IMG/VR virus record: IMGVR_UViG_3300025408_000002
Length of the DNA stretch: 64,000 nucleotides
Direction: 5' to 3' (one strand)
Origin: an uncultured virus (IMG/VR IMGVR_UViG_3300025408_000002)
Taxonomy: Duplodnaviria; Heunggongvirae; Uroviricota; Caudoviricetes
Below are positions 1 to 64,000 of this stretch, in pieces. Made by a program: the position numbers and the translations under genes. Position 1 is the stretch's first letter. Each line of letters opens with the position of its first letter. Below the pieces are notes generated by a model. The model ran no database searches, was not told where the DNA came from, and was given only the letters and a program-made list of their open reading frames with translations.

Positions 1-502
1 GCACGCGCCGCGCATGGGCGACGGGATTGCGCGTGATGATTTCCTGCGCGGCCAGCCAGCCGAAGAGAGAACTCACGATGGCAAGATAGTTCACCACCGT
101 TTGCGGTTGGAGGCCACGCGCGAGCAGATCGCTCTGGAATGTTTCGATGTCGCCACGCCGCACCTCTCCCACGCGCATGTTCCCGAGTACGCGCGAAAGG
201 TGGGTGAATGCCGAATGGTAGGTGACATGCGTGCTCCGCGCCATGGCCTGACCCCTGGAATCGAAAAACCGCGCGCATGCTTCGCGAACGACCATACCGG
301 CGTAGGCGGACTTTCGCATCAGCGCTCCGCGCTCTCGTTCCTGTTCGGCAATCGTCAATGCCGCTTCGGCGTTTCGCTCATCATCGGGATTGGTCAGGCG
401 CCGACCCCGTTTGTCCAGGAGCGTAATCCATTCTTCGCGCTTGCCTTCGTAAAATACCCCACGCCACGCCCCATTCTTGAATCGCTTCTGCGGCCTTCTC
501 AT
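1..502 (-). CDS. int: Tyrosine recombinase/phage integrase, N-terminal part (runs off window start)
   Basis: Manual translation from ATG at 502 (ATGA overlap with repressor stop): MRRPQKRFKNGAWRGVFYEG...STHVTYHSAFTHL...RVGEVRRGDIETFQSDLLARGLQPQTVVNYLAIVSSLFGWLAAQEIITRNPV, a typical integrase core-binding domain; absent from the ORF track because the stop is outside the window. Confidence 0.85.
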   Translation of the reverse strand, partial: MRRPQKRFKNGAWRGVFYEGKREEWITLLDKRGRRLTNPDDERNAEAALTIAEQERERGALMRKSAYAGMVVREACARFFDSRGQAMARSTHVTYHSAFTHLSRVLGNMRVGEVRRGDIETFQSDLLARGLQPQTVVNYLAIVSSLFGWLAAQEIITRNPVAHARRV

Positions 503-1044
503 CGTGTGGACCGCTCCCGCGAATCGTCCACGATTGCCACCAACATGCGCTGCTCGTACTCCGATTGCACGCGCCGCAGTTGTCCCAACATCAGCACGTA
601 CTCCTTCTTGAATGCTTCCCTTGTACGGTCGGGTAAATCCTCCCATCTCTCGCGTAAGCCGTACACTTCGGCGAGACGTTGATACTCCGCGTGCATAGAG
701 TCCTCGTCCATACGTGATACAACAGGCACCGTGAACGGTGCTTTATCCTCTCGTACTGAATTTCCGTCTCTTGCACCGCTGTCTCCTCTGTGCATCTCCA
801 CGCGCTCTTTCAGCGCTCGCCCCTCGGGTGTGGGCATGAATGGATCTCCTTTGCCCGTGGTGAGCCAATCCCAATTCACGCCAGGAATACGTCGCTCCAC
901 AAGCTGCCTGCTCATGGCGTCACGTTTCCGCCAGTTGGTGATATTGCCCCGCCCAAGTCTTAATCCGAGCGCAAGGTTGTCATCGGTATCCACCTGAAAC
1001 AATTCCTTCAGCCGCTGGATCATCACGTCGGATTCGTTTTCCAT
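499..1044 (-). CDS. CI-like phage repressor (HTH)
   Basis: IQRLKELFQVDTDDNLALGLRLGRGNITNWRKRD...VNWDWLTTGKGDPF resembles the phage CI repressor HTH; divergent from a Cro-like gene. Confidence 0.8.
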   Translation of the reverse strand: MENESDVMIQRLKELFQVDTDDNLALGLRLGRGNITNWRKRDAMSRQLVERRIPGVNWDWLTTGKGDPFMPTPEGRALKERVEMHRGDSGARDGNSVREDKAPFTVPVVSRMDEDSMHAEYQRLAEVYGLRERWEDLPDRTREAFKKEYVLMLGQLRRVQSEYEQRMLVAIVDDSRERSTR

Positions 1045-1066
1045 GCCCGTCCTAACTATTTCTGTT

Positions 1067-1139
1067 CAACAATGTCGCCGCCTCTTGACATCATTGTTGT
1101 TTTGGTTGTATATTGCACCGCCTTGATGAAACAACAATG
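1067..1139. promoter_or_regulatory. Lysis/lysogeny switch: rightward sigma70-like promoter with candidate operators
   Basis: TTGACA 1085-1090 and TATATT 1109-1114; CAACAATG at 1067-1074; 11-bp inverted repeat CATTGTTGTTT (1092-1102) / AAACAACAATG (1129-1139). Confidence 0.65.
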
Positions 1140-1169
1140 GCACCTTCACCGATCAGGCAAGCGACAAAA

Positions 1170-1418
1170 ATGCAACACAATATGCACGCATCCACGCAGA
1201 AAATCAATATGCGGCAGAAGCTATACAGAGGAATCTACGGCGATGTCGCCAAACGGCTCGGAATTGCACGCACGGCAGCATACATGCGCTATCGTCGGGG
1301 GGATTTAGTGGTCACTAAGCTGGTACTGGAGGAAGCTCTGAAGCGCCAGCATGGGCACGAGAAAGAAAGTCGAAAAATCCGGGAACTTCTGGATTCGCTG
1401 CAAAGTAATCAACACTGA
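1170..1418 (+). CDS. Cro-like small DNA-binding protein
   Basis: YRGIYGDVAKRLGIARTAAYMRYRRG is HTH-like; first gene divergent from the repressor; start uncertain (track starts at 1113). Confidence 0.6.
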   Translation: MQHNMHASTQKINMRQKLYRGIYGDVAKRLGIARTAAYMRYRRGDLVVTKLVLEEALKRQHGHEKESRKIRELLDSLQSNQH

Positions 1419-1447
1419 AACAACAACGATGTAACGAATTTCAAACC

Positions 1448-1813
1448 ATGCGCCCCACCACACTCCATACCGCCATCACCACCGACGAACTCTACGTCGC
1501 GCTGCACGGTGACAAGGCCGACCCGAACGACCGCCTGCTCTCCACCGAGGGTGTGGCGGAATTCCTGTCGGTTCACCGCAGGACGGTGGAGCGGTATCGC
1601 AACGACGGGCGATTGGTTGTCGCGTGCGAAGTGGCGAGCGGGCCGCGCTACTGGCGCAGCCACGTACAGCGCATGGCGGCGGCGAATGTTCTGAAAACAC
1701 CGCTGGGGGTGGCCGTTCACCAATCACGTGAGCGCTCAACCACTGCCGCCCCCGGCAATGCTCGCATGGCAGAAAAGGCAATGCAGTCCCATGCTACCGG
1801 AGCAGTCCGGTGA
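1448..1813 (+). CDS. Excisionase-like HTH protein
   Basis: RLLSTEGVAEFLSVHRRTVERYRNDGRL...PRYWRSHV is a MerR/Xis-type HTH; the 3' end overlaps tRNA-like RNA 1. Confidence 0.75.
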   Translation: MRPTTLHTAITTDELYVALHGDKADPNDRLLSTEGVAEFLSVHRRTVERYRNDGRLVVACEVASGPRYWRSHVQRMAAANVLKTPLGVAVHQSRERSTTAAPGNARMAEKAMQSHATGAVR

Positions 1814-1883
1814 CGAGGCACAACTCGTCGGGATGGATCAGTCGCAAGACCCCGTGCAGGTTCGATCCCTGCTGCGAGCACCA
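1760..1883 (+). ncRNA. tRNA-like RNA 1 (124 nt), anticodon loop replaced by two hairpins
   Basis: Acceptor GCTCGCA/TGCGAGC + ACCA; D arm GCA-GAAAAGGCAA-TGC; stem GTCCC/GGGAT enclosing ACCGG/CCGGT and GACGAG/CTCGTC; GTC-GCAA-GAC extra arm; T arm GCAGG-TTCGATC-CCTGC. Confidence 0.8.
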
Positions 1884-1935
1884 GGACCCGAAACCCGAAA
1901 TACAGGAGATACGACGATGTAATACCCAACACAAG

Positions 1936-2110
1936 CAGTCGCCGAGTAACAGGAAAGGGTTTGGTGTGTGCGGTTGACTTGGGTGACGCGCACGAAGCCG
2001 GGCTGGCGGAAACCAGAGTGCCCAAGCGAGAAAGGCGACACCGCAGTTATCTGCGGCAGCACAAAGAGAGGGACGGGGGCGTTCCAGCAGCCCCCTCCCG
2101 ATAAAGACTG
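1936..2110 (+). ncRNA. Candidate structured RNA between the two tRNA-like elements
   Basis: Nested complementary pairs CAGTC/GACTG, TGCGGT/ACCGCA, CTTGGG/CCCAAG, CTGG/CCAG, GGGGGC/GCCCCC; no credible ORF. Confidence 0.45.
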
Positions 2111-2121
2111 AAGATCGTGGT

Positions 2122-2326
2122 GCAACTGTGGCGGAATTGGTATACGCAGGACTGAATGGGTCCGGGTGGGTCGTGCACGAGCCGTATTGTAAACAGGCCA
2201 GATAAACAGCTCAAGATACGGACGGCCCAACAAGTTCAGTGAAAATCATAACATGGGTCCCTTTCTAAAGGTGCTGGCTAACACTGAGTATATCCCAAGC
2301 AGGTTCAAATCCTGTCGGTTGCGCAA
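2122..2326 (+). ncRNA. tRNA-like RNA 2 (~205 nt) with a ~150-nt structured insert replacing the anticodon and variable arms
   Basis: Acceptor GCAACTG/CGGTTGC; Leu-type D arm GCG-GAATTGGTATA-CGC; T arm GCAGG-TTCAAAT-CCTGT; insert helices ACTGAA/TTCAGT, TGGGTCGT/ACGGCCCA, CCGTAT/ATACGG; ends GCAA rather than NCCA. Confidence 0.75.
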
Positions 2327-2353
2327 ATGAGACCCTATCGAGGAGAGACGAAA

Positions 2354-2737
2354 ATGTACAGCTCAAATGTGGACGTGGAGCGGTTGACGGATCGGATCAG
2401 CGTACTGCTGGCCGACGTTGCCAGCGAGGACCGCTACGAACTGACCGAGGAAGAGGCCGCGCGCGTCAACGACCTGCACGAGAAAGCCACAGCGTTGTAT
2501 CTGGCTGGCACCACGGCGCCGACGGGGCCCTATGCCACCGTGGACGATGTGGTGAACGCCCTCCGCAACTGCAAGGCATCGCGCCTGTTCCGGGTGCTCT
2601 ACATCACGCGCAATGCTGCCGATGGCTCCTTCGCGTGGTACTGCGACCCCATTCTCTTCCGACCCGAGGACGTGCTGATCGAACAGATCGTGTACAACAA
2701 CCTCTCGCGGAGATACGAGCGATGCCCTGTCCATTGA
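2354..2737 (+). CDS. Hypothetical phage protein
   Basis: AGGAG upstream of ATG 2354; protein-like composition. Confidence 0.65.
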   Translation: MYSSNVDVERLTDRISVLLADVASEDRYELTEEEAARVNDLHEKATALYLAGTTAPTGPYATVDDVVNALRNCKASRLFRVLYITRNAADGSFAWYCDPILFRPEDVLIEQIVYNNLSRRYERCPVH

Positions 2738-2907
2738 ACCCCATCGCGGCTTTCCTGGTCGCGTGCGCAATGGCGGGTCTGATATGGCTGATCGGGACGA
2801 TAGTCGAAGGACCAACGCAGGAAATCGACAACGAATATGACGAACTCCCTCTTTTACCGGAGGACGGCGCAGACGGGGCGCCGGAGAATAGACCGAACGA
2901 TGCGTGA
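2722..2907 (+). CDS. Small single-TM protein
   Basis: MPCPLNPIAAFLVACAMAGLIWLIGTIV hydrophobic helix followed by an acidic tail. Confidence 0.45.
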   Translation: MPCPLNPIAAFLVACAMAGLIWLIGTIVEGPTQEIDNEYDELPLLPEDGADGAPENRPNDA

Positions 2908-2939
2908 CCGCCGGCGCATCAAGTGTGAGGAGCACTACC

Positions 2940-4553
2940 ATGAACGGCACCGCCCAGGGCGGCCACTACAAGAAGTATCAGGTGTACTTCTTCCTCTACC
3001 TGGCCGTCATCTGCGAACTGCTCATCATCATCGTTGAGCGCGACGACGCCGAAGCGTCACTCCTCCAGCAGCAGCGCTTGCTGGAAGTGAAGAACCGGAA
3101 AATCATCCTCGAATTGCTGAAGAACATGCCCGCGGTTGCGGCCGCCGGCGATAACCAGCTCAAGGTCGGGGAGGCCCGCGATTTCACCATCAGCGTGAAG
3201 GGATTGGGCGACAATGACGATGTGACCACCCCGCCCGTGGTGAAGGTCTACAAGGACGGCACCGAGATCGAAACCCTGACATATCCCGAGGCGATCAGCG
3301 ACAGCATTCTGCACGGCAGCAGCGGCGAACGCCTGTACCGTTTCAACTGGAAGGCGGACAAGGGTCCGGGCATCTTCGAACTGTGGGTGCAGGCGGGAAC
3401 GAACCGCGTCTCTCTCCAGCCCGACATCGAGGAAGGCACCGCGCGCGTGAAGGTGGGCTCGCTGGAGTTCACCCGGGCGGAAATCCGCAGTGCTCTCGAC
3501 ACCGACCCCATCACCACCGGCGTGCCCATCGAGGAATTCGTCCGGCAGAGCGAAACGCTGAACCCCGACAAGTTCATCGTGGAAGTGGTGGCCGAGGAAT
3601 ACGATCAGTTGCAGATTCAGGCTGATGGTCTGGTCACGGCAGTGGGCTATCCCGCATTCAACGAGATCAAGGTGCGCGGCACCACCGTGGACAAAATCGG
3701 CGGTATGAATGCGCTCGGTGGCGGCACCGTGCTGTCTCCGACGAGCAGTGGCAACCCCTATCACACCACCGATCCCGAGCGCGGACGCTGGGTGTGGAGC
3801 GGCAATTTCGACAAGCCCGGAACGTACACCGTCACGGTTGACGCGCGGGATCGTCGCAACGCAGGCCCGCGCTCGGTGGCGCGTCCCGTCGCATTCGATG
3901 TGACCGTGAAGCGGCCCGCCCTCGCGCGCGTGCGTCCGAGCGGCGCCTTCACCGGAGAGACCTTCGAAATGGCCGTCAATGTGGCGGGCCTCGAGAACGT
4001 GGGCGATTACCGTTGGACGGTGAAGCTCGACGGCGCGGAAGTGGCCGAAGGACGCGGCGCCATCGTGCGCTACCTCGTGCCCGAGAACGCCGCCAGCAAG
4101 AGCATGAGCATTCATGCTGAGTACCGTGGACGCGCATACCTGGTTCTCCCCGACAGCGCGGCGACCGAGATGGCGGCGTCCGAATGGATGTATCCCGTGC
4201 TCAACCCGCGCGACCGCATCTACAATGCCTCGTTCAGCAAGAACGGCGAGTATCCCATCAACAACGTCTTCAGCTTCGTCGCCGCTCGCTGCGGGCGCTG
4301 CGTGAACGCCAACATCCGCAATGTGGACGCCGGCGCCATCCGCGTGGAAGCCACCAGCGATGACGGACGCGACCTGCTGGACGATGTGCTCCTCACCCCC
4401 ATCAAGGACGCCAATGGCCGCGATGCGGGCGTGAATGTGAAGTTCTTCCTCAAGACCAAGGGCAAGATCAGCCGTGACGGAATGGATGCCGTGATCCGCG
4501 TGCGCGTGGGCTCCACCGTCGACGACTATCCCGTCCGACTGTTCGCCGAGTAA
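2940..4553 (+). CDS. GldM/PorM-like single-pass membrane protein with a large beta-rich periplasmic region
   Basis: N-terminal TM YQVYFFLYLAVICELLIIIVERD carrying intramembrane acidic residues, then beta-rich domains; RBS GAGGAG; own terminator; family by resemblance only. Confidence 0.5.
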   Translation: MNGTAQGGHYKKYQVYFFLYLAVICELLIIIVERDDAEASLLQQQRLLEVKNRKIILELLKNMPAVAAAGDNQLKVGEARDFTISVKGLGDNDDVTTPPVVKVYKDGTEIETLTYPEAISDSILHGSSGERLYRFNWKADKGPGIFELWVQAGTNRVSLQPDIEEGTARVKVGSLEFTRAEIRSALDTDPITTGVPIEEFVRQSETLNPDKFIVEVVAEEYDQLQIQADGLVTAVGYPAFNEIKVRGTTVDKIGGMNALGGGTVLSPTSSGNPYHTTDPERGRWVWSGNFDKPGTYTVTVDARDRRNAGPRSVARPVAFDVTVKRPALARVRPSGAFTGETFEMAVNVAGLENVGDYRWTVKLDGAEVAEGRGAIVRYLVPENAASKSMSIHAEYRGRAYLVLPDSAATEMAASEWMYPVLNPRDRIYNASFSKNGEYPINNVFSFVAARCGRCVNANIRNVDAGAIRVEATSDDGRDLLDDVLLTPIKDANGRDAGVNVKFFLKTKGKISRDGMDAVIRVRVGSTVDDYPVRLFAE

Positions 4554-4561
4554 ATAATGGC

Positions 4562-4598
4562 GGAAGGGCTCCGTGCGCGATCACGGAGCCCTTCCTTT
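4562..4598 (+). terminator. Rho-independent terminator
   Basis: 14-bp stem GGAAGGGCTCCGTG / CACGGAGCCCTTCC followed by TTT. Confidence 0.75.
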
Positions 4599-4632
4599 GA
4601 AAACAGAAAGCTAAGGTTCAAAGGTAATACAA

Positions 4633-5085
4633 ATGAATTCGGAAGTCAATACCACTCAGGATACGGCGTCTCTCCTCAACGCCAGCGGTGATACCCCGGT
4701 TTCGCCCACCCCAGCGGAACCGGGGCGCTCCGCGCCTATTTCGACCGTAGGATCGCCGTACTACTGCCTCTCCGAAGGCACACTGCAACAGCTACGATTC
4801 ATGGTGTTGCGGGAGCTTGCGGCGGGCAGCGACTATGCATTCCTCACTCTCGTGGAAATCGATACGCTGCCGCGCCTTGGATCCCTGTTCGAGCCGCTGC
4901 TCGCCGAACTCGCGGCCACAAAGCAGGAACTCGCGAACGTGACCGAGGAGCGGAACAGCATCCACCGCGTCAAGGAAATCGCTGAGGAACACAACGCATT
5001 CCTGTCGGCGCAAAATGAGGCGCTGCGGGCGAAAATCGGCATACTGGAAGGCGGTGCGCGCATACTGGAAGGCGGTGCGCAATGA
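4633..5085 (+). CDS. Hypothetical coiled-coil protein
   Basis: 150-aa ORF with ATGA overlap into the next gene. Confidence 0.6.
   Translation: MNSEVNTTQDTASLLNASGDTPVSPTPAEPGRSAPISTVGSPYYCLSEGTLQQLRFMVLRELAAGSDYAFLTLVEIDTLPRLGSLFEPLLAELAATKQELANVTEERNSIHRVKEIAEEHNAFLSAQNEALRAKIGILEGGARILEGGAQ
5039..5080 (+). repeat. Perfect 21-bp tandem duplication
   Basis: GCATACTGGAAGGCGGTGCGC twice, in frame (ILEGGA repeated). Confidence 0.95.
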
Positions 5086-6170
5086 AAGCATTCAACGAAG
5101 AGGAATACCGCGACACCAACAAGTATATCTTGCTGCGTCCCGCCGAATTCCTGCTGGAAGCGTCACCGTTCCTCAAGTTCGGCGTGGCCGAACTGCGATT
5201 CACCGATTACGAGCGGGAATGGTACAAGAGCGGCAGCAACTTCTCGCTGCGACTGCCCGCGTTGTTGCGCATTCTCGCGGCCGCCAACATATCCCTGGTC
5301 GATACGCGCATCAATGACGACGGGAGCAACCCGAATTTCGGAGCGGCCAGCGCTACCGGCGCGGTGCGCATGCCGGACGGGACGACGCGGACGGTGACAA
5401 TGAGCGGCACATTCGATGTGGATGCGGTGATACGCCAGAACATCGAGAAAAGCCTCAATTCCTCGGAAACGTACTGGATGAAGAAGGGGACAGCGAAGTA
5501 TCCGGGCAAGGGCATGTCCGATAAACAAATTACCGAATACCACGAACGCGAACGGCCGGTGCTCCAGCGTTACCGTCACCAACGCGCGCAATCGTCCGCC
5601 ATCGCCTCTGTCGCGCGAAAAGCGCTGGGGATGCCTACCTCGTACACCGAGGACGAGACCAAGAAGACATTCGTTGTGCCGGTGATTACTCCCGACATCG
5701 ATCAACTGATACAGGGCGATCCCAATGTGCGGATGCTGGTTGTAGCAAACGCCATCGGCGCCACAGGACTGCTATACGGCGGACGCTCGTCGGGCGGGGG
5801 ACACCATGCTATTCCCCAGCACGAAGAACGGCCGCAACTCCCCGAGGGAGGATTGCCGGAATCTCCACAGACTCAATCGGACGCGGGCTACAATCAGGGC
5901 CCCGTCAGTAGGGACGGCAATCCTCCACTCCCGCCTGAACTCGCCGGCGGCGCTCCGCCTCCTCCCGCGAATCCCGACGCAGAGATTCAGGCGAATTGGG
6001 AAGCGGCGGACGATGTGCAACGCATGAAGAAACTCAACGAGCTGTTCTACTCCCGCAAGCACTCGCAGCCCGAGAAGCGCCTCGCCGAACTCCTGCGCGA
6101 GACACCCGAGAACCAAGCCAAGGCCATTGTAACCATGCTGAAACTGCCGATACTGGAGACCGCTCAATGA
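5082..6170 (+). CDS. Phage protein, possible ssDNA-annealing/recombination protein
   Basis: 362 aa, globular N-terminus and Pro-rich linker; directly upstream of the SbcD-like gene; function inferred from position. Confidence 0.4.
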   Translation: MKAFNEEEYRDTNKYILLRPAEFLLEASPFLKFGVAELRFTDYEREWYKSGSNFSLRLPALLRILAAANISLVDTRINDDGSNPNFGAASATGAVRMPDGTTRTVTMSGTFDVDAVIRQNIEKSLNSSETYWMKKGTAKYPGKGMSDKQITEYHERERPVLQRYRHQRAQSSAIASVARKALGMPTSYTEDETKKTFVVPVITPDIDQLIQGDPNVRMLVVANAIGATGLLYGGRSSGGGHHAIPQHEERPQLPEGGLPESPQTQSDAGYNQGPVSRDGNPPLPPELAGGAPPPPANPDAEIQANWEAADDVQRMKKLNELFYSRKHSQPEKRLAELLRETPENQAKAIVTMLKLPILETAQ

Positions 6171-7321
6171 TACGCATACGATTGGCGCACATCGCCGACC
6201 TGCACTACTGTCACAAATTCCGCGACGTTGTTCTCCAATCTCTCGCATTCGCGCGTGAGAGCGCGCTCGAGCGCGGCTGCACGCATGCGGCGTGGGTGGG
6301 AGACGTTTACGATTCCGCGGTGATCCTGGGCGACAAGGACCTGAGCAACGACCTCGACGCCGAATTCATGCGCTGGGCCGACCGCATGCACGTGCTCGGT
6401 GTGGAAGGGAACCACGAAACGCCCGGTGCTCTCGAACACTTCAACCATTTCAACACGGCCAAGTTTGTCCATTTCGCGCGCTACCCTCAGCTCCTTGTGA
6501 AGGACGGCATCGCATTCATGCTGGTGCCGTTCCCTCGCAAGGGGTGGCTGGCTCCGCACGTGGCGTCCATCGAGGAAGGGCAGCGCATGGAAGTGGAGGC
6601 GCTGCGTCTGGTGATGCACGGACTTTCGGCCGAACTCGCCGAAATACCCGGTGGTGATTCCCTCGCGCGCGTGCTGCTGTATCACAACGACGTGTACGGC
6701 AGCGTGATGGATCAGGGACAGACTCTCGTCGGCACGCGCCTGAAACTCGCCGCCGCTGACCTCGAGCCCCATGCTGATTACGTTGCGCTGGGCGACATCC
6801 ACCGCACGCAGAAGCTGGGATCCTCGTGCTGGTATCCCGGCTCGTTGATTCACACCGATTACAGCGAAACAGGCCCGCGTGTCATGCTGATCGTGGACGT
6901 GTGGCGCGGTGGCTACGAAATCGTTGACCAGGTGATACTGCCCTCCATCGAGCGCACCAACATGCGCGTGGACATGCGCCATGGTGCTCCCGACATCACC
7001 GAACGCCCCGCGCATATCCAGAACTGCGACGTGCGGGTGATCGTGAAAATCATGCGCGAGCAGTATGAGACCTTCGACGAAAAGCGTGTGCATGTGCTCC
7101 TCGCGGAAACCTTCCCTGGCCAGACCTATCACAATCTGACCATCGAATACGACAAGGAGCGCGTCACCGTTGACAGCCCATTCTCCAAGGAGATTGTGTC
7201 CGCACAGACCTTGCGTCAGAAAGCGGCAGTGTGGGCAAAATCGCAGGGCCGCGTACTCACCGAGCCCGTGCTCAAAAAGTTCGATGCTGTTGAACTCGAA
7301 GCGGCTGGGGTGGAAGCATGA
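6167..7321 (+). CDS. sbcD: SbcD/Mre11-like metallophosphoesterase nuclease
   Basis: Motifs HIADLH, GDVYD, GNHE, YVALGDIH, YPGS. Confidence 0.9.
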   Translation: MIRIRLAHIADLHYCHKFRDVVLQSLAFARESALERGCTHAAWVGDVYDSAVILGDKDLSNDLDAEFMRWADRMHVLGVEGNHETPGALEHFNHFNTAKFVHFARYPQLLVKDGIAFMLVPFPRKGWLAPHVASIEEGQRMEVEALRLVMHGLSAELAEIPGGDSLARVLLYHNDVYGSVMDQGQTLVGTRLKLAAADLEPHADYVALGDIHRTQKLGSSCWYPGSLIHTDYSETGPRVMLIVDVWRGGYEIVDQVILPSIERTNMRVDMRHGAPDITERPAHIQNCDVRVIVKIMREQYETFDEKRVHVLLAETFPGQTYHNLTIEYDKERVTVDSPFSKEIVSAQTLRQKAAVWAKSQGRVLTEPVLKKFDAVELEAAGVEA

Positions 7322-7602
7322 GCGCGCCGGGTAAAAGCAGCACACAATCCCAGCCACTTCCGAGCGATGGCGACTTATTGCTGGTGTTGCATAACGACCA
7401 AGATTATAGCGCCGTCGTAATGGAAAGTGCCGGTGGTTTTAAGTTGTACACCATACACCGTCGCGTCATATACCCATCAAATTTCGCCCGTCTTTTCCTT
7501 GTGCCTAAAGAACACAAGCTCATCGCGCAAAATCTTCACCGTGAATGGCTTGAGAACGAGGGTAAAGTTTGGGAGGTGGTGAAATATGGGAGCGGGTGGT
7601 GA
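7318..7602 (+). CDS. Hypothetical protein
   Basis: Translationally coupled, lower-GC ORF. Confidence 0.55.
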   Translation: MSAPGKSSTQSQPLPSDGDLLLVLHNDQDYSAVVMESAGGFKLYTIHRRVIYPSNFARLFLVPKEHKLIAQNLHREWLENEGKVWEVVKYGSGW

Positions 7603-7603
7603 G

Positions 7604-7981
7604 ATGAAAGCAGTGCGCTACATGAACAGCCAACGATACTGGATGCTCGACGACGCCCGCATTATGCCGAGACGTATGAAAAAAATCCTATGCGGCAAAC
7701 GACAATCCAAAAACGCACTGATAAAACGCATTGCCGGAGTTCAGATCATTGGCCCGGCAGACGGCCAGAACGCGCCCGACCTCTCCGAGTACTTTTGCAT
7801 AAAATGCGGGTGCAGTACTTCTGTTAGCGGCATGAATATGGTGGAGTACCCTGACCGATGGGTCGTTGATCGGTGTATGCGTTGCGGCGAAAAAACGTGG
7901 GAAAGCGATAACTCGCCGTTCTACCACCCGCTCCATGATATTCTGTACGACCGGCTCGTCGCGGAAGGGGGTGGGGAGTGA
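7604..7981 (+). CDS. Zn-ribbon protein
   Basis: CIKCGC and CMRCG pairs. Confidence 0.6.
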   Translation: MKAVRYMNSQRYWMLDDARIMPRRMKKILCGKRQSKNALIKRIAGVQIIGPADGQNAPDLSEYFCIKCGCSTSVSGMNMVEYPDRWVVDRCMRCGEKTWESDNSPFYHPLHDILYDRLVAEGGGE

Positions 7982-8220
7982 TGCGGCTATTTGAAATACT
8001 TGACAAACTGAATCAGATGGACAGTAGCGACGCCGGAGCCAATGCGAAGGTTGTTGTATGCCCTGATTTTGTTAGCAGCAAGACTACTGGACGTGGCGTG
8101 GAAATCACGATGGGCGCGGACGCATCGGTCAATCCACATCTGATGGTGGGACGACTGACTCCTATTCTGGTGCTCGTGGATATGGACGAGTACAAAAAGG
8201 TCGCGGAAGGGGGTGAGTGA
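7978..8220 (+). CDS. Hypothetical protein
   Basis: 80-aa ORF flanked by 16-bp direct repeats. Confidence 0.6.
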   Translation: MMRLFEILDKLNQMDSSDAGANAKVVVCPDFVSSKTTGRGVEITMGADASVNPHLMVGRLTPILVLVDMDEYKKVAEGGE

Positions 8221-8686
8221 GATGGCTAATGCCTATTTCCTTTCCACTACAAGTGTGCCAGCCGAAAAAAGCGTCTTCGAGATCAAGGTTGAGCTTTTGA
8301 AAATCGGCGTGCAGCGAGTTTACGAAGAGTATTCACAGGGTAAAATCAGCGCGATTGTATTCTCCCTCGATGCAGGTAACGAACGACCGCTCGATGTGAA
8401 TATACCCGTGAACGTTGAAAGCGTATTTCTCCAACTGTGCAAAGAGCGGAACGCGAAATCGCGTGCTCGCGCACCACGTGCGAAAGACGAAGCACTCCTC
8501 GCGCAGGCACATCGTACCGCATGGCGCATGGCGCTCCAGAGGATCAAACTCCAGGTAGCGGATATTCTTGTCGGACAGATGGATGTGCTTGAGGTGTTTC
8601 TTCCCTACGTGATGTGGAAGGGCGTGCCGTTTTACAAAGCACTCAAGGCACAGGATTTCAAACTTCTCGGGGAAGGAACGAGGTAA
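8213..8686 (+). CDS. Hypothetical phage protein
   Basis: 157 aa with QAHRTAWR...EVFLPY; coupled to neighbours. Confidence 0.65.
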   Translation: MSEMANAYFLSTTSVPAEKSVFEIKVELLKIGVQRVYEEYSQGKISAIVFSLDAGNERPLDVNIPVNVESVFLQLCKERNAKSRARAPRAKDEALLAQAHRTAWRMALQRIKLQVADILVGQMDVLEVFLPYVMWKGVPFYKALKAQDFKLLGEGTR

Positions 8687-8865
8687 GCGATGCACATTGA
8701 CCCCTTCTTCGTAATGACGGCGTTTTTCGCCTGGTGCGTCTGGCTCATGTTCCGGAAGGACGATAAATGACGTTTGATCACATCTATACTTGTGGCAACA
8801 ACCCCACACGCGCGGCACGCTGTACGCATTGACAGTACCACGAAAACAGAAGCAAGGATAGGCAA

Positions 8866-11289
8866 ATGATACTGCACACACTCAGTCTGCGAGGGTGGAA
8901 AGGAATTCACGACAACACGGGGCTGGACGAAATCTTCATTGATTTCGACGCGCTGCAACCCGGCTTGGTCGCCATCGTCGGTGACAACGGGTTCGGGAAA
9001 AGCACCACTTTGGAGAACATGCACCTGTACCGGCGTCTCGTCACGCGCGATGGCAAGCTCGCCGATCACTGCCGGCTGCGCGACAGCCACCGCATACTCA
9101 CGTGCACCATTGGCGGCGAGAAGTACGAGGCGCGAATCCTCATCGACTCAAAGAGCGGCGACGAGAAACGGTACATCACCCGCAACGGCGAACCGTTGAA
9201 CCCGGACGGGAAGGCCGATGGATACGACCGCATTGCACGCGAACTCTGCGGCTCGGAAACCCTCTTTTTCAACAGCTCATTCCGCGCGCAATCCGCACCG
9301 AGCTTCGCGGAGCTCTCCGAGAAGGAGGGCAAGGCATTGTTCCTTGAGCTCATCGGCGAGGATCAATACCCGCGATACGCGAGAATCGCCTCGGAGAAGC
9401 GCAGGGCCGCGGTTGCCAAGTTGGAGGACGTGCGTCTCCGCATTGAAACCCTCAAGGAGACCAGCGGCAACCCCGACGTGATTCAGGCCTGCATTGACAG
9501 TTTGAATGAACGCGCGCTGAACTTCGACGCGGAGATCCATCTTCTCAAAACGCAGGAGGAAACCGCGAATAAGGAACTCGGCGACGCACAGGTGAAACTC
9601 GCACTCTTTGACGAACGTGGCGCGGAATTCAACAAGCTATTCGCCGAAGTTGGCCGGCGCGATACTCTGTTGCGGGAGTTGCACGCGGAACTCGACACGA
9701 TCAAGACCCGAGTAGCAACGTCCGTGAACGATTTGCAATCGATCGTCACCTACAACCAGCGTATCCTCGACAATGTGGGCCTGGTTCGCCAGCGAGTGGA
9801 GGAAATCGTTGAATTGCGCGCGCGCCGCGACGCATTGTTGGAAACCGGACGCCAGTATCAGGAGAAATGGCGCTCCAACTATGCCGAGAAAAACGAGGAC
9901 GAGCAGCGCATGCGCGCGCTGCGGGAGGATGCGGACGATATTCGACGCGAGCACGATTACGCACAGGAACGTCTCGCGCAGTGGAATCAATCGTGCGATC
10001 AGAAGTTGAATGCGCTCGACGCCAAAATCGCGGACGTGCACAGGCAAGCAATGCTGCTGGATCAGGTGCCGTGCAAGGACACCGATTTTCCGAACACGTG
10101 CCAACTCCTGAGCCACGCTACCGAAGCGGCGAAGAGCGAGGAAATGCTCGGCGAGCAGCGCGTGAATCTGCTGAACGAGCAGACGGAAACCGCGAACACA
10201 CAGGCGCGGCATATTGACGAACTCGCGGAGAAGGCCCGCATTGCCGAAGTGGCGCACGACGACTGGCTGCATGCTATGCGCGACCGCGACACCGCGCGGA
10301 ACGAAGCGCTCAACGCCATCGGCTACGACCCCAACGCGATGGATACGCTGCTCGCCGAACTCACGAAACTCGAATCCGAGCGCTGGGAGGAATTGCAGGA
10401 GAAGAGCAAGAACGCGGAGATCGAGAAGCAGGCGGCCGAGCGCCGCATTGTGGAAATCAATGCCGATATGGAGTTGCAAACCACCCGCATCCTCGCCCAG
10501 GCGCAGCGCGAAGAGCAGGAAACCGCGGAATTGCAGGAGCGCATGCGCGTGCTTCAGGAGGAATTGCGGGAGCGCACCGAATACGTTGCCAAGATTGACC
10601 GCCTCGCGAACGAACTTTCCACGACCCGCCTTCGCCTCCAGCAGTTACGCGACGACTCCACCCGCAACGCTTCGCAACTGGCAGTGGAGCAGGAGAATCT
10701 TGTCCGCGCGAAGGAGCTGGGGACAAAGGTGGCGGCGCTCGAGATCGAAGCGGCGGTTCACGAAACCGAGGCGCAGGAGTGGGCGATTGTGGAGGAGGCC
10801 GTTGGACTCGATGGCATTCAGGCCATGGAGATCAACGCGGCCGGTCCCGAAGTGTCCGAGGAAGCCAACGACCTACTCAGCGTATTCGGCAGTCCATTCC
10901 GCGTGCGCATTGATACCGCGCGGCCCGATGCGAAAGGGAAGCGCATGCTCCCCGATTTCCGCATTACCGTGCTGCGCGACGGCGAGGAACGCGCATTCAA
11001 ACTCGTCAGCGGTGGACAGCGGGTGTGGATCGATGCTGCGATGACGCAGGCTATCGCTTTATATCGCAAGCGCAAGGGAAATCTCGACATCCGCACCACG
11101 TTCCTGGACGAGGCAGACGGCGCACTAAGTCCCGAGAACGCGCCGCGCTACCTGCGCATGCTCCAGCGCGTGCACGACCTCTCCGGCGCCCATTTCACAT
11201 TCATCATCACCCACCGGCCCGAACTCATAGCGATGATGCCGCAGCGCATCGAGTTCACGAAATCGGGTCCGCAAATCGTAATTCAGTGA
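8866..11289 (+). CDS. sbcC: SbcC/Rad50-like SMC-family ATPase
   Basis: Walker A GDNGFGKST, long coiled coil, signature VSGGQ, Walker B FLDEADG, ITH. Confidence 0.92.
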   Translation: MILHTLSLRGWKGIHDNTGLDEIFIDFDALQPGLVAIVGDNGFGKSTTLENMHLYRRLVTRDGKLADHCRLRDSHRILTCTIGGEKYEARILIDSKSGDEKRYITRNGEPLNPDGKADGYDRIARELCGSETLFFNSSFRAQSAPSFAELSEKEGKALFLELIGEDQYPRYARIASEKRRAAVAKLEDVRLRIETLKETSGNPDVIQACIDSLNERALNFDAEIHLLKTQEETANKELGDAQVKLALFDERGAEFNKLFAEVGRRDTLLRELHAELDTIKTRVATSVNDLQSIVTYNQRILDNVGLVRQRVEEIVELRARRDALLETGRQYQEKWRSNYAEKNEDEQRMRALREDADDIRREHDYAQERLAQWNQSCDQKLNALDAKIADVHRQAMLLDQVPCKDTDFPNTCQLLSHATEAAKSEEMLGEQRVNLLNEQTETANTQARHIDELAEKARIAEVAHDDWLHAMRDRDTARNEALNAIGYDPNAMDTLLAELTKLESERWEELQEKSKNAEIEKQAAERRIVEINADMELQTTRILAQAQREEQETAELQERMRVLQEELRERTEYVAKIDRLANELSTTRLRLQQLRDDSTRNASQLAVEQENLVRAKELGTKVAALEIEAAVHETEAQEWAIVEEAVGLDGIQAMEINAAGPEVSEEANDLLSVFGSPFRVRIDTARPDAKGKRMLPDFRITVLRDGEERAFKLVSGGQRVWIDAAMTQAIALYRKRKGNLDIRTTFLDEADGALSPENAPRYLRMLQRVHDLSGAHFTFIITHRPELIAMMPQRIEFTKSGPQIVIQ

Positions 11290-11297
11290 GGACCGCA

Positions 11298-11669
11298 ATG
11301 GACAATCCCCTGTACAAAACCGTGATGATCCCCTACAACTACACGCAAGGGGAAATCGACGACATGAAGACGGAACTGCCGTCACTGCTCACGGAAATTT
11401 CCGTGGTGACGGAGCAGCGCAAGGAAGTGATGAAGAACTACAAGGAGCAGCTTGACAAGCTCAACGGCGATGTGAAGCGTATCGTAGGGATCATTCGTCG
11501 CGGCTTCGAGGAAATGGAAGTGGACTGTCGCATGGAACCGGATTATCACACCAACACCATGCTGTACTACATCGAGGGTCGTCTCGATCCCGTGTATTCC
11601 CGCCCACTCACGTATGCAGAGAGATCGCAACCCGAACTCCAATTCATCAAACCAGCCAAGGAGGCATGA
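11298..11669 (+). CDS. Hypothetical phage protein
   Basis: GAGGA RBS, MDNPLYKT..., coiled-coil. Confidence 0.7.
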   Translation: MDNPLYKTVMIPYNYTQGEIDDMKTELPSLLTEISVVTEQRKEVMKNYKEQLDKLNGDVKRIVGIIRRGFEEMEVDCRMEPDYHTNTMLYYIEGRLDPVYSRPLTYAERSQPELQFIKPAKEA

Positions 11670-12421
11670 CAGTGGCAACGCAACCCATCGAACTCAACTG
11701 CGCCGCGCCGGGCGCATACTCTCTCACTGTCGGTCAGGCGGCGGCGCCCGTCCTCGTACCGCAATTCATCGCGAAGAAGTGCACGCACGATAGCATCGTA
11801 AATGCGATGGGCTATTGGCCTGCGCATCCCGAAGCTTCCATCGTCGTCTACGACCAGGAAACCGGCGACTGCACGTTGATGCGCGACATCACGAGCGACC
11901 GCGCACCCGTCATCGAAGCCAACCTGGTGCCATCCGCCGATGTCATGAGCTGGCAAATCAACGGCGCCGGTTGGAGCAGCCACGACCTGGCCCGGCATAT
12001 TCGGTTTCACCGGGAGATGCTTGTCGAGTGCGACCACAAGACGCTCATCGCCTCGCTGGAGGATTTCAAGGCGAAGATCATCAGCGAGATCGAAAAGTTC
12101 GACCAAGCCGACGGCACCAAGCGTTCCGCCTCCATCGATCGACAAATCGTGGTGAAGAACAAACCGGAGAAATTCTCCATCCATGGAGCGCTGTACGTGG
12201 GTACCGCACCGATCACCATGGAGATCGGCGTCCGCTACGAGCAACAGAACAGCACCAGCGTATTGCTTCATCTCGAATGCGAGGATTTGTCGGCTTACGA
12301 TGAACATATCCGGACAAAGATGGGCGAACATATCCAACAGGTGGCCGAGGAAAAGGGATACCTCTTCATCGTCGCCGGCGATAACCAGCTCAACATCCCG
12401 ATCCAGGCGCTGACGAAGTAA
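11666..12421 (+). CDS. Hypothetical phage protein
   Basis: 251 aa, ATGA coupling, GGAGG RBS. Confidence 0.7.
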   Translation: MTVATQPIELNCAAPGAYSLTVGQAAAPVLVPQFIAKKCTHDSIVNAMGYWPAHPEASIVVYDQETGDCTLMRDITSDRAPVIEANLVPSADVMSWQINGAGWSSHDLARHIRFHREMLVECDHKTLIASLEDFKAKIISEIEKFDQADGTKRSASIDRQIVVKNKPEKFSIHGALYVGTAPITMEIGVRYEQQNSTSVLLHLECEDLSAYDEHIRTKMGEHIQQVAEEKGYLFIVAGDNQLNIPIQALTK

Positions 12422-12556
12422 CACCGTGGCCGTAGGACCTCACAGGGCATAATTCATACTCAAGGTCGAAACTCGAGGCGAAATCGTGGGAACTCGGCGC
12501 GCATGCCCGACACGCAGAGATTGCACGACGGCCGTAATATCAAGGAGCAACGCTAC

Positions 12557-13150
12557 ATGAACACAGAACCAGATACAGCCAAAACGGCACAGCCGGAAGC
12601 GAAAATGCCGTTCTCTCCTGTCTCGCGCATCCCCGACACGCCGGAAAGCGCTTTCCAGCTCGCTAAGCAACGATTCGGGCTGCGATACGGTGTCCGGCAG
12701 AACGAGAACCAGATTCGGATTCTCGACGAAGAGTTGAGCCGCGTTCGGAAGAATCTGCTTCAGAAGATCACTGATGCAGTGGGACCGGACGGAAAACCCC
12801 TCTATTCGAACGATGCCAAGCGCCAGGCCGCGCTTATCGAAGCACTGGACAAGGATGAACAGTACGCGGAGAAATCCGAGATACTGAACCACCTTCGCAG
12901 GATCACTGCAACGATGCACGATGAGCTTGAATTGGTGACCGAGGCACTGAAAATCACGCACACATTCATGCCCGCGCTACTGATGCCTCCCGCACTTTCG
13001 TTCCCTCCGCTTGGGCTGCAATTCGGCATGGATCCCCCTGCACCCGAAGGCGACAGCGGTGAGCCAGTCCTCGGTGGTCAGGTCGGCAGCGCCAAGCAGG
13101 TGCAGATGGAGTTGGGAGAGGACGGAAAGAACGGCAACCCGGCGCTCTGA
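12557..13150 (+). CDS. Hypothetical coiled-coil protein
   Basis: AAGGAG RBS; DGKPLYSNDAKRQAAL segment. Confidence 0.65.
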   Translation: MNTEPDTAKTAQPEAKMPFSPVSRIPDTPESAFQLAKQRFGLRYGVRQNENQIRILDEELSRVRKNLLQKITDAVGPDGKPLYSNDAKRQAALIEALDKDEQYAEKSEILNHLRRITATMHDELELVTEALKITHTFMPALLMPPALSFPPLGLQFGMDPPAPEGDSGEPVLGGQVGSAKQVQMELGEDGKNGNPAL

Positions 13151-13152
13151 CC

Positions 13153-13305
13153 ATGGACGACGAACTCTACGAGAAGGCGCGCAACAACGCGCGGGACATC
13201 TACCAACGCAAACCCAGCACCAGGCCGCAGGAAGTGGCGATCAAGCTGAACGTACCCGTCGCCGTGGCAAAACGCTGGAAGCTGGAAATGACTGAACGCA
13301 AATGA
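13153..13305 (+). CDS. Small HTH protein (50 aa)
   Basis: Manual translation MDDELYEKARNNARDIYQRKPSTRPQEVAIKLNVPVAVAKRWKLEMTERK; below the ORF-track size cut-off. Confidence 0.6.
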   Translation: MDDELYEKARNNARDIYQRKPSTRPQEVAIKLNVPVAVAKRWKLEMTERK

Positions 13306-13310
13306 GTAAA

Positions 13311-13392
13311 GCACCGCGTAGCTCAAGCAGGATAGAGCAAGGGGTCCAGTTCCCTCCCCTGATGGCTGGTTCGACGCCACCCGCGGTGCCCA
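13311..13392 (+). tRNA. tRNA-like RNA 3 / pseudo-tRNA with His-type 8-bp acceptor and non-canonical anticodon loop
   Basis: GCACCGCG/CGCGGTGC + CCA; D arm GCTC-AAGCAGGATA-GAGC; AGGGG/CCCCT stem with 11-nt loop TCCAGTTCCCT; T arm GCTGG-TTCGACG-CCACC (one mismatch). Confidence 0.75.
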
Positions 13393-13406
13393 CAGGAGTA
13401 CGACCG

Positions 13407-13805
13407 ATGCCGATATACACGCGCCGATACATCCGCAACTCACAGAAATTGGACCGCATCTGCAATCATGGGCAGACCGTGGACCTGCCACTATTCGACG
13501 GTGGCGATGATCCGCCCTCTCGAATACCCAACCATGCGATCACCGAGCGCAACGATGCGTACTACTCCATCGTGCCGAAACTCGGGAACGATGAAATGCT
13601 GGTATACGGTGTGCTGCTGCGGGAGGGACCACTCACCGATTTGCAGATAGCGGAAAAACTCGGATGGACAATCAACCGCGTTACTGGCCGGAGGAATGGA
13701 CTGGCTGATAAGGGCAGGGTGGCGCGATATGGTACGGTGCTGAACGAGGCCACTGGACGGAAGAACGCGCTGTGGTATGCGGTGAAAAACACAAAGGAAA
13801 TGTGA
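13407..13805 (+). CDS. Winged-HTH DNA-binding protein
   Basis: GPLTDLQIAEKLGWTINRVTGRRNGLADKGRV; AGGAG RBS just after the tRNA-like CCA. Confidence 0.8.
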   Translation: MPIYTRRYIRNSQKLDRICNHGQTVDLPLFDGGDDPPSRIPNHAITERNDAYYSIVPKLGNDEMLVYGVLLREGPLTDLQIAEKLGWTINRVTGRRNGLADKGRVARYGTVLNEATGRKNALWYAVKNTKEM

Positions 13806-14038
13806 TGGCTGAACGCCCGATTATCTATGCCGACCGCCGCCTGAAATGGTGGGAATGTATGATTGTCGCGCTTCGTCTGCGCATACCCCCGCGCGAGGTA
13901 CGCATGATCGAGAAAAGCGTGCATGAATATAGTGAAACGCTCAGATCGGTACTGTCTGACACTGTGATTTTTGGATACGGCGTTGTTCAACTGACCGACA
14001 ACGACGTGATGGTAAAAAAGGAGGAAAGCGATGGCTGA
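13805..14038 (+). CDS. Hypothetical protein
   Basis: TGATG coupling. Confidence 0.55.
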   Translation: MAERPIIYADRRLKWWECMIVALRLRIPPREVRMIEKSVHEYSETLRSVLSDTVIFGYGVVQLTDNDVMVKKEESDG

Positions 14039-14912
14039 CCAGCGGGACGGCGGAATTGTATGGACAGATTGGACGTGGAACCCGATTACCGGGTGCAGCA
14101 AGGTTTCACAGGGTTGTAAAAACTGCTATGCGGAGCGGCAATTCAAACGATTCTCTGGCGACACCGGCATATACGCCGGCAGACAATTCACGGATGTGCG
14201 CTGCCATGAGGATCGGCTGGATCAGCCTCTGCGATGGATGCGGCCTCGGAAAATTTTCGTGAATTCCATGAGTGATCTGTTTCACGAGGACGTGCCGGAC
14301 GAGTTCATTGACAAGGTTTTCGCGGTGATGGCGCTGGCGAGGCATCATGTTTTTCAGCTATTGACGAAAAGACCCGAAAGGATGCGGGAGTACCTGCTTG
14401 CTGGATTTCGAAGCAACCGCGTCGTGGATCAGATGCTTGCACTGAAAGCCGAATGCGGCGTTTTGCCGTGGTCGGGATGGCGCGAGCAATTTGCTCATGT
14501 TTGGCTGGGCGTATCCGTAGAGGACCAGGCGACGGCCGACGAGCGCGTCCCGCTCCTGTTGCGAACTCCGGCGACTATTCGGTTCGTGAGTGCCGAGCCG
14601 TTGCTCGGGCCGGTGGATTTCACTCCATGGCTGTCGATGCAGTTGACTGGCTATCCTCACCAAACGAAGCCGCAGCACTTTCGGTCCGAGATTCTGTCCT
14701 TGCTCGACTGGATCATCGTCGGCGGAGAAAGCGGCCCCAAGGCGAGGCCGATGGATTTAGATTGGGTGCGCTCGATCCGTGATCAGTGCAGAGCATCGAG
14801 CGTGCCACTACTGGTCAAACAGTTACCCGGCTCTAAGGGCAAAGTAATCAAAGATATTTCGCTCTTTCCCGCAGACATTCAAATACAGGAGTATCCGCAT
14901 GCCTACTCGTAA
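14031..14912 (+). CDS. DUF5131 (phage Gp37/Gp68-like) radical-SAM-like protein
   Basis: WTDWTWNPITGCSKVSQGCKNCYA, FVNSMSDLFH, LLTKRPER, SAEPLLG, WIIVGGESG. Confidence 0.9.
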   Translation: MADQRDGGIVWTDWTWNPITGCSKVSQGCKNCYAERQFKRFSGDTGIYAGRQFTDVRCHEDRLDQPLRWMRPRKIFVNSMSDLFHEDVPDEFIDKVFAVMALARHHVFQLLTKRPERMREYLLAGFRSNRVVDQMLALKAECGVLPWSGWREQFAHVWLGVSVEDQATADERVPLLLRTPATIRFVSAEPLLGPVDFTPWLSMQLTGYPHQTKPQHFRSEILSLLDWIIVGGESGPKARPMDLDWVRSIRDQCRASSVPLLVKQLPGSKGKVIKDISLFPADIQIQEYPHAYS

Positions 14913-15486
14913 GCAGCGCGCACGGAAATTAGGCGTGCCAATCGACCGGATTCCCGACGGGAGAGGCAAGGGCAGGAAAATTAGCGGCTTGGACCATTAC
15001 CGTTGGAATGCGGGAAAAATGTATAGCAGCCATGGGTACGTCAAGGTGCGCGTTGGCGTAGGTCACCCGCTGGCCGATTCAAACGGATATGCTTATGAGC
15101 ATCATGTGGTTTGGTGGAATTCTGGTCGGCAATTGCCGGGAAAAGAAGAAGTGATACACCATAAAAATGAGGATAAAACGGATAATCGTTTGTCCAATCT
15201 GGAGCTTTTAACGCGACGCGAGCATTGCGGCGAACACTGCGCAATGCTGAGCGATGCGGCGGTAAGGGAAATCCGCATACGCTATGCGGCGGGCGAAGAC
15301 GGTACCGCGTTGGCGAAAGAGTACGGCATCCCCTTCTCCAGAGCATACCGATTCATAAAAGGAGAGACGCGCAAAGGGGCTGGCGGCCCAATTCAGTCAG
15401 GGTCTTTGCGCTTTAATGCTAAACGCAATCGCGCCGGGCGGCTGCTCGACGGCAGAGAGTGCAACGAATTTCCGGAGATGAAATAA
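14899..15486 (+). CDS. HNH homing endonuclease with C-terminal HTH
   Basis: HPLADSNGYAYEHHVVW...VIHHKNEDKTDNRLSNLELL. Confidence 0.88.
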   Translation: MPTRKQRARKLGVPIDRIPDGRGKGRKISGLDHYRWNAGKMYSSHGYVKVRVGVGHPLADSNGYAYEHHVVWWNSGRQLPGKEEVIHHKNEDKTDNRLSNLELLTRREHCGEHCAMLSDAAVREIRIRYAAGEDGTALAKEYGIPFSRAYRFIKGETRKGAGGPIQSGSLRFNAKRNRAGRLLDGRECNEFPEMK

Positions 15487-15896
15487 TGGAACCAGGACAG
15501 AATTGTTCGTATTGCCCGCTTGGGTCAACCGTTTGGACCAAGTGCAGGAAAACGGAGCCGATGACAGATGAAAGCCGTGGCGTGCCGCACCCCGGCACTC
15601 AATGCCCCCATGTGATGCTCGCCCAATGGGAAGAGAAGGCGAAAAACTGGATGGCTTCACCGGAAGCGGCACAGCGCCTTGATGGGTACCGCGAACTAGC
15701 GGGCAAGCTGGCCGCAGCAGAAGAATCCCTCGCCGCGAAAGAGGCGGAGTGCAAGCGGTTGCGGGCGGCGGCGCAAGAATTCCTGCTGTTGTTTTCGTCC
15801 GGCAATTCGATCCCGGTTGACCGCGTTGTGTTGAAACCCGACCACCGCATCGTCGAGATGTTCCGCGCCGCCCTCGCGGGAGGGGGTGAGGGATGA
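15486..15896 (+). CDS. Hypothetical protein
   Basis: TAATG coupling; start could be 15561. Confidence 0.55.
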   Translation: MEPGQNCSYCPLGSTVWTKCRKTEPMTDESRGVPHPGTQCPHVMLAQWEEKAKNWMASPEAAQRLDGYRELAGKLAAAEESLAAKEAECKRLRAAAQEFLLLFSSGNSIPVDRVVLKPDHRIVEMFRAALAGGGEG

Positions 15897-16249
15897 AGGC
15901 TTTGCTCAAACGATTAGCCGTTGAATTATGGCAACGGCTGAGGTACCACTTCTTTTGTCTCGTATTCGAAGATGGGACATGGGAGCACACGCAGCGAGCC
16001 ATCCGTATAGGTTTATTCCCGTCGGATCGCTGGTTGGGACGCGACAGCAAAATATACTATTGGTATCTGGATACACCGGAAAATGCCTGCCCGCAATGCG
16101 TCACGCCGGATGTTGTTTACGAAGACGAGCGATGGGTGTGCGACAACTGCGGGTGGAATAGCACTGTCGATCCAAGTAGTAACGAACAGGTACCCGACCG
16201 GGGCGGGTCCAAAAATAACATTTCCCCGGAATCACCGAAAGAACGGTGA
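15893..16249 (+). CDS. Zn-ribbon protein
   Basis: CPQC...CDNCGW. Confidence 0.55.
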   Translation: MKALLKRLAVELWQRLRYHFFCLVFEDGTWEHTQRAIRIGLFPSDRWLGRDSKIYYWYLDTPENACPQCVTPDVVYEDERWVCDNCGWNSTVDPSSNEQVPDRGGSKNNISPESPKER

Positions 16250-16323
16250 TGGCGCGAGCCGGGCGTGCCCGTGAATCCACGCCCGGCACTTTTTTCCCGA
16301 AACAGAAAGACGGCAGGAATCGT

Positions 16324-16848
16324 ATGAAAGCGCTACTCTTTATTGTGATACTTGCATTTGCCACCGACGGCCATGCGCAGCATGCTTTCGTTGACACCAC
16401 GAGGTGGGTAACACTCCCCACGGAGTTTGTAGGTAGCGGCCATGTGCGGGACTCGATGGATACCGTGATAACTATGAGCCTCGACAGCCTGCAAAACAGA
16501 ATACAACTTACCTACGGAACATCGAACTTTGATACCTCGGATTTAATGGTTCTGTATTCTGGCGTTACTATTAGCTCCCAAGGGCCGGTGCGGTACGAGA
16601 CAAAGCCACAGCACGACACTGTGCATGATTTGCTTCTCGAGTACGAATTGCAAATTAAGCTGGCGATACTATTGTCCGCCTTCCTCGCTGTTATTATCGT
16701 GATATACATCGAAATCCGAAACATGCGTCATCGCCTATCCCGCATCGAGCGCATGCGGGAATACAAGCGGCGTATGGATAATGCCGCATGGCGCCTCGAC
16801 AAAGCAATCAATCAGCTCGACGAACACAATTACAGGGACGTGGTGTGA
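16324..16848 (+). CDS. Exported membrane-anchored protein
   Basis: Signal peptide MKALLFIVILAFATDGHA-Q, D-S/T-rich ectodomain, TM LAILLSAFLAVIIVIYI. Confidence 0.65.
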   Translation: MKALLFIVILAFATDGHAQHAFVDTTRWVTLPTEFVGSGHVRDSMDTVITMSLDSLQNRIQLTYGTSNFDTSDLMVLYSGVTISSQGPVRYETKPQHDTVHDLLLEYELQIKLAILLSAFLAVIIVIYIEIRNMRHRLSRIERMREYKRRMDNAAWRLDKAINQLDEHNYRDVV

Positions 16849-17288
16849 GTAAACCCTACGCATATATCGGTATCGACCCCGGCGCAACCACGGGTTTCGC
16901 CTTGTGGCTGCCCAACGAGAAACTGCTGAAACTACACTCACTCGACTTCTGGGATACGGTGTACGAACTCAATAACCATTTCACTCTCTACGAACAGCGA
17001 TTGCTCGTGGTGATAGAAGCCGCCTGGAAAATCAATAAATCGTACCAACGGCACGAGGGCGAATCGGGTTACCGCGGCATGCTGAAAATCAATCGGAATG
17101 CGGGTGCGGCCAACAGGGAGGGGGAGTTGCTGTCGCTGTATGTGAAGCGGAATGAAATGCGCGTTCTCGAAATCATACCGAATGCGAGAAAGATGGGTGC
17201 CGGGCAGTTCCGGCAGCTCACGGGATACACAAAGCGCACGAACCAGCACGAGCGCGATGCCGCGATGCTGGTGTGGGGGAGACCGTGA
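16845..17288 (+). CDS. RuvC-like Holliday-junction resolvase
   Basis: YIGIDPGATTGFALW, VVIEA, HERDAAML (RNase H-fold acidic residues). Confidence 0.75.
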   Translation: MSKPYAYIGIDPGATTGFALWLPNEKLLKLHSLDFWDTVYELNNHFTLYEQRLLVVIEAAWKINKSYQRHEGESGYRGMLKINRNAGAANREGELLSLYVKRNEMRVLEIIPNARKMGAGQFRQLTGYTKRTNQHERDAAMLVWGRP

Positions 17289-18436
17289 TGGTATGGTACA
17301 ACGAAATAGATCCATTCGCCGCGGAATGGCTTAGAAATCTCATTGACGCGGGAGAAATACCATACGGTGTTGTGGACGAAAGGAGTATAATGGATGTCGC
17401 ACCAAATGAACTTATGGGATACACGCAATGTCATTTCTTCGCAGGCATCGGAGGATGGCCGCGCGCCCTCCGTCTCGCCGGATTTCCCGACGATAGAAAA
17501 ATATGGACCGGATCACCCCCATGCCAACCTTTCTCCGCGGCAGGCAAGCGATCTGGGTTTGCTGACGAGCGGCATTTGTGGCCCGCACTCCACCATCTCC
17601 TCAAAATCTGCCGACCTCCAATGCTCTATATGGAACAGGTTGCGTCAAAGGATGGCCTGCACTGGCTCGATACTGTTCAATCTGACATGGAAAACGAGGG
17701 ATACGCCGTTGCGCCGTTCGATCTATGCGCTGCGGGGATCGGCGCGCACCACAAACGGCAGAGGCTGTACATCGTGGCCTACGCCGATCCAGAACGATGC
17801 ATCGTCAACGCACAGCTACGGAAAAAACAGAGCGGTGATTCTCAAACTGCCGGGAGTGGCGAAGCTCGCGGGTTGGCCGACGCCACTGGCGGGCAACGCA
17901 ACCGGTGGTCCGGAATCACAGACGCGGAAAAAAGAGTTGGGCAGAAAGCGAAGTGGGGGCGGAGATTTGCAGGCCGTCGCCCTGACATCGTGGGTGACAC
18001 CCAACGCGCGGGATTGGAAGGACACACATGGGATGCTACAGAAGCGAAAGGACGGACGAAGCCGTCTCGATCAACTTCCGAGACAGGCGAATCTTGCCCC
18101 ATGGCCGACGCCATGCACGCAGGACGGCCCGAACGGAGGACCGAGCCAGGGAACGGACAGACTGCCCGGAGCGGCTTCTGGAGTGATGCCGAATGGATCC
18201 ATTGTACCGATGGCAAGCTCCGCCCAGCTCAACCCGGCGCATTCCCGCTGGATCATGGGCTTCCCCGAAGTGTGGGACAAATTCAGCCCGCACTATGCGG
18301 ATTACCACACGTGGCAGACTGCACTTCTCTATCTCTCAAACGTGCGAAACGGAATAGACTCGGACGACTGAAGGGATACGGGAATGCGATAGTCCCCGAA
18401 CTGGCCGCGGAATTCATCAGAGCGACAATGCTATGA
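17288..18436 (+). CDS. C5 cytosine DNA methyltransferase, catalytic chain
   Basis: HFFAGIGG, WTGSPPCQPFS, EQV, HKRQRLYIVA, RLKGYGNAIVP. Confidence 0.9.
   Translation: MVWYNEIDPFAAEWLRNLIDAGEIPYGVVDERSIMDVAPNELMGYTQCHFFAGIGGWPRALRLAGFPDDRKIWTGSPPCQPFSAAGKRSGFADERHLWPALHHLLKICRPPMLYMEQVASKDGLHWLDTVQSDMENEGYAVAPFDLCAAGIGAHHKRQRLYIVAYADPERCIVNAQLRKKQSGDSQTAGSGEARGLADATGGQRNRWSGITDAEKRVGQKAKWGRRFAGRRPDIVGDTQRAGLEGHTWDATEAKGRTKPSRSTSETGESCPMADAMHAGRPERRTEPGNGQTARSGFWSDAEWIHCTDGKLRPAQPGAFPLDHGLPRSVGQIQPALCGLPHVADCTSLSLKRAKRNRLGRLKGYGNAIVPELAAEFIRATML
17394..18371 (+). CDS. Nested out-of-frame methyltransferase second chain (target-recognition and motif IX-like)
   Basis: 325-aa ORF wholly inside the MTase gene in the +1 frame; AGGAG 8 nt before ATG; repeated WPTP/WVTP motifs and LNPAHSRWIMGFP. 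Confidence 0.8.
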   Translation: MSHQMNLWDTRNVISSQASEDGRAPSVSPDFPTIEKYGPDHPHANLSPRQASDLGLLTSGICGPHSTISSKSADLQCSIWNRLRQRMACTGSILFNLTWKTRDTPLRRSIYALRGSARTTNGRGCTSWPTPIQNDASSTHSYGKNRAVILKLPGVAKLAGWPTPLAGNATGGPESQTRKKELGRKRSGGGDLQAVALTSWVTPNARDWKDTHGMLQKRKDGRSRLDQLPRQANLAPWPTPCTQDGPNGGPSQGTDRLPGAASGVMPNGSIVPMASSAQLNPAHSRWIMGFPEVWDKFSPHYADYHTWQTALLYLSNVRNGIDSDD

Positions 18437-19386
18437 GAGAAACTTCCCCATCATTCCAATTCATCCCATCTGATTTCCTGGCCGACGGCAATACGTTGGT
18501 AATGTCAGCCGAGGAGATAGGCGCCTATACATTGCTGATGTGCGTGTGCTGGCGCGAGACTGCGTTATCCACTGACATTGAAGAATTGGCGGCGATTGCA
18601 CGCATGGACCCGGAGCGGTTCCGCGAATCCTGGGAGCGCAGAATCAAGCGGTGTTTCCGCCTGAATGACGACGGAACCGGATACATTCACCCGCGACTGG
18701 ACCGTGAACGGCAGAGACAGGAGGAGCGCAGGCAGAGCCAGAGCGAGAATGGAAAGCGCGGAGCGGCCAAACGGTACGGTCAAAAGGGCGAAAACGGCCT
18801 ATTTGATGGGGTAGGCATAGTCACCCCACAGCCACCCCATGGCGAGGCCATAGCGACCCATATAGCGAACGATAGCTCTTCATCTTCATCTTCATTCTCA
18901 TCTTCAGATAATACTCTGGTAGATGCTAACGCATCTACCTTGTCGGCCGAGGCCGACGCTGCTGATGGTGATGGCGGGGTGGACGTGCATAATCGGGATT
19001 ATTCTCGCTGGAAAGAATCGGTGAGAACGGCCTGGAACCGCACCATGGACTCGCCTCCGTTTACGCCTGTGATGAAACTCAGCGGCCAGCGCGAGCGGCA
19101 TCTCCGTGCACGGTACGGCGAAGCTGTTTTTCGCGAGCGTTACCCCGAGATATTCAGCATCGTCAACGAATCACCGTTCTGCAGGGGCTCCGGAAAAACG
19201 GGATTCATCGCCTCGTTCGACTGGATCATCAAGAACGACGCGAATTACACCAAGGTGCTGGAAGGCAAGTACACTGATCGAACAAAAAACCACGTAGGCA
19301 ATGACCACAGGATCGACAAATACAACGACCGCGCTGTCCGCAGCGGACTCATTCCGGCAACTGAAGGGGGCGGGCGCTCCCCCTGA
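18433..19386 (+). CDS. DUF1376/YdaU-like phage replication initiator
   Basis: PSFQFIPSDFLAD...MSAEEIGAYTLLMCVCW; Ser-rich linker; ASFDWII...KVLEGKY. Confidence 0.85.
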   Translation: MRETSPSFQFIPSDFLADGNTLVMSAEEIGAYTLLMCVCWRETALSTDIEELAAIARMDPERFRESWERRIKRCFRLNDDGTGYIHPRLDRERQRQEERRQSQSENGKRGAAKRYGQKGENGLFDGVGIVTPQPPHGEAIATHIANDSSSSSSSFSSSDNTLVDANASTLSAEADAADGDGGVDVHNRDYSRWKESVRTAWNRTMDSPPFTPVMKLSGQRERHLRARYGEAVFRERYPEIFSIVNESPFCRGSGKTGFIASFDWIIKNDANYTKVLEGKYTDRTKNHVGNDHRIDKYNDRAVRSGLIPATEGGGRSP

Positions 19387-19996
19387 ACAACTCAGGGAGG
19401 CGGCCATTCTCGTGGTTATCCGGCGATGGGAACAGCTATCCGGTGCGGACATGACGAAGGACGAACTGGATTGGCTGACCGATACGCTGCTGGAGCAGAA
19501 AATCAGCGAACCGCAACTCAAGCTCGCGGCGCTGTATATCATCTGGCATCCCGAAGGGCCAGTACGATTCAAGCGGCTGGTGCCTGCCAATTTTTTCCCC
19601 AAACCCGAACAGATCGCGGAAGTACACAAGTGCATGGATTACCTCAAGCACCAGACGGAATCGAGCGAGCGCCGCGGCTACCATCGCGGCAAGCTCGACG
19701 GCATGCACGAGGAGCGGCAGCGCTTCGAGGCGAGTATCGAGTATCGCCGATTGCTGGAACGCACCGCCACCGCTGCGGAACTCGACGCCCGACGCATTCA
19801 CCTGGAGAGCAGGGAAGCAGCGGTTGCGGAGGAGTTGGAAGCCATTGTCGAATTGCGCACAGAGCTTGATGTACTCATGCGGCAGGCGATGGACGTGGCG
19901 GAGGAGAAACCCACCGAGCAGAACAAACGCCGGCGTGACCGAATGGTGTCTGTCGGTGCAAAACTGAACCAAATCATGGAGAAGCACGGACGATGA
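19301..19996 (+). CDS. Hypothetical protein (helicase-loader position)
   Basis: 231 aa overlapping the initiator 3' end. Confidence 0.6.
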   Translation: MTTGSTNTTTALSAADSFRQLKGAGAPPEQLREAAILVVIRRWEQLSGADMTKDELDWLTDTLLEQKISEPQLKLAALYIIWHPEGPVRFKRLVPANFFPKPEQIAEVHKCMDYLKHQTESSERRGYHRGKLDGMHEERQRFEASIEYRRLLERTATAAELDARRIHLESREAAVAEELEAIVELRTELDVLMRQAMDVAEEKPTEQNKRRRDRMVSVGAKLNQIMEKHGR

Positions 19997-20382
19997 CACA
20001 CATCATTGGTAAATGGATCGACGTAATAGTATGGTGCACATTCAGGTTGCTCATGTTCATGGTTGCAATAGCATTCACCTGTTGCACGGTGCACGCACAA
20101 CAGTTTGTGCCATGCTCGCAGATGGACAGCGCTAGGGCCGCGAATCCTTTGGGGAATTTCATCATTACGCATTCGGTAGTTGAAACATATTGGATGGGGC
20201 GCGACTCATCTACGATAAAGGACATTCAACTGGAAGTCCTTTATGCACCAAACGATAGATTCATCGGAATGGTGCGGGACACCATTTACACACATCGCCC
20301 GGTAGAAATAGCATGCTGGATAAAGTGCGAGCATTGTGGTAAAAGATGGACTCGCATAAATGGTATTATCCGCAAGAGGTAA
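19993..20382 (+). CDS. Exported Cys-containing protein
   Basis: Hydrophobic leader ending VHA-QQ; DSA, DSS, DTI motifs; CEHC. Confidence 0.55.
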   Translation: MTHIIGKWIDVIVWCTFRLLMFMVAIAFTCCTVHAQQFVPCSQMDSARAANPLGNFIITHSVVETYWMGRDSSTIKDIQLEVLYAPNDRFIGMVRDTIYTHRPVEIACWIKCEHCGKRWTRINGIIRKR

Positions 20383-20509
20383 GAATAATGCATCCTGATA
20401 CCGAGTATAAGCTGTTTCGCACATGGTGCATTTTTGCCGTGGTGTCCTCAATGATTCATTTGGTGGCACTGCTGGTGCTTAGTGCTGTCGCTCTGGTGGC
20501 AAGTTTGCT

Positions 20510-20866
20510 ATGACGAACGACGCACCGCCGCCCACCGATCACGACCTCCCGCCGTCGCAGGTCTACGGCGCCGAACCAGGCGAGGAATGCGTTACGCCCG
20601 GCAATGTTGCGAGCATGCTATCGATGCTTCGCGCCTGCGACGTGAACGACCCGCGCGCACAGGTGTGGATCGTGAGTAAACTCGCGGCCGTGGAAATCAC
20701 CGACCTGTCGCATCTCTCGCGCGATGTCTGGCGCCGCATGCGCGATGCTTGGTATCCGCGCTGGATCAACAACGATTGGACCCCGTCACCCTACATCCGC
20801 AACGAAATCCGCCGGCTGCTACGGCAGTTCACCGAGGATGTACTCGGGCAGCAATCCCTTTTCTGA
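20510..20866 (+). CDS. Hypothetical protein
   Basis: 118-aa ORF ending GQQSLF. Confidence 0.55.
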   Translation: MTNDAPPPTDHDLPPSQVYGAEPGEECVTPGNVASMLSMLRACDVNDPRAQVWIVSKLAAVEITDLSHLSRDVWRRMRDAWYPRWINNDWTPSPYIRNEIRRLLRQFTEDVLGQQSLF

Positions 20867-20891
20867 TGAACTCATACACACTGGAGAAGCC

Positions 20892-21362
20892 ATGTTCAAG
20901 AAAATCCGCCTCCGCATCCGTCGCGCCATTATGGGCCGAAAGCTTTTGAAAACGGCTATGGTGGCGCACGAAGTCAACCGCGCCTATTGTCAGGCCATCG
21001 GCGACAACTCGCAGCCACCGTGGGACGAAGCGCCCGAATGGCAGAAGAAAAGCGCCATATTCGGTGTCCTCTACCATCTCGCCCACCCCGACAGCAAGCC
21101 GTCCGATTCGCACGACAACTGGATGCGCGACAAAATCAAGGACGGCTGGACCTGGGGCCCGGTCAAGGATCCCCAAAAACGCGAGCACCCCTGCATGGTG
21201 CCATTCGATCATCTTCCCGTCGAGCAGCGCGCGAAGGATCACCTGTTCCTCGCCGTTGTGCGCGCGCTCGAGTTCGACATTCACCCCAACGAAGCTCTCG
21301 CAAAGATCGTCAGCGAGATCGAATGGAAGAGGAGCTTGCAGGAACGGGACGGCGCCAAATGA
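20892..21362 (+). CDS. RyR-domain protein
   Basis: AHEVNRAYC...SHDNWMRDKIKDGWTWGPVKDPQKREHPCMVPFDHLPVEQRAKD matches the RyR repeat pattern. Confidence 0.85.
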   Translation: MFKKIRLRIRRAIMGRKLLKTAMVAHEVNRAYCQAIGDNSQPPWDEAPEWQKKSAIFGVLYHLAHPDSKPSDSHDNWMRDKIKDGWTWGPVKDPQKREHPCMVPFDHLPVEQRAKDHLFLAVVRALEFDIHPNEALAKIVSEIEWKRSLQERDGAK

Positions 21363-21778
21363 ACCAAGGCATCGACTGTCCCTGCTGCGGGCGCAAATCG
21401 CAAAATCGGGACCACATCGAAAGCATCACCAAGTGGGTGCGGGAGCTGAACAGTCTCCGCGGCATGCACGAGCGATTGCAGAACTACCTGGTTCTCATTC
21501 GCATGGGCTTCTACCGCCTCGCCCGACGCACCAACACCACACAGTTCACCGTCACCAAATCCGAAGCGGAATTCATGCCGCACGACTGGCAGGACCGCAT
21601 CATTATCCGAAAATCCAATCTCGACGATGGAGGAATGGTTTATGAAATTGCGGAAATCGGCGATTCGCAACCTACTGGCCGCAAAAACGGAGCGGCAACG
21701 ACATCTGCAGGCGAGACTGGAGGAAGCCGAGCGGACGATCCGGCTGACGGAGACAGCATTCCGCTTGACCACCCTTGA
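21359..21778 (+). CDS. Hypothetical protein
   Basis: MNQGIDCPCCG..., ATGA coupling. Confidence 0.55.
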   Translation: MNQGIDCPCCGRKSQNRDHIESITKWVRELNSLRGMHERLQNYLVLIRMGFYRLARRTNTTQFTVTKSEAEFMPHDWQDRIIIRKSNLDDGGMVYEIAEIGDSQPTGRKNGAATTSAGETGGSRADDPADGDSIPLDHP

Positions 21779-21977
21779 GGAGATATGCGGCGTCTCCAAC
21801 GCACATTTCACCCTCGACCGGCGCGTGACCATCATGTTCGAAGTGCTCGGGCATCCACCGTATTACGATCAGCTCTTCGCGTTGCTCTGTCAAAGAGTGT
21901 ACGTGCAGCAGCGCCGCATCGATGAGTACCGAGAGATGTATAAAAAACTCAAGCAACAGCACACCCAGGAGGAGTGA
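21642..21977 (+). CDS. Hypothetical coiled-coil protein
   Basis: GGAGG RBS; overlaps the low-complexity tail of the upstream ORF. Confidence 0.55.
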   Translation: MKLRKSAIRNLLAAKTERQRHLQARLEEAERTIRLTETAFRLTTLEEICGVSNAHFTLDRRVTIMFEVLGHPPYYDQLFALLCQRVYVQQRRIDEYREMYKKLKQQHTQEE

Positions 21978-22354
21978 CAATGGATACGGAAAAGATTGAA
22001 GGCTCAGTTTACAAGTATGACAAGTGCGCAGACTGCGGTGGATATGTGAGATGGAAACCCCGAGCCCACGACAAACTCGTTAGGAAAAACCCGATTATTT
22101 GTGTCCCATGCCTTGAAGAACGCACGCGATTTTTGCACGAAAGATTCGCCACTCGGAGCATCTCGGTAAGTGCAAGCAAATACACTGGAATCGAGGTAAG
22201 AACCACAGAAGCAGATGGTGAGAAAAATCTAAACTGTCTGGATGTATTTGATCCCTGCGTCGCCGAGATTCTGCAAAAAAACTACGGATGGATGCCGCCC
22301 GAAGCTGGCACACAGCCAACGGAACCTTTGGCGGAGCAGGCAACAGAGCCATGA
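21974..22354 (+). CDS. Zn-finger-like hypothetical protein
   Basis: CADCG...CVPC. Confidence 0.55.
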   Translation: MTMDTEKIEGSVYKYDKCADCGGYVRWKPRAHDKLVRKNPIICVPCLEERTRFLHERFATRSISVSASKYTGIEVRTTEADGEKNLNCLDVFDPCVAEILQKNYGWMPPEAGTQPTEPLAEQATEP

Positions 22355-22557
22355 CAACGCTATCGGATGAAGTCCTCGATGCGCTTGGCCGCATCCTGGA
22401 TGGAGACTGCCCATTTATCCTTGCGTACAAAGACCCAGATACGAACATCGTCTGGATGTATGAGAATGGAGACCATCTGATTCAGGCCGGGCTACTCAAC
22501 TACCTGACGGATCACATTAACAACCCGCAACTCCCCGACGAGGACGAAGATGGCTGA
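22351..22557 (+). CDS. Small hypothetical protein
   Basis: MTTLSDEVLDALGRILDG..., ATGA coupling. Confidence 0.55.
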   Translation: MTTLSDEVLDALGRILDGDCPFILAYKDPDTNIVWMYENGDHLIQAGLLNYLTDHINNPQLPDEDEDG

Positions 22558-23128
22558 ACCGGCGCATTCCGAGTTAATCAACTACCTGAAAAGGGGTTCG
22601 ATTCCAGTATCGCTGAACCGAAGAACGTTGATCTCGTGTCGCATGACGACTTTTTCTTGCGCCATGAATTTCATCAAACACGCAATCAATATCACACCCA
22701 CAGGAGAAACAGCCATGGAAGAACTCACACCGCATGAGGTCATCAGAAAAACCACTGGCATCGGCGGAGAAAAACCCTGCCCGCCGGAGCCGTGCAGCCC
22801 CGACAATGATAATGACATTCTCAGTTTAGGAAATCTCGAAAATGTACTGTCCGGCATCGACAGCAACCTTGCCAGCGTGGTACTCGAATTGTCGGAAGTG
22901 CTGGAAACACTGGCGCCCCTCGGCTTTGATTATGACAGCCTGAAAAAGTATCGCGAGGCAGTATTCAGCGGCAATAAAGAGTGTCTCACTCTGACCAGAC
23001 TGCTGAATACTGCCAGCATGCTGCGGAGGAGCACGGACGTTCTAGATCATTTTGTGCGCGTGCTCAGAAAACGGGTTGTTGCACCGCCGTATCAGCCCGA
23101 CGATCACGAGCCGTGGGAGAAATCGTAA
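22550..23128 (+). CDS. Hypothetical protein
   Basis: 192-aa ORF; true start may be the internal MEELTP. Confidence 0.5.
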   Translation: MAEPAHSELINYLKRGSIPVSLNRRTLISCRMTTFSCAMNFIKHAINITPTGETAMEELTPHEVIRKTTGIGGEKPCPPEPCSPDNDNDILSLGNLENVLSGIDSNLASVVLELSEVLETLAPLGFDYDSLKKYREAVFSGNKECLTLTRLLNTASMLRRSTDVLDHFVRVLRKRVVAPPYQPDDHEPWEKS

Positions 23129-23512
23129 ACGCTATAGCGGTGCACCGATAGCTCTGGTGGCGTATGGAAGCGCAAATCTCTATGCCCTGATATGCAGCGG
23201 TCTTGGTTATGTAGTTGTGGGGGAAACCCACATTCAAGGAGGTGATGAAACTTGACGCTCGAAGAACTCATGCGACACATGAAAGCAGTCAATCGCTCGA
23301 AGATACATCCGAGCACCATGCCACCACGCCCGGCGGCCATACGCTGACCGGGCATGAAAGCGATTCGCCACGGGCAGCGCACGCTTGCGCAAGCACCGGA
23401 AGGCCCTTGGCATAGGGCGCCTCTTGAGACATCTCTTTCCGGGCAAGGGGCCGGAGAACGGTAGGAACGCGGCCCCTCCGTGGCAACTTATTTTCACCTA
23501 TCGAGGCAAATC

Positions 23513-24223
23513 ATGAGCAGCAACAGCGATAAAGACCCGGCGGCAAACGACATACCACCCGAACTCGAGAATCATCCTGGGCGTGAACCGCTTGTGAACC
23601 AAAACCGGGAAATGTTTGCGCTTGCATATATCAAGCATGTACGCACACGCGACCGCGGTACCGCAGCCGCGATCGATGCTGGATACTCCAAACGGAGCGC
23701 AGCGAGCACCGCCTCGAATCTGTTGAAACAGCCGGCGGTAAAGGAGCGCGTTGAATATCTCGGCAAGCTGATGCTGCATCGCCAGGCAATGGGCGCGCAT
23801 GAGGCCATGGCTGAACTCGCGAGCATTGCCAGGGCCGATATGCGGCGCATTATCAGGAACATCGGTACTCATATGGTGGAAGTGGGCACAACCAAGGACG
23901 GCAAGCCCATCATCAAACCCGAGTACGTGATAGACTTCCTCCCGTTCGAGGAAATGGACACAAGCATCATCAAGCGCGTCTACATGGACCGCTCGGGCCG
24001 CCCCGTGATCGAACTCCACGACAAGGTAAGCGCTCTGGATCGCGTCAACCGCATTCATGGCCTCTACAAGGAGCCCGACGACCCAAAGGACGCGCTCCCC
24101 AAGGCCAAAATCGGTGCGGAAACCGATGCCGCGAGAGCTGCATTGGACCAGTCCGCCGCCCAAAGCAGCGCGAAGAAAACGCAGGAAAAGCGTCCGAAAT
24201 CCGAACAGCCAAAATCGCAGTAG
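23513..24223 (+). CDS. terS: Terminase small subunit
   Basis: FALAYIKH...TAAAIDAGYSKRSAASTASNLLKQPAVKERV...IELHDKVSAL. Confidence 0.85.
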   Translation: MSSNSDKDPAANDIPPELENHPGREPLVNQNREMFALAYIKHVRTRDRGTAAAIDAGYSKRSAASTASNLLKQPAVKERVEYLGKLMLHRQAMGAHEAMAELASIARADMRRIIRNIGTHMVEVGTTKDGKPIIKPEYVIDFLPFEEMDTSIIKRVYMDRSGRPVIELHDKVSALDRVNRIHGLYKEPDDPKDALPKAKIGAETDAARAALDQSAAQSSAKKTQEKRPKSEQPKSQ

Positions 24224-24295
24224 CTTACTGCCATAATGTCCAACAACGAAAATCTCCCCGCGCGGGAGGATTAACCCATCATTTGCAGGAGATGA

Positions 24296-24320
24296 AAAAG
24301 GGCCCATTGCTGGGCCCTTT
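24296..24320. terminator. Hairpin between convergent genes
   Basis: AAAAGGGCCCA-TTGC-TGGGCCCTTT. Confidence 0.7.
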
Positions 24321-24342
24321 CCTATTCATCGCCGATTACCGA

Positions 24343-24828
24343 TCACACCGGCACAACGCGGAATTCCAGATTCGGGAAGGTGTTGCGCACCTTGCCCGCG
24401 AGTGCTTCCGCCTCCTCGGGGGTGTTGTACCGCGCCCGAGGCAATCCGGTGTCGTCGCGCGCAGGCCATTCGACGTTGTGCTCGAACGGGCCGCCACCAA
24501 CCACAACGTAGCCGATCTCTCCGTTAACCGGGTCCGTGCACTCGATGTCGTACAGGGGCGGGCGGTTGGCTTCTGCTTCCGCGGCTGCGCGGTCATGCTC
24601 AACCTTCTCGCGAAGCGCCTTCTCCACGTCCTCAATGGTGAAATCGACCGAGGGGAAACCGTGGCGCTCAATGTAATTCTGCACATCGGCCCACAGCAGC
24701 GAAGCGAGGTCTTCCACGGATTCGACATCAGGCCACACGTGGATGATCTTGTAGGCGTTTGCGTAATCCAAGGATTTGAGCACCAGGTACTCAAAGGTGG
24801 GCGGCAGGGGCTTCATTTTCGACAACAT
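24343..24828 (-). CDS. Hypothetical acidic protein (moron-like)
   Basis: GGAGG RBS before ATG 24828; opposite strand to the phage operons. Confidence 0.7.
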   Translation of the reverse strand: MLSKMKPLPPTFEYLVLKSLDYANAYKIIHVWPDVESVEDLASLLWADVQNYIERHGFPSVDFTIEDVEKALREKVEHDRAAAEAEANRPPLYDIECTDPVNGEIGYVVVGGGPFEHNVEWPARDDTGLPRARYNTPEEAEALAGKVRNTFPNLEFRVVPV

Positions 24829-25169
24829 GGCATCCTCCGTTGAAAAAATGTTGACTGATTCCACGTCGTTAAACTAACGCGAAAATGATTTGTTCCCAAG
24901 GCGGGAACATTCACATCCACGGCACGTTGAAGGGTTGGAATCAGTCACCAAACCAACGGAGGATGTCATGTCACTCAATCCCAGCAATCTCGGAAACGGC
25001 CGCGAGCAGTATGAGACGTTCGAGCATCGCGGAAAAGAGTTTGTGCAGTACGACTACCGAGCCGAAGACGGCGAATTGTTCTCCTGCGTGGCGCCGACAC
25101 TCGAGAAGTGCCGCGAGAAGCGGGATGCTTGGATTTCGTCCCGTCCCCGTTGAGGACTGATTCCACCCT
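24826..25169. repeat. Three-copy TGGAATCAGTC...CAACGG(A)GGA repeat (two minus, one plus)
   Basis: Copies at 24826-24863 (-), 24936-24970 (+), 25142-25169 (-). Confidence 0.85.
24968..25153 (+). CDS. DUF3873-like small protein
   Basis: EQYETF...QYDYRAEDGELFSCVAPTLEKCREKRDAW; GGAGG RBS. Confidence 0.75.
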   Translation: MSLNPSNLGNGREQYETFEHRGKEFVQYDYRAEDGELFSCVAPTLEKCREKRDAWISSRPR

Positions 25170-25184
25170 CCCATACGGGACGCT

Positions 25185-25211
25185 GGGCCGGAGCAATCCG
25201 GCCCTTTTTTT
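25185..25211 (+). terminator. Rho-independent terminator
   Basis: GGGCCGGA-GCAA-TCCGGCCC followed by a T7 run. Confidence 0.9.
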
Positions 25212-25261
25212 GTGCCCTCTCCGAAGCGTAACACATTGCATTGCAACAACATGCGCGAGAT

Positions 25262-25277
25262 TGTTTCACGTGAAACA
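25262..25277. promoter_or_regulatory. parS: parS centromere-like site
   Basis: Perfect palindrome TGTTTCACGTGAAACA, the canonical bacterial chromosomal parS consensus. Confidence 0.85.
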
Positions 25278-25298
25278 CGAAGCGCCGCGCGTATCCAC

Positions 25299-25327
25299 TT
25301 GACATCGCATTCCTGATTCGCTATATT
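25299..25327 (+). promoter_or_regulatory. Sigma70-like promoter upstream of the lysis/morphogenesis operon
   Basis: TTGACA-17 bp-TATATT. Confidence 0.65.
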
Positions 25328-25380
25328 CCCTCCCGTATAACTTTAAGTGTTTGCCATAACACATTAACGGGCAACGGGTT

Positions 25381-25776
25381 ATGGAAAATGAGAGCATGCG
25401 GTACGAGGTAGTGGAGGGCGTGAGTGAACGCCTGCCCGAGGGAACGGTATCCCCCGGACCCTATTACACCCTCTGCGCATCGCTCACGTCCATTGCCGGC
25501 ACGATTGCCCAGGCGAGGAAATGGGCTCCAACCGCAGCGCGCGTGCGGATGGATCGTGACCTGATCCGCATGGTATCGGTGTCGAAGTATGCCGATCCGT
25601 TGCTGGGTGGTCAGGCCGCCGATGATACAGAGCTTGCTTTGTTCCTGCACCGCGACGCATCCATCCCGGTTCCTCCCGAAAGCATTGACACCATCGTCAA
25701 ACTGTCTCGTGCCGCAGCGGACGCGCAAATAGCGCTGATCCGCGCCATGATCCCGTTTGTACCACAACCTGCGTAG
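25381..25776 (+). CDS. Hypothetical protein
   Basis: 131-aa ORF after the promoter. Confidence 0.6.
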   Translation: MENESMRYEVVEGVSERLPEGTVSPGPYYTLCASLTSIAGTIAQARKWAPTAARVRMDRDLIRMVSVSKYADPLLGGQAADDTELALFLHRDASIPVPPESIDTIVKLSRAAADAQIALIRAMIPFVPQPA

Positions 25777-25840
25777 GGGGTGGAGGTTACGGACTGTCTT
25801 GCCCGTCCCACCGTGGTCTCTGCCCCCCGCTCCTATACCC

Positions 25841-26434
25841 ATGAAAAACAGCACGCTGATCGTAATAGCACTGATTGTCGCCCTGATTGTGGCCGTGGGT
25901 TGGTTCTCGTACCAATACGGGCGCAAGAGCGTGGTTATCCCGCCGCATCCGACGCCGGCGGTGGTTGTGGAGACGGTGGAGCTTCCCGGCCAGATTGTAA
26001 AGGTGCCGTATGCGGTGCCTGGAGATAGCAGCGCGCTCGCTGAGCGCCGGGCAAAGCTCGACGCATGGGAAATGGAGCTGCGCCGCGTGGCGGACAGCAT
26101 CGGCGTGTATGGCGCACTCTACGTGGAGGCGGACACAACCCTGCCCCGCGAAATCACCATTGAAACGGTGGACGAGGACGGCAACGTGCGTCCACTGCAA
26201 ACACAGATCGTATTCGACAAGCTGAAACTGCGGTACGGCGTCCCGCCAATCGATTATCTCGCGCTGGTGGCTGGCAGTCTCAATGTGCGCGTTCCCCAAG
26301 CGGTCCTTTCAAACAACGAAGAAATCTCTTCCTCAACCTCCACTTGGGGTGATTTGTGGGACGCCTACCGCACTTTTTCCACCTGGACTGTGGCGCTCGC
26401 CATACTGGCGGGCATTTTATACATCGTCATCTGA
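25841..26434 (+). CDS. Membrane protein, possibly spanin-like
   Basis: N-terminal and C-terminal TM helices; lysis cluster position. Confidence 0.5.
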   Translation: MKNSTLIVIALIVALIVAVGWFSYQYGRKSVVIPPHPTPAVVVETVELPGQIVKVPYAVPGDSSALAERRAKLDAWEMELRRVADSIGVYGALYVEADTTLPREITIETVDEDGNVRPLQTQIVFDKLKLRYGVPPIDYLALVAGSLNVRVPQAVLSNNEEISSSTSTWGDLWDAYRTFSTWTVALAILAGILYIVI

Positions 26435-26452
26435 ACCCCGTGGAGGACTCAC

Positions 26453-26887
26453 ATGCGCTTTTTATTCATCCCTTCGTGGCGCTGGCTCGGCTTCGTGGCC
26501 GTGCTGCTGTTCATGCCCATGCTCGCGGTTTTCGCGCAGGAGAGCGTTATCCCCGAGCAATCCCTGATCGGAAAGCTCGCCGAGCAGTTTCTCCCGCTGC
26601 TCATTCCCGTCATCACACCCGTGATCGTGGGGCTACTCAAATCCGTGCTATCGCGGTTCCTTGAGAGCGTGGACAAGAAGCTCTTGCGAGTGCTTGTCAT
26701 CATCATCGCGGGCGTGCTTGTCATTGTCGGCGACCTGTCCAATCTGTTCATGCTCAGCGAAATCTGGTGGGTGAAGGGTATCGTTGCCGTCATCCTCGGT
26801 GCTGCCGCCATCGGCTGCTACGAAGTGGTGAAGCCGTATCTACCGAGCTACGCACTCAGCCACGAACCCCGAACCACGCTGAAATGA
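26453..26887 (+). CDS. Holin-like multi-TM protein
   Basis: Several hydrophobic helices; GGAGG RBS; next to the peptidase-like gene. Confidence 0.55.
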   Translation: MRFLFIPSWRWLGFVAVLLFMPMLAVFAQESVIPEQSLIGKLAEQFLPLLIPVITPVIVGLLKSVLSRFLESVDKKLLRVLVIIIAGVLVIVGDLSNLFMLSEIWWVKGIVAVILGAAAIGCYEVVKPYLPSYALSHEPRTTLK

Positions 26888-27381
26888 AAGATTTCGGCGC
26901 ATACTTCGTGCCGGAAGGCACTTCGGAAGTGCTGACGCACTACGGACCCCCGAACGTAGCGCGTAGCCGCGACGGTGTGGTGACATTGCCCGCACCCGTC
27001 AGTGGATTTCGGGAGCTGCGTTGCAACGAAAAGGCACAATTCGGCATACAGGCATTCATTGACTGGATCGACAAGTACGGGCTCTGGCACTGCATCCGTT
27101 TCCTCGGGCCGTGCTACGATTCCGCGGTGGAGGGTGTGCCACCCGGACCGGGCATGCACGCGCATGGCGCGGCCCTCACGTTCAACCTGCCGTTCAATCC
27201 CCACGGATCGACGCCGGCGAAGCAGATGGCGCCCAACATCGCCAAACGCGAGGAACCGGGCGCAATCTTCTTTCCATCGCATCCGATTGTGGTGGAAGCG
27301 AAGAAGCGCGGCTTTTCCTGGGGTGGTGACAACGAACTCTTCCCGCAGCCGGCGGAATTCCGGCTTGGAGTGTTCCCATGA
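26884..27381 (+). CDS. M15-family peptidase-like endolysin (atypical active site)
   Basis: GMHAHGAALTFN...GFSWGGD resembles SxHxxGxAxD...WGG of M15 D,D/L,D-peptidases. Confidence 0.55.
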   Translation: MKDFGAYFVPEGTSEVLTHYGPPNVARSRDGVVTLPAPVSGFRELRCNEKAQFGIQAFIDWIDKYGLWHCIRFLGPCYDSAVEGVPPGPGMHAHGAALTFNLPFNPHGSTPAKQMAPNIAKREEPGAIFFPSHPIVVEAKKRGFSWGGDNELFPQPAEFRLGVFP

Positions 27382-27611
27382 GTGACGAAACCGGCAAAAT
27401 CAAAATGATCCCGCTGGACAGCAGCAACCTCGCCTCGGCGGGCTACGACCCCGAAAGCGAGGTGCTGCGCGTGCAGTTCCATAACGGCGCGGTGTGGGAA
27501 TACTCCGGCGTTCCCGAATCCAAGTTCATCGAACTGACCACGGCGCCGAGCGCGGGGCGATACTTCGCAGCGGCGATCCGAGGCGTGTACTCCGAACGTC
27601 GGGTCGCGTAG
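27378..27611 (+). CDS. KTSC domain protein
   Basis: DSSNLASAGYD...LRVQFHNGAVWEYSGVP...APSAGRYF...IRG. Confidence 0.92.
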   Translation: MSDETGKIKMIPLDSSNLASAGYDPESEVLRVQFHNGAVWEYSGVPESKFIELTTAPSAGRYFAAAIRGVYSERRVA

Positions 27612-27619
27612 AGGGAACG

Positions 27620-29617
27620 ATGAATGCGTTCCTTCTCCTGATACTGGCGGTTGTGATGCAAGCGGGCGTGCTCACACAAGGCGAAGTCGACCGGCTTACC
27701 GATCTATGCCGGGACGATCCCGCCTTGTTTGCGCGTCTGGCGCTGAAAATCGCACCGAAGGAGAAGCACACCACGGGGAACGTATCCTTGGAGTTCACGC
27801 CCATCCAGCAGCGCACAAACGCGCTGATGGAGCATTTGCGCGTGGACCTCAAGGTGCCCGAGCGCGTAATCAACGCCAAGGCCCGACAGGTGAAGCTCAC
27901 CACCTATTGGACCTCCCGCGCGTTCTGGTATCACTACTTCAGTACCGGACCCAGGCAAACCGACCTCATCGGCGACATCGCGGCCACCACGGATTCGATG
28001 TTCGCAATGTGGGACCGCTACTACGAAAACCTGCCGTACTACTTCGAGCGCCCCGTCTATTCCCGCGCTACCCACAAGTTCAAAGACACGAAAGCGTTTG
28101 TGAAGTGCCACACGGCACTCACGCCGAACAAGCGACCGGCGCAGGGTACAACCTCGTCGTCCGTGGTGGCAACGGAAGTCCCGTATTTCGAGCGTGGCGA
28201 GGAATTGCTTCTCGCCATGCTCAATGCGGTGCCGCGGTTGCCAGGCACGTTGGTGGTGCTCGAAGGGACAGCCAATGGCGCAAGCGGCGCATTTTACGAG
28301 CGCTGGCTCGATGCCATCAACCATGTGGATGATTTGTGCCGTCTCTACGGCGCGAAAGACCTCTACGACCTGCTTTGGAATCACAGCGGATGGGGCGACA
28401 AGCCGGACCACAACGGCGAAACGCATCCGCTGGGCTATTGGGACGGCTCGTTCCTGCCGTTGTTCTACGGGTGGTGGGAGAACCCGGAGTACACCCGTCC
28501 GGCACGCCTCGAGAACGTGACCGATGCCACACTCACCGACGAAGAGCAGGAAATCAAGGCCACGTATGGGCTGACCAACGATCAGATGGCGTGGCGCCGG
28601 GCAACGATCCGGGAGCAGTGCGGTAATTCCAAGAGGCGATTCCAGCAGGAATACCCCGCGCGCTGGCAAGAAGCCTTCCTCATGTCCGGCTCGCCGGTGT
28701 TCGATCCCGAGTTGGTGGATAAGCACCTCACGCGCACCACCGTTCTTGCGCAATCCTACTCCGTGCAGCAGACCGCGCGCGGGGAGAAGCGCATTCCCAT
28801 CATCCAAAGCGTAAACCTCGATTGGGCGCAGGATGAAGCGAGTTCGCATGTGGTGAACAGCTTCGCACCCGTCTACGACACCAACGGCCATTGCGTGAAC
28901 AAAGACCGGCTGAAGGTGCGTGCATGGGCAGACAGTCACGGATGGATACTCATGCGGCACAAGCCGCGTCCAGGATGGAACTACCGCTACGTGATCGGTG
29001 CCGACGTGGCCGAGGGATTGGAGCAGGGCGATTACAGCACGGCATTCGTGATGGATCGCGTGGATATGACATTCCCCGCGTTTGTGCGCGTGCATGCGTC
29101 CGAAGAGCAATTCGCGCTGATGCTGGCAAAGCTCGGTCTCTGGTACGGCAGGGCAGGGATCCTTGTGGAGCGGAACAAGGGCGGCGGCGGCAGCGAAGTC
29201 ATCAACAACCTTCGGAAAATCTACGACCGCGTGCTGTCCGGCGTGCGCTTCCACGACGGGAAAGACCTCGTGGACAAAAAATTGGGATGGCTCACCACGC
29301 ATGAGAGCAAGATCGTGCTGGTGGGCGCCATACAATCGTATCTCGAACAGAACCCGAGCGGGCTGTACTTCTCGCAACCGTGGCTCGAGTTCACCACGTT
29401 CACGCGCGAACCCAACGGCGCGATGGGTGCGGAGGGCAAGCGCTTGAAACCAGGTGTGAAAGCATTCGATGATAGCGTTATCGGCCTGGGTGTGACCTTC
29501 ATGGCGCACAGGGTTGAAGTGCCGCCGGTGGAGATCGCGCGGCATGATGTGATACAGCAGCAGCAGAAACGCGAATCCGGCACAGTGCGCCGGCTTTACG
29601 ATGTAAACTTCTCGTAG
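27620..29617 (+). CDS. terL: Terminase large subunit
   Basis: KARQ Walker A-like, VVATEVPYF Walker B-like, LEGTANG, FQQEYP, nuclease YVIGADVAEG...GDYS, FDDSVIG. Confidence 0.92.
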   Translation: MNAFLLLILAVVMQAGVLTQGEVDRLTDLCRDDPALFARLALKIAPKEKHTTGNVSLEFTPIQQRTNALMEHLRVDLKVPERVINAKARQVKLTTYWTSRAFWYHYFSTGPRQTDLIGDIAATTDSMFAMWDRYYENLPYYFERPVYSRATHKFKDTKAFVKCHTALTPNKRPAQGTTSSSVVATEVPYFERGEELLLAMLNAVPRLPGTLVVLEGTANGASGAFYERWLDAINHVDDLCRLYGAKDLYDLLWNHSGWGDKPDHNGETHPLGYWDGSFLPLFYGWWENPEYTRPARLENVTDATLTDEEQEIKATYGLTNDQMAWRRATIREQCGNSKRRFQQEYPARWQEAFLMSGSPVFDPELVDKHLTRTTVLAQSYSVQQTARGEKRIPIIQSVNLDWAQDEASSHVVNSFAPVYDTNGHCVNKDRLKVRAWADSHGWILMRHKPRPGWNYRYVIGADVAEGLEQGDYSTAFVMDRVDMTFPAFVRVHASEEQFALMLAKLGLWYGRAGILVERNKGGGGSEVINNLRKIYDRVLSGVRFHDGKDLVDKKLGWLTTHESKIVLVGAIQSYLEQNPSGLYFSQPWLEFTTFTREPNGAMGAEGKRLKPGVKAFDDSVIGLGVTFMAHRVEVPPVEIARHDVIQQQQKRESGTVRRLYDVNFS

Positions 29618-29625
29618 GTGCTACC

Positions 29626-31773
29626 ATGGCCCTGGGCGTAAAAGAAGTGCAGGAGATGTATGAAACCGCGGTGCGGCGCATGATGCCGCGCTGGGATTTC
29701 ATGCTCATGTGCTATGATGCCCTCGTCGGCCGCCAGTGGACGCAGAGCGAGGAGGAGTACTTCGAGAAGCACCACATCACCATGCGCACGTTCAATGTGC
29801 TGCACTCGCAGATTGTCACCCTCGACGGCGTGCAGATCGGGAGCATGCAGCTCGCGAAAACGTATCCGGTTGAACCCGGCGATTTCGACATCTCGGATGT
29901 GCTCACCGAAGTGATGCAGCACGAGCTGCGCGAGACCAACGCGGACGATGTTCTGCGCTCGGTCACTATGGACGCGGCTATCGCTGGTTGGGGATGGATG
30001 TACAAGGGTTTCCGCAAGACTCCGCGCTACATCGATGGTCAGATCGTGTGGGAGCGTTTGAACGGATTCGATTGCCTGGCCGACCTCGACGACGAGAACC
30101 CGTCCATCATGCTCGATATGTGGCGCGGTATCACGCGATGGGGAACGAGCGGATACATCGGGCAGACCTACGGACACATGGAGGAAGGGCTGTCGGAGGA
30201 AATCCGCGGGCGTGCGTTGTCCGTATTTGGCCCCGAGGAAGTGGAAAAGCAGAATCGCACGTTCTGGAGTTCGTTCCAACGAGCCATCAGCAACCTCGGA
30301 TCGGTGCTGAACTCACGAAACAAGAAGGTGCGCTCCACCGATCCTTGGGACAAGAAATCGAACGATTACATCGACAAAACAGCGGGAATGCTGCGCACCA
30401 TCGAGATTCACTACCGCGTGCAAGCCACGCGCCTGGTGATTATCGATCCCGATGCCACCGAGCCGATTCAGATACCGGAGCAGTATCAGGAGGATACGCA
30501 GGAGAACCGCGAAGTGATCGGCCAGGCCTTGGCTTCCCTCGGGCTGGATGAAAGCGCCGTCCGCGAGCACCCATTCGAAGAATGGCGACAGTGCGCCGCG
30601 GTGCCGGGTCTGATGTCGGACGAACTTCTGTTCGATACCGCGTACACCGTGCAGGGACGCGGCTGCGCCATCGACATCCTTGAGGCGTTCAATTACGACC
30701 TTCGCAAGAACGAGCGCGGGAGCGTTGTTTCCCTCGCGCTGGATGCCCAGCGGCGCATGAACCGCGCCATGTCCTTGCAGGAAGAGTGGGTGAAGCGCCG
30801 CCAATTCCCTGATGTGATCGCGGCGAAGGGCCAGATTCCGGTGGAAGAGTTGCAAACGTGGAAGAGTCACGAGATGGGCCGCGTGCTTCTGTGGGATCCG
30901 CAAGGCAATCCGGGAATGCAGCCGCCCAGGTTCAATGACGCGCCGGGCGCGGAAAGTCTCATCAACCTCGATTTCTCCATCAATCTCGACCTGATTCCGC
31001 GTCTCACCGGCGTGCCTCTGGCGCTCGCCGGCGAGAAGGACGCGAAGAAGGACGGCGCGGACCTGTACCAGAGCATGGTTGCGCAGGCCCAAACCCTCAT
31101 GCGGCCGCTTATGCAGCAGGTGCAGACGTTCTACAAAAATTCCTGCGGTTACACGCTGGACACCATCCAGCGGCACTACACGGCCAAGCGCTGGATTCGC
31201 ACGACGGGGAAGAAGGGTGTTATATCGCCGGAATCGGGCGGATTCTACATCAACGATTGGGACTATATGGCTGATCGCCCGATCAACGACCTCGACATCG
31301 GCAGATACGATGTGGTGGTGGATACGGGCCCGCTCACGCCGGCGCAACGGGAATTGAAATTCCGCGAGCGCGTGCAATTCCTCGGCGCCTTCGATCCTCT
31401 GTTGCGCGAGTTCTCCTTCCCCGAACTGCTTGAGCTGTCGGGATGGTCGGACGCGCCGGAGTTGCTGCGGAAGTGGCGCGTGGTAATCAAGTTCAAGTAT
31501 GCCCCATACGGCGACATCCTTCTGCAGATGCTCGAGGATGAGGATGCGTTCGCGAACAACATGCAGAACGGCAGTATCGATAACGCGGTGCTGGCGGGTT
31601 TGCGCGATATGCTCATGCAGACGGGCGGGAATGGGCTGGGCGATATGCGGAGCGCGCTGTCCATGCGCGGAATGATGAATGGTGGGGTGATCGGCGGCGG
31701 TGCGCAGCCGAACCCCGCAGATAACATGCTGCCGGAAGCGGCGGGGATGAGTAGACAGGGGGTTATGCAATGA
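29626..31773 (+). CDS. Portal protein (P22-like)
   Basis: 715 aa after TerL; GRQW, GWGW, INDLDIGRYDVVVDTGP...QRE. Confidence 0.85.
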   Translation: MALGVKEVQEMYETAVRRMMPRWDFMLMCYDALVGRQWTQSEEEYFEKHHITMRTFNVLHSQIVTLDGVQIGSMQLAKTYPVEPGDFDISDVLTEVMQHELRETNADDVLRSVTMDAAIAGWGWMYKGFRKTPRYIDGQIVWERLNGFDCLADLDDENPSIMLDMWRGITRWGTSGYIGQTYGHMEEGLSEEIRGRALSVFGPEEVEKQNRTFWSSFQRAISNLGSVLNSRNKKVRSTDPWDKKSNDYIDKTAGMLRTIEIHYRVQATRLVIIDPDATEPIQIPEQYQEDTQENREVIGQALASLGLDESAVREHPFEEWRQCAAVPGLMSDELLFDTAYTVQGRGCAIDILEAFNYDLRKNERGSVVSLALDAQRRMNRAMSLQEEWVKRRQFPDVIAAKGQIPVEELQTWKSHEMGRVLLWDPQGNPGMQPPRFNDAPGAESLINLDFSINLDLIPRLTGVPLALAGEKDAKKDGADLYQSMVAQAQTLMRPLMQQVQTFYKNSCGYTLDTIQRHYTAKRWIRTTGKKGVISPESGGFYINDWDYMADRPINDLDIGRYDVVVDTGPLTPAQRELKFRERVQFLGAFDPLLREFSFPELLELSGWSDAPELLRKWRVVIKFKYAPYGDILLQMLEDEDAFANNMQNGSIDNAVLAGLRDMLMQTGGNGLGDMRSALSMRGMMNGGVIGGGAQPNPADNMLPEAAGMSRQGVMQ

Positions 31774-33191
31774 ACTTCGACGAGCTTCTTGGAACCTTCT
31801 TCGCCAATGCGGCGGGAGCTGACGCCGCCGGCGGTGATCCGCCGGGGAAGGGTGCGCGGTCGGTGCCAGTGTTGCCGTTGACCAATCAAGCGATGATTGG
31901 AGCCGGTCTCGGCACTGCATATCCCGCCTCGGAAAACTTCAAATATGTTCCCACTAAGTCTGCCGATCCCGCGAAAGACGCTGCAATGCAACTGTGGAGT
32001 CGCAACAAAGGCGCATACGGCGAGGATGTGACAAATGTCCGCAGCGCTGCGGCGAGACAGGCGGAAGCGGCGAGAGCGGAGGAGGAAGCAAAGCGGAAAG
32101 CCGCGTTGAATCGGATTAACAAAGGAGAAAAGCCGTCTGGAGCCAATTCGCGGCCGGACCCCAACAAGTTCAATGCCGCTGGGATCTACAATTCAATGAT
32201 GCGCGATCTGGTGCCGACGGGAAGCACCCGATGGGGCCAAACTTCCGTGCCATATGGCGCAGTGATGACCGCTGCCTACGGAGATAAAAACGCAAAATTG
32301 ATTATAGAATCGCTCAAAAAGTTATACGAAAACGCAAGCGGAGGAGCGCTTGCTTCCTTGGATATTACCAAGCCCACTAAGGTGACCGCTGCGTTCCCTG
32401 CAAACAAGCAACAGGAATCGGCACTCGCGTGGCAGGACGATGCAGGTGTTCAACTCTCAATGCCAAAGCTTGATGAATTTGCTCTTTGGCAGAGCGAATA
32501 TCCGGATCAGCCGAGAAAGAATGCGGTCGGAAGGAATCTAAGTGATACGGTCCGTGAAGAACTGATTCATCAGACAGAAACCGATGCAAACCATGCAAAC
32601 AAATTTAATGACTGGAACATCTTCACGCATCGGAACAACGGAAACGACTACACTTATGCGTCATATAAAAATGATGCAATACCGGAATCTGCATTCACGG
32701 AACAACCACTTTTATCTATCGACGGAGTTCCGCATTTCTCGCCATTTATCGACAGTAATAGTCCTGGGAACCTGCAATTGTATCCGGCACGCGCCGAAGA
32801 AGCCAGAGCCAAGCTCGTAAAAGTAGCACAATCGTTGGGCTATCACCCATTGCTGCATGAAAGGGGGATCGACGCAGGAGTTGATGCTCTGATTTCCAAA
32901 ATGACGACCAAGGCAATTGATGAAGGACTGATACGGCGTAACAAAGCTGGGGTTTTCTCCTTTGATTTTCCCAAAAACAGCCCAAGCTCCACTCAGGGCG
33001 ATCTTCGCGACCTAATGTATTATCTGTACAAGGTTAAAGAGGCGGAAAACATGCCCGGCGAAAACGGCCCAACTCATCCGTATAATCGAATGCGTGAATT
33101 TATGAAGCGCGTTTTTCTGAATTGGGCAGAAGCGCCAACTCAGAACCCTGACGCGAACCCGCTCGGTATCAATCTCCCTCGTTTAGGATAG
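31770..33191 (+). CDS. Hypothetical protein, possible zincin-like domain
   Basis: 473 aa; Ala-rich N-terminus and AT-richer C-terminal half with REELIH. Confidence 0.5.
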   Translation: MNFDELLGTFFANAAGADAAGGDPPGKGARSVPVLPLTNQAMIGAGLGTAYPASENFKYVPTKSADPAKDAAMQLWSRNKGAYGEDVTNVRSAAARQAEAARAEEEAKRKAALNRINKGEKPSGANSRPDPNKFNAAGIYNSMMRDLVPTGSTRWGQTSVPYGAVMTAAYGDKNAKLIIESLKKLYENASGGALASLDITKPTKVTAAFPANKQQESALAWQDDAGVQLSMPKLDEFALWQSEYPDQPRKNAVGRNLSDTVREELIHQTETDANHANKFNDWNIFTHRNNGNDYTYASYKNDAIPESAFTEQPLLSIDGVPHFSPFIDSNSPGNLQLYPARAEEARAKLVKVAQSLGYHPLLHERGIDAGVDALISKMTTKAIDEGLIRRNKAGVFSFDFPKNSPSSTQGDLRDLMYYLYKVKEAENMPGENGPTHPYNRMREFMKRVFLNWAEAPTQNPDANPLGINLPRLG

Positions 33192-33239
33192 GCAGCCGCA
33201 ATCAGTAATATGACGTTCACCAAAGTAAATAATGCACCA

Positions 33240-33623
33240 TTACTCGTTGGCAATCTTTGCGCGCTGTGCGGGCGTGAGTCGGATTTTCTTGAGAGTCATC
33301 GTCCGGCTCTTATCGTAGATGGGTTCGACGACAACCGGACCGTCGCAGTCAGTGCAGATGTGATAGATCGGTATGTCCGCCATGGTCTTGCTCTCTGCCC
33401 ACGAGTCGTAGAGTTCCGGCTCTTCGCCATCCTCGATAATAGTGGGGCGATAGCGATAGTTCTTTTCGATCACTGTGTCGATTCGGCCACAGAAGATGCA
33501 AGGATCGTACACCAACGTGTCAATCCGGTATTCCGCCAAAGGGTCGGCGGGCTCTTTCGTCCCGCACCCCTCGATCACGAGCAGCGCGGCTATTGCGGCG
33601 ATGATGAGAATGGTGGTTTTCAT
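33240..33623 (-). CDS. Lipoprotein (moron)
   Basis: MKTTILIIAAIAALLVIEG-C lipobox; CIFC and CTDC. Confidence 0.7.
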   Translation of the reverse strand: MKTTILIIAAIAALLVIEGCGTKEPADPLAEYRIDTLVYDPCIFCGRIDTVIEKNYRYRPTIIEDGEEPELYDSWAESKTMADIPIYHICTDCDGPVVVEPIYDKSRTMTLKKIRLTPAQRAKIANE

Positions 33624-33633
33624 GGCGGTCTCC

Positions 33634-33996
33634 TCAGTGTGCGGCGTAGCGCCGTGCGAAGTCAATGTAATCGTTCGAGACGGGAATGTGGTAAATCTTC
33701 GGGCGAAAATCAAGCAGGTTCGCGGTGGTTTGGCCGGCGTAGTCCTGCACTTCGATATACCGAAGTTCCCCGCGGTGGTACACGTAGCACCACGCCATCA
33801 TGCGGTCGGGAGTACCTTTCCACACGAAGAGGGTATCGTGGCGCTCGACAACGCGATTGTAGCGATACGCCGTGCCAACGGTGGACTCCACGACAGGCGA
33901 GGCCTGCGGATCGTCAACCGGACGCGGCGGTACTTCATGGATGCGGGCGCATGCTCCCAGGGCCAGCGCGAGGATCAGAAGGGTTGGGCGTTTCAT
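33634..33996 (-). CDS. Lipoprotein (moron)
   Basis: MKRPTLLILALALGA-C lipobox; GAGGTG RBS. Confidence 0.7.
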   Translation of the reverse strand: MKRPTLLILALALGACARIHEVPPRPVDDPQASPVVESTVGTAYRYNRVVERHDTLFVWKGTPDRMMAWCYVYHRGELRYIEVQDYAGQTTANLLDFRPKIYHIPVSNDYIDFARRYAAH

Positions 33997-34086
33997 TGCG
34001 CACCTCACCGATTCGCGTGAAGCGCTCAACCATAGGCCATTCAACGCACGAAGGACAACACTGTTCCCAATTATGAGATAGCTGAT

Positions 34087-35475
34087 ATGGAAAAGGAAAA
34101 GTACACCAGAATCCCCGAGGAAAAACTCGCATTCGATCCCGAAGCGCAGAAAGCGTTGCAGGCTGGCTCGGTGGCATACCAAGCTTACTTGCGCAAGCTG
34201 AACGGCGAGGATGATGACGACGATGGCGCGGCGTCCCCTTCCGACCAGGGCCAAGGTCAGGAAGGCCACGACGATGCCGGCGGTGGCGAGGACCAGGGCG
34301 GGGAAGACAATGGATCGGCCGCCGACAACGGTTCCGGTCAGGACTCAGCCGAGGACGCGGACGAACTTGATCCCGTGTTCGACGAAACCGACTATGCGGC
34401 TTTCCGCAAGGCGGGGCTCGTCGACGAGAACGGGAAGTTCCTCTCCAAGTACAAAACGGTTGATGCCCTGCTCGCCGCCGTGAAGGCGAAGGATCAGGCG
34501 ATTTCATCGAAATTCGGTGATTGGATCAAGAACAATCCCGAAGAAGCGCGCGAACTGCTCGCCGACGCCGGTGCGATTGACGCAACCCCTGCACCGCAGG
34601 ACCGTCAGAAGCCGGGAGAAGGTCAGCAATCGGCGCAGGATGCCGCGAATGCGGCCGACGACGCCGGTGCCGCGAATTCGGGCGCCGATGTGTCCGTTGA
34701 AGAGTTTGTTGCCAAGACCTTGGAGACGATACCCACGACCGAGGCCATGCTCGCCGAAAAATATAAAGGCGAGTTGGAGGACGCCGGTCTCACCGTACCA
34801 ACCACGGCTCAGGAATGGCGTGACTTGGCGGATGTTGCACCGGGTCTGCACGCGGAAATGCGCGAGGCGTACCATGATCTCAAAGCCCAGCGCCAGCACG
34901 CGGAAGAACTCCTCCATCAGGCCGGACGAGCGCGGGCCGTGCGTATTGCGCAGCTTCCCACCTACGAGAAGCAGGTTATCGATCACGAGCGACAGGCATT
35001 GCTCGATGAAGGCATCCCCGATGCACTTATCGACAAGGCCATCAATGAAGTGCTCGCCCAGCGCAAGAACAACAAGGATGTCAACGAACTCTATTTCGAT
35101 GATCGCGACCAATTCGGGAATCGCATCTTCGCTCCCGCGCTCAAGCAAGGAGCCATCGCATTCCACCTGCGTAACGAGCATTTCACGGAGGTGGTGCAGG
35201 CGATGGGTGCGGAAGGCGCGAAGAGCAAGGCGCAGAAACGGCAGCAGCATTTCCAGGCGAAAGAACGCCGTGCCGGGTTGTTCCCGGCATCCCTCGCCGG
35301 TGTCCCCGGCGAAGGGCGCGACGTTCGCCGCGGTGTGAATGCACCGCAGCCGACACCCGAGCAGTACCGCGACTCCGAATGGCGTATGCAGAATCTGCGC
35401 ACGCAGAAGGATCGCGATGCGGCGAAAAACTGGATTGACTCGCTGCCGGAAGCCCGACGCAGCAAATACTACTGA
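34087..35475 (+). CDS. Capsid scaffolding protein
   Basis: Acidic low-complexity N-terminus, SKYKTVDALL, helical; directly before the capsid gene. Confidence 0.7.
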   Translation: MEKEKYTRIPEEKLAFDPEAQKALQAGSVAYQAYLRKLNGEDDDDDGAASPSDQGQGQEGHDDAGGGEDQGGEDNGSAADNGSGQDSAEDADELDPVFDETDYAAFRKAGLVDENGKFLSKYKTVDALLAAVKAKDQAISSKFGDWIKNNPEEARELLADAGAIDATPAPQDRQKPGEGQQSAQDAANAADDAGAANSGADVSVEEFVAKTLETIPTTEAMLAEKYKGELEDAGLTVPTTAQEWRDLADVAPGLHAEMREAYHDLKAQRQHAEELLHQAGRARAVRIAQLPTYEKQVIDHERQALLDEGIPDALIDKAINEVLAQRKNNKDVNELYFDDRDQFGNRIFAPALKQGAIAFHLRNEHFTEVVQAMGAEGAKSKAQKRQQHFQAKERRAGLFPASLAGVPGEGRDVRRGVNAPQPTPEQYRDSEWRMQNLRTQKDRDAAKNWIDSLPEARRSKYY

Positions 35476-35559
35476 GAACGATAACGGCAAGACAGTACCG
35501 AGCAATCGGTGTGGGGCAGGTCGCCGTGAAGCTACACAACTTCACAGGAGACCCAAACA

Positions 35560-36921
35560 ATGGGAAAAGGCATCAACTCTTACGAGATCGGCGAGATCGT
35601 TGATCCGCAATGGTTGAGCGATACCATCCTTCACGAAAGCACCATCGGCGCTTTCTGGACGAAGTTCTTACGCCAGAACTACGTCACAGATATGGCTTTC
35701 GAGAGCGTTCCTCCCGTCGGCAACGTCGACAAGGAGAAGGTGACGTTCTCGGGAGCGCCCATCGAGGTGTTCGCCGAGTTCAAGAAGGGTGGGCTCGACA
35801 AGATCAACGTCCCGGTCAAGCGCCGGTATCGCGGACTCCCGCGTCACGGGCGCTCGCAACTCCAGGGCACGGGCGAAGGTGTGGAATGGTTGTTCCGCTC
35901 CGTCTTCCTCTGGAATTCCAAGAAGGCCTTCAACATCCCCGTCGAAGGCGGTGTTGATGGTCAGATTCTGCGTGACTCCATGCAGAAGGCCATCGAGAAC
36001 GAGGTGCGTCCCGCCGCCGCCGAGTGGCTGCGCGACTACACCGAGGGGAACATCAACTGGACCCTTCTCACCGGTTACTCGGCCGAACTCACCACGCTTC
36101 GCGGCGAGGTGGACGCCCGCAACACCGGTCTGACCAACTACTCCCATCCCAACATCTTCGTCGCTGGCCATGGCCGTGTGCTGCACGGCAGCGATGCGAA
36201 CTCGCGTCCCGGCGGTGCGGGCTACGAGACCAATCTTGTCGCCGCGGCCAACACCTGCTTGCAGGGTGGTCCGACCGCGAACGGTCTCAGCACCTCGCGC
36301 CTGATCGCGTTCCGCAACGACCTTTTCCGCCTGGGCACTCGTCCCGTGCGCACGAGGATGGGAGATGTGTACTGCTTGGTCACCAAGGAGAGCGCCTACA
36401 ACCAGCTCGAGCTTGAGATGGGTGACCGCGCCTTCCGCGAGACGATGCTGCTGTCGCTGCCGCCCGAGCTGAAGAACAACCCGTTCTTCGGGAACGCGGT
36501 GGCCGTCTACCAGCAGATGGTCATCTACATCAACCCCGGTCTCTTCGGCATGCAGACCAACAACGGCTACGTGTTGCAGAACCAAGGCTCCGCCATCGGC
36601 ATGCCCGCCTACGGCCCCAGCGGCGAATGGGTGGGTTCGAAGATCACGGACAACGCGCTCGACACCAACGACCTCGTTTGCAGCGTCGGTTTCGGCGCGG
36701 GCTTCCTCTCGCAGGCCTTTGGCAAGCGCGAGATGTGGTTCACGAAGGAAGCGTGGGACCACGAGCAGAACAAGGAACTCGGTATGCACTGGTGGATGTC
36801 GCTCATGCGCTCCGACGTTACCGATCCCCGCGACGAGCTGGGACTCGGTGCCGATGCGTTCGCATACAACGATACCTCTGCCATCCTCATCACGTATTCG
36901 CCCTACACGGGCAGTTACTAA
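35560..36921 (+). CDS. Major capsid protein (podovirus type)
   Basis: 453 aa, strong codon bias, AGGAG RBS, follows scaffold; GLDKINVPV...QLQGTGE; NPFFGNAVAVY. Confidence 0.8.
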   Translation: MGKGINSYEIGEIVDPQWLSDTILHESTIGAFWTKFLRQNYVTDMAFESVPPVGNVDKEKVTFSGAPIEVFAEFKKGGLDKINVPVKRRYRGLPRHGRSQLQGTGEGVEWLFRSVFLWNSKKAFNIPVEGGVDGQILRDSMQKAIENEVRPAAAEWLRDYTEGNINWTLLTGYSAELTTLRGEVDARNTGLTNYSHPNIFVAGHGRVLHGSDANSRPGGAGYETNLVAAANTCLQGGPTANGLSTSRLIAFRNDLFRLGTRPVRTRMGDVYCLVTKESAYNQLELEMGDRAFRETMLLSLPPELKNNPFFGNAVAVYQQMVIYINPGLFGMQTNNGYVLQNQGSAIGMPAYGPSGEWVGSKITDNALDTNDLVCSVGFGAGFLSQAFGKREMWFTKEAWDHEQNKELGMHWWMSLMRSDVTDPRDELGLGADAFAYNDTSAILITYSPYTGSY

Positions 36922-36934
36922 AAGGGGGTGCGAC

Positions 36935-37534
36935 GTGCGTAAACTGATGCTCCTCATCTTCGCGCTGTTCATGCTGGCCCCGTTCACGGGCCTCGGACAG
37001 CCCGCAAAGGTCACCCAACCCAAACCCGCGCAGGCGTGGCAAACCACCCTGGCGCCCATCATGCGGTTCAACGCTTCGCTGAAGCTCGCCGATCAGGAGA
37101 AAAACTGCAAAGTCACGGAGACGGTGAAAGCGGCAACGCTGTATGTGGACACCACGGGATGGATTCCTCTTCCGTCCCTGCCGATCCGCGATTCACTGCT
37201 CATGGCCTTGGTGTTTCGATCCAATCTCGACACAGCAAGCGTATCGTTCACCGTGCAGTACGGTGTCGGCTCCTATCCCGATTCATCCGTGACGGAAGCC
37301 AACGCATTCCTCGGTGCAGGCAACATGCCCGCCAGCACTTTCGTTGTCGCGAGAAAAACCACAGACACATATCCACGAACGAATTCAGCATGGCTCCTCC
37401 TGCGGGCTGCTCCGCCCGGTGCGACGCATGTACGCGCACTGGCGAGCTTCCAGGCATCCGGTCAGTCTGGCTTCAAGAACGGCACACAGAACGACTTCTA
37501 TGAGATCGGCTTCGGCTGGCCAAAGCTGGAGTAA
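36935..37534 (+). CDS. Signal-peptide protein at the capsid-accessory position
   Basis: GTG start, VRKLMLLIFALFMLAPFTGLG-Q; beta-rich; 5 of 7 Asp followed by S/T. Confidence 0.7.
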   Translation: MRKLMLLIFALFMLAPFTGLGQPAKVTQPKPAQAWQTTLAPIMRFNASLKLADQEKNCKVTETVKAATLYVDTTGWIPLPSLPIRDSLLMALVFRSNLDTASVSFTVQYGVGSYPDSSVTEANAFLGAGNMPASTFVVARKTTDTYPRTNSAWLLLRAAPPGATHVRALASFQASGQSGFKNGTQNDFYEIGFGWPKLE

Positions 37535-37613
37535 GGCGGGGGCGTGCTTCACGCCCCAACCGTCCCGATGACTGGAAACAGTGACCAACAGAACACAAGC
37601 AGGAGAATACATC

Positions 37614-37922
37614 ATGGCCCATCAATTTCGGTCGGCATTCATCGACAACAGCGACAACCGCGCGATTGCCGATGCCTGGGACTTCCCCGACGGGGCTCAG
37701 TGCATCGCGTTCACGCATCCCGGTGCTGGGTCGACCTCGGCCGACGGCAAGACGAAGGACGCGCAAACCCTCCTCATTTGGGGGAGTGGTGCGCCGTCCA
37801 CCAACTACAACAGCGCGCCGAACGGCAGCGTCTATGTGGACTACACCAACGCCGCCATCTACATCAAAACCGGCAAGCCCGGCAGCGGTATCGGCGGCAC
37901 GTGGACCACGGTCAACAGCTAA
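37614..37922 (+). CDS. Small virion protein (decoration/fibre-like)
   Basis: WGSGAP...APNGSVYVD...IYIKTG...WT; AGGAG RBS. Confidence 0.65.
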   Translation: MAHQFRSAFIDNSDNRAIADAWDFPDGAQCIAFTHPGAGSTSADGKTKDAQTLLIWGSGAPSTNYNSAPNGSVYVDYTNAAIYIKTGKPGSGIGGTWTTVNS

Positions 37923-37993
37923 CCATTCTCGGTGAGGGATGCGTGAACAGATCGCGCATCCCCGCCGATGGATAAATGCAAGGAAGAAACCCC

Positions 37994-38713
37994 ATGGAGA
38001 AGAAACCAACGAAGGTGGATGTGAACTCGAAGGTGTGCGATACGGTCGTGCGCTACAAGGGCAACGGTACGCGGCCGATGATGGCGGGAGATCATGCCGT
38101 GGTATTCTCGCCCCTGCGTCCGCTGCATGCGCTGCCTGGCTGGCTCGCATTCCGCCTGTCCGAGAACGACCCGGACGAGTTCGAGATCACCGACGAGAAG
38201 GCGCCGGACTACGGTCCCGACAGCCCCATCGCCATGTACGATCCCGACACGCCCGACGGTGCGCGCCGGCTGCGCAACGCATTCTTCCACGACCCGGAAG
38301 GCACGTACCGCACCATCATGGAGCAGGCGCGTGCGCGCGAAGCGGGTCTGCGCAAGATCATCGAGGAGCAGCAGGAGCGTATCGAACTTCTCGAAGGCGC
38401 GATTCAGGGTGACGAGTTCGCCGAAAAGCGTCTGCGGGAAGCGGAGCGCACCAGCGCCGCCGACGAGGAGCAGATCGACTACGAGGCCGCGATCGCACAT
38501 TTCAAGACCGAGGACGCGCTCGAACGCGCGATCATCGCCTACAACGACACGCACGAACTGAAGTACAACCCCAACCGCGCGGCCACGCTTCGCAAAGCAC
38601 TCAACACGTATCTGAACAACCCGAACGAGGACACGTTGCAGAAGTACGCGGAGAAGATCATGAAGAGTGACCTCCCTTCGCTCGAAGCGATTGACCTCCT
38701 CGACGAAGGCTGA
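37994..38713 (+). CDS. Hypothetical protein
   Basis: 239-aa ORF with strong codon bias. Confidence 0.65.
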   Translation: MEKKPTKVDVNSKVCDTVVRYKGNGTRPMMAGDHAVVFSPLRPLHALPGWLAFRLSENDPDEFEITDEKAPDYGPDSPIAMYDPDTPDGARRLRNAFFHDPEGTYRTIMEQARAREAGLRKIIEEQQERIELLEGAIQGDEFAEKRLREAERTSAADEEQIDYEAAIAHFKTEDALERAIIAYNDTHELKYNPNRAATLRKALNTYLNNPNEDTLQKYAEKIMKSDLPSLEAIDLLDEG

Positions 38714-39492
38714 TGCAGGCGGGCGAGTACATATCGTATGCAATGAACAACCTGGGGCTGAGTGAGACCAAGGACGTTCAGCCCCAGGTCCTCTACGAAC
38801 GCCTGCGCTGGGTGGTGCGGGCGTTGCAGGACGCGCAAATCCACGTGGAGGAGCGCGTGAACATTGCAACTGTCGCGGGACAGGCCGCCTACGCCATCAA
38901 CAAGCGGTACGAGCAAATCATGGGCGTGATATGGCCGGTTCGCTATCTGGAAATCGTGCCGTCACTCACGGGTTCGCATAGCGTCCCGTCCGACATCACC
39001 GGCGACATCGGCCCCGGCCCATCGGGACCGCGCTGGGTGACGCGGAACGAGCTCGAATCCCATCAGCAGTACGCCACGGCGGCGGGCGGGATCGGTACGG
39101 TACCCTATATCTGGTCCCATTACCGCGAAGGTGGCGAAACCGTGCTCGTGCTCGCGCCTGTCGCGAATGTGCAGAGCGGCGAGACCATCATCGTGCGCAT
39201 GTCCCTTGCCGAAGCCGTTTCGTACAGCCCCAACACCGATTTGAACGTGGAAGAGCGCTACGATCCCGTGCTGCGCTACCGCATGTGCGAACAGGCGGCG
39301 GAGTACGCGGCGGGCCTTTTCCTTCGGCGTGCGCAACCAGGCATGGCGCAGCAGTACAGAACGGAAGCAAACCGGTACCGGAACCTCGCCGATGAGGAGC
39401 TTCGCACGGTGAAGCAGACCCACCGCTCCGGGTTCTCGCATGCCGAAGTGAAGAAAGTGGACACACCATCGTTGCCACCAACCTACGAGTAA
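38713..39492 (+). CDS. Head-tail adaptor/tubular-A-like protein
   Basis: IATVAGQAAYAI..., LAPV, YDPVLRY pattern; position. Confidence 0.6.
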   Translation: MQAGEYISYAMNNLGLSETKDVQPQVLYERLRWVVRALQDAQIHVEERVNIATVAGQAAYAINKRYEQIMGVIWPVRYLEIVPSLTGSHSVPSDITGDIGPGPSGPRWVTRNELESHQQYATAAGGIGTVPYIWSHYREGGETVLVLAPVANVQSGETIIVRMSLAEAVSYSPNTDLNVEERYDPVLRYRMCEQAAEYAAGLFLRRAQPGMAQQYRTEANRYRNLADEELRTVKQTHRSGFSHAEVKKVDTPSLPPTYE

Positions 39493-39495
39493 GCC

Positions 39496-40161
39496 ATGAC
39501 GGAGCACGAACTGAAAATCCTGAATGCGCTCGAAGCGATGAAGACCTCGCCGGACACCTTCCGCGTAACCGAGGACATGCTTCGCGGCGACCTCGGCGAA
39601 GTTGTGACGCGGGTGCGGGAGCAGTGGCTTCGCGTCCTCGATGTGTTCGAGGGACTGCGCGAACAGCGGGGGAACCGCGGCTACTGGCAAGACCGATTCA
39701 ATCGCGGCGTGAAAACCGCTCTCGGGAGCGCGTACTGTCACGCATTCATTGAGTGGACGGTGGCGTACACCGCTGAACTCGTGGGCATTCCCGATTGGAT
39801 CAAGGCCAACACGGCATCATCGCAGAATTTCTTTGCGCACGCTCAGAAAAACGGTCTCATCACGCTTTCCATCCTTGTGGGTGCGGTGGCCATCTGGCGC
39901 AACGGCATGACCTGGCAGGGCCATGTCGGAGCTGTGCGCGTGATCGAGTACATGAAGGAAACCCCGAGCGGCTTCTTCTCCACCGAGGCCAACACCTCCA
40001 ATCCGATCAGCAAGTGGCGCGAAGGTGAATGGATCCTTCGCAAGCGCCATACGCTCGGGCGTGTGGGTGCGGCGCTCAAGGAAGGGCGCTGGCTGCGTGG
40101 CTTCTTCGACACCGACAAAGCCATTGAAAACGTGCTGCAAAGCATGGCGGCGGGGTTGTAA
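39496..40161 (+). CDS. CHAP-domain amidase/endolysin
   Basis: AYCHAFIEW (catalytic Cys), GHVGAV (His), TEANT. Confidence 0.75.
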   Translation: MTEHELKILNALEAMKTSPDTFRVTEDMLRGDLGEVVTRVREQWLRVLDVFEGLREQRGNRGYWQDRFNRGVKTALGSAYCHAFIEWTVAYTAELVGIPDWIKANTASSQNFFAHAQKNGLITLSILVGAVAIWRNGMTWQGHVGAVRVIEYMKETPSGFFSTEANTSNPISKWREGEWILRKRHTLGRVGAALKEGRWLRGFFDTDKAIENVLQSMAAGL

Positions 40162-40799
40162 TGGCACAGGAACGAGTGGCGGCATTGATACTGAGTCTCC
40201 GGCGCCTGATGGGCGACGAGTACGAGCGCGACGGAAACGGCACGCTGATTACCAATGCCCTCACGCAGAACGGTGAATGGACGGCGCAGGCGATGGCGGG
40301 CGCATTGGTGCTCGCGTGCAGGAAAATCCTGCATACGGCTGCCGCGCAACTCAAGGACAATGTTCGGCTCGCCGCGCAGTTCCCCGAGCATTTATCGCAG
40401 GAAACGCTCACGTTCTTCACGGCCAGCACCAACTATTCGAAGTACGAGCTGCCCGATGATTTCGCATACGAGGTGACCGCGCGTCTCCGGCCGGAAGGCA
40501 ACCCCACCGCGTACCGCGTGAAGTTTGAACCGATCACGCTGATCGACAAGACGCTGGAAGAGACGAACGTGGAAGAACGGCGCGTTCCCCGCGCTTTCAT
40601 CGAAGGCGAGTACGTGGTACTCGCGCTGGCGGACGACACCTACAATCACGGCGACACGAACGCCTTCCAACTGCGGTATCTCCGCACGCAGCCGGACATC
40701 ACCGTTGGAACAGGCGCGGAGGACATTCTCCTGCGCAGTCAGTGGGACGAGATGATCCTCCAATTCGCGCGCGCAATCCTTTTGTCCTTCAAGGAGTGA
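40161..40799 (+). CDS. Adaptor/ring-like virion protein
   Basis: YELPDDF...LRYLRTQP. Confidence 0.55.
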   Translation: MAQERVAALILSLRRLMGDEYERDGNGTLITNALTQNGEWTAQAMAGALVLACRKILHTAAAQLKDNVRLAAQFPEHLSQETLTFFTASTNYSKYELPDDFAYEVTARLRPEGNPTAYRVKFEPITLIDKTLEETNVEERRVPRAFIEGEYVVLALADDTYNHGDTNAFQLRYLRTQPDITVGTGAEDILLRSQWDEMILQFARAILLSFKE

Positions 40800-40801
40800 G
40801 C

Positions 40802-41167
40802 ATGGAGTACCCACTTCTCATTATTTCCCTCGCAATCGCCGCTGTGTCGGCTTCCGTGGCCTTTGCTTCGCTGATTTACAACATCCGCCGGAACAAGGAC
40901 AAGGATCAGCGGGCGCAACTGACAAAGGACTTCGCGGCGCAACAGCATTCGATGGGGGAACTGGCGCGTGATCTGGCAACGGAGCATGAACAGTGGAAGG
41001 TAAGCACCAAGGAGCTTCTCGGCAAGATAGAAAACTTCGAGGAGCGGATCAGCAAGGATATTAAGGATTTAGTCAAAGCGGTGGATGAAATCCGCACCAA
41101 GCAGCTCGTCACGCACATCAACGTGAAAAATCTGATGAATCATCTCGATATGAAATACGAGGAGTGA
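40802..41167 (+). CDS. Single-TM coiled-coil protein (holin-like)
   Basis: N-terminal TM followed by a coiled coil. Confidence 0.55.
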   Translation: MEYPLLIISLAIAAVSASVAFASLIYNIRRNKDKDQRAQLTKDFAAQQHSMGELARDLATEHEQWKVSTKELLGKIENFEERISKDIKDLVKAVDEIRTKQLVTHINVKNLMNHLDMKYEE

Positions 41168-41171
41168 CCCC

Positions 41172-41897
41172 ATGTTCACAGTAGCCCAATCTTACTCCCG
41201 CGCGGAGACGTTCACCAACGAAGTGGACTCGGGCCGCGTATCGCCGGCGGCGCTGCACGCGATGATGCAGCGCAAAATCATCGAAACCGCGACCTTCGGC
41301 GGTGGAGCGCTCAACCCGTTTTTCACCACCAGTCAGGATTTGCCGCTCGTGTCGCTTTCGGCCGCCGATCTCTACACGGTGGACATGACGGGAATTTCGT
41401 TCTACCGCATCCTCGGTCTCACCGTGCCGGTGGCCGACCTTGGTTCGCTGCCTTCTCTGGAGGACGGTAACTACGTAATCATGGAATCGCGTGAGGCCTT
41501 TTTCCGCGCATCGCGCAACTTCGAGTACAAGGAATCGCGGGTATACTACCTCGAACTCGGAAACGCGACGCCGACATTGCTGATCCGCATTCCGTCCAGT
41601 CTGACCACGGCGCTTACGACCGTCACCGTGACCACCAAGCGGCTGCCGGACACCAGCTTCACGCTGGATGACTGCCGCGATGTGAACACGACCAAGCGTG
41701 TGGATTTGCCCGCATTCATCATCCCGCATTTCGAGCTGGCCGTTGCGGTGGATGCGCTGAAACAGAGCGGCATGAAGGCGAGCGAAAGCGCGAAGATGCA
41801 GAACCTGATCGAGGATCAGAAAAGCGTTGCCAAGGCACTGAGCACCGAACTGATGAACGACATGGCCATGCTCAAGCAGCAGAACCGGGATCAGTAA
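41172..41897 (+). CDS. Adaptor-like virion protein
   Basis: 241 aa in the tail module. Confidence 0.5.
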   Translation: MFTVAQSYSRAETFTNEVDSGRVSPAALHAMMQRKIIETATFGGGALNPFFTTSQDLPLVSLSAADLYTVDMTGISFYRILGLTVPVADLGSLPSLEDGNYVIMESREAFFRASRNFEYKESRVYYLELGNATPTLLIRIPSSLTTALTTVTVTTKRLPDTSFTLDDCRDVNTTKRVDLPAFIIPHFELAVAVDALKQSGMKASESAKMQNLIEDQKSVAKALSTELMNDMAMLKQQNRDQ

Positions 41898-41900
41898 GTC

Positions 41901-44150
41901 ATGGCGAAGCACGTTCACCGGCAATTCGCGCGCGGGCGCATCACCGACGGGGATTCGAACGACATTCCCGGCGATGCTCTGCTCGAATGCGTGAATTTCG
42001 ATCTCGATACCGGGATCGGGGAAGCGCGTCCGCGTCCGGGCCTTGCGGCCTACACGGATTTGGGCGCCGTTCCCACGGTGGACGATGGGCCGTATGATGG
42101 CACAAGCGACGCATTACCCGCATGCCCGAACTCCGGCGAATGGCGGATTTGGAATGTGGTGCGCTGGGACAGCGGTATCGTCACCGTGCAGCACAACACC
42201 ATGCTGATCTACCGCGAGTACGCGACCGGCGCGTGGCAGAGTGAATATGCTGTGTACTCGAATGCGCCGAACGGTGGCAATGGCAACCTTTTCGCGCTGC
42301 TCACACCGACGCCGCTATCCGTACCGTTCTGCCGTCCTCGCGTAATCAACGGACAGGTGCGTCTCGCGCTCGGTCCCGAGGACGATTACCTGATCCATCT
42401 CAATCTCTGCGAGGAAGGCGCGCGCACGTATCCCACCTTCACCATCACATCGGCGGATGATCGATCCGAAGCGCTTGGCGCCGGTGGCAATGTGCGGCAG
42501 GGTTGGCTATGGGATTGGGGAAAGCCGTATTGGAGCGGTACCACGGCTGGCGCGTACGATCTCGGCTCCACCAGCTCGATACTCGTATCGCTCGCGGATG
42601 CGACGACGGCCGCGCGACCCGCGCTGGAATTCTGCGGCTACAAGCTCGCGTTGGTGCCGGTGCTCGACGAATACGATGCGCAGTTCTCCACGGCGCTCGT
42701 GGTGGAGCTCAGCAAGGATTATTGGGGCGCGAACGGAAACAAGGTGTTCGAACTCACCTTCAACATCACCGACGACAACTACAACAAGCGCATCACGCAT
42801 TTCGCGATATACGGCATGCGGATACACCGTACCGACCGCGTGGACCATCAGGAATTGCGCCGCCTCTACATGATCCCGTTCAGTGCGCTCGTTGGTTCGC
42901 AGACGTACTATATCGATGACACGATGTTCGAATCGCCCGAAGGTGTGTGGAGCGCGGACTCGAAGGGACGGCCGATCACGCTGCATTGGGACGATGCCGT
43001 TGCATCCCTCGCCACGAACATCACACGGTTGTCGCCGCTCGCATCGCACCTCGACGATGAAATCTCCGTGAAGCCGTCCGGGTTCATGATCCGGCGCAAG
43101 CGGCTCTTCGCGTGGGGCGTGAACAGCGATCCTGGACAGACGCGCATCGCCGTGAGTGCGCTCGACACCAACGACAGCGCGCAACTCGACGTGTTCTGGA
43201 AGCTCAACCGGATATGGCGGGAGGGTAGCAGCGCCACGGTCTGGCTCGAAGAGTACATGGACCGCATGTTCCTCTGGAACACCCACAACAGCTATTTCAT
43301 CGACCTCGAGCATCGCCTCGACGATCAGGTGATGACGCTGGATGTTGGCTACGGCATCGGCACACCCTACGAGCAGACGATTACGCGCGGCGGTAGCGCT
43401 CTGTACTGGCTCAATGATGACGGTGTGTATCGGTTCACCGGGTCGTCGCCGGAAAACATCCTCATTGACTCGTGGTATCGAGAATATCTTGCGCTCCCGC
43501 GCTCGGCAAAGGCCTCGGCGGTGGTCGGATACCACGACGAACGCGACGAACTCTGGCTCGTGCTGAATGTGAGCGAGGATCCCGTATTCGCGCCGTACAC
43601 GGTGGTGTATGTGTACTCGGTGGCCGATGCAAACTGGCGGTGCTACAAGTTCTTCTGGACGTGGACCGCGAACGCCGACGAGATGAATCTGGAAATCCGC
43701 GGCATGTTCACCGACGCCCAGCGCAGGCATGTGCTGTACGGGCGCATCGTCTCCTCGGGTTCCACGGTGCTGCTTCGCTTCGGCAATGAAACGCGCCTCG
43801 ATGACGGCGGCGGCATCCCGTGCTACCTCGAAAGTCATTGGATCGGTACGCGGGACGCATGGCAGAAGCCGCACAAGTGCTATGTGGCGCGCGACGCCGG
43901 CAGCGCATCGCGGCCGTTCACGCTGTCAATGTACGCGAACCGGGAAAACGCGGCGTATGCAACAATCACCTTCCCGTCGACACGGAACCGTCTTGCGCGT
44001 CTACGCGCGCGCACGGTGCGTGAGTACAAGTTCGGCGTGCGCGTGGATGTGGATGCGTCAACCATCCCCGCATCTCTCGGTGGGTATCGCGACCCGGTAA
44101 TCCAGCAGATCACGATTGAAACAACGGACGAAACGATGAGGAGCACGTAA
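41901..44150 (+). CDS. Tail tubular B / stabilisation (nozzle) protein
   Basis: 749 aa beta-rich; GIGTPYEQTI...LYWLNDDGVYRFTG...YHDERDELWL. Confidence 0.7.
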   Translation: MAKHVHRQFARGRITDGDSNDIPGDALLECVNFDLDTGIGEARPRPGLAAYTDLGAVPTVDDGPYDGTSDALPACPNSGEWRIWNVVRWDSGIVTVQHNTMLIYREYATGAWQSEYAVYSNAPNGGNGNLFALLTPTPLSVPFCRPRVINGQVRLALGPEDDYLIHLNLCEEGARTYPTFTITSADDRSEALGAGGNVRQGWLWDWGKPYWSGTTAGAYDLGSTSSILVSLADATTAARPALEFCGYKLALVPVLDEYDAQFSTALVVELSKDYWGANGNKVFELTFNITDDNYNKRITHFAIYGMRIHRTDRVDHQELRRLYMIPFSALVGSQTYYIDDTMFESPEGVWSADSKGRPITLHWDDAVASLATNITRLSPLASHLDDEISVKPSGFMIRRKRLFAWGVNSDPGQTRIAVSALDTNDSAQLDVFWKLNRIWREGSSATVWLEEYMDRMFLWNTHNSYFIDLEHRLDDQVMTLDVGYGIGTPYEQTITRGGSALYWLNDDGVYRFTGSSPENILIDSWYREYLALPRSAKASAVVGYHDERDELWLVLNVSEDPVFAPYTVVYVYSVADANWRCYKFFWTWTANADEMNLEIRGMFTDAQRRHVLYGRIVSSGSTVLLRFGNETRLDDGGGIPCYLESHWIGTRDAWQKPHKCYVARDAGSASRPFTLSMYANRENAAYATITFPSTRNRLARLRARTVREYKFGVRVDVDASTIPASLGGYRDPVIQQITIETTDETMRST

Positions 44151-44635
44151 TGCCGGACCAACAAACACCCTACATCTCGCGACCTTTCGTTAACTGGCAC
44201 GAACGGCTTCATCCCACGGATGTGCGATTCCTCGGTACCGAGTTTTCGCACCAGGGAAACGAGATGCTGACGAACTGGAAGGGGTTCGAGAACGAGTATC
44301 GGTCTTCGCCGCAATTCGACGCCGCAGGCATGAAGGGGCGTATCGATGACAGCTATTACCGCAGCATCGCGCAACTGCCGAGCATCGCCGGAAACCTCAA
44401 GGGTATGGGCGTGAACGCGGCGCAGGGACAGGCGGCGCTCATGCAGTCGCTGCCGCTGATGCAGTCCCGCGCGGAGGCCTACGGGAACCTCGAACGCGAT
44501 CAATACCAGGCGGACCAATCCCGCATGAACAATCTCGGCAACATCATCATGCAGGGCAATCAAATGGGCATGAGCCAGCAGCAGCTTCAGGCCATGCTGT
44601 ACAAGATGATGCTGGAAATGGAATTGAACGGATAG
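44150..44635 (+). CDS. Putative ejection (internal virion) protein
   Basis: Gln/Met-rich helical protein after the nozzle gene. Confidence 0.55.
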   Translation: MPDQQTPYISRPFVNWHERLHPTDVRFLGTEFSHQGNEMLTNWKGFENEYRSSPQFDAAGMKGRIDDSYYRSIAQLPSIAGNLKGMGVNAAQGQAALMQSLPLMQSRAEAYGNLERDQYQADQSRMNNLGNIIMQGNQMGMSQQQLQAMLYKMMLEMELNG

Positions 44636-44644
44636 GAGGAGAGC

Positions 44645-44998
44645 ATGGAACCTTTAGAAATAGCCGCTCTGGTCACTGCCGCGACAGGTCTTGGCAACGC
44701 ACTTTTCGGTCCCGACGCGCCAAAGAACATTTCCGCGCCGCCCGGCGGCAATGGCGGTTCGCAAGGATTGCAGTTCCAAATCCCACAACTCAACGCCACC
44801 AACAACGCGCCGGCGTTGCTGCAGCGCATGTCAGCAACGATTGGCGCCAGCGGTGGCAACCCCAGCGCACGCACGCCGCAGCGCAAGCCGCGTGCCGCGG
44901 TGTCGGGCATGGGAACGGGCGCACCGGGAATGGGCGTGCCTGGCGGGCTGGACATCGGACAACTTCTCGCTTCCCTCTACCAACAACAGGCGGGGTAA
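44645..44998 (+). CDS. Putative ejection protein
   Basis: Gly/Ala-rich, MEPLEIAALVTAATGLGNALFG. Confidence 0.55.
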   Translation: MEPLEIAALVTAATGLGNALFGPDAPKNISAPPGGNGGSQGLQFQIPQLNATNNAPALLQRMSATIGASGGNPSARTPQRKPRAAVSGMGTGAPGMGVPGGLDIGQLLASLYQQQAG

Positions 44999-45001
44999 AC
45001 C

Positions 45002-46099
45002 GTGAAACGCCGGACGAGAGAGAACTGGAGCTTCGGGCTGGGCACCGCCGCGAATATCGCGAACATGATCGGCCAGCTTTACAGCGGCATCGCGGCCGCG
45101 AATGCGCGAAGCCAGGGCGCGGATGCGTACAACGAGTGGAATCAGTCCCTCACGCAGCCGGCGCAGATGCAGCCGACAGGCGATCCCGTCACTATCGAGA
45201 AGCCGGGTGGCGGGACGACCAGCATACCCACCTTCGAGATGGGCGAGGAACGGCGGCTCCCGATCGATGCCGCAGCCCTCTCGCGTCTCTATGCGTCCAT
45301 GGCTGGGCTGCCTCCCGAAGTGGCAGCGCAGTACACGGGATATGGAAACACGATGTACGCGGCCGAAGCACAGCGACGTGCGGCGGAAGCGGCCCGAGGC
45401 ATGCAGCTCGAAGATCGTGCCTACGAGCGTGGCGTGAAGGAGGAAGAGCGTGCCTTCGACACGCGCAGCGCTCTTGCGAAAGCCATGGGTGAGGACTACC
45501 GGATTGTCGATCCGGGCGGCTATCTCCGTTTCCTTGAAACAGGCGAGGGCGACCTTTCTTCCACGATGGAGCGCGAACCCGAGGAAATCAAAACTCTCGC
45601 TCCTGTTCTTGGTAAGGACGGTGTGCTCGTACCGTACGTGCAGGGTGGCGAGATCGGTTCCAAGGTGCTCAAAACCGACGAGATCGAGCTCCCGGACGGG
45701 ACGCTGCGGTATCAGCGCCGCACGGGCGGTGGCAGCGGCAGCGGCGGTGCGCGGATGACGCCGGCGCAACGCGCAAACCTTTCGGCCATGCAGGTGGAAA
45801 GGGACGTAGCGGCTACCGAAGTGCAACGCGCGCAAAACGAACTCATCATGCTCAAGCGCGCCGAACAGGAATTACAGAGCAGCAACCTTCCCGCATTCTC
45901 GCGCGACCGCAAGGCGCAGGAACTCACACAGGCACGAAGGAAAGCGGAGGCGAAGCTCACCGCTGCACAAAAGGACCATGCCGTGAAGGATGCGAAGATC
46001 AAATCGTGGGAGACCGGGCAAGTGGTGGGCGGCGGCCCCGTGGAATCCGGTGGTGGCCAGCCCGCACCCGCGAAACCGAACCCTTGGATGCGCAAGTAA
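45002..46099 (+). CDS. Putative ejection protein
   Basis: 365 aa helical, precedes the giant gene. Confidence 0.55.
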   Translation: MKRRTRENWSFGLGTAANIANMIGQLYSGIAAANARSQGADAYNEWNQSLTQPAQMQPTGDPVTIEKPGGGTTSIPTFEMGEERRLPIDAAALSRLYASMAGLPPEVAAQYTGYGNTMYAAEAQRRAAEAARGMQLEDRAYERGVKEEERAFDTRSALAKAMGEDYRIVDPGGYLRFLETGEGDLSSTMEREPEEIKTLAPVLGKDGVLVPYVQGGEIGSKVLKTDEIELPDGTLRYQRRTGGGSGSGGARMTPAQRANLSAMQVERDVAATEVQRAQNELIMLKRAEQELQSSNLPAFSRDRKAQELTQARRKAEAKLTAAQKDHAVKDAKIKSWETGQVVGGGPVESGGGQPAPAKPNPWMRK

Positions 46100-46111
46100 T
46101 CGGGAAACCCC

Positions 46112-49100
46112 ATGAACCCACAGGAACCTCGCCTCGCGATTGCCCGCTCCCTGCGTCAGTACGTGCCGCACCTCGCGGATATGTCCGACGATGATGTGTT
46201 GCGCAGCATTGATGAAGTGTATCAGTCCGGCGACCCCGCGTATATCGGCAATCTGGTGAACGACCTGCGCCGCTACGTGCCTCGGTATTCGAAGATGGAC
46301 AGCACTTCGGTGGCGAACGAGATGGGCGGGTACTTCCAGGCGCCGCAGGCCCCGGCGGGCAGCCGTGTGCAGCCCGCGCGTCCGGTGGGTGATTACATGA
46401 CGGAAGAGTGGACGCGGATGTTCGGTGGCGAGGAACCGACGGCGCCGGGCATGCTCAACATCATGCGTGGAGTGACCGCGCCGTTTGTTCCGAGTGTGGA
46501 CATTGCATCGGCATCGACCCCGGCGAAACCGAAGCGCTTGTTCCCGACGGCCACTGCCGGCGCGTCCGCAGCACCGACCAAGCCGGAGCCGGGCAAGATC
46601 AGGACCGCGAAGGACGTTCAGGAAAAGGAATTCGACAAGCAGATCGGCCAGGCGCAGAAACGCAAGGCGGCGCGGCTTTTCCAACTGCCCGCACTCTCGC
46701 CGATAGAGCAGCAGGGTGGTGTGGCGTTGCCCTCGGAAACCATCCCTCCCGTGAACTTCGGCAGTCCCGAGCAGGCATTCGGTGATCCAAACGTGGCGCC
46801 GATGGCGGCTGGCATCAATCGCTCATTCCCCATACCCGGCGCGCAGCCGGACGGATGGGGTGATGTGCCTACGGAACTCCGCCTCTGGCCCGATCCCGCA
46901 CCCGCGTCCATGGTCAGCGGTGACATCGGGCGCACCTTCGAAGGTGAAGATCCCAAGGCCATGTTCAAGCGCGTGCGCGAATTCTCGGCGGGCAAGGTCG
47001 CGGAATTGGAGCGCCAACTCGCAGCGATCCCGCCGGCAAAGTGGCGCACGGACCCGTCTGCAGGTGCATACGAGGTGCACGATCAGTATTCGGGAAAGCG
47101 CCGCGCGCTGAATGAAGCACTCACGCAGTATCGCGCCATCCTCGATATGCCCGAGGACGACAACCCCGCCGAAGTGCTGCGAGGGCTCTACGCGGGATTC
47201 ATGGAGGCGCCGGAAGAACTCTTCCCGTTTGTGGGTGATGCCATCGCGGGGCTTCGCTCGTGGCGCATGGGTGATGTGGAGCGGCGCGTTGCCGAAGGGA
47301 AGGCCACGCCGGAAGAGAAGGAAATGTTCGATGCGGAAGTGGTCCGCAAGCAGTTCGAGGCGGAAACGCGCGCGCCGTTCTATCGTGGCGGCCAGATGGT
47401 GGGTCCGATGCTCCCGTATGCGGGAAAGTTCAAAATACTCGAACCTGTGCGGGACAAGGCGGAGCAGTTCATATCGCGGCAACTGTTCCGCGCGTTCGGT
47501 GGGAAACGCGGTGTACGCGATATGTCGCGTATCGTCGCGCCGATTGTCGGCGGGGCTACGGCAGGCGCGGTCGATGTTCCCGGTATCGCTCGTGGCATGG
47601 CCGAGCGCATGCAAGGGCAATACGAATACGGCCTGTCTCCCGCCGGCGAAGTCGTCTACCGTCAGATCGCCAAGGGCGACCCAATACTCGACGCCGCACT
47701 GAAGGGCCTGGCTTCCAACATGGCGGAGATGGGCACCGAGTCCGCGGGCGAATCGCTGATCGCACTAAAGCGCGCGCTCGTCGGGCGCTACATGCAGAAA
47801 GCCAATATCCGGGCTACGGACGTTGAGAAAGCCGTGGCGAAGGTGAAGGAGGGAATTGGCTGGCAGGGTATCATTTATGAAATCGCCGAGGAAGAGCTCA
47901 ACGAACCGATTCAGGCATGGATCGACAATCGGCAGTACGATGACCCCATCACCAGCGAGAAGGGCCGGGACCGGCTTCTTACGGAATTGGTGGGTATCGG
48001 ATTGTTCGGTTCGCCGTTCACCATCGTGAACCAGGCGGGACGCATCGCAAATCGTCGTGGCCTCGGGAAACCGAGCGATGTCAAGGCACAGGCAATGGCT
48101 GTCGCGGGTGCGGTGAAGCAGGCACCGGAAAAGACCGGATACTACGATCCCGCTACCAATACGTTCTATTCGCCCGAGCAACTTCAAGGAATGCGGCGAG
48201 TAGGAGAATTTCAGGACCGTCTCGCGCAAGGAAAAAGCGAACTCGAGCAGGCGCGTGGACCGCAAAGCTTCGGCAGCGAAAAGCGCATGGGCCGCGCTCC
48301 GAACCGCGCGGGCGCGGCATCGCAGCAGGCGGCACCGGAAATGCCGCCGGTATCGCAGTTCGAAGGTGTGGAAGGCGATTTGATCGCGCCGTTTCTCGGA
48401 CAGTCCATTACCATACCGGGTGTGGACAGCGGCAGGCCTGTGACCGTGGCGGAGCAGCAGGACGATCCTTCCCTCGTGACATTGCGGCTTTCGGACCAGA
48501 GCTTCCGCGCGCCCGGCACCACTGTGCAGATCGGCCGTCAACAGTTCTTCAACATGATGGCGAACGTCGACAGACCGATTGACGCCGCGAGCGACAAAAC
48601 GGGCGGTGCGAAACCTGCAACTCCGCAGGGTGCAACAACTTCCGGCAACGCGGGTATTGACACCGGACCGGACGGCGCACGCACGGATTTTCAGGACTAT
48701 CTCAAGAGCACGGGGCTTACCCCCGCCCAGCATTACGCGGCCAGCCGCAGCGAGAAGGACATCATCCCGCAGCCCAAGGCGGACCTCGACCGGGTGTATC
48801 TCTCGAACAGCCCCATCCACGGGCAGGGCGTTTTCACCTACAACGAGCACCCCGCCGGCGATGTGATAGCGACGGCGCTGGACGAAAAGGGAAACCGCAC
48901 CAACTTCGTCGGGCGGTACATCAACCATTCCAACGACCCGAACGTGAGTGTGGAGCAGCAGCAGGATGGCAGTTACGCGATTGTGGCGCGACGGCCCCTC
49001 GGCGAAGGCGAAGAACTCACGATGGATTACCGGCAGCAGGAATCGATAGCAGGCGGCATTCTCGATGTGTCGAAGCCCGCCGCCGCGCCTTCCGAGGCAG

Positions 49101-52100
49101 CACGGAAAACGCGCGAACGCGCGGACATCGTCAAGCGCCTGCGATCCGGCGAACTCGATCCGGTTGAAGCGGTGCGGATGTACGAGAAGGATCACCCGAA
49201 GCTCCGCACGTGGGCGGCATGGAACGAAGCGCGAAAGCCGATCAACACCCTTACGTACAAAGGCAAGAAGGCCAATGTGTTGCGCTCGCCGGATGGCGGC
49301 TATGATGTGATCGGTGTGAAAGGCAATGAATTCCTCGGCAATCTCAGCGATCAAGAGTACGCGAAGATGCTGGATACGCGCGGGAAACGCAGTGCCGTGG
49401 CGCAGAAAAAGGCGGGAGAGATGGTGCTCATCACGCCGGAAGCGCTGGAAAGCATGCCCGCCACCAAGGCCATTTTCGGTTCGGGCGTGGGCGACATCAC
49501 CGGCGATATGCTGGACAATGTGAAGGTGGGCTCGAACCCGGTACGCGCCAAGAACCTCGTGAAAAAGGATGGCCCGCTCACGTATGACAAAATCCGGGAG
49601 CGCTTGCTGGAATCCGACAATCCTACGCATCAGGCCTGGCTGGCTGAAGGGTTGGATTGGGAGGACATCTACGACAAGGCCTTGGAGGAGATCGCGCAGT
49701 ACCAGGGCGGGAAGATTCCCAAGGCGCCCGTGACTGAACCCGACAACCCCATGGCGGACGTGACCACCTACCTCGATTCGTTGAAGCCCGACGAATTTGT
49801 GCGTGTGTGGCAGAGCGTGGGCGACGAACAGAAGAAACAGTACCTCGGCGATGACTACCAGGACATGACCGTTGACGAGATCGCGCAACTCAAGCGCGTG
49901 AACGTCAATGGTGAGTGGTACGACGTGAAGCAGGAGGGCGGACCCGAAGGCGAACTCATTCTCGAGGATGGCACAACGCTGTCCTTCGACAGAGTATTCT
50001 CAGCCGACGTGAAACTGCCTGTGCAGGATGTGGAAAAAGGCACCGCGGCCGCGTCCCAAGCTCCCGACACGGTGCGCGCGGCGGAAGACACGGCTGCGGC
50101 GCCCATTTCCAATGAGGGCTCGCTCTTTGGCGACATTCCCCAAGGTTCGCGAAAGCTCACGCCCGAGCAGGAATTCGCAACGAAGAATCCGGGACAGGCG
50201 GCACAGGGGGCCCGCAACGCCCGGCAGGAGGAGCGGCGCAAAGCCGTAGCGGACGCGCGTGCACGCATGGCGAAGCTCAAGGAGGAATTGGCCCTCCATC
50301 GCCGCGAATTGCCGCTGGCGCGACCTGAGCAGAAGCCGAAAGTGCAGGATGCTATCCGCCAGACCCTGGCGAAAATGCGTGCGCTGCAGAAGGTGATCGG
50401 CGACGCGCCGATCGTTGAAGAGATCGAGAAGCAGAACGCGCCGGATATGTTCGCGGTGGAGGAAGGACCGGCGGCGGGACAGACGGTGGCGGCCGATCCG
50501 AGCGAGGGACAGAAGGAAGCGGGCAACTACAAGAAGGCGCATGTACGTGTGCAGGGTCTCGACATCAGCATCGAGAACCCGAAGGGAACCACGCGCAGCG
50601 GTGTCGACCGCGATGGCAAGCGCTGGGAAACCGAGATGAAGAGCGACTACGGTTACATCCGTGGCACGGAGGGGAAGGACAAGGACCACATCGACGTGTT
50701 TATCGGTCCGAACCCCGACAGCGATTTCGTTCTCGTGGTGAACCAGAAGAACGAGGACGGGAAATTCGACGAGCACAAGATCATGCTCGGCTTCGGTTCG
50801 CGCGAAGAGGCGGAAGAGGGTTATCTGGCAAACTACGCGCCGAACTGGCTGAAAAAGCAGGGCGGGAAGCTCGATGCCGTGGAAACCAACGTCGCCGACA
50901 TGAAGGACTGGCTGCGTAGCGGGGAGACGAAGAAACCGCATCCCGCAAATGATCCGATGGTTCTTCCTGTGACAGAAACACTATCTCCTGAATTGCTTGC
51001 ACGAGACTGGCGGAAACGTCGCGGGGAAAAGGTCGTATTGAATGTTCTCGGGAGCCAACGGCCCGGTGAATATACGGTGGCGGAAGATCAAAGTGGGCTT
51101 ACTCAAAAGGAGAGGCATGTCGTTCGATTGGTGGCGCCGGATGGTGGCATACGCTTGGTCGATGCACGAAACATCCGTGAGATAAAGCGTGAGGAGCAGG
51201 CGCTCCCCACCCCTGCCGCCGAACTCACGCCCCAGGAGAAGGCGAAGCAGGAACTCGAAGAACTCAAGAAGAAATTCCTCCAGCAGACGGGGAACACCCT
51301 CACCGCCGGTATTGATCCGGCCGCCATGGCGACAGCCGTGCAGATCGCGCTGAAATACACCGAACTCGGTGTGTACAAATTCGCCGATTTCGCAAAGGCG
51401 GCATACGAGCTGGTAGGCGACGCCATCACGCCGTACCTGAAAGGCGCGTACATGGCCGCGAAGCAGCATCTCGACCGCGAAGCGCGGAAGCAGATGGACA
51501 CCGAGGACGCGGTGGACGATGCGAACCTCGATGCGCTGTTGTCGTCGGCCGAGCAGCAGACCCCGCCCAAGCCGGAAGCACCCGCGAAGAAGCCGGTGGT
51601 TGAATCTGCCAGTTTGAAACGCCCGAATAATTGGCTGAGAAACAGCGCGGTCAGAAATGTCGTCTACCATGGTACAGCCGACGATATTGATGTGTTCAGC
51701 AATGACGGTCTGGCGAATGGTGGAGTATGGGGAACCGCGTTCTACTTGACGGCGGACCCCACGGATGCAGAGGATTGGGCGGCGGGAGCCGTGGACGTGC
51801 GCGGAGGATCACCCAGCATCATGCCGCTGTGGGTTCGTATTGAGAATCCGTTCTATATCGACCGGCCGGAAGCGCGACGCGCGGCACTGGCCGAAGCAAG
51901 GAAGCAAGGGATTGATATTCCCGCCAGCGTACTCCCGTGGCTCGAAGGCAAAGCGGAGCAGGGCTTGGATGCTTCGATATGGGCGGAAGAGAATCTTGCT
52001 GACATAGTGAAAGCCATGGGGCACGATGGCATCATCGGCACAATCGACGGTGTTGAAAACTACGCCGTTTTCAGCAACGAACAGATCAGAAGCGCAACGG

Positions 52101-55100
52101 CAAATACATCCGATACGGAAAGCGAGAGCCCGTCAGAGCCGAAAGAGCCCGCGAAAACCCCCGAAAAGCAGCCGGCAGCGACGCAGGCGGCCCCCGAATC
52201 CCGCGAGGGTGCGAACGACAAGGACCCGGACGCCCCGACGCAGTTCAGGGAAGGAGATCGCGTGGTGTTCAACTCCAACGCTTTCGATGTGTACCGTGGG
52301 CGCCACGGTGTTATCGTCGACGTGTCAATCGAGACCTTTTCGATGGTCCCAATGTTTGGAGCCGGTACGAGCGAGAGGATGCGCTCGGTGCGCTACGAAG
52401 TGAAAACCGATGGCGGGTTGCTCGCCATCTCCAACGCCGACGATTTGGGATTGGAAGAGGGCGCCGCACCGGAAGTGGTGCCGGATGTGAAGGTCAGTAA
52501 AGGCGAGATCGAACCGCAATACATGGCGCCTGCGGATGTGGTCAGGCAGATACGCCGTCATCAAAACACCATCGACAACTTGAAATCGGCGGCATCCCGC
52601 GCGCGTAAGCAAGAGATCATACGACGATATGAGGTTGATGCGCGATGGCACGGAGAGAAGCGGGACGATTTGATCGAAGCACTGCGGAAGTGGGGCACAG
52701 AGCACCCCAAGGAGCTGCGTGACATCGGCGAGGACGCAACCCTGCGTAAGCATGGATTGGGTGATTTACTTGGTGAATCAACGCCGGCAGCCGCACCATC
52801 CGCCAAACCCGCAGGGGCAGAGCCGCCCGCAGCAGATCAGATGGAAGCGGCGCGGCGCGTGCTGGCCGCAGCCGGATTGAAGGTGACCGCCACCACGACG
52901 AACAACGGCAAGCCGGTGTGGGAAGTGAGTGGCAACACGAAAACGCATCTCGACCACATGAAAGCGCTGCGTGGTCGCTGGTACGGTCCGAAAAAAGTGT
53001 GGTCGTTCTACGCGGCCGACCCATCGATCGATTTGGCGAAGCGCCTGGACCCTACCGCGATGACGGCGCGCCCGGCAACCCCGGCAGAACCGACACCGCA
53101 GGCGACGCCAGCGGTGGACACCAATCGCTCGATAGTGAAGCGCGTGGAATCGGCGACCACCGAATCCGCGCGAAGCAACATCTTTGCGGAGCTGGGAAGC
53201 AAGGCCGTTCCAGGTTTGCGAATGCAGGAGCACGAGGAAGCCGGACGCTGGGTGTATCTGGTTGCGAAAGGAGAAGTCGCGCAGAGCGAATTCGACGCAA
53301 AAATAGAGGAGTGGCGCAGAGAGAACCGGATTCGGCAGAACGAGCAGACGCCCAAGGATACCCCGGTCATGCCGCCGGAGGAGCGGCCCATTCCCACCTT
53401 CGCCACGGCGCCGCGCACAGAGCCGGTGGAACGCATGGAAGCAATCGAATCACTGCGCGATGCGGTGTATGAGCGATTGTCGATGGGCCTGTCCCTCAAC
53501 AATACGATGTTCTGGCAGATGGCGGACAGGGCCTTTGGTGCTTCTCGCGCGGAGGACGGCTACGATGTGAAGGACGCATACGACGCACTGGAAGCGGCGG
53601 TGAACACCTACATCATCGAGAAGGAACTCTTCCCCGGACGCAACATCGCGGAGACGCGCGCGGTGCTCGAACGTATTCGCCAAGTGCTGCCGCTCATTCC
53701 GACGCAGAACGTGAGAACGGCCGAAAGCGACGAATTCCAGCAATTCTCCACCGTTCCTCACATCGCACTTCTTGCGAACTGGCTGGCGAATCTGCGCAGG
53801 GATGATGTCTACCTCGAACCCAGCGCGGGTGTGGGTGGACTGGCATCATTCGCGGTTGGCGACGTTGCGGAAATCATCCTCAACGAGCTCAGCGACCGCA
53901 GGGCGGATATTCTCGAGCAAACGCTCGGCGAAGTGGAGAACGGCCCGAAGATGCAGTTCTTCCGCGAGAATGCTGAACAGCTCGACAACATCCTCGATGA
54001 CAGCGTTGTGCCGACGGTGGTGGTGATGAATCCGCCATTCTCGTCCACCGCGGGCGCCGTGCAGGGCGAGCGCGACACGATGAATTCGACGCTCCATCTC
54101 GATCAGATGTTGCGGCGCTTGCCGGAAGGTGGTAGGTTGGTGGCGGTGCTTGGCGAGGGAGCGACGATGAGCGCGGAGACCACGGACCCGGCCGGACGGC
54201 AGCCGACCGGCGCGAAGCTCGCACCGTGGTGGCGCGAGACGATGAAAAAGTACAATGTCCGCGCGAATGTGGGCATTGCGGGCAAGGAATACGCGAAGTA
54301 CGGCACCGGATGGCCGGTGCGCATCGTCGTGATCGACAAGGACGGTCCGACGCCGGGCGGTGGTGTGTATCAGAAATTCTACAACACCATCGAAGAGGCA
54401 CTTGCTGATAGCGAACTCCGGAGGATACGTGATGAAAGGCCAGCAACTGAACTACCCGATCAACCAGCAGGCGCTGGAAGCGCTGCGGGAACTCAGGGAA
54501 CCGGCGGACAGAAACTACCCACCGATACTCGACCTGATGTGGTGGGGACTGGAGAACAACGTCCCGCTCCAGGACGAGGAGATGCGGGAGGACTTCAAGA
54601 TGTTCTTGGTGAAGATGATGGATCGCCCGGAAAACGTAATGCAGTTCCTGACGGACGGGCAGCCCGAGAACGCGAACTTCAGCAGCAAGGATCCAAAGGA
54701 ACGCGCAAGGGAAGCGCTGGACCTGCTCTGGATGGCAACGACCCCCGATTCCGAGTCGATACCGGAAATCTGATGGAATACACGGTGGACCCGGACAGGT
54801 CCGCCGATGCGCAGCAATCTGACAACCTCGACAGCCGATTCGACCGCTACGTGCCGTCGCGCATGAGCATTGCCGGTGCGAAGCCGCATCCGGGCAATAT
54901 CGTGGAAAGCGCCGCCATGGCGAGCGTGAAAGCGGTACGGCCGACATACGTGCCGATGTTCAGCAAGGAGTTTGTTGAATCGGGCATTCTCTCCGAAGTG
55001 CAGCTCGAAGCGGTGATTTACGCGGGACAGGCGCACGAGCAACACATCGACGATGGGTTGCGGCGTGGGTTCTTCATCGGCGACGGTACGGGTGTGGGCA

Positions 55101-58100
55101 AGGGCCGCGAAATCGCGGGGATCCTGCTCGACAACTGGAATCAGGGACGCCGGCGCCACCTCTGGATTACCAAGAACCAGAAATTGCAGGCGGACGCGGA
55201 GCGCGACATCCTTGCGGTGTTCGGCGAAAAGGCGGGTGGATTGCTGCACAACCTCAGCGATACGAAGCTGGATCAGAACATCGCCATCGATGAAGGGATT
55301 CTCTTCATCACGTACAACACCCTCATTCAGGAAAGCCGGACCTCCGCCGGGCGCACGCGCCTGAAACAGATCGTTGATTGGCTGGGCAAGGACTTTGAAG
55401 GTGTTATCGCCTTCGATGAAGCCCACAAGATGGGTACCGCGCTCGACATGAAGGGCAAGCGCGGAGTGAAGAAGGCATCGCAGACGGCCATCAAGGCAAT
55501 GGACATGGTGGCGGCATTCCCGGAGGCGCGCGTGGTGTACGCCTCCGCCACCGGCGCCACCGATCCGACAAACCTTGGCTATCTCGACCGCATTGGGTTG
55601 TGGGGAGCAAGCACCGAATTCCCGACGAAGCTCAAGTTCGTGGAGGATGTGACGGGCGCGGGCGTGGCGATGATGGAGTACGTTGCCCGCGATATGAAGG
55701 CGATGGGCCTGTATCTCGCGCGGTCCCTGTCCTACGAGGATGTAACCTTTGAAACTCTCACGCACGCACTCAGTCCCGAGCAGCGGGAAATCTGGAACAC
55801 GCTGAGCGATTCCTGGGCGGTGGTCCTCGACAATATCAACGATGCGCTCGAACTCACGGCCAGCAATTCCGATGGTAAGGTGGATGGTCGTGTGAAGGCG
55901 CGATTGATGAGTCAGTTTTGGGGCGCGAATCTGCGGTTCTGGAATCAGATACTGTTGTCGATGCAGCTCCCGTCCATGATCGCCGACATTCACAAGCAGA
56001 TAGACGCGGGTAACAGCGTCCTCATTCAGCTCGTGAACACCTACGAGGCGGCGCAGGAATCGAAGTTGTCCACGGCCGACAAGGAGGACCTGGAAGCGCT
56101 TGACATGACACCGCGCGAATCGTTGATGGCGATGGTGGAGCGCACCTTCCCCGTAAACGAGTACCGGGAGATTGAGGACGAGAACGGCAACAAGCGCATG
56201 GAGCTCGTGCTCGACAGCAAGGGCAACCCCGTGCAGAACCGCGAAGCCCTGCGCATGCGCGAACGGCTTCTGGATCGTCTCTCGCAAATCGTGATACCGG
56301 ACGCGCCGCTCGATGCCATTATCACCGAGTTTGGCGCGGACATGGTTGCGGAAGTGACCGGGCGCAGCCGTCGCGTGGTTCGTACATACGATACTAAATC
56401 CGGGCGGCAGAAAACCATCATCGAGAAACGGAGCAGCGCGAAGGCGGACGTGGAGGCCGACGATTTCATGAACGACCGTCGGAAGATTCTCATTTTCTCC
56501 GATGCCGGCGGCACCGGACGGTCTTATCACGCGGATCGCGCGGCGAAGAACCAGCGCAAGCGCATTCATTACGTGTTTCAGCCTGGCTGGGTGGCGAACA
56601 TGGCCATTCAGGGCATGGGACGCAGCCACCGCACCAACCAGGCGGCGGCACCGCATTACGTGCTCGTTACCACCGACCTCGAAGGTCAGAAACGATTCAT
56701 TTCCACCATCGCGCGGCGGCTTTCGCAACTCGGCGCACTCACGCGCGGGCAGCGCGATGCCGCGGGCGGCTCCCTGTTCAGCGAGCGTGACAATCTCGAA
56801 AGCGTGGAATCGCGCGAAGCGTTGCGCCAACTTTACGTCGACGTGTGGCGCGGCGTAGTCCCGAATCTCACGCTCGCGGAGTTCGAGAACAAAACCTCGC
56901 TGAAACTCACCGACAAGGACGGAGCGCTCCTTGAAACGCTGCCGCCGATGTCGCAATTCCTGAATCGCCTGCTCAATCTCGGTGTCGACACGCAGAACCT
57001 GATATTCCAGGCGCTGTCCTCCCGCATCGATGCGAAGATTCACGAAGCCACGCTGAACGGTACCTTGGACCTTGGCATGGAATCGGTAAAGGCGGAACGC
57101 GCGGAAGTGGCAACCTCGCGCATTGTGCACACCGATGAGCGCACCGGCGCGAAAACGCGGTACCTGCGCATTCGTCTGTTCACGAAGGCGGTACGGCGCG
57201 AATGGGAAACGAGCGGCGCGGAAAAGGCGGAGAAGTGGGTGCGCAACATCCGCAGTGGTCGTGTGTACGCGGTGTTCCCGAGCACGAATTATACTGATGC
57301 GAAGACGGGCAAGGTGCTGAAACGCAACGTGCTCGCAAGCGTGACCGGCACGCAGTATCTGCCGACAACCGACGTTGACGATGCGACCAAGTACGAGATT
57401 CTGTCGAAGAACGAGGCGAAGGCGGCATGGAAAAAGGACTATGAAGCCGCTCCCGAACTCAAGGAATCGGAACTCCACATGATTACCGGCGCGTTGCTGC
57501 CGGTGTTCTCCCGCCTTCCGAGTGGCGGCAGTATCAAGGTGCAGCGCGTAAAGCTCGATGACGGGACCAGCATTCTCGGCCGCGTGATCCTGGAAAAGGA
57601 CGTGAACGATATGCTCCGGCGCCTCGGCGCGGAAGGAGAGCAAATCGAGTACGCGCCCGAGGAAGTGGTTGCACGGATCGTCAATGACAACTACGAGGCG
57701 GAGTTCGCCAACGGCTGGCGCATGCGCCGGCGCACGGTGAACGGTCAGGATCGTATCGAGTTCATCAATACGTCCTTGAAATCGGGTGATTCGCAACTTC
57801 TGCAGAACGCGGGAGTGGTGTTCGAGCGGCAGAGCTACGAGTCGCGACACTACCTTCCCACGGGACGGCGCGGCGAGGAAGTGCTCAAAAAATTGGCGGG
57901 TCTCAACAAGAAGATCATTGCCATGTATCCGCCGGAAACAGGTGAAGGCGAAGTGGATGCGAAAAGCGCCGTTATCCACCGCGCGCAACGCCAAAGCACC
58001 GGAACCTCGCCCACCCCTCCGCCAACGGCAATCCCGACACGGCGCTACTCCGTTCCGCAGCCGGCGGCATGGACGCAAACGCCGACGACCACGCGCGAAG

Positions 58101-61100
58101 CGCAGCGCCTGGAAAAGCGCATGCGCGGCGACAGCAAAGGCGAGCGCATCGGTATGCGGTCAATCGTGGATTGGCTCGGGCGCCAGGTGCACGCGGAACT
58201 GCGCGTCGGCAAGGAGCAAACCACGCGGCGCAATCCCGCGCATTTCGAGAGCGACAGCGCGATCATGCGGTCCCGGTATCCGTCAAGCGCGGCGTACAAC
58301 ATGCACGAGATGGGACACGCGATCAGCGGCTACCTGCGCGATCGGCACCCGAACCTGTTCCGCGGCATGGTCGATGATTTGAAGGCGCTCGCCACGGCTC
58401 CGGGAAGTCTGGCCTCGGCAAACTCGGCCGAAGAGGGCTTCGCGGAATGGCTGCGGTTGTTCGTGACCAATTACGGCGCCATCGACGGTCTTCCCGTGAC
58501 ACAGAAGATCGAAACCGTACTCGAGAAGGATTCGCCCGAACTCATGGCAGCGCTGCGCGATGCGAACCGATTGCACTTCCTGCATGCGCAACGCGGCGCC
58601 GTCGCCATACGCAACTCAATCAACAACGACAAAGGTCTGCCGCCTCCGTTCTGGTCGCGCGCGCTCGACAGCATCGACAAGATTCTCTTCGAGGGTGTAT
58701 CCTCCCGCCACGCCATTGAACATATTCGGCGCATGGTATGGCGGCAGTGGAAGCACGGCGCGGGTATTCCGCGAATGACGGGAAAGACCTGGGCGGAGTA
58801 CGGCCGCATGATCCGCGAATATCTCGCCGGGCGAAAAAGCGCGGTGAAGCAGGCGCGGGAGTGGGAGAAGCGTATCGCGAACTCGCCGGGCAACATGATG
58901 AGCGCCTACGTGACCGTGCTTCGCATCCCGCAGGAAGTGGATTACTTCATTCGCGGTACCGGACGCAAGGAACACAGCGGACAGCGTGTAATCGCCACGG
59001 GCGACAAACGCATCCTCACCGATGAAGCCATTGATACTCTGGAGAAAGCCGGCTACACCATCCCCGTGGAGATGCGCGACACATCGAGCATGGGCAAGAG
59101 CTGGCGCGCGCGGCACGGCGATTACATCTTCTTCCACAATCGTCTCATCGCCGATGTGGTGACGGATGTCGGTCCCGACAATTGGGAGGCATTCGAGCAG
59201 TACGTGTGGGACAAGACCGATTTGTACCGGCATGAGAAATTGGGAATGGACTACGCCGGATACAGCGACGGCATCAGCCCCGAGGACTTGCGCAGGCAGG
59301 TGGCGGACGCCGAAAAGGCGCATCCCGAGTGGAAGGATCGGTACAAGGAACTCAACGACTACATGGACAACCTTGCCGTGATCGCGGTGGCGGGCGGGCT
59401 GATTACCGCCGACCAGGCAGCGGCGATGAAAAAGAAGCACGAGCAGTACGTCCCTCTTCTCAAGGAGCGCGAGCGTGAGGAAAACGGCTTCGGTTCATCC
59501 ACCGGCGTGCAGATCAGCGCAAAGTACAGGCGGGCGCACGGGTCCGAACTTCCGAAAATCCCGCTTCTGAATTCCATCGAGATTCGCACCCGGCAAGTGC
59601 TGAGCGCGTACTATCACAATCGTATGGCTCTCGCCCCCGTGCGGCTCGCGGAGATGACTTCGAACGACAACACCGTGCCGTACGATGTCCGCAAGCTCGT
59701 TGAGCGCATGGCGGTGCGTTTGCGGCTCGATACGAAGAAAATGGCGACCCTTGGCGAAGAGGAAGCGCGGAAGGTGATCGCCGAATATCTCACACAGCAA
59801 CTGCATGCCGAAATCCGCGCGCGCGAAGGCGAGGACGCGGACATTCCCGAGGAGATCAAGGTCACGGCCAGCGATGTCGTGGTGCATTGGTCCGGCATGA
59901 GCATTTTCCGCACCACCGATCCGCGCGCGGTGCACGTGATCGCGCCCATGGTCGACGGAGAGCGCGCGTTCTATCAGATCGAGGATCCCATTCTCTATGA
60001 TTTCTTCGCGCGCAGCACAAAGCCGGTGGGGAAGGTGGCGCGCGGCATTCAACGGTGGGTGCTGCCCGTGGTCGCGCCGTGGAAGCGCCAGATTACTCAG
60101 ACGCTGCGATTCGTCCTGGGCAACATCCCGCGCGATACAGTCACGGCCATGTTCACCGGGGAAGGCATGAAAAGCTTGATCCCCGCGTACTATCACCTTA
60201 CCGGACTGATATACAAGCTCTCGGGCAAGGTGCCGGACACGGCCACAACCGGGCAACTCCTGGCGCGGTCGTTTGAAACAGCGTTCGATCCCGCACAGCT
60301 CGTGCGCATGAACAAATTCAAGCAGACCCTGATGGAAGGGTTGATGGTGCCGGGTTGGGGCGTGATGACGCGCGGCGAGCGCATTATGGCGATTATCAAG
60401 GACGCTCCGGGTAAACTCGCAACGCTGTTCATGAAGCCGACGGAGCTGATCCTGTGGGCAACGGGACAGCGTGCACTCGCCGAACTCTCCGAGGAAAGCG
60501 CCCGACTCGGTGCGTATCGGCAGGCGAAAAACGAGGGATACAGCGACGAGGAAGCGCAGATGCGCTACGACATCATCACCGGACTGTTCGCGGATCGTCC
60601 GGGCGACAACGACATCGCCACATTCGTGCGCGCTCCCGGCTTCCTCAACCCGACGATGCAGATCATGTACGGCTGGCTGTCGCGGCTGACCGATCCCGAC
60701 CCTGGTGTGCGCAATTTCCATTACCTCAAGATCGGGTATATCGGCGCTCTGACGGCGCTGGGTTGGGCCGTGAACATACTGCTCATGGGCGATGACGAGT
60801 ACGAAAAACTCAAGGAACGCCCGGACGAGGAGCGCTTCCACTTCATGCCTGTCGGCGGGCTTTTCAAGGTGCCGTTCGACAATGGGCCGCTCGGCGCGAC
60901 GCAAATGTTCGTGTGGAACATGATGGACCACATGGCTGGCGGCGACCCGGTTGAGGCGCGAAAGCTCGCAACGCAGACGCTGAAGAAGATGAATTCCCTG
61001 CCGTATACGCCAACGGAATTCCTCTCCCCGCAAATCGTGACGTGGGTGGAGCTGATGGCGAATTACAAGTTCTATTGGGACAAGCAGATCGTACCGCAGT

Positions 61101-61708
61101 TCATGCTCGCGCTGCCTGCGGAAGAGCAGTATTACACCACCACGAATGAGATGTACGTGCGCATGGGTGAATACCTCGGCATTTCGCCACTGAAAATCGA
61201 GCACGCCATTCGCAGCGGCGTTTCCCCGCAGATCGACGAAACTTTCCGGCTTTACAGCATGATATTCGGCGGCGAACCGCTGCGGAAGGTGGATCAGATT
61301 CCCGGCATCTCCACACGCATGCAGCACGAACCAATGGGATACAACAGCCGCAGCGTGCAGCAACTCGCCGAAAAGGCGGAGAAATTCCGCTCGGTAGTGT
61401 CCTCGCTCAAGAAGCACTTCGGTATGCCCGACAACATGCGACTCTCGGACGCGGCGGATTGGATGTACAGCAATCCGAACGAACTCACCGAGCGGCAGCG
61501 GGAGCAATTCGACGAAGCGGTGAAATACTATGATTACTACCGCGCGTTCCAGACCGACGAGGACAGCGTGGAGAGATGGTACGAACAGGCCAAGCAGGCG
61601 CGGAAACGCGCTATCGAATCACGCGACCCCAAGGATTGGGAGACCGTGGACGAGTACCTGCGCGGCATGACGGAAAAAGCACGACTCGCATTATCCAACA
61701 ATCAGTGA
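46112..61708 (+). CDS. Giant polyvalent (DarB-like) ejection protein, 5198 aa: SET, InPase-like, ART-like, N6-MTase, Strawberry-notch SF2 helicase, zincin, LPD38-like
   Basis: SPIHGQGVF/RYINHS/ELTMDY; ISIENPKG/DKDHIDVFIGP/FDEHK; VVYHGT/FYLT/GHDGII; LEPSAGVGGLA/NPPF; GDGTGVGKGRE/FDEAH/SATG/QGMGRSHRTNQ; HEMGH. Confidence 0.9.
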   Translation: MNPQEPRLAIARSLRQYVPHLADMSDDDVLRSIDEVYQSGDPAYIGNLVNDLRRYVPRYSKMDSTSVANEMGGYFQAPQAPAGSRVQPARPVGDYMTEEWTRMFGGEEPTAPGMLNIMRGVTAPFVPSVDIASASTPAKPKRLFPTATAGASAAPTKPEPGKIRTAKDVQEKEFDKQIGQAQKRKAARLFQLPALSPIEQQGGVALPSETIPPVNFGSPEQAFGDPNVAPMAAGINRSFPIPGAQPDGWGDVPTELRLWPDPAPASMVSGDIGRTFEGEDPKAMFKRVREFSAGKVAELERQLAAIPPAKWRTDPSAGAYEVHDQYSGKRRALNEALTQYRAILDMPEDDNPAEVLRGLYAGFMEAPEELFPFVGDAIAGLRSWRMGDVERRVAEGKATPEEKEMFDAEVVRKQFEAETRAPFYRGGQMVGPMLPYAGKFKILEPVRDKAEQFISRQLFRAFGGKRGVRDMSRIVAPIVGGATAGAVDVPGIARGMAERMQGQYEYGLSPAGEVVYRQIAKGDPILDAALKGLASNMAEMGTESAGESLIALKRALVGRYMQKANIRATDVEKAVAKVKEGIGWQGIIYEIAEEELNEPIQAWIDNRQYDDPITSEKGRDRLLTELVGIGLFGSPFTIVNQAGRIANRRGLGKPSDVKAQAMAVAGAVKQAPEKTGYYDPATNTFYSPEQLQGMRRVGEFQDRLAQGKSELEQARGPQSFGSEKRMGRAPNRAGAASQQAAPEMPPVSQFEGVEGDLIAPFLGQSITIPGVDSGRPVTVAEQQDDPSLVTLRLSDQSFRAPGTTVQIGRQQFFNMMANVDRPIDAASDKTGGAKPATPQGATTSGNAGIDTGPDGARTDFQDYLKSTGLTPAQHYAASRSEKDIIPQPKADLDRVYLSNSPIHGQGVFTYNEHPAGDVIATALDEKGNRTNFVGRYINHSNDPNVSVEQQQDGSYAIVARRPLGEGEELTMDYRQQESIAGGILDVSKPAAAPSEAARKTRERADIVKRLRSGELDPVEAVRMYEKDHPKLRTWAAWNEARKPINTLTYKGKKANVLRSPDGGYDVIGVKGNEFLGNLSDQEYAKMLDTRGKRSAVAQKKAGEMVLITPEALESMPATKAIFGSGVGDITGDMLDNVKVGSNPVRAKNLVKKDGPLTYDKIRERLLESDNPTHQAWLAEGLDWEDIYDKALEEIAQYQGGKIPKAPVTEPDNPMADVTTYLDSLKPDEFVRVWQSVGDEQKKQYLGDDYQDMTVDEIAQLKRVNVNGEWYDVKQEGGPEGELILEDGTTLSFDRVFSADVKLPVQDVEKGTAAASQAPDTVRAAEDTAAAPISNEGSLFGDIPQGSRKLTPEQEFATKNPGQAAQGARNARQEERRKAVADARARMAKLKEELALHRRELPLARPEQKPKVQDAIRQTLAKMRALQKVIGDAPIVEEIEKQNAPDMFAVEEGPAAGQTVAADPSEGQKEAGNYKKAHVRVQGLDISIENPKGTTRSGVDRDGKRWETEMKSDYGYIRGTEGKDKDHIDVFIGPNPDSDFVLVVNQKNEDGKFDEHKIMLGFGSREEAEEGYLANYAPNWLKKQGGKLDAVETNVADMKDWLRSGETKKPHPANDPMVLPVTETLSPELLARDWRKRRGEKVVLNVLGSQRPGEYTVAEDQSGLTQKERHVVRLVAPDGGIRLVDARNIREIKREEQALPTPAAELTPQEKAKQELEELKKKFLQQTGNTLTAGIDPAAMATAVQIALKYTELGVYKFADFAKAAYELVGDAITPYLKGAYMAAKQHLDREARKQMDTEDAVDDANLDALLSSAEQQTPPKPEAPAKKPVVESASLKRPNNWLRNSAVRNVVYHGTADDIDVFSNDGLANGGVWGTAFYLTADPTDAEDWAAGAVDVRGGSPSIMPLWVRIENPFYIDRPEARRAALAEARKQGIDIPASVLPWLEGKAEQGLDASIWAEENLADIVKAMGHDGIIGTIDGVENYAVFSNEQIRSATANTSDTESESPSEPKEPAKTPEKQPAATQAAPESREGANDKDPDAPTQFREGDRVVFNSNAFDVYRGRHGVIVDVSIETFSMVPMFGAGTSERMRSVRYEVKTDGGLLAISNADDLGLEEGAAPEVVPDVKVSKGEIEPQYMAPADVVRQIRRHQNTIDNLKSAASRARKQEIIRRYEVDARWHGEKRDDLIEALRKWGTEHPKELRDIGEDATLRKHGLGDLLGESTPAAAPSAKPAGAEPPAADQMEAARRVLAAAGLKVTATTTNNGKPVWEVSGNTKTHLDHMKALRGRWYGPKKVWSFYAADPSIDLAKRLDPTAMTARPATPAEPTPQATPAVDTNRSIVKRVESATTESARSNIFAELGSKAVPGLRMQEHEEAGRWVYLVAKGEVAQSEFDAKIEEWRRENRIRQNEQTPKDTPVMPPEERPIPTFATAPRTEPVERMEAIESLRDAVYERLSMGLSLNNTMFWQMADRAFGASRAEDGYDVKDAYDALEAAVNTYIIEKELFPGRNIAETRAVLERIRQVLPLIPTQNVRTAESDEFQQFSTVPHIALLANWLANLRRDDVYLEPSAGVGGLASFAVGDVAEIILNELSDRRADILEQTLGEVENGPKMQFFRENAEQLDNILDDSVVPTVVVMNPPFSSTAGAVQGERDTMNSTLHLDQMLRRLPEGGRLVAVLGEGATMSAETTDPAGRQPTGAKLAPWWRETMKKYNVRANVGIAGKEYAKYGTGWPVRIVVIDKDGPTPGGGVYQKFYNTIEEALADSELRRIRDERPATELPDQPAGAGSAAGTQGTGGQKLPTDTRPDVVGTGEQRPAPGRGDAGGLQDVLGEDDGSPGKRNAVPDGRAARERELQQQGSKGTRKGSAGPALDGNDPRFRVDTGNLMEYTVDPDRSADAQQSDNLDSRFDRYVPSRMSIAGAKPHPGNIVESAAMASVKAVRPTYVPMFSKEFVESGILSEVQLEAVIYAGQAHEQHIDDGLRRGFFIGDGTGVGKGREIAGILLDNWNQGRRRHLWITKNQKLQADAERDILAVFGEKAGGLLHNLSDTKLDQNIAIDEGILFITYNTLIQESRTSAGRTRLKQIVDWLGKDFEGVIAFDEAHKMGTALDMKGKRGVKKASQTAIKAMDMVAAFPEARVVYASATGATDPTNLGYLDRIGLWGASTEFPTKLKFVEDVTGAGVAMMEYVARDMKAMGLYLARSLSYEDVTFETLTHALSPEQREIWNTLSDSWAVVLDNINDALELTASNSDGKVDGRVKARLMSQFWGANLRFWNQILLSMQLPSMIADIHKQIDAGNSVLIQLVNTYEAAQESKLSTADKEDLEALDMTPRESLMAMVERTFPVNEYREIEDENGNKRMELVLDSKGNPVQNREALRMRERLLDRLSQIVIPDAPLDAIITEFGADMVAEVTGRSRRVVRTYDTKSGRQKTIIEKRSSAKADVEADDFMNDRRKILIFSDAGGTGRSYHADRAAKNQRKRIHYVFQPGWVANMAIQGMGRSHRTNQAAAPHYVLVTTDLEGQKRFISTIARRLSQLGALTRGQRDAAGGSLFSERDNLESVESREALRQLYVDVWRGVVPNLTLAEFENKTSLKLTDKDGALLETLPPMSQFLNRLLNLGVDTQNLIFQALSSRIDAKIHEATLNGTLDLGMESVKAERAEVATSRIVHTDERTGAKTRYLRIRLFTKAVRREWETSGAEKAEKWVRNIRSGRVYAVFPSTNYTDAKTGKVLKRNVLASVTGTQYLPTTDVDDATKYEILSKNEAKAAWKKDYEAAPELKESELHMITGALLPVFSRLPSGGSIKVQRVKLDDGTSILGRVILEKDVNDMLRRLGAEGEQIEYAPEEVVARIVNDNYEAEFANGWRMRRRTVNGQDRIEFINTSLKSGDSQLLQNAGVVFERQSYESRHYLPTGRRGEEVLKKLAGLNKKIIAMYPPETGEGEVDAKSAVIHRAQRQSTGTSPTPPPTAIPTRRYSVPQPAAWTQTPTTTREAQRLEKRMRGDSKGERIGMRSIVDWLGRQVHAELRVGKEQTTRRNPAHFESDSAIMRSRYPSSAAYNMHEMGHAISGYLRDRHPNLFRGMVDDLKALATAPGSLASANSAEEGFAEWLRLFVTNYGAIDGLPVTQKIETVLEKDSPELMAALRDANRLHFLHAQRGAVAIRNSINNDKGLPPPFWSRALDSIDKILFEGVSSRHAIEHIRRMVWRQWKHGAGIPRMTGKTWAEYGRMIREYLAGRKSAVKQAREWEKRIANSPGNMMSAYVTVLRIPQEVDYFIRGTGRKEHSGQRVIATGDKRILTDEAIDTLEKAGYTIPVEMRDTSSMGKSWRARHGDYIFFHNRLIADVVTDVGPDNWEAFEQYVWDKTDLYRHEKLGMDYAGYSDGISPEDLRRQVADAEKAHPEWKDRYKELNDYMDNLAVIAVAGGLITADQAAAMKKKHEQYVPLLKEREREENGFGSSTGVQISAKYRRAHGSELPKIPLLNSIEIRTRQVLSAYYHNRMALAPVRLAEMTSNDNTVPYDVRKLVERMAVRLRLDTKKMATLGEEEARKVIAEYLTQQLHAEIRAREGEDADIPEEIKVTASDVVVHWSGMSIFRTTDPRAVHVIAPMVDGERAFYQIEDPILYDFFARSTKPVGKVARGIQRWVLPVVAPWKRQITQTLRFVLGNIPRDTVTAMFTGEGMKSLIPAYYHLTGLIYKLSGKVPDTATTGQLLARSFETAFDPAQLVRMNKFKQTLMEGLMVPGWGVMTRGERIMAIIKDAPGKLATLFMKPTELILWATGQRALAELSEESARLGAYRQAKNEGYSDEEAQMRYDIITGLFADRPGDNDIATFVRAPGFLNPTMQIMYGWLSRLTDPDPGVRNFHYLKIGYIGALTALGWAVNILLMGDDEYEKLKERPDEERFHFMPVGGLFKVPFDNGPLGATQMFVWNMMDHMAGGDPVEARKLATQTLKKMNSLPYTPTEFLSPQIVTWVELMANYKFYWDKQIVPQFMLALPAEEQYYTTTNEMYVRMGEYLGISPLKIEHAIRSGVSPQIDETFRLYSMIFGGEPLRKVDQIPGISTRMQHEPMGYNSRSVQQLAEKAEKFRSVVSSLKKHFGMPDNMRLSDAADWMYSNPNELTERQREQFDEAVKYYDYYRAFQTDEDSVERWYEQAKQARKRAIESRDPKDWETVDEYLRGMTEKARLALSNNQ
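54432..54773 (+). CDS. Nested out-of-frame small acidic protein (113 aa) inside the giant gene
   Basis: GGAGGA RBS at 54420-54425; MKGQQLNYPINQQALEALREL...LDLMWWGLEN...AREALDLLWMA reads as a folded helical protein while the host frame is a low-complexity linker. Confidence 0.7.
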   Translation: MKGQQLNYPINQQALEALRELREPADRNYPPILDLMWWGLENNVPLQDEEMREDFKMFLVKMMDRPENVMQFLTDGQPENANFSSKDPKERAREALDLLWMATTPDSESIPEI

Positions 61709-61721
61709 CAAGGAGGGCGCT

Positions 61722-62192
61722 ATGCGCAAATATGGTCTCACTCTGCTTCTGATCGCCTTCGTGTGCGCGGTGGCGCTCGCGGGGAGTACAGAACTTTTGA
61801 AAATCGGTACCGTCACCAACAGCACCACCTACAAAGGTGCGAGCTGGACGAAGGTGGGCACGGACACGGCCGCGGTGAATCGGTTCGTGATGACCGCGCT
61901 CGGGCCTGTGCATGTCACGGTGAACCTGCGCGTGAGGGCGTACGGAAAGGAAAGCGGTCTCGCGCGCATTGATTCCTTCCTGCTCGCGAGCGGTGGCGTG
62001 CGCGTGGTGGGAGGTATTACCAACGACTCACTCATGCGTATATGGCTGCCACCCGGCATCGTTGCCGATTCCACGAACAACCCGGCGGCATCCATCCTCA
62101 AGCAAACCCGTGACCTGTTCGAGTACCGCGTGGAAGTGGTGGCGAAATCCACGAGTAACGGCGGCTCCCTCTTCGTTGCGAAAAAGGATTGA
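61722..62192 (+). CDS. Signal-peptide protein in the tail region
   Basis: MRKYGLTLLLIAFVCAVALA-G; AGGAGG RBS; DTA, DSF, DSL, DST. Confidence 0.75.
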   Translation: MRKYGLTLLLIAFVCAVALAGSTELLKIGTVTNSTTYKGASWTKVGTDTAAVNRFVMTALGPVHVTVNLRVRAYGKESGLARIDSFLLASGGVRVVGGITNDSLMRIWLPPGIVADSTNNPAASILKQTRDLFEYRVEVVAKSTSNGGSLFVAKKD

Positions 62193-62195
62193 CGG

Positions 62196-62930
62196 ATGGG
62201 CCTCGCGCGCGTATCGGTTGGTGTGGCGCAGGCGCTGGATAAACTCCGGCGCCGGCGACGATTGCTGACCCGTGGCAACGCGGGAAAGGTGGCCGACGAT
62301 GACATGGATCTCGTTGCGCACGCACTCGATGGACTCAACAACGATGTGGAGTTCGCCTTCCGCAACTTCCAGTGGGACCGAGCCAAGCCCGCGGTTGTGA
62401 GCGGTGGTGGCGGCAGCGTGGAGGGCATGCCGATACGTCACAGCCCCGTCGCATTCGTCGTGGCGGAGTTCGAGCGCGTGGGCAAAGGTAGCGACGGACA
62501 ATTCCGGCCAATGGACGCGGTACGCTGGAGCCTGTGGAATCGACACAACGCGCGGTACTACGTGGGCGTGGGTCAGGACTGCGATGTACGCAACATCACC
62601 GGGACCGTGCATGTGGAATCGCTCAATGGTGGCGTGCCATCCGCATACCACGTACTGTGCATGCCCGTTCCGGGTAGCGGGAGCACGCTGATCCTGTCCG
62701 GTGATTTGATCGGGCTGGACATCGGCTTCGGACGCTACGGCGATGATCGGTTGCGGTTTCGCGTGGACCTGTACCGATTCGCGGAAGACTTGGCCAGTGC
62801 GACGTTGCAGGAAGTGAAGGACGGAAGCGTGAAGTTCCGATCAACGCGCGCGACAATCACCGATGGATTGCTCTCGGATTATCAAACCCATGGACTGAGA
62901 CTGAAATGTCATCTGACGATCAACGCATAA
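62196..62930 (+). CDS. Hypothetical tail-region protein
   Basis: 244-aa ORF coupled to the next gene. Confidence 0.6.
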   Translation: MGLARVSVGVAQALDKLRRRRRLLTRGNAGKVADDDMDLVAHALDGLNNDVEFAFRNFQWDRAKPAVVSGGGGSVEGMPIRHSPVAFVVAEFERVGKGSDGQFRPMDAVRWSLWNRHNARYYVGVGQDCDVRNITGTVHVESLNGGVPSAYHVLCMPVPGSGSTLILSGDLIGLDIGFGRYGDDRLRFRVDLYRFAEDLASATLQEVKDGSVKFRSTRATITDGLLSDYQTHGLRLKCHLTINA

Positions 62931-64000
62931 TGGCGGGGGCGGCGGTGGAGGGCGGTATCAACGCCGGCTCGCCGCGCCTTCGGTCCCGTTCGTCGCGGGT
63001 GCTGCCGCTCCTGCCCGCATTATTCGTGCTTGCCCTCGCGCTCCAACAGTTGGGTGCGGACGTGCGTGGCGTTTCCCCGCGGGTGCTCGCGCCGGACGAT
63101 AGTGGTGCCGTGGTCACGGTGGATTCCACCGACAGCATTGCAACGGGAAAACGGGAACGCGCGAACACTCCGGCAACGCTGACGTGGCATCAGTTCGACA
63201 GTCTTGCGAAGCACAGCAATATCTACTGCATATACATCGGCGACACCACGGGCAGGTACGTATCGCGCGAACACGTAGTGCGGCTTCTGGAAAACCAGCA
63301 TTACAGGGGCCGGGACTCGAGCTTCGTGTTTCAGGGCGACGAGTGCATACGCATCGAGCTACGCCTCGGAACCACCGCGGCCGTGCCGGACACCATACTG
63401 TGGATCAATCAATGCCAAGGCAGCCCCTGTCTCGATACTCTCACGATTCCCTTGGGTTGTTACGAGGAAAGGGAGGAAACGATTGAATCCGAGATGGAGG
63501 TCACGGTTTGCGATACCACGTGCTATCGCACCGACACGCTGAGAAGCCATCGGAGGTACATCCTCATGGAGGATTATCAGAAGGGATTGCTCACGGCCAC
63601 ATTCGGATGCAGCACCGCGCTCCCGGCTTCATCCTCCGCGATCTGGCTGCTCAGGAAGGGAAGCAGATGGTACGGCCCACTGTCGGGCGACCGACCTTTC
63701 GCCGGAGCGGCCGACGATTCATGTTGGATTGATCCGTTTTACGCGGCAATGTATGAAATTCGATTCGGCCCGGCTGGATATGGATACTGGACAGTGGACA
63801 CCACGATCAACAACTACGGATCGGCGGTGGTCGACTGTGCGTTGTTCGGTCAGGCGGGGATAAGCAGGATCATCGATAATTGCAGGTCGGAAATCCGCAC
63901 TAACACGGTGATACGAAGATTCCAGGAATGGATCTATTCGGGAAGGGACACCACCATCATAAATCGCGAATGTGACCCCTGCCTTGTCCCTTATTTTATG
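62930..64000 (+). CDS. Cys-rich, D-S/T-rich exported protein at the tail-fibre position (runs off window end)
   Basis: Manual translation open from ATG 62930 to the end: hydrophobic leader VLPLLPALFVLALALQQLGA, many Cys, 13 of 23 Asp followed by S/T. Confidence 0.7.
   Translation, partial: MAGAAVEGGINAGSPRLRSRSSRVLPLLPALFVLALALQQLGADVRGVSPRVLAPDDSGAVVTVDSTDSIATGKRERANTPATLTWHQFDSLAKHSNIYCIYIGDTTGRYVSREHVVRLLENQHYRGRDSSFVFQGDECIRIELRLGTTAAVPDTILWINQCQGSPCLDTLTIPLGCYEEREETIESEMEVTVCDTTCYRTDTLRSHRRYILMEDYQKGLLTATFGCSTALPASSSAIWLLRKGSRWYGPLSGDRPFAGAADDSCWIDPFYAAMYEIRFGPAGYGYWTVDTTINNYGSAVVDCALFGQAGISRIIDNCRSEIRTNTVIRRFQEWIYSGRDTTIINRECDPCLVPYFM

Follow-up and report, generated by a model that had tools for sequence, protein, structure and literature searches.

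Evidence for a small conserved gene nested, in another frame, between the methylase-like and helicase domains of a giant phage polyvalent protein

The window, that is the whole stretch of 64,000 nucleotides analyzed here from an uncultured virus of the Caudoviricetes (IMG/VR record IMGVR_UViG_3300025408_000002), carries a giant ORF downstream of genes for a terminase, a portal and a major head protein, a phage context (Table 1). Its Pfam domains comprise SET, InPase, ART-PolyVal, AAA_34, Helicase_C_4, LPD38 and ResIII. The adenine-methylase-like domain, for which the Pfam methylase models gave sub-threshold matches only, is 44-46% identical to its counterparts in 15 relatives, and the NPPF and SAGxG motifs are invariant in their alignment. 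The arrangement of an NPPF methylase N-terminal to a SWI2/SNF2-clade helicase, accompanied by other conflict domains, is that of a polyvalent protein with the "methylase-helicase dyad", a name given to this pair of domains with DarB of phage P1 as the archetype (Iyer et al. 2017, PMC5512222). The likeness extends to the InPase, ART-PolyVal and LPD38 domains of the host gene and to its location near head genes.

Table 1. Features of the nested gene and of the region of the giant ORF that surrounds it (window coordinates)
Feature	Position	Strand	Basis and remarks
Giant polyvalent-protein ORF, 5198 aa, host of the nested gene	46112..61708	+	ORF call; Pfam
Adenine-methylase-like domain, approximately residues 2416-2773	53357..54430	+	Ends ...SELRRIRDE; alignment with relatives
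Shine-Dalgarno sequence GGAGGA	54420..54425	+	6 nt before the nested ATG; spelled in main-frame codons Arg-Arg-Ile
Main-frame linker, residues 2774-2887	54431..54772	+	Low-complexity, G/A/P/R/D-rich, stop-free; very probably the off-frame reading of the nested gene
Nested gene, 113 aa plus stop, +1 frame	54432..54773	+	ATG at 54432, stop TGA at 54771-54773; acidic, predicted six-helix protein of a new family
ATG of main-frame Met2888	54773..54775	+	Overlaps the nested stop (TGATG)
AAA_34, first ATPase lobe of the Strawberry-notch-type helicase	54884..55801	+	Pfam E 1.1e-112; 49-52% identity to relatives
Helicase_C_4, second lobe of the Strawberry-notch-type helicase	56306..57082	+	Pfam E 2.6e-83

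Exactly between the methylase-like domain and the helicase, the main frame passes through a linker in which 22 G, 12 D, 12 A, 11 R and 11 P are found among 114 residues. At the same place a second ORF lies wholly inside the giant one, on the same strand and in the +1 frame, and specifies a protein with a pI of 4.4 and a net charge of -10. The initial annotation had drawn attention to this coincidence of a GGAGGA ribosome-binding site, an ATG and an acidic ORF of 113 aa in another frame with a G/A/P/R-rich linker, and the coordinates, the pI and the composition bear it out. The Met2888 codon at the end of the linker is a possible site of coupled restart for the helicase part, with an overlap that is not conserved in relatives. 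Few codons of a hydrophilic linker have T at position 2, and its +1 frame is therefore expected to be open. The start signal is likewise common, the pattern GGAGG-N4-9-ATG occurring 18 times in the window against 13.0 +/- 3.5 in shuffles; thus, a Shine-Dalgarno sequence with an ATG is by itself not rarer than chance. What places the nested ORF above chance is a frame-switched coding signature, together with the evidence from relatives on conservation, selection and fold.

The signature is apparent in the GC content at main-frame codon positions 1, 2 and 3, which is 0.82, 0.60 and 0.33 in the linker as against 0.64, 0.44 and 0.77 on one side of it and 0.61, 0.41 and 0.79 on the other. A scan along the giant ORF flagged the nested stretch most strongly, with main-frame position-3 GC falling to 0.29. 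Upon synonymous resampling of the nested ORF, the main frame acquired 3.7 stops on average and stayed free of them in no more than 1.5% of trials; permutation of the ORF's own synonymous codons still left it open in 37%.

Homologous ORFs recur at the same site in relatives. All four plasmids have a +1 ORF of 114-117 aa there with a Shine-Dalgarno sequence and an ATG, and all 26 genome loci have one with the same two signals, wholly within a long main ORF in 25 of them; the genome and plasmid nested ORFs together span 113-117 aa. Cultured carriers of family members include the Methylotuvimicrobium alcaliphilum 20Z plasmid, plasmids of Methylomonas and Nitrosomonas halophila. The phage set consists of 80 loci, 78 of which include both anchors. 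In these the main frame is open without exception (78/78), 77 have an open +1 stretch of 113 codons or more, and a nested start at the methylase end is found in 77, being ATG in 75 of the 77. The phage nested ORFs are 89-145 aa long (median 122, as against 113 in the window) and have a GGAG-type Shine-Dalgarno sequence at the corresponding place, with a score of at least 4 in 64/77. Throughout the relatives the nested ORF starts in the final codons of the methylase domain and stops close to the start of the helicase, from -5 to +46 nt of it in most phage loci. In most relatives the Shine-Dalgarno sequence is written in the methylase motif LLEGIR[ND][DE]R itself, CTG-GAG-GGx furnishing GGAGG and AAT/GAT-GAx the ATG; the counterpart of this motif at the methylase end of the window protein's host gene reads ...RRIRDE. 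The initial annotation had named stops in this frame of homologous linkers as an outcome that would refute it. The frame proves to be open in the clade with low-complexity linkers of about 100-145 aa, whereas the three alphaproteobacterial plasmid relatives examined, with a different, shorter linker, all have stops and no protein-like +1 frame.

The family is characterized by the motifs LNxxPLNQxA, LYxLQLxxWGLE, PxxAMxFL and PEDAAxxLL. When a profile was built from 65 unique phage ORFs, with the window protein left out, it scored that protein at 56.0 bits (E 3.5e-19 for one comparison), as opposed to 6.2 bits for the reversed sequence and -2.8 bits for the main-frame linker. In phmmer comparisons of the window protein with the phage ORFs, the best pair had an E of 6.6e-9 and 22/65 an E below 1e-3, while the plasmid-type profile gave 13.7 bits, or 63% probability with an E of 7e-5 in hhalign. 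Judged by these scores, the window protein is a divergent member of the family, its membership resting on the broader phage profile and on position. Its closest relatives are P0003, a homologue likewise of 113 aa (43% identity, E 2.8e-16), and P0006. The second match after P0003, a 721-aa repeat protein (P0004, E 1.8e-4), was set aside as spurious judging by its sequence. The plasmid-type family is acidic throughout (median pI 4.3 and median net charge -11 over 89 members); acidity is not universal among the phage ORFs, the net charge of which ranges from -18 to +6 with a median of -5.

Tblastn conservation had been put forward as a check, and the window protein itself has no match by this method in the phage and plasmid records, the conservation lying in the homologous +1 ORFs at the same site; the junction likewise has no tblastn match in phage records. 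Viral and genome contigs scanned with single-protein or two-sequence patterns returned nothing. The window protein was not found in 22 other genomes of the host's family, nor was the junction, at E <= 1e-20, in another 400 genomes of the phylum. Neither the window protein nor 14-16 family members matched Pfam, PHROGs or NCBIfam, except for a sub-threshold DUF6178 match of one divergent type, and the ESM Atlas had no usable match.

The frames differ in how they tolerate change. Between relatives, differences fall at main-frame position 3 in the flanks but at main-frame position 1, which is nested position 3, within the overlap. The frame-specific comparison of substitution rates suggested in the initial annotation gave the same picture: the median pN/pS was 0.32 in the nested and 1.65 in the linker frame, the nested value being lower in 340/340 pairs from 30 loci, and the corresponding values in phages were 0.46 and 1.19, with the nested value lower in 28/28 pairs, these being pairs that are not independent and estimates that are biased in overlapping frames. 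The main frame has no stop in any of 66 unique phage ORFs (66/66), for which a median of 5.07 is expected. Within the window's own lineage, the frame test consists of variants from public runs. Natural variants of the same phage, on contigs of 4 runs from 4 other studies, show 23 substitutions and no indels over 53900-55300. All 18 in the flanks are at main-frame position 3 and 17 of them are synonymous, whereas of the five in the nested ORF three are synonymous in the nested frame and change a linker residue, the other two being R27K and D48N; the contrast between flanks and nested ORF has a Fisher p of 5.6e-4, with only these 5 inside substitutions on low-depth contigs. As measured by these substitution patterns, the nested frame is under purifying selection distinct from that on the host frame. 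The main-frame linker is kept free of stops only, and the amino-acid constraint sits in the nested frame.

AlphaFold2 models the window protein with a pLDDT of 87.3 and a pTM of 0.81, from an alignment dominated by plasmid-type members, and the plasmid member P0125, folded without the window protein, with a pLDDT of 91.0 and a pTM of 0.85. The helices are at 2-6, 9-20, 31-41, 49-64, 66-73 and 88-103 in the former and at 3-6, 10-21, 33-43, 55-63, 66-74 and 90-108 in the latter, and are the same six when matched through the hhalign register. Neither model had a Foldseek match at E <= 0.001 in PDB or BFVD. The best VIA Z scores, 4.8 and 4.0 for the two models, were to an unrelated chain and within the noise for helical proteins, and a PDB sequence search returned nothing meaningful. 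Hence, the nested protein is confidently predicted to adopt a six-helix fold without a known relative.

These observations bear on whether anything is made from the nested ORF at all. Were it a by-product, with the linker's +1 frame open by default, the ribosome-binding site and ATG coincidental and nothing made or selected, the argument from default openness would be sound as far as it goes, as the start signal is at chance frequency and more than a third of the codon permutations (37%) leave the main frame open. It would, however, leave unexplained the conservation of the +1-frame amino acids in plasmids, genomes and phages alike, pN/pS values well below those of the linker frame, the 56 bits as against 6 for the reversed control, the confident folds and the way in which variants of the window's phage avoid changing the nested protein; relatives with the other linker type, moreover, have just the junk-like +1 frames with stops that a by-product would show. 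We consider this account wildly improbable. A slightly better case, although still a very poor one, can be made for the helical segment being a domain of the giant protein that is reached through two programmed frameshifts, or that is put out of frame by paired assembly errors, with the glycine-rich linker never made. Three database proteins (P0189, P0214 and P0217) do switch between the two frames, and bacterial frameshifting, as in prfB and dnaX, can be stimulated by a Shine-Dalgarno-like sequence that lies a few bases upstream. Yet the nested ORF has its own stop and its own ATG at the N-terminus of the family in 75/77 phage loci and 30/30 genome and plasmid loci, the position of its stop is variable (-5 to +46 nt in most loci) with no common shift site visible, and independent assemblies of the window's phage show no indels. 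An open main frame against expectation (66/66) would be pointless if unread, a free-standing copy is delimited by a start and a stop of its own, and no longer in-frame fused forms of the nested protein were found, which is weak evidence. Accordingly, the nested gene is very probably genuine and the main-frame linker its off-frame shadow; that a real second gene is locked between the methylase and helicase domains, as had been proposed, finds support in its conservation at the same site and in the selection and fold seen in relatives.

The free-standing copy (L003, positions 2381-2806) scores 59.8 bits, has its own start and stop and lies outside any long ORF, on a phage-like contig of 4.3 kb that bears no methylase or helicase enzyme. 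A second scan of viral contigs for further such copies gave 9 loci, 7 of them on contigs already in the set and the 2 new ones both nested. As the constraint is in the nested frame, a free-standing homologue exists and the linker is only kept free of stops, the small gene looks primary and the linker a derived reading of it. The description of the gene as overprinted in the initial annotation is thus apt insofar as a nested gene does occupy an alternative frame, but the order of precedence that the word implies seems to be reversed. In classical overprinting the older frame is the constrained one, and the protein that arises over it is young and often disordered. In the present case, the nested product is constrained and, in the models, well folded, while the host frame is disordered and unconstrained, and a homologue stands free. 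What is shared with the overprinted genes of small viruses and with the few proposed same-strand overlaps of bacteria is the dual coding itself and the use of frame-specific selection for its detection. An architectural parallel is offered by the Rz/Rz1 spanin genes of phage lambda, where Rz1 is embedded in the +1 frame, the products are known partners and both frames are functional and constrained. In both cases the host gene encloses the nested one completely, the two share a strand, and the nested one is read in the +1 frame from a start signal of its own, such that one mRNA would give both products. Unlike in the spanin genes, the host frame here is a stop-free low-complexity tether between enzyme domains, and there is no sequence relation.

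One scenario for the origin of the arrangement, which we advance tentatively, is an operon of methylase, small gene and helicase in which read-through of the small gene in a different frame led to fusion. Fusion of this kind would account for a linker as long as the small gene and for the existence of a free-standing homologue; an extant three-gene arrangement of methylase, small gene and helicase was not found.

If the nested gene operates as its signals suggest, ribosomes would start at the internal Shine-Dalgarno sequence and ATG on the giant mRNA, a signal situated within the conserved motif at the methylase end, and would release a free, acidic, all-helical protein of about 13 kDa. Those that started at 46112 would read the same DNA one base earlier as a low-complexity, presumably disordered tether, the freedom of which from stops keeps methylase and helicase in one polypeptide. 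The overlap would guarantee that the small gene is co-inherited and co-expressed with the enzyme that protects the incoming phage or plasmid DNA. We favor, at somewhat less than even confidence, the small protein acting in trans on the surrounding methylase-helicase pair as a stoichiometric partner, an assembly factor or a brake. The initial annotation had proposed a cognate inhibitor, chaperone or DNA mimic for the neighboring domains; the protein is acidic and predicted to be helical, but neither its fold nor its sequence matched any family of these kinds. A more far-reaching version combines this with the origin proposed above: an ancient unit of methylase, small protein and helicase was welded together by off-frame read-through, the clade-wide tether is the off-frame translation of a working gene, and the protein that this gene encodes acts in trans on the pair as an indispensable subunit or brake. 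In this full form the proposal is rather unlikely.

Alternatively, the small protein may be real but an independent counter-defence effector, for instance an acidic DNA mimic that inhibits the restriction enzymes of a new host or others of its DNA-binding defenses, and thus a hitch-hiker in the polyvalent gene that does not act on the methylase-helicase pair. Ocr and ArdA are small acidic anti-restriction DNA mimics of just this sort from phages and conjugative plasmids, and the nested protein resembles them in being small, acidic, borne by phages and plasmids and plausibly expressed on entry. The acidity of the plasmid-type family and the window protein's net charge of -10 would suit such a role, as would a homologue that stands free in a phage-like contig with no enzyme nearby. 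However, that charge is moderate, the net charge of Ocr being much stronger, and no similarity of fold or sequence was detected to Ocr, ArdA or other solved proteins, known DNA mimics included. The host protein, for its part, is a collection of counter-defence domains by its Pfam matches and by the published description of such proteins (PMC5512222), a setting in which a further effector would not be out of place. The strict position between two particular domains while the other domains vary is a better fit to a tie with the pair, and we regard the effector reading as unlikely.

The paper that described the dyad (PMC5512222) treats it as a plain fusion, and the words "overlapping", "linker" and "low-complexity" are absent from its text; a junction with a nested gene has no place in that account. 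Nor did a nested gene in the dyad linker turn up in those parts of the literature that were accessible. Few counter-defense proteins of phages and conjugative plasmids are as large or as widespread as the polyvalent proteins, and a conserved nested protein that is invisible to gene callers would mean that all of the annotations examined have overlooked a component of the system. With more than 100 independent loci, the arrangement would be an unusually clean example of dual coding in the DNA elements of bacteria, in which one frame is constrained in its amino acids and the other only to stay open, which would explain where the low-complexity linker comes from. If the proposed origin is true, gene fusion may offer a general means of making a disordered linker and, in the same step, a nested gene that is locked in. 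Where the nested protein has been annotated as a gene, this is almost only on short contigs that cut the big ORF.

The window is a prophage or phage contig encoding a polyvalent protein with a methylase-helicase dyad, as indicated by the domains and motifs of its giant ORF, the terminase, portal and major head protein genes upstream of it, and the 4.69-Mb bacterial assembly of which the window is a part. According to Pfam, the first 2773 residues of the giant protein contain SET, InPase and ART-PolyVal domains, and the last 2311 contain LPD38 together with both lobes (AAA_34 and Helicase_C_4) of a Strawberry-notch-type SWI2/SNF2 ATPase. The approximately 360 residues preceding the linker are 44-46% identical to the N-terminal domain found in relatives from plasmids and genomes, with NPPF and SAGxG motifs invariant across the aligned relatives; Pfam methylase models give only below-threshold scores on this domain. 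The paper defining polyvalent proteins (Iyer et al. 2017, PMC5512222) describes the dyad and makes no mention of a gene nested within it, and our literature searches found no description of a nested gene in the dyad linker.

Such a gene is present between the methylase-like domain and the helicase, in the +1 frame relative to the giant ORF (the main frame). A GGAGGA lies 6 nt ahead of its ATG, it encodes an acidic protein (pI 4.4, net charge -10), and the main frame across the same bases is a G/A/P/R/D-rich stretch. The initial annotation, which noted the GGAGGA, the ATG and a 113-aa acidic ORF in another frame opposite a G/A/P/R-rich linker, had thus read the sequence correctly. Two observations urge caution: a Shine-Dalgarno (SD) plus ATG pattern is as frequent in the window as by chance (18 matches versus 13.0 +/- 3.5 in shuffles), and the +1 frame of a hydrophilic linker is open by default. 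Counted by main-frame codon position (1/2/3), the linker has a GC content of 0.82/0.60/0.33, against 0.64/0.44/0.77 and 0.61/0.41/0.79 in the flanks; hence, it is the nested frame that displays the high GC3 usual for this genome. When the giant ORF is scanned from end to end for this coding signature, the strongest frame switch falls at the nested ORF. When its codons were synonymously redrawn from the gene's own usage, the main frame acquired a mean of 3.7 stops and remained open in only 1.5% of the trials; the third frame has 7 stops. At the downstream end, the nested TGA overlaps an in-frame main-frame ATG (Met2888), where the helicase part starts. This TGATG is a classic coupled stop-start arrangement, which could permit a separately made helicase part or be what is left of a helicase gene that once stood alone; the junction is not shared by the relatives examined.

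Features of the giant polyvalent-protein locus and of related loci
Feature	Position	Strand	Remarks
Giant ORF	46112-61708	+	5198 aa
Nested ORF	54432-54773	+	113 aa; ATG 54432 to TGA 54773; +1 frame of giant ORF
TGATG junction	54771-54775		nested stop and Met2888
Milder GC3 dip	50852-51270		within giant ORF
Antisense open frame	54515-58078	-	1187 codons
L003 free-standing family member	2381-2806		141 aa; 4.3-kb metagenome contig
L034 main frame	1881-2444		MAG contig
L034 nested ORF	2239-2592		MAG contig
L048 nested ORF	1645-1992		phage locus

Two further features of the giant ORF were noticed. A second, much milder main-frame GC3 dip (0.47-0.61, versus 0.68-0.72 at position 1) has no long +1 ORF in the window's ORF listing and is probably another low-complexity spacer. 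The long open frame antisense to the helicase region is expected opposite a long GC-rich gene, and we noticed no sign of coding in it.

Residues 2450-3150 of the giant protein recover 1294 proteins at E <= 0.001 among 1396 candidates scored. The gap between the methylase and helicase anchors is about 101-209 residues (mostly 101-146) in the best-scoring relatives, and the linkers inspected are of low complexity and mutually dissimilar. In the closest relative, P0006 (55% identity), the main-frame ending is the same as in the window, LDGNDPRFRV, an off-frame reading of a conserved nested-frame motif. The exact nested protein is absent from a 15-billion-protein collection, and an exhaustive search of representatives yielded a single true match, P0003, which is 113 aa long and 43% identical (E 2.8e-16) and was called on a contig of 905 bp. 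Conservation of the alternative frame, a check named in the initial annotation, was seen in a tblastn search of plasmids with the junction (543 records): the four closest—two from Methylomonas, one from Methylotuvimicrobium alcaliphilum 20Z and Thioflavicoccus pTHIMO01—each possess, at this site, a +1 ORF (114-117 aa) with a GGAG-type SD and an ATG; the translations are clearly protein-like and conserved among themselves. A profile of the plasmid sequences retrieved 94 small proteins (E 4e-39 to 1e-15), mostly of 99-127 aa and mostly called on contigs of 0.5-5 kb. Three of these (P0189, P0214 and P0217) begin in the nested frame and then pass into the main one, or change frame two times. The simplest explanation is that frameshifts or mis-assembly have altered copies of the giant gene, and they illustrate how gene callers trip over this locus.

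A scan of species-representative genomes uncovered 26 loci from Methylococcales, Nitrosomonas, Syntrophobacteraceae, Chromatiaceae and others, all with an ATG-initiated nested ORF and with a third frame open for only 0-61 codons. The nested ORF is wholly within a long ORF one base upstream in 25 of them; in L034, a MAG contig, the main frame ends inside an intact nested ORF, which points to mis-assembly or else to a dyad that is naturally split. Viral contigs encoding the helicase lobe provided 80 loci, 78 with both anchors. The main frame is open through the linker in all 78, with a drop in its GC3 at most loci, and 77 have an open +1 stretch of 113 codons or more. A start at the methylase end is present in 77, as ATG (75) or GTG/TTG (2), most commonly 8 nt ahead of the anchor end, and 64 have an SD score of at least 4. 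Their products (89-145 aa, median 122) have in common the motifs LNxxPLNQxA, LYxLQLxxWGLE, PxxAMxFL and PEDAAxxLL. The expectation that homologous linkers keep this frame free of stops, which held in the clade with low-complexity linkers of about 100-145 aa, failed in three alphaproteobacterial plasmids (Gemmobacter, Rhizobium etli and Martelella). Their linker is shorter and of another type, the main frame resembles ordinary protein with GC3 staying at 0.61-0.68, and the +1 frame offers no nested ORF, only arginine/serine-rich junk with a stop. Given these plasmids, and given that tblastn matches to a plasmid-type nested protein are confined to four plasmid records, the nested gene marks one clade of the dyad rather than the whole.

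A profile of 65 unique phage ORFs, with the window left out, scores the window protein at 56.0 bits (E 3.5e-19, single comparison), on par with P0003 (55.4 bits) and two plasmid members (59 bits), versus 6.2 bits for the reversed protein and -2.8 bits for the main-frame linker. Against single phage ORFs its best E is 6.6e-9, with 22 of 65 below 1e-3; the match to the narrower plasmid-type profile is weak (13.7 bits; hhalign E 7e-5, 63% probability).

Selection acts on the nested frame, as the frame-specific comparison proposed in the initial annotation reveals. The median pN/pS is 0.32 for the nested versus 1.65 for the linker frame across 340 pairs from 30 genome and plasmid loci, and 0.46 versus 1.19 across 28 phage pairs of 40-97% identity; these pairs are non-independent and such estimates are biased in overlaps, but the direction is uniform, the nested value being lower in 340/340 and 28/28 pairs. 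In three Methylococcales plasmids, differences in the flanks concentrate at main-frame position 3 (0.52-0.61 per site versus 0.04-0.20), and in the overlap they follow the order main position 1 > 2 > 3, i.e., nested 3 > 1 > 2. Close variants of the window phage occur in public runs of other studies: contigs from four runs of four studies differ over 53900-55300 by 23 substitutions and no insertion or deletion. All 18 flank substitutions are at main-frame position 3 (17 synonymous), as against one of the five within the nested ORF (Fisher p = 5.6e-4, from a small sample of shallow contigs). Of these five, three hit nested position 3 and leave the nested protein unchanged while replacing a residue of the linker (T>A, T>A, G>R); the other two yield R27K and D48N. 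The linker frame is itself protected against stops: not one of the 66 unique phage ORFs contains a main-frame stop, against a median of 5.07 expected from synonymous resampling (median P of zero stops = 0.003).

The AlphaFold2 model of the window protein from a 68-sequence alignment has six helices (mean pLDDT 87.3, pTM 0.81), and that of a plasmid member, from 66 sequences without the window protein, has helices at aligned places (pLDDT 91.0, pTM 0.85). Searches of PDB and BFVD gave no significant match to either model, and Pfam, PHROG and NCBIfam contain no family matching the nested protein. Hence, the +1 frame of the dyad linker encodes a conserved, selected and foldable small protein in the window and more than 100 other loci, and the host frame in the overlap is constrained only to stay open. 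Translation would begin by internal initiation at the SD and ATG embedded in a conserved motif at the methylase end, and the low-complexity linker would be an off-frame shadow of the small gene.

As the position of the gene is fixed while other domains of the host protein vary, we tentatively favor the view that its product works in trans on the enzyme pair around it, as a partner or regulator, though this is short of an even bet. Ranked next, and rather unlikely, is that it acts as an independent acidic counter-defense effector. Regarding origin, an attractive if unproven scenario has a three-gene unit fusing across the small gene, given that the linker length equals the gene length, the TGATG junction in the window and a free-standing copy on contig L003. 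This last ORF matches the phage profile at 59.8 bits (1.4 bits reversed), has a normal GC content by position (0.66/0.35/0.72) and lies outside any long ORF, the -1 frame being open for only 88 codons. It is the sole non-nested copy found, a further scan of viral contigs having returned nested ones only. It is flanked by a gene for a small secreted-type protein and, on the opposite strand, by one that from its sequence resembles a terminase small subunit.

A few phage ORFs (L039-L041, L048, L049, L054 and L106) are of similar length and linker position but lack the N-terminal LNxxPLNQ motif and have near-zero scores against the window protein. They may form another nested family, either unrelated to this one or highly divergent from it; that of L048 has a sub-threshold match to the DUF6178 C-terminus (E 2e-5, 23.7 bits versus a cut-off of 25.5).
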